Assembly (NCBI GenBank): GCA_022572805.1 | Contig: JACZVF010000002.1 | Location: 1-43,693, forward strand | Direction: 5' to 3' | Origin: Chloroflexota bacterium | Lineage (GTDB): Bacteria > Chloroflexota > Dehalococcoidia > Lucifugimonadales > JADFKI01 | Length of the DNA: 43,693 nt | Position numbers and translations under genes: made by a program | Part shown: positions 1-43,693 of the stretch, piece after piece | How the letters are laid out: each line of letters begins with the position of its first letter | How positions within the stretch are numbered: position 1 is the first letter of the stretch | Notes under the pieces: model-generated | What the model was told of the DNA's origin: nothing | Seen by the model: only the letters and a program-made list of their open reading frames with translations | Databases searched by the model: none

Positions 1-581
1 GTGACATACTCTTTCAAAGAGACAACCTTGTCCTTTCCTTTGATGCGTGCTAACGCGTCGACGGCCACGACCCGATCGCCTTCAAAGAGCTCGTTGGCGA
101 CCTTTTCGACGTCGTGGACCTTCATAGTGGGGAGGTTGCCTCGGGAGCCCTCGGACCCGGCGATGACAATGCGCGCCTTCGGACTGAGGAGTTGGCCCTC
201 CAACATGCACATGGTCATGACGTGATGGCCAACCAGGGTGGACGCCCACGTAATCTCCACGCCGTCAGAGTTGAACTGTGGTCGCGCTCCCGATGCCCCG
301 GCGTTGAGCAGCAAAAAGTCGATGCTCACGCCGCGTTTCTCCAGCTGTTCACAGGCCGCTCTGGCTGAAGCGACCTCGGAGGTGTCCACCGCGAGTACGT
401 CGAAGCAGTCTGTACCGGTACGCTTGACCAGCGAGGCACGAGCGTCCCCTGCCTTGGCTTCGGATCTGCATGCCAGGATAACTTTGCCCCAACCAGCTTT
501 GGCAAGCTGCGCGGCCGCTTCCAACCCGATGCCCGAGTTTGCCCCCGTGACCAAGGCTGTCTTGTTGCTGGAGTCACTCAT
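1..581 (-). CDS. Short-chain dehydrogenase/reductase (SDR), C-terminus cut by the window edge
   Basis: Absent from the ORF track because it runs off the left edge. My translation from ATG 581-579 gives MSDSSNKTALVTGANSGIGLEAAAQLAKAGWGKVILACRSEAKAG... It carries the TGxxxGIG Rossmann motif of classical SDRs. A purine-rich AAAGGGAGGG lies just upstream (584-593, rc). Confidence 0.8.
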   Translation of the reverse strand, partial: MSDSSNKTALVTGANSGIGLEAAAQLAKAGWGKVILACRSEAKAGDARASLVKRTGTDCFDVLAVDTSEVASARAACEQLEKRGVSIDFLLLNAGASGARPQFNSDGVEITWASTLVGHHVMTMCMLEGQLLSPKARIVIAGSEGSRGNLPTMKVHDVEKVANELFEGDRVVAVDALARIKGKDKVVSLKEYV

Positions 582-1049
582 GGCCCTCCCTTTGGTGTCG
601 AGATTTCTGAGCCTGCGTCCGGACATATAGATGGAATGCAAGATGATTGCGTGTTCTGCAAAGCCCATAATGCCAAATAGCCGCTTCAAACCACCCACGA
701 AGGCCGGGGGATCGTTCTTTCAGGCCAACCTCACGCAAAAGGTGACGTACCGTACCCAGGCCAGCCTCAATCAGATCACAATTCCACGCTTCGCCAAGTT
801 CAGCTGACCAGGAGCGAAACGATATCTTCTTATTCCGTCCAGCATTTCGTCGACCAACTCCACGAACAGCATCACCCCAGAAGTTCGGAAGACAAGCCTC
901 CTGGCATGAACCAATCGTGGCCAAAGTGTGATCTAGGCTGCAAAAAATGATGTTACAAACCCCTCTGCCAGCTTGGGGTACGAGGGGCCTGGCTTTGTTG
1001 GTGTGAGGTTACGGTTTACCTGATGTTACAGGCACGCGTCAAATTGTAA

Positions 1050-2183
1050 TCACCACTGCACGAACATCGGCATGACTACGTGGATGTAGTCGTCGTTGTT
1101 GACTAGCTTCAGGACGCCGGGGCTGGATGGTGACGTGGTCTCCAGGGCGACTTCGCCGCTGCCAAGCACGTCCAGTACCTCCGAAAGGTACTTGGCGTTG
1201 AAGGCAATCTTGGAGTCGTCGCCTTCCACCTGCGCGCTGATCTCCCCCTGGTTGTCGCCAAGCTCCTCTGCCCGGGACGATATCCGCAGCCGGCCGGTGG
1301 AACCGTTGTCGCCACCGGACATCTGCAAGCGGACAATGCCGCTGCCGTCCTTCGCGAAAATCGACGCCGTCCTGGTAGCCCGCAGGAAATCGTCCAGGCC
1401 AACCACGGCCCTGGTGCCGTAGCTTTGTGGTATGAGCTGAGAGTAGTTGGGGAAGGTGCCCTGGATTAGCTGCGACACGATCTCGACGTTGTTCAGCTTG
1501 AACAGGGCCTGACTCTTGTTCGGCGTTACGGTGAACTCCACCAACTCCTCTTGCGATGCGATTGCACGGCTTACCTCTTGCATGGCCTTCGATGGAATGA
1601 TGAAGTTGATCTCCTCCGGCATGGCTTCGGCCAGCTTGCCCTTGTATACGGCCAGCCGGAATCCGTCCGCAGCCGCAAAGGTGAAGTCGTCGCCGGTTAT
1701 CTCGACCTTGACGCCGGTCAGAACCGGCCTGGAGTCTTCCGTGGCGGCGGCAAAGGCTACGTGAGTGATTGCATCGCGCAGCACCTTGGGGTCGATCTTG
1801 CCAACCACACCCGAGTCCACGTTGGGTATGGGCGGGAAGTCCTCCGCATCGGTCCCGTTTATATGGGCCTCGAAGCTGGCGCAATGTAACGCCAGGCCCT
1901 TTGGCTGAGCGGTGGACTCGATATCGATACGTTCGGAAGGCAGAGAGGCCACGAACTCAGTCAGTAGCCTGGCCGGAATGGTGATTGAGCCCTCTTCCTC
2001 CACCTGTGCGCCAATCCAGGTGGTGATGGCAATCTCCAGGTTGGTGGCCGACAGCTTGAGCTGTGACTGGTCCGTCGAGATCAGGACGTTCTGAGTTATG
2101 GGCAGCGTGGTCCGCGTGTTAACGGCCCTCTGTACTGTGGAAAGACCTCGCGCCAGATTCTCTTGCAAACAGGATAGCCGCAT
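1050..2183 (-). CDS. dnaN: DNA polymerase III beta sliding clamp
   Basis: Track ORF 1050..2243. The sequence MRLSCLQENLARGLSTVQRAVNTRTTLPITQNVLI...LKLSATNLEIAI... and its ~378 aa length are typical of the beta clamp. I moved the start to ATG 2183 because a consensus promoter lies inside the longer ORF. Confidence 0.93.
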   Translation of the reverse strand: MRLSCLQENLARGLSTVQRAVNTRTTLPITQNVLISTDQSQLKLSATNLEIAITTWIGAQVEEEGSITIPARLLTEFVASLPSERIDIESTAQPKGLALHCASFEAHINGTDAEDFPPIPNVDSGVVGKIDPKVLRDAITHVAFAAATEDSRPVLTGVKVEITGDDFTFAAADGFRLAVYKGKLAEAMPEEINFIIPSKAMQEVSRAIASQEELVEFTVTPNKSQALFKLNNVEIVSQLIQGTFPNYSQLIPQSYGTRAVVGLDDFLRATRTASIFAKDGSGIVRLQMSGGDNGSTGRLRISSRAEELGDNQGEISAQVEGDDSKIAFNAKYLSEVLDVLGSGEVALETTSPSSPGVLKLVNNDDYIHVVMPMFVQW

Positions 2184-2214
2184 ACCTCTACGTCCCCCTT
2201 CAGTAGCTAGGGTT

Positions 2215-2243
2215 AGTATATGGATGCGAATATCTGGCGTCAA
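2215..2243 (-). promoter_or_regulatory. Sigma70-like promoter for dnaN (TTGACG-N17-TATACT)
   Basis: On the minus strand the -35 TTGACG is at 2243-2238 and the -10 TATACT at 2220-2215, with a 17-nt spacer. This is about 30 nt upstream of the dnaN ATG. Confidence 0.5.
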
Positions 2244-2365
2244 TATTAGAAATCAGCTAATTCGTTGCCGAAACGACGGCATTTAGGCGTTGGCCGTCGG
2301 GTGAAGCCAAGACGCCCCCGTGTGCGACACCGGAAGCGCCTTTAGCCGGTATCCCTTCGCTGTTT

Positions 2366-2842
2366 TTACTGGACGGTTATGGTGCCGACCATGCCCAGCG
2401 CTTCATGGGGTATGCAGATCAGATCGAACGTGCCCGCCTTGTCAAAGGTGAATGTCAAGGTGGAACTCGAACCGCCGTCCACGGGCTCGTCGATCCCAAG
2501 GTCGTCTACCGTGAAGGTGTGGAACTCGGTCTGGGCGTTAAACGTGAAGGTCACGGTTTCTCCGACTTTAAAGGTAAGATTGTCCGGCTTGAACTCATAG
2601 GAGCCGGACCCCGCAGGATCGGCCAGCGTGACCTCGAACTGTGTTCCGCCGGTGGAAGCGCCCGAAGATCCCGATCCGCCTGGCGCGGCAGGGGCCGTCG
2701 GCGTGGCGGCAGGTGGCGGAGGTGGAGGCGAGGCCGGCTGCGCTGTGGCAGGTGCGGGTGCAGCGCCACCTCCGCAGGCAACCAATATGATCGACACGAT
2801 GGACGTCACCACGGCCATTGGCAGTAGTCTTCTTCTAACCAC
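2366..2842 (-). CDS. Type-1 (blue) copper protein, plastocyanin/amicyanin-like lipoprotein
   Basis: The signal peptide has a lipobox (..SIILVAC). A Pro/Ala-rich linker follows. The cupredoxin ligands are present: H in EFHTF plus C-x2-H-x4-M in LICIPHEALGM. GTG 2842 is preferred as the start because GAGGAGG lies 4 nt upstream; the track start is 2872. Confidence 0.85.
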   Translation of the reverse strand: MVRRRLLPMAVVTSIVSIILVACGGGAAPAPATAQPASPPPPPPAATPTAPAAPGGSGSSGASTGGTQFEVTLADPAGSGSYEFKPDNLTFKVGETVTFTFNAQTEFHTFTVDDLGIDEPVDGGSSSTLTFTFDKAGTFDLICIPHEALGMVGTITVQ

Positions 2843-2959
2843 GATTCCTCCTCTGAAGTTGGTAGCCCTCAAATCAGCGGGTAAGGGCTATGGATTTGCC
2901 CGCCCGCGACGTTAGTGAACTATTTCACATGGTACCATTCGGCGAAACTTACAGTCAAT

Positions 2960-2971
2960 GAAAACATGTTA
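2960..2971. promoter_or_regulatory. Weaker candidate LexA (Cheo-type) box GAAAACATGTTA
   Basis: It has two mismatches to GAAC-N4-GTTC. It lies in the divergent cupredoxin/lexA intergenic region, next to a possible minus-strand -35 TTGACT (2958-2953). Confidence 0.3.
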
Positions 2972-2982
2972 CTAATTATCGC

Positions 2983-3030
2983 TTGACACGTCTGTTCTAA
3001 AGCTGCTACGCTGCACCAGAACATTAGTAC
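2983..3030 (+). promoter_or_regulatory. lexA promoter (TTGACA-N18-TACGCT) with candidate SOS box GAACATTAGTAC
   Basis: The -35 TTGACA is at 2983-2988 and the -10-like TACGCT at 3007-3012. GAAC-N4-GTAC at 3019-3030 has one mismatch to the Gram-positive/Dehalococcoides-type GAAC-N4-GTTC box. It overlaps the expected transcription start, consistent with autoregulation. Confidence 0.5.
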
Positions 3031-3076
3031 TTTACAGTAGCGTTCGCCTATTGAGGTGGCGTCCGGGGAGGCTCAA

Positions 3077-3724
3077 GTGAAGACCAAAGGCAAATTGTCG
3101 CCGCGCCAGGACAGAATATTCGAATACATTCGAGAGTTCATGGATGACCACCAGTTCCCACCTACTGTAAGGGATATCCAGGCAGGATGTGAGATCAGTT
3201 CGACGTCTGTAGTTGACTACAACCTGCACATTCTGCAGCGGGAAGGCTACCTCCGCCGCCTGCCCGAGGTGTCCAGGGGAATAGAGCTGGTGGGCGTGCA
3301 GCGTGGGCCCAAAGTCGACATGGTAAGTGTACCTCTGGTCGGAAGCATCGCCGCCGGAGAACCGCTGCACATACCGGCCGCCGGGGACAGGCTGTCGGAC
3401 GAGTTCGAGACCCTTGACCTGCCGGCGTTCCTGACGGGCGGGAGGTCCAATGTTTACGGCCTGCGCGTCAAGGGCGATTCCATGATAGACGCGTTCATAA
3501 CCGATGGGGACCTGGTCCTCATGGAACCCACAAGCACCGCTGAGGCCGGCGATATGGTCGCCGCCGAAATCGTGGACATGGGGGAGGTAACCCTGAAGCG
3601 CTTCTTCCTGGAGGGCGATATGGTGCGCCTGCAGCCGGAGAATGCCTCCATGGAACCCATCATAGTGCCTGCGGACCGCGTGGCGGTGCGTGGCCGTGTT
3701 GTGGGCGTTATCCGGACCCTTTAA
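3077..3724 (+). CDS. lexA: LexA SOS repressor (S24 peptidase)
   Basis: There is a winged-HTH N-terminus (LSPRQDRIFEYIREF...PPTVRDIQ). The Ala-Gly cleavage site (VGSIAAGEP), catalytic Ser (KGDSM) and Lys (TLKRF) are all present. GTG 3077 is preferred over 3056 because GGGGAGG lies 6 nt upstream. Confidence 0.93.
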   Translation: MKTKGKLSPRQDRIFEYIREFMDDHQFPPTVRDIQAGCEISSTSVVDYNLHILQREGYLRRLPEVSRGIELVGVQRGPKVDMVSVPLVGSIAAGEPLHIPAAGDRLSDEFETLDLPAFLTGGRSNVYGLRVKGDSMIDAFITDGDLVLMEPTSTAEAGDMVAAEIVDMGEVTLKRFFLEGDMVRLQPENASMEPIIVPADRVAVRGRVVGVIRTL

Positions 3725-3750
3725 TTTAGACCCTCCTTTTTCGTGTGGCG

Positions 3751-3784
3751 AAGACCGGGCTGTCAAAGGCCCGGTCTTTTCTGG
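3751..3784 (+). terminator. Intrinsic terminator after lexA
   Basis: AAGACCGGGC (3751-3760) pairs with GCCCGGTCTT (3769-3778) around an 8-nt loop, and TTCT follows. Confidence 0.6.
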
Positions 3785-3960
3785 CTACGCGCTCCTTGCT
3801 GCCTCTCGCCGACATGCGCGGCGCAAGAGCGAATGGCGAGCGGGAGCGTTCTTCGTCATGACTTCCTCACGTGCGTTTCCTTAGAGTAAGGCCGTCACTG
3901 AGCGTTTAGTCTGAGCGATGTCCGTATGCCGCCAGGCTCCAGGACATCCGCGGCCTGCCG

Positions 3961-4015
3961 TTGACTTGCATTGAGATAGTGCTATGATATATGCAAACCC
4001 CCTCCCCGGGGGTAT
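3961..4015 (+). promoter_or_regulatory. csoR-copA promoter (TTGACT-N16-TATGAT) plus G/C-tract inverted repeat (candidate CsoR operator)
   Basis: The -35 is at 3961-3966 and the -10 at 3983-3988. ACCCCC-tcccc-GGGGGT followed by AT (3997-4015) sits just downstream of the -10. Known CsoR operators are GC-tract inverted repeats ending in GGGGTA(T). Confidence 0.55.
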
Positions 4016-4039
4016 GGGTTAAGGACAAAGAGGTGTCAA

Positions 4040-4333
4040 ATGCCGAGTTCACAGAAGTATGTAGACCTACCACCAGCGAAGAAGGATGCTCTCAAGCGGC
4101 TGAGCTATATCGAGGGCCACCTGGCGGGCATCCGGCGCATGGTGGAGGAAGATAAGTATTGTGTGGACGTTCTGAAACAGACGTTCGCGGTGCGGCGCGC
4201 GATTCAAAAGCTGGAGTCCAAGCTTCTTGAGGGCCACCTCCACTCATGCGTGATTGAGGGCGTTCGAAACGGCCGCGAGGATGAGGTCCTGGGAGAGCTG
4301 ATGGAGCTCTATTCACTGGCGGACAAGGGGTAA
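4040..4333 (+). CDS. csoR: CsoR/RcnR-family copper-sensing repressor
   Basis: 97 aa, all-helical. It has the Cys (KYCVDV) and the His/Cys pair (GHLHSC) of the CsoR Cu(I) site. It lies 3 nt upstream of copA. Confidence 0.88.
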   Translation: MPSSQKYVDLPPAKKDALKRLSYIEGHLAGIRRMVEEDKYCVDVLKQTFAVRRAIQKLESKLLEGHLHSCVIEGVRNGREDEVLGELMELYSLADKG

Positions 4334-4336
4334 TAC

Positions 4337-6820
4337 ATGGTTACATCCACTGACGATCAGAAGCTAACTATTCCAATCAAGGGCATGACTTGCGCCTCAT
4401 GCGTTTCCCATGTGGCCGGTGCGTTGGAGGAGGTGCCCGGCGTCGACGAGGTAAACGTCAACCTCGCCACGGAGAAGGCGACTGTTGGCCTCCTCAAGAA
4501 CGAGGTTGATCTGGACTCACTCATCGATGCCGTGGAGGACGCTGGATATGGCGTCGGCACTGAAAAGGTCATTCTGGCGGTTGGCAACATGACGTGCGCC
4601 TCATGTGTTGGTCATGTGGAGAAAGCCCTGGCTTCTGTTCAGGGGGTACGGTCCGCCAACGTGAATCTGGCCACGGAAAGAGCCACAATCGAGTACGTAC
4701 CAGGGGTAGCCGGTATTTCGGCAATGCGGCACGCCGTGGAGGACTCCGGCTACACCGTTATCACAGTGGTAGGTGATGAGCACGACGACGCAGCCACGCC
4801 TAAGGATGCTCTGGTGCTGCGCAGCAAGTTCACCGCCAGCCTTGTTGTTGCGGGCGTAATAATGGCTTTCATGTTCATTCCAGGGGCCATGAGATTGGTC
4901 CCATTTGAGTTGAACTACCTCTTGCTGGCGCTGGCCACGCCCATACAGTTCTGGGCGGGCAGGCAGTTCTACAGGGGCGCCTGGGGTGCGTTGAAGCACG
5001 GCACCAGCAACATGAATACGCTCATCGCCGTGGGCACGTCTGTAGCGTTCTTTTATAGCGTAGCTGTGACCTTGTTCGCGGGCACATCATTTTTCCAGGG
5101 CCAAGACGTCGAGACCTTTTTCGACACCTCCACGGCCATCATCGGTCTGGTCCTGCTGGGCAAGTATTTGGAGGCCCGGGCCAAGAGCAGGGCGTCCAAT
5201 GCAATCAAGTCGCTGATGGGCATGCAACCCAAGACAGCAAGAGTAATCAGAGACGGGGCTGACGTAGAGATATCCATTGAAGACCTTGAGGTCGGCGACC
5301 TGGTGCTGGTCCGGCCTGGCGAGAGAGTGCCTGTGGATGGCGTGATCACTGAGGGCTCATCCACTGTGGACGAGTCCATGCTCACGGGCGAGAGCCTTCC
5401 CGTCGAGAAGACGGCAGGAAGCGAAGTCTTCGGCGCGACCGTCAATACCACGGGCAGCTTTACGTTCCAGGCCAAAAGCGTTGGGCGGGACACAATGCTG
5501 TCTCAGATCGTGAGGCTGGTGGAAGAGGCGCAGGGCTCCAAAGCCCCCATACAGCGGACCGCCGACCTCATTGCGGCTTATTTCGTGCCGGCCGTCATAG
5601 GTGTCGCGGCTCTGACCTTCGCCGTGTGGCTGGCGCTGGGCCCGTCGCCGTCTTACGTCCACGCGATCTTGACGGCGGTTGCCGTGCTAATAATAGCCTG
5701 CCCGTGCGCCATGGGTCTGGCGACGCCTGCAGCAATAATGGTCGGCACCGGCAAGGGCGCCGAGAGCGGCATCCTCATCCGTAGCGCCGCCGCCCTGGAG
5801 CGGGCTCACAAGGTACAGGTGGTGGTGCTGGACAAGACCGGCACGCTCACTGTCGGCAAGCCGTCCGTCACCGATATTGTTGAGGGCGGCATGAATGAAA
5901 CCGAGCTCCTGACACTAGCCGCCTCGGTGGAGCGGTCGTCGGAGCACCCCCTGGGACAGGCCATTGTTGATGCGGCGCGTGAGCGGCAGTTGCAACTGGT
6001 CGATGTGCGAGATTTCAACGCCCTGCCGGGCTTCGGTGTGAAGGCCGAGGTAAACGGCGCAACGCTGTCTTTGGGTAATTTGGCGTTGATGCAGCAAGAC
6101 GGCCTGCACCTGAATGGGCTGGAGGCGAAGGCGCAGGAGCTGTCGAGTCAGGGCAAGACTGCGATGTTCGTGGGTTCCAAGGGCGAGGTGCAGGGCATCA
6201 TCGCAGTGGCCGACACGCTACGTCCGGAGTCCAGGAACGCCGTTAAGGCAATGCGAGCCCAGGGCCTGGAGGTGGTGATGCTCACCGGCGACAACGAGCG
6301 CACGGCAAACGCCATAGCCGCCTTGCTGGATGTGGATAGGGTGGTGGCGGAGGTGCTGCCCGGCGACAAGGCCGAGCAGATCAGGGCTATTCAAGCCGAA
6401 GGAAAGGCAGTTGCCATGGTCGGCGATGGCATAAACGATGCCCCGGCGCTGGCGCAGGCCGACGTGGGAATCGCCATCGGCACCGGCACCGACGTTGCCA
6501 TGGAGGCGGCCGACATCACGCTGGTGCGGGCGGACCTTCACGGCGTGTCCACCGCCATAAGCCTGAGCAAGGCGACGATGCGTACTATCAAGCAAAACCT
6601 GTTCTGGGCGTTCGCCTACAACGTGGCGCTAATACCGATAGCGGCCGGCGTCCTGTTCCCGCTGTTCTCTGATGGCAGCGTACCCACAGCCTTGCGTCCG
6701 ATCCTGGGAGAGTTCGGCTTTCTGAATCCTATTCTGGCCGCCGGCGCCATGGCCATCAGCTCTGTTACAGTGCTTACCAATTCGCTCAGGCTACGCCGAT
6801 TCAAGGTCAAGTCCGGTTAA
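4337..6820 (+). CDS. copA: Cu(I)-translocating P1B-type ATPase
   Basis: Two N-terminal HMA domains carry GMTCASC. The CPC motif ([11 protein letters not shown]), DKTGTLT, TGDN and [10 protein letters not shown] motifs are all present. Confidence 0.95.
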
Positions 6821-6862
6821 TCAAACCGTTCGCAGTTACCACTGGCAATTCGAGGAGAAGAA

Positions 6863-7066
6863 ATGAAAATCCCATTGATCAATCGAGGTGGCGGAGAGAC
6901 GGCGGTCGACCCGGTGTGCCACATGGATGTGGATATGGCCAAGCCTAATGGCGGCACATTCGAGCACAAGGGCGATACGTACTACTTTTGCGGTCCGGGC
7001 TGCAACAGGGCCTTCGAGAAGGACCCTGAAGCCTACCTGTCCGGCGAAAAAAAGATGGAGATGTAA
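6863..7066 (+). CDS. YHS/TRASH-domain small metal-binding protein
   Basis: DPVCHMDV...YYFCGPGCNRAFEKDPEAY matches the YHS domain pattern. The RBS is GAGGAGAAG. It is the third gene of the copper operon. Confidence 0.8.
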   Translation: MKIPLINRGGGETAVDPVCHMDVDMAKPNGGTFEHKGDTYYFCGPGCNRAFEKDPEAYLSGEKKMEM

Positions 7067-7096
7067 AACGGCCTGGCTCCCCAATGACGGCTACCA

Positions 7097-7131
7097 GAGG
7101 CCGCGCACACTAATGCGCGGCCTCACTTTTC
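7097..7131 (+). terminator. Intrinsic terminator after the copper operon
   Basis: A perfect 11-bp stem, GAGGCCGCGCA (7097-7107) with TGCGCGGCCTC (7114-7124), encloses a 6-nt loop and is followed by a T-tract. Confidence 0.75.
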
Positions 7132-7309
7132 TCTGTACAATGACAGGGTATATGGACGAGAAGCCGGGTGTTGGCGGAGTCGCGTACATCTTGGTTCGCG
7201 TAAGGATGTCAGTGCCAACATGTCGAGTGCGCGACCTGCAAAATGTCATGCCAATCTATCAAGTGTGGTGCGCCGGCCGGCCAATGCGAATCCAGGTCAT
7301 CCGGAACAA

Positions 7310-7395
7310 GCCGAAGTGGCGGAATGGTAGACGCGACGGTCTCAAAAACCGTTGTCCTCACGGACGTGTCGGTTCGACTCCGACCTTCGGCACCA
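7310..7395 (+). tRNA. tRNA-Leu (anticodon CAA), long variable arm, CCA encoded
   Basis: The acceptor stem is GCCGAAG/CTTCGGC. The anticodon stem-loop is ACGGT-CTCAAAA-ACCGT. The variable arm is GTCC..GGAC and the T arm GTCGG-TTCGACT-CCGAC. The gene ends in ACCA. Confidence 0.9.
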
Positions 7396-7402
7396 GCATA
7401 AC

Positions 7403-7440
7403 AAAGCCGCTCCTGGTATATCGCCGAGAGCGGCTTTTCC
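7403..7440 (+). terminator. Possible terminator after the tRNA
   Basis: AAAGCCGCTC (7403-7412) pairs with GAGCGGCTTT (7428-7437) and is followed by TCC. The loop is large (15 nt). Confidence 0.4.
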
Positions 7441-7676
7441 TTGTAAAAAAGACAAATGTTCACGGAGCTATGTTGTTCATGCTTGGTGTTCTTCGGCTTC
7501 AGACAAGACAGGGGCCCCCCCAATCTCGGCAGTGGGAGCCTTTTGTTACAGACTCGGCTAGAGGGGCGATGGCGACGTTGTTTCCGCGGCCGCCGCAACG
7601 ACATTGGAGATACTCCGCCACTTCATCGCCCGTCATCACTATGCCGCCTTTGCCCTACGTCGTTTGGCGCGACCCG

Positions 7677-8158
7677 TTATCCACGAACGCTCTTGGCCGC
7701 GCTGAATCCACCCGCGCCTATCATGCCGAGTCCGCAAATGGCGACCACGGTGTAATAAATTGGCGGCACCAGGTCTGAAATGGACTGGGCGCCGGCCAAG
7801 CTGCAGATGCCGGTCGACGGCCCAGACGTTACCGCATGGGAGATGAAGGTAGGCCCGAGGACCAAACCGAAGATGAGGAACAGAATTCCTCCGAATAGGG
7901 CCAGAACTGGTACCTAATATGTGCTCTTGGGAGCGCCCAACTCTGCCATGACCTGGCGCCTGTAGCATGGGGATATCTCGACTCTTTCCAGTACCGCAAC
8001 GATCTCTGCGGCACCCACGAGCCGGTGTGGCCTTCGTCCAGCACCGGTATCGCCGTATCTTTCAGACGGTGCGGTTCGGGAGACAGCTCAGCTGCCATCT
8101 GCTTCAGATCGGCGTTGTTCCGCTTTATGGCGTTGACCACCTGATGTCGTGGTAACAT
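7677..8158 (-). pseudogene. Possible decayed gene: HTH-like segment, in-frame TAG, then a two-TM segment
   Basis: In one frame, VGAAEIVAVLERVEISPCYRRQVMAELGAPKSTY (8018-7917) is followed by TAG (7916-7914). The same frame then continues as VPVLALFGGILFLIFGLVLGPTF...YYTVVAICGLGMIGAGGF...* to 7677. The membrane part has no well-placed start codon. An upstream ATG (8158) is in a different frame. Confidence 0.3.
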
Positions 8159-8185
8159 CTGCCTGATTGACCGAAAGGACGAAAC

Positions 8186-9292
8186 ATGCCTGAATCCACA
8201 GTGATTATCTGCGTTGACGGCCTTGACCCTGAATACCTCGACGCGTGCGAGACCCCTAATCTGCGAGAGCTGGCCCGCAAAGGATTCCTGAAAACAGGCC
8301 GCAGCATGATGCCGTCGGTAACCAACGTCAACAACGTCTCGCTCATAACGGCTAGCTACCCCGAGAGCCATGGAATAAGCTCGAACTACCGGCTGGTACG
8401 CGAGACCGGCGAGGAAATCTACATGGAGTCTTCGGAATACATTCTGACGGAGACGATATTCCAAAGAGCCGCGAAGGTCGGCAAAACCTCGCTGATCGTT
8501 ACTTCGAAGGACAAGCTTCGGACGTTGCTGACGGACGGCGCTACGTTGGCCTTGTCATCCGAGCAACCGTTGGATTGGGTTGTGAAAGAAATCGGCGAAC
8601 CGCCGCCGATTTATTCGCTGGAGGTCAATGGCTGGATGATACGCGCCGGTGATCTCGTAATGTCCCGGCGCGGGCCGTTTGATATCGTTTACCTGACGAC
8701 GACAGATTACGCAATGCACACCTACGCGCCGGACGAGCCGGAGTCGCAGCAGCACCTGACTATTCTGGATGACGCCATCGGTGACCTTGTGGCACACCAT
8801 CCCGACGTTACCCTGCTGCTTACTGCAGACCACGGCATGTCGTCAAAGCGTGAGATGGTGGACTTGAAGGCAGCGCTGTCGAAATACGGCATCGCAGCCA
8901 GGGCTGTGCCGATTATCAAGGACCGGTACACCGTGCATCATTCCAACCTGGGGGGGTTCATGTTTGTGTACCTGGACCATATTTCGGAGACGCCAGAGGC
9001 GGCGAAGGTGCTCCGGGAGACGACAGGTGTCGACTACGTTCTCACGCGCGAGGAAGCGGCGGATGAGCTGCGCCTGCACTACGAGCGCATCGGCGACCTC
9101 GTGGTCAACGGCACGAAGGACGTTGTATTTGGGGACCCCAACGAGGTTGAACTCCCGCCGCGCCTACGTTCGCACGCCTCCACGTACGAGCAGGCCATTC
9201 CGCTGCTGGGATACAATGGCGACTTCGACGGCTTCACCTTCGAGGAAAACCGCGACCTGGGCCGTTACGTCTTCGAGCGCGTGCTGGCATAG
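8186..9292 (+). CDS. Alkaline-phosphatase-superfamily hydrolase (nucleotide pyrophosphatase/phosphodiesterase or phosphonoacetate-hydrolase-like)
   Basis: CVDGLDPEYL, PSVTNVNN (a Thr nucleophile context) and the metal-ligand motif LTADHGM are present. At 368 aa the length fits the NPP/PhnA branch. Confidence 0.75.
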   Translation: MPESTVIICVDGLDPEYLDACETPNLRELARKGFLKTGRSMMPSVTNVNNVSLITASYPESHGISSNYRLVRETGEEIYMESSEYILTETIFQRAAKVGKTSLIVTSKDKLRTLLTDGATLALSSEQPLDWVVKEIGEPPPIYSLEVNGWMIRAGDLVMSRRGPFDIVYLTTTDYAMHTYAPDEPESQQHLTILDDAIGDLVAHHPDVTLLLTADHGMSSKREMVDLKAALSKYGIAARAVPIIKDRYTVHHSNLGGFMFVYLDHISETPEAAKVLRETTGVDYVLTREEAADELRLHYERIGDLVVNGTKDVVFGDPNEVELPPRLRSHASTYEQAIPLLGYNGDFDGFTFEENRDLGRYVFERVLA

Positions 9293-9416
9293 AGATTGCA
9301 TGGAAGCCATCTGAACCCGCCAAATCAATTGGCGGATTCATGGCCTTATTTGGCCGCGTTAGGCGACCCAGATTCGACGAAGCATCTCGGCCAGCCGAGA
9401 ACGCAAAGAGCAGCAG

Positions 9417-10169
9417 CTACTGGGCCGTGTAGCCACCATCGATGACAAGCTCACTGCCTGTCATGTAAGACGATTCGTCGGACGCGAGGAACAGGACTCC
9501 ATAGGCGATGTCTTCGGGTTGGCCGTACCGTCCCATGGGGGTGCTGTCGATACTATTCTGGTAATGTTCGGGGTCGGCCCTGCTGGCTTCGTTCATCGGT
9601 GTGGCGATGGGGCCTGGGTGCACGGAGTTGACTCGAATGCCGTCGTTCGCGTATTGAATGGCCGTGGCCTTGGTCAGAAGCCGCACCGCCCCCTTGGATG
9701 CGTTGTATCCTGGGTGAATTCTATGCTGCCCAATCATGCCTGAAATGGACGATATGTTTATGATAGAGCCGCCACCGGCCTTGCGCATCTCGGGAATCAC
9801 CGCCTTTATGCCGAGAAATACGCCCTTGGCATTCACGTCCATCAACCGGTCCCATTCCTCGACCGTCGCATCGTCGCCAGATTGGTTGTAGACGATTCCG
9901 GCGTTGTTCACGAGAATGTCGAGCTTTCCGAACCGCGACACCGCCATATCGACGGCGTTTTGCCAAGACAGCTCATCGGTAACGTCCAACGAAACGTAGA
10001 TCGCTTCTCCGCTCGACTCGCTGATCTCGGCCTCCACCTGCTTGCCAAGGTCGTCGCGCACGTCGCCGAACACGACCTTCGCCCCCTCCTTCGCGAACAT
10101 GCGGGCCTCGGTTGCGCCCATGCCGCGTGCGCCCCCACTTATGATCGCCACCTTGCCTTCAAGTCTCAT
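9417..10169 (-). CDS. Classical SDR oxidoreductase (FabG/glucose-1-dehydrogenase-like)
   Basis: GKVAIISGGARGMG, NNAG and the YxxxK motif (YNASKGA) are present. The start is set to ATG 10169, which follows AAGGAGG. Confidence 0.9.
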   Translation of the reverse strand: MRLEGKVAIISGGARGMGATEARMFAKEGAKVVFGDVRDDLGKQVEAEISESSGEAIYVSLDVTDELSWQNAVDMAVSRFGKLDILVNNAGIVYNQSGDDATVEEWDRLMDVNAKGVFLGIKAVIPEMRKAGGGSIINISSISGMIGQHRIHPGYNASKGAVRLLTKATAIQYANDGIRVNSVHPGPIATPMNEASRADPEHYQNSIDSTPMGRYGQPEDIAYGVLFLASDESSYMTGSELVIDGGYTAQ

Positions 10170-10426
10170 CGGTCCGCCTCCTTGGATGTTCTGGATCATA
10201 CATCTGCACGATTTACGGGATTGCGAAATTCCCCTGAAACGCCATCTCGGTCCTCAGGCGGGCACGACAGCATTGTCCACGACGCAAACGATTCCCCATT
10301 TCGACTTCCGACACGTTAGACGGCCAAGCATCTGGGCCTGAGTATATTTGTCCGCGACAAGCTCTCTATCGTTCCCTTGGACATCTCAATTTCGATCATA
10401 TACAGCCATAACTTTTCCGGGATTGA

Positions 10427-12073
10427 CTACGCTCTGTACTGGTCAATCCCTACGGTTGCGGGGCTGGGGCCGGTCGGCATTACCAGAGTCTTGGCCCTGT
10501 CCGCTCCAACCACCACGATGTAATATCGGTCCGCGCTTTCCAGAACAGGCACCGTCATGTCCAGGCGCTCCTGCTCCGTCAGGCTTTCCAGCCATTTCCA
10601 GTTAGCGGCCACCCGTTCCTCTCCTTCCAGCGGCATGTACTGAATCATCTTTCCCAGGCTGGCGTTGGCATGCATGTGAATGAACTCCATGGCGGCCCGC
10701 TTGGAAAAGCCTTGAGCCCCAACTGGGCGCGCCACATCCGGCGGCATGAATATAAGCCTCTCGGCGCCGTGGCGCTCTCCAAGACTGCGAGTCCCGAAGC
10801 TGAGGCCATATGCTATGGTCTTTAGCAGCCCTTCGGCAGTTGTGTTTCCCTGGTCCTGCACATCCAGTTCGCCATTCGTGATGAACACGCTCACCGCGCT
10901 TTCTTCAGCCTTGAATCCCGCGTTCACGTGGTACGGTTCCCAGGGGCTCATGTCCTCGTTCTCTGCTATGCAGTGGACGAACTTGCGAGTGGTGCCGATG
11001 GTGTCCATGTCCATCTGGTTGGGATACCAGTATCCAATATTTCTCAAGCATAGAGAGAATGCCCGGCCAATGGTGATATTTACCCGGTTGTCGCGCCCGG
11101 GTCCCAACGCCGACCTGGGATTTATGCCAAGCTCCTTGGCGATGGGACCGTTCACCACCAGAATTGGGGCATGGGGGCTGGTGGACATCAGGAGTGACTT
11201 GCCACCATGAGGACCCAACTGAGGCATGGCATTGACAGCCGCCATGATCACAGGCATGTGCTCAGGCTTGGCGCCCGCCATCGCAGCGTTTATGGCGATC
11301 TTCTCCACCGTTGCGAGGCCAAAGCCCGGAGGCATATCGCATACCAGGTGGTCGGCCGGCATATTCGTGCCCTTTACCAGCTCTTCGACTGCCCCCGGGG
11401 TCGGGGGGTGCAAGGGGAAGCCGTCTCCCCAGTCCTGCTGGATAAACTCTTCGTTCATGCGTAGAACGGCATCGTACAGGTCGTCCCCCTCGAAGCGATG
11501 CATGCCGGAGGTGACGACAGAGCTGTCCCGCTCGCCGGCATCGCCGCTGGAGGTGAGGATATTTACAATGTCGTCAAAGGCCAGCTCCGTCTGTCTGGCA
11601 CACTCATCAAGGGGCAGGTTTCGGTAAATTCTTGGAACGATCACGAACTGCAAGTCCGGCATGGCGAAGGCGCGAGAGCTTGCGATGGCATCGCCCTCGA
11701 ATCGACCTGAGACGATAGGCACTGCGGGCTTGCCCATCTTCTCGATCTCGATCATGTCGTGGACCATCCACGACGCGCACGTCCCTCAATCGGCTGTCGC
11801 GCCGATAACGACATCGCACTCCTCTCCAGCCTGCTTCACGATATGCGGAGGATTGGGGTAGCCGCCGCCCTTATAGAATTTCAGCTCGACGTTCTGGAAC
11901 CTCTCCTGGAGCATTCTCCCCGCCGTTTTGAGCGCGACGTCCCCACCATGCGTGCCGCTCCAAATCAGGCCGACCACCTTGTTATCCAGACTAGCCGGCC
12001 TGGGGTTTATGGTCATCGCCGTCGCTACGCCCCTTTGCGGGGCCACCGGATTCAATACCTCCAGCAGATGCAT
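10427..12073 (-). CDS. Predicted selenoprotein: UxxC (UGSC-like / GrdB-like) N-terminal domain fused to a ~450-aa uncharacterised domain; Sec at UGA 11788-11786
   Basis: Track ORFs 11786..12073 and 10427..11767 are in the same frame and are separated only by TGA. Read-through gives ..VVIGATAD-U-GTCASWMVHDMIEIEKMGKPAVPIV... A SECIS-like hairpin lies 11 nt downstream. GGGAGG sits 7 nt before ATG 12073. Confidence 0.7.
11756..11788 (-). promoter_or_regulatory. UGA plus SECIS-like stem-loop
   Basis: The mRNA reads UGA GGGACGUGCGC GUCGUGG-AUGGU-CCACGAC. The 7-bp perfect stem becomes 8 bp if the closing A-U pairs. The GG of the apical loop lies about 21 nt from the UGA. Confidence 0.6.
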
Positions 12074-12594
12074 GTACTTACCTCCCTGTTCGGATGGGTC
12101 GTTGCAATAATAGCTCTATCCTATTACAGACCCCCGGGTAAAGTCTCGCAGAGCCCTGCAAGGCCCGTGGATCCTACAGAAACGAATGAGGTCCGGACTC
12201 AGAAATTGAAGCGCAGAAAACTATACACCCAGCTGGACCTCCGTGTTGTAGGGCAGGTGCGGAAACGCACCAGCAGAAATCGGGAAAAATGGTCCAATAT
12301 AGCCAACTCCGATTCCCACCTTTGGCGCCAGCAACCACAGCATAATGGGCCGGGATGTGTGAAGCCGATTAGGCCCTGTTTTCCGCTTTTCTCGCCGGAT
12401 GCCCAGGCAAGAGTCACTTGATTACGGTGCGGGCGCCGAATGCTCGTTGGCAGAATCCGCGTTCTGAGGCAGTCGACGGAAACGGTTGGGCCAGTTGTTG
12501 AAGTAATCGTGACCCGCAGCATGCGTGCCGGCGTGAAGGCGAGAGCGGCCGTTTTTGTTGGCTGGCGGGCATGGTGATTTGGTAGACTACAAAG

Positions 12595-13248
12595 GTGAAT
12601 CCCGCCGTTAGCTCGACTACCCGCCCCATGATGAGAGGCTACATTCACCTTGTGGCCGCCGCCGTCACCCCGTTGGCCCTGGCGTTTCTGATTCTCCTGG
12701 CCGACTCCACGCGTGATTACGTGGGGGCCGCGGTATTCGGGGCCTCTCTGATTCTGCTGTACACAACCAGCGGAATTTACCATGTGATGCCGTTGCGCGC
12801 TCGCGTTCGCGGCGTGATGCGACGGTTGGACCACTCAATGATATATGTGCTCATCGCGGGCACCTACACACCGTTCGCCCTCAATCTTCTGGGTAACGGA
12901 AGGGGCATACCGATTCTGAGTGTGGTTTGGGGTCTGGCAATTGCCGGCATAGTGTTGAAAGCTACCGCCCCGAACGCCCCACGTTGGCTGGGGGTCGTAA
13001 GCTACCTGGCAATCGGATGGGTTGGCCTTATACCCGCCATGCAGCTTGCCGCTGCCCTACCTACCGTCGCACTTGTTCTTTTGGTCACAGGTGGGCTGCT
13101 TTACTCCGCGGCGGGCCTGATATACTTGTTCCGCTGGCCTAACCCGTTTCCAAGGGTATTTGGTTTTCATGAGGTTTTTCATTCGATGGTGGTAGTCGCC
13201 AGCGGAACGTTTTATTTTGTTGTTGCCGCATACGTATTGCCGTATTAG
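12595..13248 (+). CDS. Hemolysin-III / PAQR-family membrane protein
   Basis: Seven predicted TM segments. The motifs LYTTSGIYH, RRLDHSMIY and HEVFHSMVV are typical of the Hly-III (YplQ) family. Confidence 0.85.
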   Translation: MNPAVSSTTRPMMRGYIHLVAAAVTPLALAFLILLADSTRDYVGAAVFGASLILLYTTSGIYHVMPLRARVRGVMRRLDHSMIYVLIAGTYTPFALNLLGNGRGIPILSVVWGLAIAGIVLKATAPNAPRWLGVVSYLAIGWVGLIPAMQLAAALPTVALVLLVTGGLLYSAAGLIYLFRWPNPFPRVFGFHEVFHSMVVVASGTFYFVVAAYVLPY

Positions 13249-13387
13249 TGCCTAGGAATAATCTAGGCGTGGATACTGGCGAAGTGTTAGCTTATATGAA
13301 AAGCGGTAAATTGGTCTCGGGAGGACTGTCATAGACGATGATTCTACTGCAAACGTACAACTGGAGAACTCGGAGTATAGTACTGCG

Positions 13388-14443
13388 GTGCCGGTAGCAG
13401 AGGTGAGGGGTGAACCAGAACGGCCGCAGGTTAAATCAATACGACAACAGGTAAATGAGTACGCGGAAGTTAGGCAGCTAATCAAACAGGCTGGGCTGAT
13501 GAACAGGCAGCCGGCATTCTACACCTTCAAGATAGGCTCCTCGTTGGCCCTTTTGGCCCTCAGCATTTCCATCCTGGTGCTTGTAGATAACATGTGGGTT
13601 CAGTACGCCAATGCCGGCCTGCTCGCCCTGGCGTTCGCCCAGCTGGGATTCATAGGCCATGACTCGGGCCATCGGCAGGTCTTTCATTCCGCCCGGAACA
13701 ACGAAATTCTCAGCCTCTTCATTAGCTTCTTGCTGGCGCTGGAGCGTTCGTGGTGGCTTGATAAGCATAATCGGCACCACAACAATCCCAACCATGTGCT
13801 TCTGGACCCTGACGCAGATTTCCCTGTGCTTGCCTTCACTAAGGAGCAGGCGCTGAAAAAAAGGGGCGTTTTCAGGTTTATCGTCAAGAACCAGGCCTTC
13901 TTCTTTATACCTATGCTGCTCCTGGAAGGGTTGGGACTTAGGCTGGCCGGCATTCAGTTTCTGATGACGAGGAGGGTCAAGTACCAGGTTGTCGAACCCC
14001 TGCTTATGGTAGCCCATTTCGCTAGCTACTTCGCCCTGCTATTCTATTTTTTGGATGGTTGGCAAGTGCTGTACTTTTTCATTATCAATCAGGCCATTTT
14101 CGGACTGATAATGGGCTCTGTCTTCGCTCCGAATCACAAGGGCATGCTGATGTTGGGCGATGACGACGATCTGGATTTCTTCCGTCGGCAGGTGCTGACG
14201 GCACGAAACGTGAAGAGCAACGTCCTGACCGATTTCTGGTATGGCGGGCTGAATCTTCAGATTGAGCACCATCTTTTTCCAAGCATGCCGCGCAACAATT
14301 TGAGAGAGGCTCATTACATAGTTAAGGCTGTTTGCGAGAAGTATTCCATTCCCTACCACGAGACCAACGTGTTCGAGTCGCAAAAGGAGATCCTGCAATT
14401 TTTGCACCGGGAGAGCGCTCCTCTACGGGCAGGCACTCTTTGA
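13388..14443 (+). CDS. Membrane fatty acid desaturase (three His boxes)
   Basis: The His boxes HDSGHRQ, HNRHHNNPNH and QIEHHLFP are all present. There are N-terminal TM pairs. The gene is visibly more AT-rich than its neighbours. Confidence 0.88.
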   Translation: MPVAEVRGEPERPQVKSIRQQVNEYAEVRQLIKQAGLMNRQPAFYTFKIGSSLALLALSISILVLVDNMWVQYANAGLLALAFAQLGFIGHDSGHRQVFHSARNNEILSLFISFLLALERSWWLDKHNRHHNNPNHVLLDPDADFPVLAFTKEQALKKRGVFRFIVKNQAFFFIPMLLLEGLGLRLAGIQFLMTRRVKYQVVEPLLMVAHFASYFALLFYFLDGWQVLYFFIINQAIFGLIMGSVFAPNHKGMLMLGDDDDLDFFRRQVLTARNVKSNVLTDFWYGGLNLQIEHHLFPSMPRNNLREAHYIVKAVCEKYSIPYHETNVFESQKEILQFLHRESAPLRAGTL

Positions 14444-14547
14444 CCAACGGCTTGTGCTGCCCGGAATGGGCCGGGTCGTCGCGGAAATCGAGCCTTTTAC
14501 CAAGGCGGCCCATTGGGCTGGCCGTCCCCTTGTAAATTGCCCGGGGC

Positions 14548-15507
14548 CTACGCGATATGCGCCACCATTTTGCGGAGCGACCAGACCCCGAATCCAGCCA
14601 GCCAACCTGTGCCAAATCCGAGGGCGACCGCTGCGGGAACGATTAGGAATCCCATGTAAACGCCTCCCAATATGCCGAAGGTGACGCCAAGACTCGGCCA
14701 CCTGCCGAGCGCTTCGACGCCCTGGAACGCCACCCAGGCGGTCGCCGTCAAAGCCATCATACCGCCGGATGCAGCGCCTATTAGCCTGCCCACGTGCGTG
14801 TACAGAACTCTGTCAGGCTTCTGGTCCATGTACCCGAAAAATGGCGAGCCGTCATTCTTCGGGAGACGCGAAACGCGTGAGACCTCATTCTCCAGGCGCT
14901 CCTTCCCGCCGATGTTATCGCCCCGGCCGGCGTAAGCAGCGCCGGCCGGCCGCTGAGCCATATCCCGAGTCTGCACAGAGACCGATGCCGTCGTGGAAGC
15001 CTCGTCCAGGCTGACGGTCAGGCTTTCGCGGAACGTGCATGACCACTGGTCCACGCGCATGTCTACATCAACCCGGAGCGGCAACTGCTTATCCGCCGTC
15101 AGCGGGCGCAGGGACGTCACCTTGATCCATGCGGCGCTTGGCGTGATCTTGAGTTTGGCGTAGCGTCCGCCCTGGTTGCGTACAACGAGGTACCCAGCGT
15201 AAGTCACGCCTGGTGTTGCTTTGCTAATGTTCAGGCCAACGCTTTCGACCACAGGCGCCGGGGCCATGTATGCGCCACCTAGCGACTTTTGATACGCGCG
15301 TCGCTTTTCGGCGTCGCGAAGGACCTCGTACGCCAGGTTTATCGCCTTCATCTTCTCGCCCGACGCCGTGGCGTCATCGGCAGCGGCACCGCGCAAGGCG
15401 TCGGGGTGGTACCGGCGAGCCTTTTCGAGGTAGGCCTTACGGATCTCTTCAGGGTTGGCCGCCGGGCCGACTTCCAGGATATCGAAGTAGTTTGGCTTCC
15501 TCGTCAT
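14548..15507 (-). CDS. J-domain (DnaJ-like) protein with C-terminal transmembrane region
   Basis: The N-terminal J domain reads NYFDILEV...IRKAYLEKARRYHPD...INLAYEVLRDAEKRRAY. A beta-rich middle domain follows. The hydrophobic C-terminus has about 3 TM segments. Confidence 0.8.
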   Translation of the reverse strand: MTRKPNYFDILEVGPAANPEEIRKAYLEKARRYHPDALRGAAADDATASGEKMKAINLAYEVLRDAEKRRAYQKSLGGAYMAPAPVVESVGLNISKATPGVTYAGYLVVRNQGGRYAKLKITPSAAWIKVTSLRPLTADKQLPLRVDVDMRVDQWSCTFRESLTVSLDEASTTASVSVQTRDMAQRPAGAAYAGRGDNIGGKERLENEVSRVSRLPKNDGSPFFGYMDQKPDRVLYTHVGRLIGAASGGMMALTATAWVAFQGVEALGRWPSLGVTFGILGGVYMGFLIVPAAVALGFGTGWLAGFGVWSLRKMVAHIA

Positions 15508-15821
15508 CTCTCGGCTTTGTTGAAATGTCAGGCGTGCGGCTAACGGCCACCACAGCCGCTAGCTACACCAAATCGGCCACCAGATAACTACGGACCGGCC
15601 CAACGCCCGGCACAGGAGGGCGCGGTAGTGCTGGAGATGAATGACCAGCGTAGGAGGAGGCGGACAGAGTAGCATGCTCCTGATACAGAACCAGGTGCGT
15701 GTATAAGCGGAAGACAAGGCGAAACAGGCGTCGGCGGGTCATAGCCTGCCACTGGCAATGCCTATGAACACGCCTTGCCTGGAACCCAAGACCACGCGAT
15801 TCCGGCGGTTCCGTGACCGCC

Positions 15822-16175
15822 TCAGGACACCTTGGAAAGTATGAATCCGCGTTCCCCGGTGACCCTCATTGCATTGGGTCTGGGGATTATCACTCCCGCC
15901 AGCGAGTCATCCAGGATGCTGGCGTTAAACTTCCACGTAAGCTGCACGGGGTCCATCGGCAGACCGGTGGTGGAAAACACGGCCTCGTTGTATTTTAGCC
16001 GTCGCGCCAACTTTACGTTCGAGCCGTCCCAGTTGTTTTTGCCTTCGACGGGTTGTTCGAATCGCACCTGTACCGTGTTGTCGGCGATATTCATGGAAAT
16101 GGAGACAGCGCGGGCCTCCTGCTCACCCGGCAGCACCAGGGTCCCTCGGTACTCCAGTTCACTGTTGTCTGTCAT
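15822..16175 (-). CDS. Hypothetical protein (117 aa)
   Basis: The ORF has protein-like composition and AGGAAA lies upstream of the ATG. I recognise no family. Confidence 0.5.
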   Translation of the reverse strand: MTDNSELEYRGTLVLPGEQEARAVSISMNIADNTVQVRFEQPVEGKNNWDGSNVKLARRLKYNEAVFSTTGLPMDPVQLTWKFNASILDDSLAGVIIPRPNAMRVTGERGFILSKVS

Positions 16176-16431
16176 ATTCGTTTCCTATGTCTGGGATGTT
16201 GCCTGCGTATTGCATAGGATATCGCACGGGCCCAGTTATCACAATTCTGCCGCGAAGGCGATGCGTGTCGATTGGCCATCCAGGTGTCACGGCCACAGCG
16301 AAAGCCCGGTAGGAATGGAGGCGAATAATGATGAAATGGTATTCTGGGGCTGGTTCCCGGTTTTGCGTGCGCCGGACAGGGGAGCAAACCCAGCGCTGGA
16401 GATGTATCCGAAGCGATTGCGACGAGGAAGT

Positions 16432-16659
16432 CTAAGCTACTGTAAACAGCTCTCTGTAGAGAATGGTGACCATCTCTTTCTCCGTCAAATCGAACGAGTA
16501 CCCGATATTCAGAAATTCGTGGATGCGGTCAGCCCTGTCTTGCTCCTCGTCTGGCGTAAGCGGACTTCCGGAAACTATAACTCTCTTGGCGTACTCTTTC
16601 AGTATGGCAAGATGGTGGAAAAACTGCTCAATCCGATCTGTGGAGGTGGAAGACGACAA
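16432..16659 (-). CDS. Hypothetical protein (75 aa)
   Basis: A TTG start follows AGGAG with an 8-nt spacer. The protein is acidic and helical-looking. I recognise no family. Confidence 0.45.
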   Translation of the reverse strand: MSSSTSTDRIEQFFHHLAILKEYAKRVIVSGSPLTPDEEQDRADRIHEFLNIGYSFDLTEKEMVTILYRELFTVA

Positions 16660-17122
16660 TTCTCTGACTCCTAATCAAACGGCTCCGTGCCCTGTCTGAC
16701 TGAATGTGGCTAGGTTGGGGACACAGGTGGACTGGCCGGCGCCGGCACGACATCGAAGCTGTCCCGCAGTCCAAATTAGCAGCTTGAAGGGAATGGCCTG
16801 GGGTAATTTCCGTGCATGGCGGGGGACATCGCAGTGAAATCTTGTGACACCGCCGTGAAACCTGCGTTCCTTTCGTTTTGGTTTTACGCGCCATCACCAG
16901 GTGAATCGGAACCGAATACCTTACGGAGGTTGGGAATTAGTTCGGGATTCGACCATTGAGACGAAGAAAATGTTTGAAGTCTGGAGAAAATTATGTCATA
17001 ATGAATTGATTTTAAAATTGACAGTGTACACGCATAAAAGGGCATGTTATTACTAAATTCGTAAGTAACGATATGTTTTTATGTAAAATACCATTTTAAA
17101 GTAGGGAAGGTTTAAAGGTTAA

Positions 17123-17563
17123 ATGGACAAACTAGACCTAAAGATCATATCGTTGCTACAGGAAGATGGGACCGCCACAAATGCCGGCATCGCCCGGAAG
17201 GTGAGTGTGAGTGAGGAGACAGTCCGGCGACGGCTTAAGCGGCTGGTGCAAGAGGAATACATCAAGGTGGTGGCCTTGCCGGACCCCGCGAAGTTGGGGT
17301 ACAAATCAGAGGTGCTCATCGGCGTGCAGGTAGACGCCGATAAGGTCGATGCCGTGGCAGAGGCCCTAGCGGACATGGACGAGATCAACTGGGTCTCGGT
17401 CACCACCGGCTCGTTTGATATTTTCGCGTGGGCCACGCTCAAATCGTCTGAGGAGTTGAGCCATTTCCTGCGGACCAAGGTGGCCATGACGCATGGAGTG
17501 CGCCGCATGGAGACATTCATTAACCTGGCTATCAAGAAGAGGCGGTATGGCGTAGCCATATAG
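17123..17563 (+). CDS. Lrp/AsnC-family transcriptional regulator
   Basis: LDLKIISLLQEDGTATNAGIARKVSVSEETVRRRLKRL forms the HTH and is followed by an AsnC/RAM domain. An AT-rich upstream region precedes the gene. Confidence 0.9.
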   Translation: MDKLDLKIISLLQEDGTATNAGIARKVSVSEETVRRRLKRLVQEEYIKVVALPDPAKLGYKSEVLIGVQVDADKVDAVAEALADMDEINWVSVTTGSFDIFAWATLKSSEELSHFLRTKVAMTHGVRRMETFINLAIKKRRYGVAI

Positions 17564-17742
17564 GCCAGTCACGCAACCCGGTGCAGAATTAGCGCGGTTT
17601 CCATCTGCTTAACGCGGTGTGGGGCCGCGTTTGGCTGTGCATGAACACTTGGATCGCCCCTTGCGGAGGCGCGCGCCTCATTGACAGATGTCTGATATTT
17701 TCATTACCATAATAGTGATTAGCTTCACAAGGAGATGGGACT

Positions 17743-18555
17743 TTGACTTTAGAAACAGGCGAGATCAGGACCCTTCTTGAAGCAGTGGCTATTTACGTAG
17801 ATAGCTTGAAATCGAAAGATAACGATGAGAGCATTCATCGTGAGCTGTTCAAGTTTGTGCAGTGGTGTGGTGGCGACAGGTCCGTTTCGGAGATCAACCC
17901 GTCGGAAATCGGAGATTATGCTGATCAGGTGGGTGGCACGGGCACCACGCCTCTGGCTACCGAGCGGTTGCAGGTTATCAGAGGATTCCTCTCCTACGCC
18001 CGCAAACAAGGCCTCATAAATGTCAATCTCGCCCAGCACGTCAGAATACGCAAGGCAAAAAACAGGGTTCGTGGCGCCTCCAAGACAGAAGATGCTTTCG
18101 CTTTGACGGCGGAAGGCCATTCGCAATTACAGACGCAGTTGAAATCCTTGAAATCTGAGCGGCAGCCATTGGCGCTTCAGATCCAGAAGGCTGCGGCGGA
18201 TAAGGATGTTAGAGAGAACGCTCCGCTGGAGGCAGCCAGAGAGCAACTTGGGCTGGTGGAGTCCAGGATCCGGGAGATAGAGGACACCCTCAAGAAGGCT
18301 GTTGTAGTCGATAGCTCCAAGCGAAAAAGGTCCAAGACCGTCGACATAGGGACGAAGGTATCCGTTAAGGAAATCGAGACAGGCCGTCAAAGCAGCTATA
18401 CGTTGGTGGGACGAACGGAAGCTAATCCCATGGAGGCCCGAATCTCAGACGTGTCGCCTCTTGGCAAGGCCTTGGTTGGCAAGTCCGTCGGTGACGAGGT
18501 AGATGTTATTACGCCCAAAGGATTAGTTCGTTACAGCGTGGTAAGAGTTTCTTAG
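17743..18555 (+). CDS. GreA-like transcript-cleavage factor with an N-terminal ~110-aa extra domain
   Basis: The C-terminal half matches GreA: a coiled coil with the acidic tip KDVRENAPLEAAREQ..ESRIREIEDTL, then an FKBP-like domain (ISDVSPLGKALVGKSVGDEV). The N-terminus resembles a phage-integrase SAM-like / core-binding fold (..IRGFLSYARKQGLINVNLAQHV). A TTG start lies 8 nt after AAGGAG. Confidence 0.75.
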   Translation: MTLETGEIRTLLEAVAIYVDSLKSKDNDESIHRELFKFVQWCGGDRSVSEINPSEIGDYADQVGGTGTTPLATERLQVIRGFLSYARKQGLINVNLAQHVRIRKAKNRVRGASKTEDAFALTAEGHSQLQTQLKSLKSERQPLALQIQKAAADKDVRENAPLEAAREQLGLVESRIREIEDTLKKAVVVDSSKRKRSKTVDIGTKVSVKEIETGRQSSYTLVGRTEANPMEARISDVSPLGKALVGKSVGDEVDVITPKGLVRYSVVRVS

Positions 18556-18585
18556 GCGTCCAGTCGCCGTTTGTTCAACGGACTT

Positions 18586-18612
18586 GGGCCCGCGAAAGCG
18601 GGCCTTCTCTTT
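18586..18612 (+). terminator. Intrinsic terminator
   Basis: GGCCCGC-GAAA-GCGGGCC is followed by TTCTCTTT. Confidence 0.65.
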
Positions 18613-18746
18613 GGCCCGGTATCGCACGTTTGGCTGCCCCCTGTTTGGCTGCCAAAGGTGATTACATTAATCTGGTATCTTCAAAGGATTCTTAATAGAC
18701 TAATCGGCAATCACCTTGAACAATCGGATTTGTTGAGGAGAGGCAG

Positions 18747-19958
18747 TTGGCGGAGAACTCGTCGGGCTCTTATCGGCTTTGGACCTGGGTAGCACTATTC
18801 ATCGCGGCGGGTTTTCCTGCGGTGATATTGAGATTTTCTGGGATTCACCTGCCGGCGCCGTTGGCAGCGCTGTTATTCGGCTTAGGTATAGTGGGTGGTG
18901 CCTTCCTGTTGTCGTGGGCCGCTGAGGTGGCACAGTTGGACGTGTCGGCGTCCCTGGCAATCGCTGTTCTCGCTCTCATAGCCATACTCCCGGAGTACGC
19001 CATCGAGGCCGTGCTGGCATCGCAGGCGGGGGCCTCGTTTAATCCGGAAGCGCCAGTTATTACCGATGCGATGGCAAGAGTGGCGGCCAACGTCACAGGT
19101 GCGAACAGGCTCCTCATCGGACTGGGGTGGTCTGCTGTAATACTTATCTACTGGCTCAAGCGCAAGCAACCGCTGGACATGCGCGGCTTCATGACTCTGG
19201 AGCTGCCGGTGCTGGCAATCGCGACGCTTCTGACACTGGTCATTTTCATAACTCAACAGGTCCACATGATTCTCGCGGCAGTGCTGATTGGCCTTTACCT
19301 CTTTTACCTGTGGGCCAGCTCAAAAAGGGAATCCGAGGAACCAGATCTGATCGGAGTCGCCGCGTTGCTGGGTTCCCTGAAAACCGGCCACCGGCGTGCC
19401 TGGGTTATCTTTCTATTCGTTTACGCCGCCGCCATAATCCTGGTTGCCGCAGAGCCTTTCGTGGAAGGCCTGGTGCTGTCCGGAGAGAGGCTGGGCATTG
19501 ACGAGTTCATCCTCATCCAGTGGCTCGCCCCTCTTGCATCGGAGTCACCGGAGATAATCATTGCGATTCTGTTTACCCTGCGAGCCAATCCCGTGGCCGG
19601 ACTGACCACTCTGATCTCGTCGGAAGTCAATCAACTCACTCTGCTAATTGGCAGCATGGTTTTGATATTCAGCTTCGCGTCGCCCGGCGTGCCACTGAGC
19701 TTCCCACTGGACGATAGGCAGTCCATAGAGTTCCTGCTGACGTCGGCCATGTCGGTATTCGCCATCCTTCTGATAGCTCCCAGGATCATCACGTGGAGGG
19801 CGGGTGCGGTACTGCTCGTGACGTTCGTGGCGCATCTTTTCTTCACCGATCCGCAGATGAGGCTGTATTTTGCATATGGTTTCTTCGCATTGGGTGGGGT
19901 GCTGGTGCTCATGAACTGGCGTCGGGTCATGCACATATTCGGCAACCCTACTGAATAG
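18747..19958 (+). CDS. CaCA-like (Na+/Ca2+ exchanger family) cation antiporter membrane protein
   Basis: About 11 TM segments. Two alpha-repeat-like segments are present (LIAILPEYAIEAV and LASESPEIIIAILF). A TTG start follows GAGGAGAGG. Confidence 0.6.
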   Translation: MAENSSGSYRLWTWVALFIAAGFPAVILRFSGIHLPAPLAALLFGLGIVGGAFLLSWAAEVAQLDVSASLAIAVLALIAILPEYAIEAVLASQAGASFNPEAPVITDAMARVAANVTGANRLLIGLGWSAVILIYWLKRKQPLDMRGFMTLELPVLAIATLLTLVIFITQQVHMILAAVLIGLYLFYLWASSKRESEEPDLIGVAALLGSLKTGHRRAWVIFLFVYAAAIILVAAEPFVEGLVLSGERLGIDEFILIQWLAPLASESPEIIIAILFTLRANPVAGLTTLISSEVNQLTLLIGSMVLIFSFASPGVPLSFPLDDRQSIEFLLTSAMSVFAILLIAPRIITWRAGAVLLVTFVAHLFFTDPQMRLYFAYGFFALGGVLVLMNWRRVMHIFGNPTE

Positions 19959-20221
19959 GTTTCCTTTCCGCGTGTTGGATTTCGCAATTTGGTATTCAGC
20001 CTTTCGAATGGATGTCGCATTGTCGGCATAAAAGCGGTGCATGCTCTGTTTAAACTCGTCTGCATCTGTGATCAATCGCAGAAGATTTGGGAGGGAACGA
20101 AGACCGATCATATCCAACGCCGAAACATGTAGTCTCTGTTTGACCTCACTGTTATCACCCTGCGGCTATAACGGTTTTACGTGACCCTGCAAGGAGTTGC
20201 ACATCGCAAACAGGGCTATGG

Positions 20222-20407
20222 GTGGTGCTGCTGTTCATACCCATAGCGAACTGGTTTGCCGGCTGGCACTACTGCAAAGAGCTGGCGCTTTTCACAAACG
20301 AAAAGTACCCCAGATTACTTATGTTTCTGCTCTGGGTGTTCTTTTCGCCCGCTGTTTGGTTCATGTCACAACGTGAGCTCAACCAGGCCTCCACGGCGCC
20401 CGCCTGA
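20222..20407 (+). CDS. Small two-TM membrane protein, start uncertain
   Basis: VVLLFIPIANWFAGWHYCKELA...LLMFLLWVFFSPAVWFMSQREL has membrane-protein composition. The only AAGGAG lies 25 nt upstream of the GTG, so this may be a fragment. Confidence 0.3.
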   Translation: MVLLFIPIANWFAGWHYCKELALFTNEKYPRLLMFLLWVFFSPAVWFMSQRELNQASTAPA

Positions 20408-20575
20408 CAGCGGCGCACGGCCTCTATATTCGGCGCGCACATAAAACCTGTCCCGCGTACCGTAACCGTTGCCATTCGCAACGGCTGTGCCGCTTTGAAT
20501 CTCTCGCCCAAAGGATATATCCTATTCAATGACTTTATGTAGGGATGCAACGCCTTCTCGGGGCGGAGGAGATTC

Positions 20576-23485
20576 ATGGTTACAAAGGCTGCGGAGTCCG
20601 ATACGAGGGAGCTTGTCGAAGAGTTGAGCCGCCTCGTTTCCGGCGAGGTCAGATTCGACAAGATGACCCGGATGCTCTATAGCACCGATGCCAGCCTTTA
20701 CCAGATAGAGCCCATCGGCGTTGTGCTGCCCAAAAACGCCGAGGACGTAATCGCGGTAGTCGAGACGGCCAACAGGCATGGCGTGCCTGTGCTCCCCCGT
20801 GGCGGTGGGACCAGCCTGGCCGGTCAGACCGTGGGGCAGGCCATCGTGGTGGACTTCTCCAAGTACATGCGGGACATCATTGAGGTAAACGAGGAAGAGG
20901 GTTGGGTCAGGGCCCAGCCGGGCATCATTCTCGACGAGCTAAACCACGAGATACGCTCCACCAATATGATGTTCGCTCCCGACCCCAGCACCAGCAACCG
21001 AGGCAATATTGGCGGCGCGCTGGGCAACAACTCCTGCGGCGCTCACTCCATCGTGTGGGGCAAGACCGTTGACAACGTGCACGATATGGACGTGGTCCTG
21101 TCCGACGGCGCGACGGCGAATTTCGGGGCGCTCAACGGCGCCCAGCTTGAGGCCAAGCTGCGCGCGGACGGCCTCGAAGGCGACATATACAGGACCATTT
21201 TTGCGGTGGGCGACGCCAACCGCGACGAGATTCTGGCCCGCTACCCCAAGATTCAGCGGCGGGTTTCCGGCTACAACCTGGATGAGTTCGTAGGCGGTAG
21301 CGAGTTCAACATGGCGCGCTTCGTCGTGGGCTCGGAGGGCACGCTGGTCACCATCACGGAGGCCAAGCTGAGGCTGGTGCCCATGCCAAAGTTCAAGGCG
21401 CTGTCCGTGCTGCATTTCGATGACCTCATCGAGTCGATGGAGGCCACTGTCATCGCCCTGGAGATCGACCCGTCCGCCGTGGAGCTCATTGGAAGCATGA
21501 TTCTGCGGCAGGCGCAGTCGAATCTGGCGTACGCCCGCATGACCGATTTCATCGTCGGGCAACCCGAGGCCCTGCTGGTCGTTGAGCTGACGGGCGAGAC
21601 CGAGTCCGAGCTAAACTCCAAGCTGGATGACCTGGAGGGACGCATGCGGCGCGGCGGCATGGGCTATGCAATGCCGCGGCTGACGAGCGCGTCGGACCAG
21701 GCCAATGTGTGGGATGTCCGCAAGGCCGGCCTGGGCCTGATGATGAACGTTCCGGGCGATGCCAAGCCCCTGCCGTTCGTGGAGGACACGGCCGTTGCGC
21801 CCGAGAAGCTGCCCGAGTTCGTAAAGCGCTTCGACGAGATAGTCCGTGCCCACGGCACAGAGGCCGGCTACTACGGGCACGCCAGCGTGGGGTGCCTTCA
21901 CATTCGCCCGCTTATCGATATCAAGCAGTCCGATGGCGTTGACACGATGGTGTCCATCGCCGAGGAGATAAGCGACCTTGTGCTGGAGTTCGGCGGGTCC
22001 CTCAGCGGCGAGCACGGCGATGGCCTTGTACGCAGTCCTTTCAACGAAAAGATGTTCGGAGGCCAGCTTTACCAGGCTTTCCGCGAGGTGAAGAAGGCCT
22101 TTGACCCCGACGGCATCATGAACCCCGGCAAGATAACGGACGCTGCCCCCATGACGGAGAATCTGCGATTGGGGCCGGGTTACAGCACCGTGCCCGTTAA
22201 GACTGGCTTTCATTATTCCGAGGAAGGTAGCTTCGCCCACGCCATCGAGATGTGCAACGGGCAGGGCGCCTGCCGAAAGGTCCTGGGCGGCACCATGTGC
22301 CCATCGTACATGGTGACCCGAGAGGAGGAGCACTCCACCCGCGGCCGGGCAAACGCCTTGCGCGGGGCGATGTCCGGCGCGCTGCCCGCCGGTTCGCTCA
22401 CCAGCAAACGATTGTTTGATGTCATGGACCTTTGTTTGGAGTGCAAGGGCTGCAAGGCCGAGTGTCCCTCCAACGTGGACATGACCAAGCTGAAGTACGA
22501 GTTCCTGGACAAGTATCACAAGGCCAACGGGTTCCCGCTTCGGAACCGTATATTCGGCAACGTGGCCGCCTTGAGCAGGCTGGGCTCGTTTTTCGCGCCA
22601 CTGACCAACTGGTCTATGAAGACCGGCGTGTTCAAAGACCTTCTGGAGAAATACGCCGGTGTGGATAGGCGACGGACACTTCCCCCACTTGCCGGCCAGA
22701 GCTTCACGCAGTGGTTTAGGGCCAGGGGTGGCTCGCCTGCGGCCAACGCCAGGCTGGGCCAGGTGCTCCTCTTCCCGGACACCTTCACGAACTACAACCA
22801 TCCGGAGCTTGGCCGGGCCGCGACGAAGGTCCTTGAGGGCATGGGCTTTCAGGTGGTGCTGCCCAAGGTGACCTGCTGCGGCCGGCCAATGCTTTCCAAG
22901 GGCATGATGGACAAGGCTAAATCGGCGGCGTTGACCAACGTGGACAGCATTTACGAGCATGTCAAGAACGGCGTCAAGCTGGTGGGCATAGAGCCCAGCT
23001 GCATCCTCAGCTTCAAGGACGACTACCCGGACCTGTTGGCGGACAACGAGCGTGCCAAGACCGTGGCCGAAAACACGATGCTTATCGAAGAGTTCGTGCT
23101 GTACGCCCAGGAAGAGCTGGGAGCCGAGCTCAAGTTCACGAAGCCGCCCAAGAAGGTTCTGCTGCATGGCCACTGCCACCAGAAGGCGCTGGTGGGCACG
23201 GCCCCGGCAATGCAGGTGCTGAACTCCATTCCCGGCTGCGACGCCAGGGAGATTCCATCGGGATGCTGCGGCATGGCCGGCTCCTTCGGCATGGAGAAGG
23301 AGCATTACGATATGTCCATGAGCATCGGCGAAATGACACTGTTCCCGGCCATACGCGACGCCATGCGCGCCGGGGAGGGCGAGTTTGAGATGGTTGCCGA
23401 GGGCATATCGTGTCGCCAGCAGATCCGGGACGGGACAGCCAAGTCGGCCAAGCATCTGGTCGAGCTGCTGGCGGACGCCATGTGA
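20576..23485 (+). CDS. FAD-linked oxidase fused to a 4Fe-4S / CCG-domain module (YdiJ-like D-2-hydroxyacid dehydrogenase)
   Basis: An N-terminal FAD_binding_4 domain (PRGGGTSLAGQ) is present. The middle region has the ferredoxin motifs CxxCxxCxxxCP (CLECKGCKAECP). The C-terminus has two CCG repeats (TCCG, GCCGMAG). At 969 aa the length resembles E. coli YdiJ. Confidence 0.85.
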   Translation: MVTKAAESDTRELVEELSRLVSGEVRFDKMTRMLYSTDASLYQIEPIGVVLPKNAEDVIAVVETANRHGVPVLPRGGGTSLAGQTVGQAIVVDFSKYMRDIIEVNEEEGWVRAQPGIILDELNHEIRSTNMMFAPDPSTSNRGNIGGALGNNSCGAHSIVWGKTVDNVHDMDVVLSDGATANFGALNGAQLEAKLRADGLEGDIYRTIFAVGDANRDEILARYPKIQRRVSGYNLDEFVGGSEFNMARFVVGSEGTLVTITEAKLRLVPMPKFKALSVLHFDDLIESMEATVIALEIDPSAVELIGSMILRQAQSNLAYARMTDFIVGQPEALLVVELTGETESELNSKLDDLEGRMRRGGMGYAMPRLTSASDQANVWDVRKAGLGLMMNVPGDAKPLPFVEDTAVAPEKLPEFVKRFDEIVRAHGTEAGYYGHASVGCLHIRPLIDIKQSDGVDTMVSIAEEISDLVLEFGGSLSGEHGDGLVRSPFNEKMFGGQLYQAFREVKKAFDPDGIMNPGKITDAAPMTENLRLGPGYSTVPVKTGFHYSEEGSFAHAIEMCNGQGACRKVLGGTMCPSYMVTREEEHSTRGRANALRGAMSGALPAGSLTSKRLFDVMDLCLECKGCKAECPSNVDMTKLKYEFLDKYHKANGFPLRNRIFGNVAALSRLGSFFAPLTNWSMKTGVFKDLLEKYAGVDRRRTLPPLAGQSFTQWFRARGGSPAANARLGQVLLFPDTFTNYNHPELGRAATKVLEGMGFQVVLPKVTCCGRPMLSKGMMDKAKSAALTNVDSIYEHVKNGVKLVGIEPSCILSFKDDYPDLLADNERAKTVAENTMLIEEFVLYAQEELGAELKFTKPPKKVLLHGHCHQKALVGTAPAMQVLNSIPGCDAREIPSGCCGMAGSFGMEKEHYDMSMSIGEMTLFPAIRDAMRAGEGEFEMVAEGISCRQQIRDGTAKSAKHLVELLADAM

Positions 23486-23567
23486 TGACGGCCGTTTCGC
23501 GGTTGGCGTATTTCGGCCCCGCTGCCTTCGTTTGACGCCACCGTCCGGGCTGCGGGAGGAGATGTTT

Positions 23568-26054
23568 ATGAGCATCCATGATTTCGAAGTCCCGGCGCAC
23601 AAGCTGAACACGGTGTGCGACCCCGACTCCCTGGGGTTTGAGACCACCGCCGAGGTAGAGCACCTGGACGGCACCATCGGCCAGGAGCGGGCCATGAGCG
23701 CGCTGGAGTTGGCCGTCGATATCGAGGCTGACGGCTACAACCTTTTCGTGTCGGGCGTCCCCGGCTCCGGAAGAAACACGGCCTTGCGCTCTTACCTTGA
23801 TAAGGTCGCATCAGCCAAGCCGAACCCGCCGGACTGGGGCTACGTCTACAACTTCGAGGAACCCTCTCAGCCGCTGGCCATCAGCATGACATGCGGCATG
23901 ATGCGCCAGCTAGGTCAGGACATGGACCAGCTGACCAGCGCATGCCGCCAGGAGATACCAAGAGCCTTCGACACGGACGACTACTCTCACCGAATCGAAG
24001 AGGTAATGCAGGAAATCCAGGAGAAACGCCAGTCCCAATCTACCGAGTTGGAGCAGGAGGCGCAGAGGCTGGGTTTCACCGTGTCGTTTACGCAGAGCGG
24101 CATTACGCCGGTGCCGCTTGTCGAGGGACGTCAGATGACCCAGGAGGAGTTCGCTAATCTCTCGGACGAACTTCGGGAGAGCTTCCGCACTCGCGCCGAT
24201 GAGGTTCAGCACGAAATCGCGCGCCTGACCCGCGAGATGCGGCGGCTGAACAAAGAGGCCTCCGACAAGACAAATGAGGTGGACACCGAGGTCGTGCGGG
24301 TAACCCTTTCGCCGATAATCGACGAGCTGCAGGGAAAGTACGCCGACTTTCCGAAGGTCGTTCAGTTCCTGGCCGATGTCGAGGCGGATATGGTTAGGAA
24401 CATCGATGTATTCAAGCCAAGCGAAGGCCCGCCAATGCCTGCGTCGCCACCCCAAATGCCGGCGCTGCCGAGCGACGGTGACGATTTCTTCATCCGCTAC
24501 AAGGTGAACTGCCTGGTGGACAACACCAACTGTCAGGGAGGGCCGGTGATATTCGAGTTCAGCCCTACCTACTACAACCTGTTTGGCCGTATCGATTACC
24601 GCGCCAGGGTCGGCACATTTACAACTGATCTCACGATGATAAAGGCGGGTGCGCTTCACAGGGCCAACGGCGGCTACCTGGTGCTGCAGGCCAGGGATGT
24701 GCTCCTCAGTCCCCTCTCCTGGGAGGCGCTGAAGCGCAGCCTGAGAAGCGGGGAGGTCCGCATCGAGAACATCGGGGAGCAGAATAGCCCATTGCCGTCG
24801 GCCACGTTGCGGCCCCAGGCTATACCCATTGACGCCAAGGTGATTATGGTCGGCAGCCCTCAGCTCATACAGATGCTCCGCTCCATGGACGAGGACGTCC
24901 GCAGGTACTTCAAGGTGAACGCCGATTTCGATACGGTAATGGACAGAAACCAGGAGAATGAGAAACAGTACGCCTCGTTCGTGGCCTCTAGGACCAGTGG
25001 CAACACTCTTATGCACTTCCACAAGACCGCAGTGGCCAGGGTCATCGACTACTCTTCGCGCCTGGTGGAAAACCAGGAAAAGCTGACGACTCGATTCCTG
25101 GATATCGCGGACATTCTGACCGAGGCCAACTACTGGGCCGACAAAGATAACGGCGATCTGGTCATGGGTGAGCACGTTTCCAAGGCCGTGGAGCAGAAAC
25201 GCTACCGGCTAAGTCTTACCGAGGACCACCTGCAGGAACTCATAGCAGAGGGCACCATCCACATTGCCACTGAAGGCAAGGCGGTTGGCCAGGTTAATGG
25301 GCTGGCCGTTTACTCCGTTGGCGACTACGCATTCGGCAAGCCCAGCAGAATATCGGCGCGCGTCTCCCTGGGTCGCGGCCAGCTCGTGAACATCGAACGC
25401 GAGACCGACCTGAGCGGCAAGATACACAGCAAGGGCTTCATGATACTTACGGGCTACATGCACGGTCAGTATGGTCAGGACAGGCCGCTGTCCCTTGCCG
25501 CCAGCATCGGCTTCGAGCAGACCTACAGCGAGGTGGATGGCGACAGCGCCTCCTCCACTGAGTTGTACGCCCTGATATCGGCTTTGTCGGGCATGCCGCT
25601 GGACCAGGGTATCGCAGTGACCGGCTCCGTGAACCAGGCGGGCGATGTGCAGGCCATCGGTGGCGCGACCTTCAAGATCGAGGGCTTCTTTGACGTTTGC
25701 AGCGCGGCGGGGCTTACAGGATCACAGGGCGTCATGGTGCCCAGGGACAACGTGAAAAACTTGATGCTGAGAGACGACGTGACGCAGGCGGTAAAAGACG
25801 GCAAGTTCCATATCTACGCGGTGAGCACCATAGACGAAGGGCTTGAGGTGCTTACCGGCGTTGCGGCGGGGGAGAGGCAGGAGGGCGGCACCTTCATGGA
25901 GGGCACGGTGCATCACGCGGTCGAGGCGCGGCTTGAGGAATTTGGCAGGAAGGCCAGGGAGTTCGCCAGGACAGGCGCCGCCTCCCAGCCTGAAGACGGG
26001 GATGAAGACGACAGTACGGTCTCCAATGACGCAGGGCTGTCCGCGAGGGCCTAG
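23568..26054 (+). CDS. Lon-like serine protease with degenerate AAA+ motifs (LonC-like)
   Basis: The C-terminal Lon protease domain is present (DGDSASSTELYALISALSG..., IGGATFKIEGF). The Walker A position reads GVPGSGRNT, with R in place of K. The Walker B position reads GGYLVLQARD, with no DE. The start is ATG 23568, 6 nt after GGGAGGAG. Confidence 0.8.
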   Translation: MSIHDFEVPAHKLNTVCDPDSLGFETTAEVEHLDGTIGQERAMSALELAVDIEADGYNLFVSGVPGSGRNTALRSYLDKVASAKPNPPDWGYVYNFEEPSQPLAISMTCGMMRQLGQDMDQLTSACRQEIPRAFDTDDYSHRIEEVMQEIQEKRQSQSTELEQEAQRLGFTVSFTQSGITPVPLVEGRQMTQEEFANLSDELRESFRTRADEVQHEIARLTREMRRLNKEASDKTNEVDTEVVRVTLSPIIDELQGKYADFPKVVQFLADVEADMVRNIDVFKPSEGPPMPASPPQMPALPSDGDDFFIRYKVNCLVDNTNCQGGPVIFEFSPTYYNLFGRIDYRARVGTFTTDLTMIKAGALHRANGGYLVLQARDVLLSPLSWEALKRSLRSGEVRIENIGEQNSPLPSATLRPQAIPIDAKVIMVGSPQLIQMLRSMDEDVRRYFKVNADFDTVMDRNQENEKQYASFVASRTSGNTLMHFHKTAVARVIDYSSRLVENQEKLTTRFLDIADILTEANYWADKDNGDLVMGEHVSKAVEQKRYRLSLTEDHLQELIAEGTIHIATEGKAVGQVNGLAVYSVGDYAFGKPSRISARVSLGRGQLVNIERETDLSGKIHSKGFMILTGYMHGQYGQDRPLSLAASIGFEQTYSEVDGDSASSTELYALISALSGMPLDQGIAVTGSVNQAGDVQAIGGATFKIEGFFDVCSAAGLTGSQGVMVPRDNVKNLMLRDDVTQAVKDGKFHIYAVSTIDEGLEVLTGVAAGERQEGGTFMEGTVHHAVEARLEEFGRKAREFARTGAASQPEDGDEDDSTVSNDAGLSARA

Positions 26055-26084
26055 TGGTCTACGTACGGCCGATGTTGTTTCCCT

Positions 26085-26378
26085 CTATGCCGACGTCACT
26101 TGTGACACACCGGGAGTCGTTCGATCGATGCTTATGGCTATGGAGTCCCTGGTGTATCTCACGCGTAAGTTGTCGCCGACCGATAGTCGGCCAAAAGTTA
26201 CGCTGTCCACTTCGATGGCCGCCGTGTTCACTATGATGAGAGGCATGCCTTCGGCGTTGGCCTCCTTGGCCTTCAACGGACCCTCCACCTCGTAGTAGGG
26301 CGGCAGCTTTCCCCTGATGGATTTCCACCAGCTTTTCAGTTCACTTATTGGTTGAATGGCGACAACAGTCATCCGCAA
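26085..26378 (-). CDS. Hypothetical protein (~95 aa)
   Basis: The ORF has reasonable composition. I recognise no family. It is convergent with the Lon-like gene. Confidence 0.4.
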   Translation of the reverse strand: MRMTVVAIQPISELKSWWKSIRGKLPPYYEVEGPLKAKEANAEGMPLIIVNTAAIEVDSVTFGRLSVGDNLRVRYTRDSIAISIDRTTPGVSQVTSA

Positions 26379-26498
26379 ATATTCGCACCAATCTCAAGTT
26401 CTCGTTGCATACTAGCACTGTGCCGGGAAACTTCAACGCTGAATGGGGTAGCGATAGGGTTGGTCATTAGACTGGAAGAAGCAGGGCACGGCTTAGTC

Positions 26499-26620
26499 AC
26501 TATCTCAAAAAGGCGGATGCCTTGTTCTCGCCCACCGTGGCGGCTCTTGTTCCTGGGGGCACATCCCCCAGCCCCTCTGGATTCCCCCGTGACGATTTGG
26601 AGATAGTTACTTATTAGTCA
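26499..26620 (+). repeat. Copy A of a ~100-120 nt structured repeat
   Basis: The sequence is ACTATCTCAAAAAGGCGGATGCCTTGTTCTCGCCCACC..CTCTTGTTCCTGGGGGCACATCCCCCAG..TTCCCCCGTGACGA. By hand alignment it is about 90% identical over about 98 nt to the reverse complement of 36828-36925. Confidence 0.85.
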
Positions 26621-26649
26621 CCGAGTGGTAAGCCGGCTACAAATGGGAC

Positions 26650-27600
26650 CTACAGGACTTCTTTAAGCGACGCCTCGATCTCCCCGAACCCGGTGAAGGA
26701 CTCGAATCTCTGGTGCACTATGCCTGAGCTGTCTATTACAAAAGACCACTCCGTGCTGGGTAGATTCCATTCCTTCACGGTGGGCGACACTATAGCCTTA
26801 CTCAAGTCCCCTTGAATTTCCTCGGGGTTATCGTAAATGTCCACGTGAATGAAGTTGGCCTGTCCCTTGTAGGCATCCTTAAGCCTCTGCAGCACGTCCA
26901 CCTGCGGGCCGCAGACTGCATTGGTGCAAAAGGCAGGGCTGGCCATCACGATTACGGTGGGTATGCCGGATACTACGGCGTCGGCGATGGAGATCTGGTA
27001 TAGGTCGGGGTCTTGCAACGAGCCGGTGGTGATCTCTGCGAGGCTGTCTACGTCGTGGATGGTCTTGCTATTGCTGGAGATGGCCTTTTCGCCCGCGCTC
27101 GGTGCGGCCGTTATCTCCTTGACCTGGAACTCCAGCTCGGCGCGAAGGGTCCGGGCGTTCTCGTCGAGTACACTTATCTCCAGCCGCCAGAGGCCGGGCC
27201 GGTCAAAGTCCATGTTGGCCGTGTAAATACCCCGAGTGTTAAGTGGGAAGGGGTTGAAGAAGGCCACAGAGGACTGATGTTGGTCCTCCGACTCCCCGCC
27301 GTCGCCTACAAAGTAGGTTGAGAATGTGGCCAGAGGCGAGCGCACCAGGCCCAGGGGTGAGATCAGGACGACGCCCACTCGCTGCCTGCCCAAGCCTAGG
27401 TCAGGCGTGCCGAAGATGGCTTGAAGCCCGTCGGCGGAGACTGGACCTTTGATGAGCGGGACCTCATCAAAGCGCGTCTCGACTACGGCCGATTCTTCGT
27501 CAGCGGCCGTACTCTGCGGGGCGACGGCAGGCGAGCATGCTATCGCCAGTGCGCCCACTGATATTGCAAGTGTCAGAAGCCATTGCTGTCGTTTCCTCAT
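26650..27600 (-). CDS. Thioredoxin-fold lipoprotein with an N-terminal Ig-like domain and a C-x4-C motif
   Basis: The signal peptide has a lipobox (LAIAC). The C-terminal redoxin-like region carries VIVMASPAFCTNAVCGP. Confidence 0.65.
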   Translation of the reverse strand: MRKRQQWLLTLAISVGALAIACSPAVAPQSTAADEESAVVETRFDEVPLIKGPVSADGLQAIFGTPDLGLGRQRVGVVLISPLGLVRSPLATFSTYFVGDGGESEDQHQSSVAFFNPFPLNTRGIYTANMDFDRPGLWRLEISVLDENARTLRAELEFQVKEITAAPSAGEKAISSNSKTIHDVDSLAEITTGSLQDPDLYQISIADAVVSGIPTVIVMASPAFCTNAVCGPQVDVLQRLKDAYKGQANFIHVDIYDNPEEIQGDLSKAIVSPTVKEWNLPSTEWSFVIDSSGIVHQRFESFTGFGEIEASLKEVL

Positions 27601-27652
27601 AATGCCTTGACCTTAGATATGCTCGTTTGGATGCTAAACCCGCTTGGGGGTC

Positions 27653-29038
27653 CTAGCCGTTCGGTCCTACCTTGGCCGGTTCACCGCCTTCGTATGCTCC
27701 GAAGGTGTATGCGAAGAGCGAAAAATCAGGTGAGTTGGAGCTAAGTTTCAGCACGTGACCTTCGAATTCGGCCAGTGTAACGATGTTGTACAACCGCCAG
27801 CCGTCGACGAAAATGTATGGACCGTCAGGCCCGTCGAACATCACGTCCACGCCGGCGTTTTCCGGACTGATCGGCTCGTCATCCAGCAGCACACGCACCT
27901 TGAGGGGCTCGCCCTCGCCTGGAGCCATTACGGCGTTGACGCTGGTGGCGAAGAACTTGGTGGCCAGGTAGTCTTCGTAGCCGTCCGTGCTCCGGGCGTG
28001 AACCAGACGTTCCGCCTCGTTGCGCCAGAGGCCCTGAATGTATAGGAAGTGGTTTTCGTAATCCCCAGGGTCCTGATAATTGTACTCAGAATCTCTGTTC
28101 TCGAAGTACTCCCTTTGTGCGACGTATGGCGGTGCGGAACGGGACAGCAATGTGCCCAGGTTGCGCTCGTACCCTGCATAAAGCTCTCTCGTGAGACCCA
28201 GGCCAGGCGAGGCCGCCCCGGCTGCGGAGCTATGCGTCGGCTCGGGCGCTGTGTCGGCGGAAACCCTGGACAGGTCCGCCCCTGCCTCGATTAGCAGGCT
28301 TCGAATCCACAACTCGGTCTCTTCGTAGGAGCCTTCGCCAAAGTGTGTATACCGGATCCTGCCCTCTGCGTCCACCAGGTACTTGGCCGGCCAGAACCTG
28401 TTATTGAACGCCCTCCAGGTCCCCATCTCGTTGTCCTGCGCCACGGGCCAGGTGATGCCGAACTCCTCCGTGGCCCGGACGACGTTGTCTCGTTCTTTTT
28501 CGAAATCGAACTCCGGCGCATGCACGCCAACGATTACCAGACCGTGGTCCTTGTATTTTTCGTGCCAGACCTTCAGAAAGGGAAACGTTCGAATGCAGTT
28601 GATACATGTGTAGGTCCAGAAGTCAACCAGCACCACCTTGCCGCGTTGCTCCCCGAATGTGAGCGGCTCGGAGTTTATCCAACTTGCAATGTCGCGAATC
28701 TCAGGGACTTGCCTTTCGTCGCCGGTGGGAATCCTCACGATGTCGTGAATAACATCTTGCGTGCTGTCGGCAGCTTCCGAGGTAACCGGCGCTTCCGGCG
28801 CTGACTGGGCGGTCGCCGTCGGGACCTCTGTGGCAGACTCGGCGGGCGCAGCAAAAGTCGCAGGCGGAGCGGTTGCAGCAGCCGGTGCTGTATCAGAAGC
28901 AGGTGTGTTGCCCGTGCAAGCGGCCAGCAATGGGACCAACAGGCCGATTAGGACGATGGCTAAAGATTTATCCAACATTTGCCTCACTTGAGCCATTTGA
29001 TGCCATTTTCGGATAAGTGATTGCGATGAGAACCCCAC
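27653..29038 (-). CDS. Thioredoxin-like (TlpA/DipZ C-terminal-like) lipoprotein with an extra C-terminal beta domain
   Basis: VVLVDFWTYTCINCIRTFP holds the CxxC motif. The redoxin fold is followed by a ~200-aa beta-rich domain, as in the DipZ C-terminal region. A lipobox (LLAAC) is present. The true start is probably ATG 28996 or 28978. Confidence 0.75.
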   Translation of the reverse strand: MGFSSQSLIRKWHQMAQVRQMLDKSLAIVLIGLLVPLLAACTGNTPASDTAPAAATAPPATFAAPAESATEVPTATAQSAPEAPVTSEAADSTQDVIHDIVRIPTGDERQVPEIRDIASWINSEPLTFGEQRGKVVLVDFWTYTCINCIRTFPFLKVWHEKYKDHGLVIVGVHAPEFDFEKERDNVVRATEEFGITWPVAQDNEMGTWRAFNNRFWPAKYLVDAEGRIRYTHFGEGSYEETELWIRSLLIEAGADLSRVSADTAPEPTHSSAAGAASPGLGLTRELYAGYERNLGTLLSRSAPPYVAQREYFENRDSEYNYQDPGDYENHFLYIQGLWRNEAERLVHARSTDGYEDYLATKFFATSVNAVMAPGEGEPLKVRVLLDDEPISPENAGVDVMFDGPDGPYIFVDGWRLYNIVTLAEFEGHVLKLSSNSPDFSLFAYTFGAYEGGEPAKVGPNG

Positions 29039-29228
29039 TCCGTATACCAGGACTCATGAACAGGCGTTTTCGCAATCGGCTAAGGTTGTGATCGAACGGG
29101 GGCATCACCGACAAACTAATTCTACTGGAGAATACGTCAAAAAACAGACCTTCGGATTGGCTGGGGACAAACTTTAAGGATTCCGTAACAATTTTTGCCG
29201 GCGGCCCGCGTTATGCTTGATTCGTTTC

Positions 29229-29257
29229 TTGTCATCGGCCATGCGTCCGGGTATGAT
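29229..29257 (+). promoter_or_regulatory. Sigma70-like promoter TTGTCA-N17-TATGAT
   Basis: The -35 is at 29229-29234 and the -10 at 29252-29257, about 60 nt upstream of the dehydrogenase ATG. Confidence 0.45.
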
Positions 29258-29316
29258 GCAGACCGCAAGCTTGAACAGATCTTAAATACCAGAAGAATCA
29301 ACTTAAGGGGTGCAGC

Positions 29317-30204
29317 ATGAAGGTAGGGTTTATCGGCGTTGGATTCATGGGGAGGCATATGGCCCGGAACGTGGCCAAGGGCGGCCACGACATGACCGTT
29401 TTCGACATTCATAAGGAAGCCGCACAGGAGTTGATAGCCATGGGCGCAACGTGGGCCGACAGCCCCAGGGCCGTCGCCGAGGCCAGCGAGGTCGTGTTCA
29501 CGTCGCTCCCCAGGCCCGAGAATGTGGAAGAGGTCGCCTTGGGCGAGGGCGGCATACTCTCGGGCGCAAAGGCCGGCACGGTCTATTTTGACCTGAGCAC
29601 CACCGACCCCGACACCATATTTCGGATCTCAGAGCGGGCCAATAAACAGGGCATAACCGTGCTGGACGCGCCCGTCAGCGGAGGGACGATTGGCGCGGAG
29701 GCCGCGTCGCTTTGCGTGATGGTCGGCGGCGACAAGATCAAGTACGACCAGTACAAGCCCGTTCTTGACCTCATCGGTGACAAGGTCACTTACTGCGGCG
29801 AACTTGGAAACGGCGCCATCTGCAAGATCGTCAACAACCTGATAGGCCTTAGCTGTAGCGTATTGCTGTCCGAGGCCTTCTCCCTGGGAGTCAAGGCGGG
29901 CGTGGACCCTCAGACTCTGTTCGATGCCATCAAAGGCAGCTCCGGCAATACCCAGACCATGCAGGGCTTCCCCAACGGGCTGTTCAAAGGCAACTTCGAG
30001 CCGGGGTTCATGGTGGACCTGGCCGCCAAGGACGTGGGCCTGGCCACGGAAATGGGCAGGCGGCTACGGGTGCCCATGGAGATATCCAACATAGTTCAGC
30101 AGCGTTACATCGACAGCCAGAACAAAGGCTGGGGCCGTATGGCGGCGGGGTCCGTTGTGCGTGTTCAGGAGGAGCGCGCGGGAGTGGAGATTCGTCTGGA
30201 GTAA
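29317..30204 (+). CDS. NAD(P)-dependent 3-hydroxyisobutyrate / beta-hydroxyacid dehydrogenase family
   Basis: MKVGFIGVGFMGRHMARN forms the Rossmann fold. The conserved motifs DAPVSGG and KIVNN are present. The protein is 295 aa. Confidence 0.9.
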   Translation: MKVGFIGVGFMGRHMARNVAKGGHDMTVFDIHKEAAQELIAMGATWADSPRAVAEASEVVFTSLPRPENVEEVALGEGGILSGAKAGTVYFDLSTTDPDTIFRISERANKQGITVLDAPVSGGTIGAEAASLCVMVGGDKIKYDQYKPVLDLIGDKVTYCGELGNGAICKIVNNLIGLSCSVLLSEAFSLGVKAGVDPQTLFDAIKGSSGNTQTMQGFPNGLFKGNFEPGFMVDLAAKDVGLATEMGRRLRVPMEISNIVQQRYIDSQNKGWGRMAAGSVVRVQEERAGVEIRLE

Positions 30205-30242
30205 CGCCGAGGACCCCCGATGCAACGCCGGGCTTGCATTCA

Positions 30243-30280
30243 TTGACGCTCCTGAGGCCATAACCTAGAATCGAAGTATG
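30243..30280 (+). promoter_or_regulatory. TTGACG-N17-TAGAAT promoter placed for a leaderless M16 peptidase mRNA
   Basis: The -10 ends at 30271 and the ATG begins at 30278, a 6-nt gap with no Shine-Dalgarno sequence. Confidence 0.45.
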
Positions 30281-31570
30281 ACAACTGAAATATCGGATAA
30301 GCCGTCGGCTTTTTGCAAGACGACGTTACCCAATGGTCTTCGCATCATCACCAGCGAAATGCCCCACACCCGATCGGTCAGCATTTGCATATACATAGGG
30401 GTCGGGTCCAGGTACGAAACACCGGAACAGGCCGGGGTTTCTCACTACCTTGAGCACATGGTGTTCAAGGGTACGGAGAGCCGCCCGCAGCCGCAGGAAA
30501 TCAGCGCGGCAATTGAGGGCACAGGCGGCATATTAAACGCCGCCACGGAACACGAGTCCACCGTTTACTGGTGCAAGGTTGCCCAGCCCTATTTCCAGTC
30601 CAGCCTCGAGCTTCTACTGGACATCTTGCGCAACTCCCTCTTCGAGCCGGACGCAATCGAGAAGGAACGCTTGGTCGTCATCGAAGAGCTGAACATGATC
30701 AACGATTACCCGAATTATAAGGTCGACGCACTCATCGACGAGATGCTGTGGCCTGAGCATCCGCTGGGCCGCGACATTGGCGGCAGCAAGGAGTCCGTCT
30801 CAGGCATCACGCGCCAGATGATGCTGGACTTCATGGATAAGCACTACATCCCAACCAACGTCGTTATCAGCGTGGCCGGAAATGTGCCGCACGCCGATGT
30901 GGTGGAGTGCGTGGAGGCTTCATCGCAAGGATGGAAGTCTGGTAAGCAGTCCAGTTGGGCGCCATTCGAGGGCACGCAGCACGAAGCCAAGTCCCAGTTG
31001 GAATACAAGAGGACCGAGCAGGCGCACCTGTCCATAGGGCTGCCGGGCGTCTCGCTGACCCATCCAGATCGCTATCCCACCGACCTCCTCAGCGTCATCC
31101 TCGGCGAGGGCATGAGCAGCCGCCTGTTTGTCGAGGTTCGGGAGAAGCGGGCGCTGGCGTACGACGTTCACAGCGGCGTCTCCCATTTCCTGGATACCGG
31201 GGCCTTCGTAGTCAACGCCGGCGTGGACCCCAAGCGCGTCTACGATGCTGTGCAAACGATCCTGGAGCAGATTGGCTCTATGCGCGACACCGTTCCGGAG
31301 GAAGAACTGGCCAAATCCCAGAACCTGAGCGCCGGACGCCTGCAGCTTCGCATGGAGGATACCAGGGCCGTGGCTAGCTGGGGAGGAAATCAGGAGCTTC
31401 TCCTTGGGGAGATACAAGACCTGGACGACGTTATCAGCAATATCAACGCGGTGACGACGGATGACCTCCACCGGGTGGCCAACGAGTGGCTGGTGACCGA
31501 CAAGCTCAACATGGCCGTTGTCGGTCCGTGCCGGGGCTACCGCCGCCTGGAGAACATGCTCAGGCTCTGA
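30278..31570 (+). CDS. M16-family zinc metallopeptidase (insulinase/pitrilysin-like)
   Basis: The inverted zinc motif HxxEH is present (SHYLEHMVFKGT). The two-domain M16 architecture fits the 430-aa length. Confidence 0.9.
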   Translation: MTTEISDKPSAFCKTTLPNGLRIITSEMPHTRSVSICIYIGVGSRYETPEQAGVSHYLEHMVFKGTESRPQPQEISAAIEGTGGILNAATEHESTVYWCKVAQPYFQSSLELLLDILRNSLFEPDAIEKERLVVIEELNMINDYPNYKVDALIDEMLWPEHPLGRDIGGSKESVSGITRQMMLDFMDKHYIPTNVVISVAGNVPHADVVECVEASSQGWKSGKQSSWAPFEGTQHEAKSQLEYKRTEQAHLSIGLPGVSLTHPDRYPTDLLSVILGEGMSSRLFVEVREKRALAYDVHSGVSHFLDTGAFVVNAGVDPKRVYDAVQTILEQIGSMRDTVPEEELAKSQNLSAGRLQLRMEDTRAVASWGGNQELLLGEIQDLDDVISNINAVTTDDLHRVANEWLVTDKLNMAVVGPCRGYRRLENMLRL

Positions 31571-31685
31571 TTCCGCGCACTCCGCCTTCGCTATTTTGAT
31601 GAGCGAGGGGTCTTCCCGACGCGTCGGAGGACCGGTCCGGCCGCCCAAGTATTGCCCTGGTTGACGCGTCTGTTTACACCCCCGT

Positions 31686-31714
31686 TTGACACAGGGAATG
31701 GACGTTCGTATATT
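31686..31714 (+). promoter_or_regulatory. Sigma70-like promoter TTGACA-N17-TATATT
   Basis: It lies inside the long version of the track ORF (31652), which supports the downstream start at 31766. Confidence 0.45.
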
Positions 31715-31765
31715 CGTCCTGAAATAACCTTCAAGACGGCCACAGGCCCATCACGAGGTGAAGCC

Positions 31766-32785
31766 ATGCCCTACTACATGTACATCACGCTTTCCGAAGA
31801 GGACCGTATTGCCATCTACGAGATGGACCCTGACTCTGGAGACCTGCAACATCGGCAAGACGTGTCTGTTGAAGGGCGGCCGGCCCCGCTGGCGTTGCAC
31901 CCTTCCAAGCGTTACCTGTACGCGGCGCAACGCGACATTAACATGCTTTCCAGCTTTGCCGTGGACCAGTCCACGGGCTCACTATCGCTGATCGGCCAGG
32001 TCTCTCTGGTATCGGACCCCTGTTACCTGGGCATCGACAGAAAGGGCAACTACCTGCTGTCGGCGTACTACGGCGCCGGCAAATGCGCTGTGCACCCTAT
32101 CGGCGGCGACGGCGCGGTGGGAGGCACTCCAACAGAGCTTCTGGACACCGCCAACGGGGCCCACTGCATGCAAACGGACCGTTCCAACCGGTTCGCCTTC
32201 CTGCCGCATATCGCCGGAGGGACCGGTCCTAACGCTATATACCAGTACCTGTTCGACGAAGACAGCGGCAAGCTGACGCCCAATAACCCGGCCACGGTCA
32301 ACCCCGAATCGCAGGTGGGGCCCAGGCACTACTGCTTCCATCCCAGCAAAGACATCCTGTACTTCTCCGATGAGCAGGGCAGCAGCGTGACGGGCTACCA
32401 CCTGGATGTGGACAAGGGAACGCTGGAGGCCTTCCAGACCATATCCACGCTGCCCGACGGGTATGCCGGCAAGAACAGTTGCGCTCAGATTCAGATCGCG
32501 CCGTCCGGCCGCTTTCTTTACGCGCCCAACCGCGGCCACAACAGCATGGCCTGCTTTGCCCTGGACGCGGAGACGGGCCGCCTCACGTCGCTGGGCCAGG
32601 TGCCGGCGGAGGCCATACCCAGGGCCTTTAGCCTGGACCCACAGGGCAAGTTCCTGTACTCAGCGGGCCTGGAGTCGGGACGTTTGGCGGCCTACAGCAT
32701 AGACCAGAGCGGCGGCAGGCTGTCGCCGATCCGCGTTTACGACGTTGGCAAGGCCCCCATGTGGGTGCTGATAACGGAGCTTTAA
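31766..32785 (+). CDS. 7-bladed beta-propeller lactonase (6-phosphogluconolactonase / cis-carboxy-muconate-lactonising-enzyme-like family)
   Basis: The repeated pattern RP..LALHPSKRYLYAA.., DPCYLGIDRKGNYLL.., PRHYCFHPSKDILYF.., QIAPSGRFLYAPNRG.., LDPQGKFLYSA is typical of the Lactonase family. The start is ATG 31766, preceded by GAGGTG. Confidence 0.8.
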   Translation: MPYYMYITLSEEDRIAIYEMDPDSGDLQHRQDVSVEGRPAPLALHPSKRYLYAAQRDINMLSSFAVDQSTGSLSLIGQVSLVSDPCYLGIDRKGNYLLSAYYGAGKCAVHPIGGDGAVGGTPTELLDTANGAHCMQTDRSNRFAFLPHIAGGTGPNAIYQYLFDEDSGKLTPNNPATVNPESQVGPRHYCFHPSKDILYFSDEQGSSVTGYHLDVDKGTLEAFQTISTLPDGYAGKNSCAQIQIAPSGRFLYAPNRGHNSMACFALDAETGRLTSLGQVPAEAIPRAFSLDPQGKFLYSAGLESGRLAAYSIDQSGGRLSPIRVYDVGKAPMWVLITEL

Positions 32786-33167
32786 TTCCAGTAGCCGCGG
32801 AGGCAGGTTCTTCGACGGCCCGAAGTTCGGTCCGCCGCGGTGGGCACCACGAACGGCGGACGCACCTCCCGTTCGCGCTGTCCGACTCGGAAATAGGAAT
32901 ATCTTCGGACTCTCCGCCGCCGTCGTGTTAGTGGGGGCCGAGTCTCCTCGACATATCGAGGGATCGCCGCAGCGGAGAGCCTGTCGAAGGCTGCCACGGT
33001 GCCTGGCACGTCGGGCAAGCCCGAAATGCCTTTTACCCCAAAAAAGCTGTCTATGGCATCGTAAGCCAGACCGTGATTGATTTGCCGGCATCGAGTTGTT
33101 AAGCTATTTAGGTACAAACGTTCAAATAAATTGGCGAAAATAACCCCGAATAAAGAGTGAATATCGT

Positions 33168-34304
33168 ATGCACGAAGTGTTTCAAGAGGCCATAAACCTG
33201 TTGGGCAACGCCGAACCAATGGTGGTCGCCACCGTTATCAGGACCAAGGGGTCGACCCCTCAGAAGCCGGGCTCCAAGCTGCTGGTGCGCAAGGACGGCA
33301 CGGGAGTCGGCACGCTGGGCGGGGGCTGCGTTGAGGGCGACATCTGGTTCGCCGCCAGCGAGCTGATGAAGAGCGGCGGACCCTCCCAGTACCGCGAATA
33401 CGAGCTGAACGAGGAGCTGGCCGCTGAGGACGGCCTGATCTGTGGCGGCACGATGTACTTCCTCATCGACCCGGTGTACAAGCCTGATGAGTACCTGGAT
33501 TTCGCAAAGGAGATTGACAGGGCGTATCAGGGCGGGGAGCCTGTAGCGCTGGCCAGCCTTATCCTTCCCGGCGAAGGCAACGAATCCAAGATCGGAGCCA
33601 AGTTCTTCGTGCGTAGTGACGGCTCCACGGTGGGCACGTTGGGCACGCCTGAGCTGGACGAGCGCGCTGTTGCCAAGGGCACGGAGCTCATGGTCCACGG
33701 GAACAATGAGTATGTCATAACGGATACCGGCTCCGAGTTTTTTGTCGAGGCGTACACTACGCCGCCTCAGCTAGTGCTGTGCGGTGGCGGGCACGTGTCC
33801 AATGCCATAGCGCCCTTGGCCGGCAAACTGGGCTTCCTGGTGTACGTCACGGACGATAGGGCGGAGTTCGCAAATTCGGACCGCTTCCCCGAAGCCGAGA
33901 TGATTGTGGTAAAGACGCCCGATGAGGCATTTCCGGAGATTCCGATAAACCCCAACACGTTCATCATCGTGGCCACAAGGGGCCATCGCTATGACAACGT
34001 GGCCCTGGCTGCGGCGGCGAAAACGTCCGCCAAGTACGTCGGCCTACTAGGCAGCAGGCGCAAGATAATCATGATCTACGAGGACCTCATGCGCGCCGGC
34101 ATCTCAAAAGAGCGCATCGAGGAGTTGAGGGCGCCCATAGGCCTGGACATCCACGCCAGGACTCCGGACGAGATTGCCGTTAGCATCATGGCCGAGATAC
34201 TCATGTTCCGGCTGGGCGGCACCGGCATGCCTATGAAGCTGGAGCAGCGTCACGTCGACAGGATCGAGGGCAAGACCGTCGCCCCTGTTCCGGCCGCCGA
34301 TTAA
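33168..34304 (+). CDS. xdhC: XdhC/CoxI-family molybdoenzyme maturation factor
   Basis: The N-terminal XdhC_CoxI domain is present (ATVIRTKGSTPQKPGSKLLV..DG...GTLGGGCVE). A Rossmann domain follows (LVLCGGGHVSNAIAPLA...ATRGHRYD). Confidence 0.88.
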   Translation: MHEVFQEAINLLGNAEPMVVATVIRTKGSTPQKPGSKLLVRKDGTGVGTLGGGCVEGDIWFAASELMKSGGPSQYREYELNEELAAEDGLICGGTMYFLIDPVYKPDEYLDFAKEIDRAYQGGEPVALASLILPGEGNESKIGAKFFVRSDGSTVGTLGTPELDERAVAKGTELMVHGNNEYVITDTGSEFFVEAYTTPPQLVLCGGGHVSNAIAPLAGKLGFLVYVTDDRAEFANSDRFPEAEMIVVKTPDEAFPEIPINPNTFIIVATRGHRYDNVALAAAAKTSAKYVGLLGSRRKIIMIYEDLMRAGISKERIEELRAPIGLDIHARTPDEIAVSIMAEILMFRLGGTGMPMKLEQRHVDRIEGKTVAPVPAAD

Positions 34305-34307
34305 TTA

Positions 34308-34904
34308 ATGCCGATCATCTCGGCAATACTTTCTGCGGCAGGCATGTCCACGCGCATGGGCCGTCCCAAGCCCCTGCTGGAGTGGCACGGCGTACCACTG
34401 GTCGAATACCAGGTGTTCTCACTGACCGATGCCGGTGTGGACGATGTTCTGGTAGTCCTGGGCCACAATGCTGATGAGGTTTCGCTGGCCGTAGAGATAA
34501 CGCCGGCGAGATGGGTACTCAATCCCGATTACGAAAAGGGCAAGACTACGTCAATCAAGACTGGCCTGATGTCCATTCACCCGAGTGCCGACGCCATCTT
34601 GCTGCTAGCCGTCGACCAGCCGCGAACTTCTGAAATAGTGTCCCAGGTTGTTAACGCCCACGTGGCCAACGGCGCTCTCATAACGTCGCCACGCTACCAG
34701 GGACACGGTGGGCATCCGCTTATTTTCGACGGCTCCCTGAAACCGGAGTTGGAGCGCATTTGTGAGGGGAACCAGGGTTTGCGGGAGGTCTTTGCGGCGC
34801 ATCGCGGCGATGTCTTCGAGCTGCCGATAGACGACCCTATGATCCAGCTGGACCTCAACACGCCGGAGGCCTACGAAGAGGCCAAACGCGTGTATCATGC
34901 CTGA
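34308..34904 (+). CDS. MobA-like NTP transferase (molybdenum cofactor cytidylyl/guanylyl-transferase, MocA-like)
   Basis: AILSAAGMSTRMGRPKPLLEW.G.PL is the MobA/MocA signature. The gene lies 3 nt after xdhC. Confidence 0.85.
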   Translation: MPIISAILSAAGMSTRMGRPKPLLEWHGVPLVEYQVFSLTDAGVDDVLVVLGHNADEVSLAVEITPARWVLNPDYEKGKTTSIKTGLMSIHPSADAILLLAVDQPRTSEIVSQVVNAHVANGALITSPRYQGHGGHPLIFDGSLKPELERICEGNQGLREVFAAHRGDVFELPIDDPMIQLDLNTPEAYEEAKRVYHA

Positions 34905-34924
34905 GGCGTTCCTGGCCTGACGCT

Positions 34925-36805
34925 TTAGGTGCCCCAGTCGGCCCACGCCTTCTCCAGCCTGGCCTGTGTGTCGTTGTATTCGGAGCCCAGACGCGCCACC
35001 TGGTCCACGTCCTGCTTGGTGGACGCGGCCTCTAACCGCCGCTCCAGGCGCTGAAGGCCCTGTTCCAGCTCTGCGATTATTGCCTCGTAGTCCGGCGTCT
35101 GCGTCTTGGGAGCCGACGGGGAAACAGATTTCTTGGCGCTTCCCTTACGTCCTCGGGTTTTGGCGGACGCCGCGGATTTGGCCGTGGGGTCTACGTGCCC
35201 GTCTCGGGACTGCATCCACTCCTCGAAGCCGCCAGGGAAGGACTCCAGCCTGCCCTCGTCGATGATCCACAGCTGGTCGGCCAATTGCGAAATGAGCCTG
35301 CGGTCGTGTGAGACAAACAACAAAGTCCCGCTGTAGTCCTGCAGCGCCTGCTCCAGGGCCTCGCGGCTTGGTATGTCCAGGTGCGTGGTGGGCTCGTCCA
35401 GCACCAGGAAGTTGGGCTCGGCCAGCAGCAACCGGGCCAGGGCCAATCTGCTGCGCTCGCCGCCGCTCAGAGCGGATACGGACTTGAACACGTCGTCGCC
35501 ACGGAACAGGAACCGTGCCAGGTAGTCTCTGGCGCTGGGAATGGGGATGTTCTTGGCGTCAATGAGGCACTCAATGACGGTGGACTCAGACGGCAGGTCG
35601 GTGCTGCCCTGGCTGAAGTAGCCAGGCTCGACATTATGGCCCAGAGTGGCGCTTCCCATCAGGGGCTCCAGTTGGCCAAGCAGCGTATGTATCAGAGTTG
35701 TTTTGCCGATGCCGTTGCTGCCGATTACGCCTGTGTGAGTGCCTCGTGCTAGCTGCAAGTCAGGCACAGACAGCAGAGGCACAGCGCCGGCCCCATCGCG
35801 ATAGCCGACGGTCAGGCCGTTTGTGCTCAGGACTACCTGGCCTGTGCGCGTGTTTTTCACGGAGGTCAGCCGGATGTGCGGCTCGTTTACGACAGGCTTT
35901 TCGATCCGTGTCAGGCGGGCCAAACGGGTCTCACGGCCCTTCGCCTCCCTGGAACGCTGCCCTGCCTTGTACCGCTGTATGAAGTATTCCTCTTTGGCAA
36001 TGAACTCCTGCTGACGTTCGTATTCCTTGAGCTGTCGCGTCACCTGCTCCGACTTTAGCTGCCGGTACTTGCTGTAGTTGCCTGGGAAGGCCTGGAGGGA
36101 GCCCCTGTCCATCTCCCAAATGTGATTGACGACCCTGTCGAGGAAGTAACGGTCGTGGGAGACCACGATGGAGCAGCCCCGAAACTTCGACAGGAACTCC
36201 TCCAGCCAGTCGAGACCCTTAAAGTCCATGTAGTTGGTGGGCTCGTCCAGGATGAGAAAATCAGGCTCGGAAAGCAAGGCCTTGGCAAGGGCCGCCCTGG
36301 TGCGCTCACCGCCGCTGGCGGCGTTGGCCGGTGTATCCAACGTCTCCGCCGGAAGGCCCACGCCGGCCACAACCTGGTCGAACCGATGCTGGTAATCGTA
36401 GCCTCCCAGGGCCTCGTACTCGTCCAGCAGGGAAGCGTAACGGCGTTCTGCCTGCCTTCGCTCTCGGTCGCCTGTCGCCTGTATATCCAGGGCGCTGGAG
36501 GCCATGTCGTCTTCGATGCGCCGCAGGTGGTCGAAGGCGGACATCACCTCGTCGCGCAAGGTGCCGTCGGAGTCTCTATCAGGCGTCTGGGCCACGTAGC
36601 CGATATTTATGCCGCTCTGCCAGGCCACGTGCCCGGCGTCGGGCTGCAACCGGCCTATCAGCACCTTGATAAGCGAGCTTTTGCCGCCGCCGTTGGGGCC
36701 CACGATACCGACGTGGGAGCCCTCATCGACTTGCAGGTCGACGCCGGAAAAGATCTCTACTTCGCCATATAAGAGCCTCAGTTGAGAGGCGGTAAGCACG
36801 GGCAT
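34925..36805 (-). CDS. ABC-F family ATPase (two NBDs, no TM domain)
   Basis: The Walker A motifs are GPNGGGKSS and GSNGIGKTT. Two LSGGE signature motifs are present. There is an inter-domain linker and a Lys/Ala-rich coiled-coil tail. Confidence 0.92.
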   Translation of the reverse strand: MPVLTASQLRLLYGEVEIFSGVDLQVDEGSHVGIVGPNGGGKSSLIKVLIGRLQPDAGHVAWQSGINIGYVAQTPDRDSDGTLRDEVMSAFDHLRRIEDDMASSALDIQATGDRERRQAERRYASLLDEYEALGGYDYQHRFDQVVAGVGLPAETLDTPANAASGGERTRAALAKALLSEPDFLILDEPTNYMDFKGLDWLEEFLSKFRGCSIVVSHDRYFLDRVVNHIWEMDRGSLQAFPGNYSKYRQLKSEQVTRQLKEYERQQEFIAKEEYFIQRYKAGQRSREAKGRETRLARLTRIEKPVVNEPHIRLTSVKNTRTGQVVLSTNGLTVGYRDGAGAVPLLSVPDLQLARGTHTGVIGSNGIGKTTLIHTLLGQLEPLMGSATLGHNVEPGYFSQGSTDLPSESTVIECLIDAKNIPIPSARDYLARFLFRGDDVFKSVSALSGGERSRLALARLLLAEPNFLVLDEPTTHLDIPSREALEQALQDYSGTLLFVSHDRRLISQLADQLWIIDEGRLESFPGGFEEWMQSRDGHVDPTAKSAASAKTRGRKGSAKKSVSPSAPKTQTPDYEAIIAELEQGLQRLERRLEAASTKQDVDQVARLGSEYNDTQARLEKAWADWGT

Positions 36806-36925
36806 AGGTTAAGTCGCTATCCTAAATTCGTCATGGGGGAGTCCAGAAGGGCCTGGGGGATGTGCCCCCAGGAACAAGAGCCCCCTGGGTGGGTGGGAAC
36901 AAGGCATCCACCTTTTTGAGATAGT
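36806..36925 (-). repeat. Copy B of the structured repeat, abutting the ABC-F start codon
   Basis: The reverse complement of 36828-36925 aligns with 26499-26596. Weaker similarity continues to the ABC-F ATG (36805) on one side and for about 40 nt beyond 36925 on the other. Confidence 0.85.
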
Positions 36926-37107
36926 TAAAATCCACATTTATTCCAATCATCAGCATTCATGTTGACCATGAAAATCCGCTCGGAAATAGATCATATTAAA
37001 ATTGGGATGTCTAACCTTTAGTATAGGCCAAGCACGCGATTCAAGGCAGCGGTCGGACCTACGTCGACGCCGACGGGCTGGGCAACACCGGCTCCAGCTA
37101 CGGCGGC

Positions 37108-37322
37108 TACGTGAGCAGTTGGATCATAAAAAAGGCCTCGTCGGCAAAAGGCAATTCGTAAGTGGTTCTGGCACAGAACTAAGCGTTCGTCAGTCCAACT
37201 CGCTTCGCGATAGATCTCGCAATTTCAACTTGGCTTGGCTCAATATCGATGCCGTGTGCTGTACGTCCGTCTTGTTCGTGACTGGATCCCGGGCAGACGC
37301 TCGATGCCGAAGCATTCGATAG
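37108..37322 (-). pseudogene. Possible remnant of a class I SAM-dependent methyltransferase
   Basis: Two minus-strand fragments lie in different frames. They read ..SVCPGSSHEQDGRTAHGIDIEPSQVEIARSIAKRVGLTNA* and ..TTYELPFADEAFFMIQLLT*. Both resemble the post-motif-I region (GIDISP.M.E.AR) and the LPF.D.SFD region of class I methyltransferases. Confidence 0.3.
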
Positions 37323-37346
37323 GGCAACGATTAGGGAACGCTCATC

Positions 37347-37904
37347 TCAGGTTGAGACTGCCGGCTTCAGCTTATCCAGATATTCCTTGCGGAACTTGAC
37401 CAACTTCGGTGAGATTATCATCTGGCAGTACGGCGCATTATTGTTCTTTCGATAATACTGCTGATGCTCGTCCTCTGCCGGATAAAAACCAGACAGCGAT
37501 GTGACTTCCGTCACAATGGCGCTACTCCATGTTTTTGCCTCATCCAACGCCGCGATCGCATTCTCGGCAGCAAGTTTCTGCTCTGGTGAATGGAAAAAGA
37601 TGGCCGATCTATACGAGGCACCGACATCATAGCCCTGACGGTTCAGCGTCGTCGGATCATGGATAGCAAAGAATATATCTAGGATCTCGTCATAGGAGAT
37701 GATTTTGGAATCGAAAGTAATCTGAACGGCCTCAGCATGACCGGTTGTCTCGGAGCAGACTTGCCGATAAGTAGGTTGAATCACATCGCCGCCAGAATAG
37801 CCTGAGACGACTTTTTCGACCCCTTTAACCTGTTCGAATACTGCTTCTAGACACCAGAAACAGCCTCCAGCCAGCGTAGCCGAACCCGTGTCGTGAGCAT
37901 CCAT
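37347..37904 (-). CDS. msrA: Peptide-methionine (S)-S-oxide reductase
   Basis: The GGCFWCLEAVF active site is present (the Cys form). The protein is 185 aa. Confidence 0.93.
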   Translation of the reverse strand: MDAHDTGSATLAGGCFWCLEAVFEQVKGVEKVVSGYSGGDVIQPTYRQVCSETTGHAEAVQITFDSKIISYDEILDIFFAIHDPTTLNRQGYDVGASYRSAIFFHSPEQKLAAENAIAALDEAKTWSSAIVTEVTSLSGFYPAEDEHQQYYRKNNNAPYCQMIISPKLVKFRKEYLDKLKPAVST

Positions 37905-38133
37905 TTTGCTGTCCCTCCGATGGAAAATAACAATTGAACAATTAAAGAAACGTAGTTCCCGTTGGGGCGATTATATCAGCCCAGCTTTGCCAGTGGCTTT
38001 ACTTCAAGGACCGGAGCAGCATTGTCGCAGCCGTTCCAGGGTTGTTTTACGACATTATTGTTCTGTTGGCATAGCAAACTATTCCGCGGACCGGTCAGAA
38101 AGACCGCCAGGAGCCATACCGCTGATGGCTCAC

Positions 38134-38720
38134 TCACCCGATGCGCTCGACGGGTGGTGGTGGCCGCTCTCCGTAGACTTGCGGGTCCACAACGTGTGGC
38201 GCCCGCTCTCCCTTTATCGCCAGGATGACGTTGTCGGCGACAGTCCGTGCCATGTCAATGCGCAGGTCCCTAGTTGCTGTCCCGATGTGAGCAGTCAACA
38301 CGACGTTTCGCATTTTAAGAAGCCTGGAATCTGGATTAGGCTCCGAGATCGGACTGAGGTGGACCCCATTAGTTGGACAATAAAAGGGCGCTGTTAAGAG
38401 AGCGCCGACCCGTCTTAGGGTTCAATTGTGTGTATTCAGTCCTTCGCCTAAGAAACTCCCACAAGATCTCATCCAATCATGATACAAATCGAGGTCCCGT
38501 AAGCATACTAACGCTTCGTTCACCTATAATTCCCGGCTCGGTTCACCGACGTTTGATAGCCTCAAGGAAATCTGATTCCTTAATTGTTTCCGCCGTCGCC
38601 AGGGGGCACCCGGCGAGCATATTTGGGCGGAAATGAGTACGTCTACGCGGCTGGCGGCAGACATCCGGATTTCAGTCCGTAACCATATCTGCGCCATCGA
38701 CGCTTGTGGCAGGCAATCCT
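38134..38720 (-). pseudogene. Decayed D-isomer-specific 2-hydroxyacid dehydrogenase
   Basis: An intact C-terminal piece reads ..EPNPDSRLLKMRNVVLTAHIGTATRDLRIDMARTVADNVILAIKGERAPHVV..* and ends at 38134. Upstream fragments in shifted frames (..TAETIKESDFLEAIKRR*, VNRAGNYR*) resemble the NAD-domain region. Several stops interrupt them and there is no N-terminal domain. Confidence 0.5.
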
Positions 38721-38781
38721 TGCCTTTGAGGGGGTCTGGAAAATTCAATAAGCGCGGTGTCGAAAGCTTTAAGTCAAAGTC

Positions 38782-40344
38782 ATGAACCTTTCCAGATCCG
38801 GCATACTAAATAATTGGACTGTCCACAAGCGCATAAGCCGCGTTGCAAACGACGCGCTGTCCTACCAGGTATCCTTCCTCACCTGGAGGCGGCTTGCAAC
38901 TTTCGTGGTCGCTCCACTGGGCCTTCTCACGTTCATGGCCGCTTTGATTGCTCAGAGCCTGGGTATCGGGGGGCAAGGCGGGTCCAATTTCGCAGAGATG
39001 GCCATTGCTTCCTACGGCCTTGGCGGATTTTTCGCCGGACTGGTTATCGCGCTTCCGGCCAGCAGGACCCGCCTGGTGAAGCTCAGTCCCAGGTTTATGG
39101 CGGCTCTGGACAGACCACTGAGGCCGGTGTGGATACTGCTGCACGTCGCTGTCTTGAGTGGCGTTTTCGTCTTCTACGTCACAACATTCGTATTTCACCC
39201 ACACCAGTTACAGGAAAGCTGGCTGTTCGGCGCCGACAATATGAAGCGCGTCTATTTCGGCGCATTCGATGGTTGGGGGGCCTACAGGCACCTCCTGTTC
39301 GTGTTTACAGCCGTCCCTTTATTCAAGGTCGTCCGATCCGTCCAAATTGTCATAGGGGAAGGCCAGGTGCTCCTGAATGTGGCCTTCGTAATTCCGCTAG
39401 CCCTGGCGGGCGCCGTGAATTTATATGTGGCCTTCCGCATTTTCCTGATTAATCACGAGGACAAGGTGTCCGCTCTCCTGTTCACGCTTCTTTACGGCGT
39501 CGCTGCTTCCACCTGGATATTTTCCAGCTTTCCGGAGACACACCTTGTAACGACCCTTGCATCCAACATCTTCCTGGTCATTCTTATATCGCAGCCCAAC
39601 GTGATGTCGTCCTTACCGGCATTGGCTACGATGAATGCGGTGGCCGCCTATGCGGCGCCCCAGCAGGTGTTGCTAGCTCTTGTGCCCGGATTTTCCTACA
39701 TCATCCAGAACCGATGGAGCCTGCGATCTTTCGGCCCTGTTATCAAATACGGCCTGATAGTCGGCGTTTTGTTCCTGATACCCTACCTCACCGTCTTAAA
39801 GCAACCGGACAATGAAGTTCTGTACTTTGTGCGTGGCTGGGCGGACGTTGGGAACTTTTTTGAGCCCGAATGGTACATACTGGTGTTCTTGAACTTCCTG
39901 CCGTTCGCGGTTATAGGTCCCGTCGTTCACCCGAATATCTACTCGGAGCACAGCCTTGCCGTCCTGGGCCAGCTCTCCGTACCGTGGATGATATTGACAT
40001 CCATCTTCGCCATCTTCGCAGCCAGGTGTCTATGGGGCCTACGGTCGTCCCACGCTAAGGCGAAGAGGCTGGTGCCCGGCCTGGCCCTGTTTGCAATAGC
40101 CTACATTTTAGTTTTCCTCTACGTTGACCCCAGGGAGAGCTTCATATTCGCCGTGATGTCGCTGTTGCCCTGGCTCCTCATACTGCACACTGGCTACGTC
40201 GGGATTTCGAGCCGGCTGTGGCGAATTGTCCTGGCCTGCCTGGTTATTGGCATATTCATCAACAATTTGATGCTCATGGATTTCATAAATGAGCTTATAG
40301 AGGCCCATCCCGGAGACTGGATAATTCTGGAGTCGAGGATCTAG
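38782..40344 (+). CDS. Large polytopic membrane protein (about 13 TM), family unrecognised, possibly GT-C-like
   Basis: The 520-aa ORF is hydrophobic throughout. It lies directly upstream of a GT-C-like gene. Confidence 0.6.
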   Translation: MNLSRSGILNNWTVHKRISRVANDALSYQVSFLTWRRLATFVVAPLGLLTFMAALIAQSLGIGGQGGSNFAEMAIASYGLGGFFAGLVIALPASRTRLVKLSPRFMAALDRPLRPVWILLHVAVLSGVFVFYVTTFVFHPHQLQESWLFGADNMKRVYFGAFDGWGAYRHLLFVFTAVPLFKVVRSVQIVIGEGQVLLNVAFVIPLALAGAVNLYVAFRIFLINHEDKVSALLFTLLYGVAASTWIFSSFPETHLVTTLASNIFLVILISQPNVMSSLPALATMNAVAAYAAPQQVLLALVPGFSYIIQNRWSLRSFGPVIKYGLIVGVLFLIPYLTVLKQPDNEVLYFVRGWADVGNFFEPEWYILVFLNFLPFAVIGPVVHPNIYSEHSLAVLGQLSVPWMILTSIFAIFAARCLWGLRSSHAKAKRLVPGLALFAIAYILVFLYVDPRESFIFAVMSLLPWLLILHTGYVGISSRLWRIVLACLVIGIFINNLMLMDFINELIEAHPGDWIILESRI

Positions 40345-40553
40345 GAATCATATATGTGCAGCAGCCGGACAGGGTTTCCTAGGCTGCCTGTCCCTTGGAC
40401 GGAGGGGGCGATTCCTCGCTTGAATAAGGTATTTGTAAACTGGGTCCGCCACAAGGATCCTTGGCTGATGTTGAACACCATAGTCGAACGAATGGTGAGG
40501 GCTGTAGGCGACGTATTGACATCTAGTTCACAGTGTGTGCTGCTCTCGAATAG

Positions 40554-42731
40554 TTGCCGGAGGTCGGACGAGACGTGCTGGAGATCCTGACGGTCTTGCC
40601 AGACAATATATCCAGACTAGTCAACCAAGCCGTCAAGCTCGTGTTGATAGGCGTAGGAATTGTGACGGTCGCGGTGGCCCTCTACCTGCCGGAGCTACGG
40701 CAGGCGGACGGCTGGCTGGGATACAACGCGTGGGCGATGGCTTTGGCCGGCGTAGCCTTGGTGCTGATAGGCCTGCTTTACAGCACAGTCTGGCAACGGT
40801 TTTCCCTGGCGTTCTCGCTGGCAATGCTGGGTCAGACGACGGCGCTGGCGCTGATATTCTCGCCTTCGTACAACATTCTTGAGCACTATTACACATGGCA
40901 CTCGGTTTTGGCCTCCGGCAGACTCCTATTTCTGATCGGGCCGGCAGCACAGTCCTCGGTGGTTGTCTACTTGGGCTGGCGTTACAGACTATCCATTCTC
41001 CATGCAGTCAGGAAAACTCTTGGTGTAGCGCAGATCTCCATTGCTGGAGCGGTCGTGCTGTTTGGCCTGGCGAACATCTCCTTTGATGTGTCCAGGTACC
41101 TGGGCGAGTTGGTGCTTGCAGGGTGGATAGTCACCGTGAACGCGGCCGGCATTGCCATTGTCGCCTTTTCCATCCCGAGGGACTCGTTGCCAGGACTGCA
41201 AGAGAAGGCGTGTCTACTATTTCGGAGGCTGGACAGGCGCCTTCCATGGATTGTGGCAGCCTGGGTATTAACGGCATCGTCCATTTTGTCGTTGCTGGTG
41301 CTTGACGGACTCCCCCATATTTCAGACGCCGTTTCGTACCTACACCAGGCTAAGTATTTCGCTGCTGGGCTGCTTTATTTGCCTGTACCTCCGGATGCGC
41401 TGGCGTTCGATTACGAAAAGTTTCATAATGATGGGTCACGTTTCTGGTCGTACGGGTTCCCCGGCTGGCCTGCGGCGTTAAGTCTGGGCGTGTTGGCCGG
41501 GATTCCCTGGATTGTTAATCCTCTCCTCGCCGCCGGCACCATAATCTTGACGCACTTTACCGTTTCCAAGCTTTACAACCGTCGGCTCGCCCACTTGGTA
41601 GTGCTGCTGCTCGCCGTATCACCCTGGTTCCTCGTAATGTCTGCCACCTTCATGGCCCATGCGCTGACGGCTGCGTGGGCGATCGCGGCGCTGGCCGCCA
41701 TTATCAAGGCAAGAGAGTCTATGCCGCTGTTGTGGGGAACGCTGGCCGGCGCTTCGCTGGCAGGTCTGTTGCTAACGCGGCCTCTGGAAGGCGTGTTGAT
41801 CGGATGCGCCATTGGAATCTGGTTGCTGGTCAAGGACAGAAGAAGGGCAATTCTTCCTCTGCTGAGCCTGGCCGTCGGGGGCATCGTCGTCGGGCAACTG
41901 TTTTTTGCATACAACAATGCCCTGACCGGCAGTCCGTTCCTTACACCCCACCAGGTGATGACGGACGCCAGATATTACCCTGGAGCAGACAGGCTCGGCT
42001 TCGGCAGCGACGTAGGGGCATACGGCTGGCGACACCTGGACCCATTGTCTGGGCACGGACCGATTGACGTAGTCCTCAACATCCAGATGAATTACTACAT
42101 GTCCAACTTTGAGCTTTTCGGCTGGGCGTTCGGCTCCATGTCATTCGTGGCCCTACTTCTTCTCTGGCGGAAAGCTGGGATAAACGACGCACTGTTCCTG
42201 TTGATCATCGGAGTCGTTGTCGTAGGTCACACCCCATTTTGGTTCAGTGGAGGCCCAGACATAGGGGCAAGGTACTGGTACCAGCTTCTCATTCCCTTGA
42301 CTGTGCTCACGGCCAGGGGAATGATGGAATTGCAGTCGCGGTGGGCGCGGACCGGCGGGTCCAGCGCCGGCGCCACCAGGATTTGGATCTTCGTGGCCTC
42401 GGCTTCTCTAATTGCGCTGCTCGTCTTTTTGCCTTGGCGAAGCATTGTGAAGTACCACAACTACCTGGGCCTAAACACCGAGATAGCTGAACTGGTGTAC
42501 TCGCCCACGTTCGATAACTCCGTGATATTCGTAGCGGAGGAGGGGCCGGAAGATTATGCCCGCGCCCTATTGCTGAACTCACCCATTCTGGAGTCGGGAA
42601 GGGTTATACTAGCCCGCGACCTTGGCTTCGAAAGCAGGGCGGTCATAATGCAGGAATACCCCGACCGGAAGCCCTGGATTGCTCGGCATGCTTTTCCAGG
42701 CGGGCCTTTTGAAATCGTGGAGGCTCAGTAG
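40554..42731 (+). CDS. GT-C-fold glycosyltransferase-like membrane protein (ArnT/PMT family 39/83-like) with an N-terminal multi-TM extension
   Basis: The central region LDGLPHISDAVSYLHQAKYFAAG...GFPGWPAALSLGV...LLAVSPWFL.. resembles the first periplasmic loop and TM core of ArnT/PMT_2 enzymes. A soluble C-terminal domain is present. The start codon is uncertain (TTG 40554 or GTG 40575). Confidence 0.6.
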   Translation: MPEVGRDVLEILTVLPDNISRLVNQAVKLVLIGVGIVTVAVALYLPELRQADGWLGYNAWAMALAGVALVLIGLLYSTVWQRFSLAFSLAMLGQTTALALIFSPSYNILEHYYTWHSVLASGRLLFLIGPAAQSSVVVYLGWRYRLSILHAVRKTLGVAQISIAGAVVLFGLANISFDVSRYLGELVLAGWIVTVNAAGIAIVAFSIPRDSLPGLQEKACLLFRRLDRRLPWIVAAWVLTASSILSLLVLDGLPHISDAVSYLHQAKYFAAGLLYLPVPPDALAFDYEKFHNDGSRFWSYGFPGWPAALSLGVLAGIPWIVNPLLAAGTIILTHFTVSKLYNRRLAHLVVLLLAVSPWFLVMSATFMAHALTAAWAIAALAAIIKARESMPLLWGTLAGASLAGLLLTRPLEGVLIGCAIGIWLLVKDRRRAILPLLSLAVGGIVVGQLFFAYNNALTGSPFLTPHQVMTDARYYPGADRLGFGSDVGAYGWRHLDPLSGHGPIDVVLNIQMNYYMSNFELFGWAFGSMSFVALLLLWRKAGINDALFLLIIGVVVVGHTPFWFSGGPDIGARYWYQLLIPLTVLTARGMMELQSRWARTGGSSAGATRIWIFVASASLIALLVFLPWRSIVKYHNYLGLNTEIAELVYSPTFDNSVIFVAEEGPEDYARALLLNSPILESGRVILARDLGFESRAVIMQEYPDRKPWIARHAFPGGPFEIVEAQ

Positions 42732-43276
42732 CGGCAGGTCGCGCGGGATCTCTGTCGAGACCAGGCCTTCGAGGTCGTAAAATGTCTCATCTCAAGTCTA
42801 CGTCCGTTCGAACCTACCCGTCGTGCATTGCCACAGGCCACTGAAGTTGCGGGGCCGGTTGAAACCTGCCTGCCGCTCATTGCTGCAGCATTTCTGAAGG
42901 TAAATGCATAGCCAGACATCTGGTGGTATCGTTCTCAGTCCCCTCGTCTTCGGGGCTATGACCGTGGAACGTCGGCGAAAGTGGAGCCGCGACAATGAAT
43001 TCAGCCGCATAGACGGAATTTGACCCCGACAGACATGGACTATCCCCTGGAAAAGAGCATCATTTCCCCGGAACACGTCGGATAAAAATAAGGTCATCCT
43101 GCAGTGTAACCATCCAACTCTCCTCGGTTCTCCGCCACGGTCTGGTTGTATCGATTATCAACCAATCCGTTGTGCGTTGCCAAATGGGAAAATCGGCCGA
43201 AGCTTCAACTCATCTCGGCATACGAAGACTGTATCCCCGTTCAAAGATTTATTCAGTATCGGAGGAGCATCCGGTA

Positions 43277-43480
43277 ATGGACCAAACAGCGGTAGCGCAT
43301 CGACCGTCAATTATTATTTTCATCTTATATCACCGATTTGATGAGTCAATATTCGTCAAGTTGGCATTAGACGAACTTGATCAGCCTGGCGTCTTTAATT
43401 CTCCCCCAGTGCGGGTATTGAAACATTTACCGACCTTGAGAAATTACCACGGCTACCCGCCATTCGCTGTATTTGATTGA
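43277..43480 (+). CDS. Small hypothetical ORF (67 aa) in an AT-rich tail
   Basis: ATG 43277 lies 9 nt after GGAGGAG. The N-terminus RPSIIIFILYHRFDESIFVKLALDELDQ faintly recalls a GT2 N-terminus, but the ORF is far too short. Confidence 0.25.
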   Translation: MDQTAVAHRPSIIIFILYHRFDESIFVKLALDELDQPGVFNSPPVRVLKHLPTLRNYHGYPPFAVFD

Positions 43481-43693
43481 ATGTGCACAGCTCCTCCAGG
43501 TGAAATGTGTGGTTTATTTGACAAATTATTGAAGCCTCTTGACCTGCCCCACAAATATGTACCAGTTCTTATGTTAGTGTGGCAAGCTCAAGAGCAGGTT
43601 GACCTACCAGGACAGTCTCGGGCACGGCCGGCCTAATCAGCCTGGCCCTAGCTCACTGCGGCAGCAGGAGCGTACGTCGGCACGGCGCTTTTA

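What the first reader, a model, noticed from the sequence alone, without database searches (positions are those of the whole stretch)
10427..12073. In-frame UGA with a SECIS-like hairpin fuses two ORFs into one UxxC selenoprotein
ORFs 11786..12073 (95 aa) and 10427..11767 (446 aa) share a strand and a frame. The only interruption is TGA at 11788-11786. Read-through gives ...ECDVVIGATAD-U-GTCASWMVHDMIEIEKMGKPAVPIV..., a U-x-x-C redox motif. Eleven nt after the UGA the mRNA can fold as GUCGUGG-AUGGU-CCACGAC (11774-11756), with GG in the apical loop about 21 nt from the UGA. That is the geometry expected of bacterial SECIS elements. The ATG of the downstream track ORF lies inside this hairpin loop and has no well-spaced RBS, whereas ATG 12073 follows GGGAGG. 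From memory, the context resembles the 'UGSC family (seleno)protein' described from marine metagenomes and the Sec segment of GrdB-type reductases. A standard gene caller would split or truncate this gene.
Basis: partly seen in the sequence, partly recalled or inferred. Interest (0 to 1): 0.85.

Follow-up and report, generated by a model that had tools for sequence, protein, structure and literature searches.

The report
Split selenoprotein gene, UGSC family
Two adjacent reading frames are really one 548-residue gene whose in-frame UGA codon encodes selenocysteine; it is a mis-called member of the known UGSC selenoprotein family, fused to a widespread partner domain of unknown function.

Summary
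On the minus strand, ORFs 12073-11786 and 11767-10427 share a frame and are separated only by TGA at 11788-11786. A 7-8 bp hairpin starts 11 nt after that TGA.

- TGA sits at the same codon in 80/80 related genomes, in 8/8 distant homologues, and in 74/79 UGSC domains from diverse metagenome loci.
- Distant full-length homologues carry Cys at that position (C-G-S/A/N-C).
- Coding constraint is the same on both sides of the TGA.
- Pfam UGSC (PF24696) matches residues 6-174, across the UGA.
- The hairpin codons have almost no synonymous variation, the lowest in the gene.
- In distant relatives the stem keeps pairing through compensatory changes, always in the same register.

So this is a real U-G-T-C selenoprotein that gene callers truncate: 120/120 top database homologues are cut at the same point.

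One addition is that the about 350-residue C-terminal domain has no Pfam match and no confident PDB match. It is almost always fused or adjacent to a UGSC module (77/80 loci). The pair probably forms a two-module redox enzyme whose substrate is unknown.

The UGSC family, and a UGSC fusion to an unknown domain, were already published in 2005-2008. I could not test for selenocysteine machinery in the source genome.

The parts
10427..12073 (-). Complete selenoprotein gene: 548 codons (95 + Sec + 452) plus TAG stop. ATG at 12073-12071, stop at 10429-10427.
   Evidence: Searches show one frame with a single internal TGA. tblastn covers residues 1-547 in 80 genomes. Conservation begins exactly at M1, with start codon ATG in 77 and GTG in 4 sequences. 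Nucleotide entropy at codon positions 1/2/3 is 0.49/0.33/1.21 upstream of the UGA and 0.44/0.25/1.23 in the C-domain.
12081..12086 (-). Shine-Dalgarno-like GGGAGG, 7 nt upstream of the ATG.
   Evidence: Read directly.
11786..11788 (-). UGA codon 96, read as selenocysteine.
   Evidence: TGA is present in 80/80 genome loci, in 8/8 distant homologues and in 74/79 metagenomic UGSC domains. Cys is aligned here in full-length distant homologues. TGA is an ordinary stop in 5 of 23 other window genes, so the genetic code is not reassigned.
11777..11788 (-). Redox motif U96-G-T-C99, preceded by the strand-like VVIGATAD and followed by ASWMVHDM.
   Evidence: The family motif is mostly UGSC (59), then UGGC 5, UGAC 3 and UGTC 2.
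11756..11774 (-). SECIS-like hairpin. Stem arms are 11774-11768 and 11762-11756, with apical loop AUGGU at 11767-11763. It begins 11 nt after the UGA.
   Evidence: - It is folded in the minimum-free-energy structure.
- Codons 101-106 have normalised synonymous entropy 0.012 against about 0.70 elsewhere, the lowest 6-codon window in the gene.
- 92% of cells are paired, against 18-45% in slid controls, with compensatory U-A>A-U and G-C>C-G changes.
- 48/74 diverse Sec forms pair 7/7 in the same register, mean 6.07 against 1.5-3.5 when slid.
11552..12058 (-). UGSC domain (residues 6-174), the selenol/thiol redox module.
   Evidence: Pfam PF24696 scores 99.3 bits against a gathering score of 25. 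NCBIfam NF041046 scores 89.3 bits, below its cut-off of 125.
11474..11548 (-). Poorly conserved linker (residues 176-200) between the two domains.
   Evidence: Identity to the window sequence drops to 0.32 here, against 0.6-0.95 on either side. Entropy at all three codon positions is raised. pLDDT is low at ORF residues 79-83. Stand-alone UGSC genes end at about this point.
10430..11485 (-). C-terminal domain of about 350 residues (residues 197-548), function unknown. Its motifs include DWGDGFPLxPPT, ATVEKIAINAAMAG, VNGPIA, LGPG..N..IGRA and C368-x-A-E371-N-E.
   Evidence: - No Pfam or NCBIfam family matches.
- No PDB sequence match.
- The AlphaFold2 model has pLDDT 91.2 and pTM 0.91, but only weak fold matches with TM 0.18-0.24.
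- 4063 cluster representatives match at E < 0.001.
- E269 (fused E371) is invariant. Cys is at 76% in 'MAGC' and 74% in 'CxAENE' across the family.

Best explanation
Window positions 12073-10427 (minus strand) form one gene for a 548-residue selenoprotein.

**Decoding (inferred from comparative evidence).** The ribosome reaches UGA at codon 96. A stem-loop that starts 11 nt downstream (11774-11756) acts as a bacterial SECIS element. It recruits SelB carrying Sec-tRNA(Sec), so selenocysteine is inserted instead of terminating.

**Domains.** Sec96 and Cys99 (U-G-T-C) form the redox centre of an N-terminal UGSC-family domain. A short linker joins it to a C-terminal domain of about 350 residues. 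That domain has no described family.

**Likely mechanism (inferred, not shown).**
- The C-terminal domain is the substrate-binding, catalytic part. Its candidate active-site residues are Cys368, the invariant Glu371, and Arg337, Asp355 and Glu373 (each conserved in at least 90% of the family).
- The UGSC module is its dedicated two-electron redox partner, cycling between selenol/thiol and selenenylsulfide.
- The module is then re-reduced by a general thiol system.

**Biological role.** Probably a self-contained reductase-type enzyme acting on a small organic compound, possibly a carboxylate, in heterotrophic Dehalococcoidia/SAR202-like bacteria. The substrate is unknown.
For: **Sec decoding**
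- TGA is invariant at this codon in 81/81 close sequences, although the gene's true stop codon varies.
- TGA is also present in 8/8 homologues at 34-52% identity and in 74/79 UGSC domains from 80 diverse metagenome loci.
- Cys is aligned at this position in full-length homologues.
- The third-position variability pattern is the same upstream and downstream of the UGA.
- The Pfam UGSC domain spans the UGA.
- TGA is a normal stop elsewhere in the window.

**SECIS element**
- Synonymous variation is almost absent exactly at the hairpin codons.
- Stem pairs change in a compensatory way and the register is fixed.
- One homologue (L088) keeps the 5' arm but pairs it with a displaced 3' arm.
- Two Cys forms (L096, L098) still carry the hairpin.

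**Two-module enzyme**
- The C-domain has a UGSC domain fused or adjacent on the same strand in 77/80 loci.
- The pair occurs fused (47 Sec, 4 Cys) or as two neighbouring genes (27 Sec) (examples L089, L091, L092).
- In one cluster representative (P0365) the UGSC module is replaced by an AhpC/TSA thioredoxin-fold domain.
- Thioredoxin plus a thioredoxin-reductase-like gene, glutaredoxin, or NifU-like genes lie near some members.
- Neighbours are often solute-binding proteins: the tricarboxylate receptor family TctC and SBP_bac_5, a family of ABC-transporter binding proteins. Catabolic enzymes are also frequent: CoA-transferases, SDR, MaoC, aconitase-type and enoyl-CoA hydratases.
Against: - No selA, selB, selC or selD lies in the 43.7-kb window, and the source genome could not be searched.
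- The hairpin alone is only marginally more stable than shuffled sequence.
- No Rfam SECIS family matches it.
- Among the 81 close sequences the stem is invariant, so covariation comes only from distant relatives.
- For the mechanism, the gene neighbourhood is not conserved: at most 17/81 loci share a neighbour, and the top Pfam family among 147 neighbours has 6 members.
- No fold match is convincing.
- The two family-wide cysteines are not universal. This subfamily has Ala at the 'MAGC' position.
- I could not model the N-terminal half together with the C-domain, so contact between Sec96 and the C-domain is not shown.
Confidence: 0.92

Rival explanations
1. These are two separate genes. A 95-residue protein ends at an ordinary UGA stop, and a 446-residue (or 442-residue) protein is started independently at the ATG in the hairpin loop or at the next ATG. 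The conserved hairpin would serve coupling, re-initiation or mRNA stability.
For: Gene callers annotate it this way in every database entry. In other family members the UGSC module and the C-domain are truly separate genes.
Against: - The split in those members lies after the complete UGSC domain (about residue 185-200), not at codon 96. Their UGSC genes still carry the same in-frame TGA.
- The Pfam UGSC domain runs across the UGA.
- Cys replaces the stop in full-length homologues.
- The codon is TGA in 81/81 sequences, whereas real stops vary.
- No RBS precedes ATG 11767.
Confidence: 0.03
2. The UGA is read through as an amino acid other than selenocysteine. Examples are Trp, Cys or Gly, by near-cognate or suppressor decoding or by a reassigned code.
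For: Sec machinery was not found in the window. Conservation alone shows that the codon is translated, not what is inserted.
Against: - TGA ends 5 of 23 other genes in the window, so the code is standard.
- The aligned residue in homologues is Cys, in a C-x-x-C redox motif.
- A hairpin at the spacing used by bacterial SECIS elements co-occurs with the TGA family-wide.
- The family is an established selenoprotein family (PMC2398784, NCBIfam NF041046).
Confidence: 0.03
3. This is a pseudogene or an assembly or sequencing error that introduced a stop into a Cys-containing gene.
For: A single TGC/TGT to TGA change would give this picture in one sequence.
Against: The same TGA appears in 80 independent genomes and in 8 + 74 metagenomic relatives. 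Purifying selection acts on both sides of it.
Confidence: 0.01

Closest known systems
UGSC-containing selenoprotein family (Zhang, Fomenko & Gladyshev 2005; Zhang & Gladyshev 2008, PMC2398784; Pfam PF24696; NCBIfam NF041046)
   Same: - The domain matches above the Pfam threshold, across the Sec codon.
- It has a U-x-x-C motif after a D/G-rich strand end.
- Sec forms far outnumber Cys forms. The paper reports 255 Sec against 21 Cys in the ocean-metagenome data; here 74 against 4.
- A SECIS hairpin follows directly downstream.
   Different: - The motif is U-G-T-C, not U-G-S-C.
- The score is below the NCBIfam equivalog cut-off (89.3 against 125).
- The domain is the N-terminal third of a 548-residue protein rather than a small stand-alone protein.
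'UGSC/Unknown_1 fusion' noted in Zhang & Gladyshev 2008 (PMC2398784, Figure S1A)
   Same: A UGSC module is fused to a conserved domain of unknown function. That domain also occurs on its own and carries conserved Cys (compare).
   Different: Identity of Unknown_1 with this C-domain could not be verified. The figure is held only as an image, and the stored sequence supplement is cut before the UGSC section. The near-obligate pairing (77/80 loci), the split-gene and reversed-order forms and the AhpC/TSA swap do not appear in the passages of that paper that I read.
E. coli fdhF-type bacterial SECIS element (SelB-binding hairpin in the coding sequence just after the UGA)
   Same: - It is a stem-loop inside the reading frame.
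- It begins 11 nt after the UGA.
- It has a G/U-containing apical loop about 19-21 nt from the UGA.

The fdhF spacing and loop requirements are quoted from my own knowledge, not from a tool.
   Different: - It is a short, perfect 7-8 bp stem with a 3-5 nt loop and no bulged U.
- No Rfam family matches it.
- SelB binding is untested.
GrdB/PrdB selenoprotein subunits of glycine, betaine and proline reductases (Pfam GRDB PF07355)
   Same: They have a U-x-x-C selenoprotein motif (PMC2398784, Table 2). The Sec-bearing polypeptide works together with a separate substrate-activating polypeptide.
   Different: No sequence similarity was detected: no GRDB hit at E <= 0.1. No pyruvoyl-proprotein partner (GrdE/PrdA) or GrdA was seen among the neighbours.
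Class I (Fe-S) fumarate hydratase alpha subunit and Toblerone-fold cyclic amide hydrolases (best fold matches of the C-domain)
   Same: They give the best Foldseek hits: 7xky_A at E 2.5e-4 and probability 0.82, and cyanuric acid hydrolases at E 0.05-0.2. Like them, the model is built of alternating helices and strands.
   Different: TM-scores are only 0.18-0.24, rmsd is 12-19 A and identity is 6-10%. No three-Cys cluster motif is conserved. This is a hint, not homology.

Membership tests
Bacterial selenoprotein gene (UGA-Sec with SECIS) | In-frame UGA that is conserved, with coding constraint on both sides | tested here: met
   TGA is present in 81/81 close sequences, 8/8 distant homologues and 74/79 metagenomic UGSC domains. 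The codon-position entropy pattern is the same upstream and downstream.
Bacterial selenoprotein gene (UGA-Sec with SECIS) | Homologues with Cys aligned to the UGA | tested here: met
   Full-length proteins of 549-574 aa carry C-G-S/A/N-C at the site. Of 27 representatives that span the site, 22 have Cys.
Bacterial selenoprotein gene (UGA-Sec with SECIS) | Stem-loop immediately downstream of the UGA, conserved as a structure | tested here: met
   The hairpin starts 11 nt after the UGA. Synonymous variation at its codons is suppressed. It covaries, and pairing is 92% against 18-45% in slid controls. 48/74 diverse members are fully paired in the same register.
Bacterial selenoprotein gene (UGA-Sec with SECIS) | Sec machinery (selA, selB, selC, selD) in the same genome | not testable with these tools
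   None is in the 43.7-kb window: there is only tRNA-Leu and no matching Pfam domains. The source genome is not available.
Bacterial selenoprotein gene (UGA-Sec with SECIS) | Selenium actually incorporated into the protein | not testable with these tools
   Needs 75Se labelling or mass spectrometry.
UGSC family (Pfam PF24696) | Match to the family model above the gathering score | tested here: met
   99.3 bits against a gathering score of 25; residues 6-174 match profile positions 2-171 of 172.
UGSC family (NCBIfam NF041046, equivalog) | Score at or above the curated cut-off (125 bits) | tested here: not met
   89.3 bits. The three Cys-form fused relatives tested (P0231, P0246, P0336) also score below the cut-off, at 56-110 bits. 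This places the gene as a relative of the family, not an equivalog of the stand-alone protein.
UGSC family | U/C-G-S-C motif | tested here: inconclusive
   The window has U-G-T-C. U-x-x-C is kept, and Ser becomes Thr. The family shows UGSC 59, UGGC 5, UGAC 3 and UGTC 2.
UGSC/Unknown_1 fusion (PMC2398784) | The fused domain is the same as 'Unknown_1' | not testable with these tools
   Figure S1A is held as an image only, and the sequence supplement is truncated.
GrdB/PrdB (Pfam GRDB PF07355) | Match to the GRDB model | tested here: not met
   Only UGSC was reported at E <= 0.1.
Class I fumarate hydratase / Toblerone-fold enzymes (C-terminal domain) | Significant global fold similarity | tested here: not met
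   The best match has E 2.5e-4 but TM 0.18/0.24 and rmsd 19 A. Sequence and profile searches of the PDB find nothing.

The most novel reading that the evidence does not exclude
The UGSC selenoprotein module and the undescribed domain of about 350 residues together form a new, widespread selenium-dependent enzyme. There are more than 4000 clusters at 50% identity. The two modules occur fused, as adjacent genes, in reversed order, or with the UGSC part swapped for an AhpC/TSA domain. On this reading the C-domain is a new catalytic fold that carries out a reductive step on small organic acids or related compounds in SAR202/Dehalococcoidia and many soil and aquatic bacteria. The 20-year-old 'UGSC-containing protein' would then be its dedicated redox subunit rather than a free-standing thioredoxin-like protein.
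Probability: 0.35. Interest if true: 0.65.

Novelty: new member of a known kind. Interest (0 to 1): 0.4.

Why it matters
**Annotation.** This gene and all 120 best-matching database relatives are recorded as truncated 'hypothetical proteins', with the N-terminal fragments called as separate proteins. The active-site half of the redox domain is therefore missing from protein databases. Selenium use in Dehalococcoidia/SAR202 and their relatives is likely undercounted as a result.

**Biology.** One of the most abundant aquatic selenoprotein families (PMC2398784) still has no known function. The near-obligate pairing with a single uncharacterised domain gives a concrete handle. The fused protein, or the gene pair, can be expressed as a Cys variant, its structure solved and substrates screened.

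If the reading were wrong, nothing would follow beyond two hypothetical proteins.

Tried and rejected
- **Rfam.** A scan of the window at gathering scores, and a permissive scan of 11690-11840, found no SECIS family. This was expected for short bacterial SECIS elements.
- **Single-sequence folding.** It gave only weak support, so I turned to comparative evidence.
- **Covariation in close relatives.** The consensus fold of 81 close sequences showed no covariation in the core stem, because it is invariant. Distant homologues were needed.
- **Cys forms among close relatives.** None was found with the word-indexed search. They appeared only in the exhaustive search of cluster representatives.
- **GrdB likeness.** No HMM support.
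- **C-domain identity.** All of the following were negative:
  - Pfam and NCBIfam, on the window protein and on 19 divergent relatives.
  - PDB by sequence and by profile.
  - Foldseek with a weak model (pLDDT 70).
  - Foldseek with a good model (pLDDT 91), which gave only low-TM hits.
- **Conserved gene neighbourhood.** None was found in 81 close loci or among 147 neighbours in diverse loci.
- **The 2008 paper's 'Unknown_1' domain.** The figure is an image and the supplement is truncated.
- **Full-length model.** The tools would not accept the fused U-to-C sequence.
- **Other split ORFs.** Forty-one other in-frame-TGA ORF pairs in the window were not tested. By position, the longer ones lie antisense to annotated genes or span the gap between adjacent genes.
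- **Literature on Sec use.** Searches for SAR202 and Entotheonella gave nothing usable.
Full report
**Observation.**

On the minus strand, ATG 12073 opens a frame that runs to TAG 10429-10427 with one interruption, TGA at 11788-11786. GGGAGG sits 7 nt before the ATG. The read-through product has 548 residues and reads ...ECDVVIGATAD-U-GTCASWMVHDMIEIEK....

Eleven nucleotides after the UGA, the RNA folds as GUCGUGG(A)-UGG-(U)CCACGAC (11774-11756). The ATG that starts the 446-residue track ORF lies in the loop. On its own the fold is barely better than shuffled sequence: z = -0.95 for 61 nt and -1.99 for 44 nt. The case therefore rests on comparison with relatives.

**Is the UGA translated?**

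- *Database homologues are all truncated.* A search of 5.8 billion proteins with the fused sequence (U replaced by C) gave 2201 hits. All 120 best hits cover only about 72-81% of the query; 118 are 438-450 aa, one is a 395-aa partial and one is 502 aa, and all lack the N-terminal part. A search with residues 1-178 returned only fragments that end or begin at the UGA.
- *The DNA settles it.* A scan of one genome per species found 80 loci whose translation matches residues 1-547. They come from Dehalococcoidia, SAR202 and Chloroflexota MAGs and from Candidatus Entotheonella. All 80 have TGA at the aligned codon, flanked by ...GATAD-U-GTC[A/C]SWMVHDM....
- *The start is conserved.* Conservation starts exactly at Met1 (MH/YLLEVLNP), with start codon ATG in 77 sequences and GTG in 4.
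- *Both sides are coding.* Nucleotide entropy at codon positions 1/2/3 is 0.49/0.33/1.21 for the 95 codons upstream of the UGA and 0.44/0.25/1.23 for the C-terminal domain. Both sides are under the same coding constraint in the same frame.
- *The internal codon does not behave like a stop.* The gene's real stop varies (TAG 37, TAA 26, TGA 17), while the internal codon is TGA in 81/81 sequences.
- *The code is standard.* TGA ends 5 of 23 other genes in the window.

**What is inserted?**

An exhaustive HMMER search of 1.84 billion cluster representatives, using the 446-residue part as query, found 4063 relatives. Among them are full-length proteins of 549-584 aa at 33-42% identity. The site reads C-G-S-C in P0231, P0244, P0246, P0249, P0255 and P0370, C-G-A-C in P0234 and C-G-N-C in P0307. 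A few have lost the motif.

Of the 144 representatives newly returned by this search (the other six in the top 150 were already held):
- 67 begin just after the site. These are truncated gene calls, so probably Sec forms.
- 27 span the site, and 22 of those have Cys there.
- 35 lack the UGSC part.

Eight of the truncated representatives (34-52% identity) were traced to their contigs. All eight have an in-frame TGA at the same place, with U-G-[S/T/A/Q]-C. One has U-G-G-G. Cys aligned to a conserved UGA is the standard signature of selenocysteine.

**The hairpin.**

- *Close relatives.* In the 81 close sequences, the six codons that form the stem (Ser-Trp-Met-Val-His-Asp, codons 101-106) are essentially fixed at the nucleotide level. 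TCG is used 81/81 times although Ser has six codons; GTC 79/80; CAC 81/81; GAC 81/81. Their normalised synonymous entropy is 0.012 against about 0.70 for the rest of the gene. This is the lowest 6-codon window in all 548 codons.
- *Distant relatives.* Here the stem changes but stays paired. U-A becomes A-U in L083 and L087, and G-C becomes C-G in L083, L085 and L087. 92% of cells are paired, against 18-45% when the 3' arm is slid by 1-3 nt, and no shuffle of 500 reached the observed covariation score.
- *A displaced arm.* L088 keeps the 5' arm and pairs it with a 3' arm displaced by 6 nt.
- *Stand-alone UGSC genes.* They carry UCGUGCA-GUG-UGCACGA at the same spacing.
- *Metagenomic Sec forms.* Across 74 of them, 48 pair all 7 positions in the fixed register (mean 6.07, slid controls 1.5-3.5). 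Variants include GUCCCUG/CAGGGAC and AUCAUGG/CCAUGAU.
- *Cys forms.* Two (L096, L098) retain the hairpin. This looks like a leftover from a recent Sec-to-Cys change.
- *Rfam.* No family matches.

The 11-nt spacing and the G/U-containing loop fit what I know of the E. coli fdhF element. That comparison comes from memory, not from a tool.

**Family.**

Pfam UGSC (PF24696) matches residues 6-174 at 99.3 bits, against a gathering score of 25, running across the UGA. The NCBIfam 'UGSC family (seleno)protein' equivalog matches residues 32-174 at 89.3 bits, below its cut-off of 125. Three Cys-form fused relatives tested also fall below it.

The UGSC-containing protein was described from ocean metagenomes as a major selenoprotein family, with 255 Sec and 21 Cys members. 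It was thought to have a thioredoxin-like fold, and a 'UGSC/Unknown_1' fusion was noted (PMC2398784). I could not confirm that Unknown_1 is the domain seen here, because the figure is an image and the supplement is cut. The recalled likeness to GrdB got no support.

**The C-terminal domain.**

Residues about 197-548 match no Pfam or NCBIfam family, in the window protein or in 19 divergent relatives. They match no PDB sequence either.

With a diverse 76-sequence alignment, AlphaFold2 gave a confident model (pLDDT 91.2, pTM 0.91). Foldseek against the PDB gave only weak matches. The class I fumarate hydratase alpha subunit scored E 2.5e-4, but with TM 0.18-0.24 and rmsd 19 A. Toblerone-fold cyanuric acid hydrolases scored E 0.05-0.2. 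I treat this as no established fold relative.

Family-wide conserved positions (fused numbering):
- Asp217, Gly218 and Pro220 within DGxP
- Asn262, Met265, Ala266 and Gly267 within NAxMAG
- Asn308, Gly309 and Pro310
- Gly336, Arg337 and Ala338
- Asp355
- Glu371, which is invariant, and Glu373

Cys is found in 76% of members at 'MAGC', where this subfamily has Ala268. It is found in 74% at 'C-x-A-E-N-E', which is Cys368 here. The close subfamily of this gene additionally fixes Cys245 and nearly fixes Cys342.

**The two modules belong together.**

Three proteins that looked like stand-alone C-domains were checked, and each locus also holds a separate UGSC selenoprotein gene with its own TGA and hairpin. 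In L089 and L091 that gene lies directly upstream, overlapping the C-domain gene by 8 nt in L091. In L092 the two UGSC genes lie downstream of the C-domain gene, and a second C-domain gene begins right after the second of them.

A metagenome scan seeded only on the C-domain returned 80 diverse loci.
- In 77 of them a UGSC domain lies on the same strand next to the C-domain. It is usually just upstream, and downstream in 4.
- Of 79 UGSC hits, 74 have TGA at the Sec site, 4 have Cys and 1 has another residue.
- 47 Sec forms are fused and 27 are encoded as a separate neighbouring gene.
- In P0365 an AhpC/TSA thioredoxin-fold domain takes the place of UGSC.

Other neighbours vary. Among 147 neighbours, TctC appears 6 times, SBP_bac_5 4, DAO 3, SDR 3, TPP enzymes 3 and enoyl-CoA hydratases 2. 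Family III CoA-transferases, MaoC and aconitase-type hydratases, thioredoxin plus a thioredoxin-reductase-like gene, glutaredoxin and NifU-like genes occur in single loci. In the 81 close loci nothing is shared by more than 17. In the window itself, an SDR gene (9417-10199) follows on the same strand.

**How it most likely works.**

*Supported by comparative sequence evidence, not by experiment:* one gene; UGA decoded; a conserved structured element at SECIS position; a UGSC domain with U-x-x-C; obligate association with the C-domain.

*Inferred:*
- SelB-dependent Sec insertion.
- The C-domain binds and transforms a small substrate. Candidate active-site residues are Cys368, Glu371, Arg337 and Asp355.
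- Sec96/Cys99 supply or accept two electrons through a selenenylsulfide.
- A general thiol system restores the reduced state.

The replacement of UGSC by a ResA/AhpC-like domain, and the nearby thioredoxin and glutaredoxin genes, fit a thiol-reductant role. The transporter and catabolic neighbours suggest a small organic substrate, possibly a carboxylate. The substrate is unknown.

**Not tested.**

Sec machinery in the source genome was not tested. The window has only tRNA-Leu(CAA) and no sel genes. Selenium incorporation and SelB binding were not tested.

**Verdict.**

It is a new, mis-annotated member of a known selenoprotein family in an architecture that was probably glimpsed in 2008. The wider point worth following is that UGSC appears to be the redox module of an uncharacterised, very widespread two-module enzyme.

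Noticed in passing
L096, L098 (metagenome loci, UGSC domains): Two Cys-form (TGC) homologues keep a fully paired 7-bp hairpin at the SECIS position. This looks like a leftover SECIS from a recent Sec-to-Cys replacement.
   Followed up: partly
L087:1477-1520 and L088:568-611: L087 has U-G-G-G, so it lacks a resolving Cys. L088 keeps the 5' arm of the hairpin but pairs it with a 3' arm displaced by 6 nt, giving a 7-nt loop.
   Followed up: partly
L005, L006 (Candidatus Entotheonella) compared with L001-L080 (Dehalococcoidia/SAR202): The protein is 80-81% identical between Entotheonella (Tectomicrobia) and Chloroflexota MAGs. That is as close as many Chloroflexota are to one another. It could reflect lateral transfer between organisms sharing a habitat, or mis-binned contigs.
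   Followed up: no
L092:3055-6669: One 6.7-kb contig carries two stand-alone UGSC selenoprotein genes, two family III CoA-transferases, a TctC receptor and two copies of the C-domain gene. It is a small paralogous cluster.
   Followed up: partly
L118, L131, L153, L171; also L125, L130, L142, L145: In four loci the UGSC domain lies downstream of the C-domain rather than upstream. Several loci carry two UGSC/C-domain pairs.
   Followed up: no
P0274, P0304, P0305, P0327, P0369 (709-741 aa): These proteins match the C-domain in two stretches, which suggests a tandem duplication of the domain. No Pfam family matched the four of them that were scanned.
   Followed up: no
window 7310-7395 (+): A tRNA-Leu(CAA) gene lies here. 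The mechanical ORF 6888-7778 runs over it and is probably not a gene.
   Followed up: no
window 30278-31570 and 31652-32785 (+): The M16 peptidase gene ends in TGA, and the lactonase gene that follows is in the same frame (433 and 404 open codons). This is most likely two adjacent genes by coincidence. It was not tested as a Sec candidate.
   Followed up: no
window 20576-23485 (+) and 23385-26054 (+): The first is a 969-residue protein that combines FAD-linked oxidase, 4Fe-4S dicluster and CCG domains, resembling a GlcD-GlcF fusion. It is followed by a LonB/LonC-like AAA protease. The listed ORFs overlap by about 100 nt, so the second start is probably further downstream.
   Followed up: no
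window 27653-29038 (-): A 461-residue protein with Redoxin/AhpC-TSA and Thioredoxin_10 domains, that is, another thiol-redox protein in the window. No link to the selenoprotein was examined.
   Followed up: no
window 1050-2243 (-) and 4337-6820 (+): These are dnaN (the DNA polymerase III beta clamp) and a heavy-metal P-type ATPase with two HMA domains. The window is chromosomal.
   Followed up: no
window 26650-27600 (-), 15832-16674 (+), 38782-40344 (+): Three sizeable ORFs (316, 280 and 520 aa) have no Pfam match at E <= 0.001.
   Followed up: no
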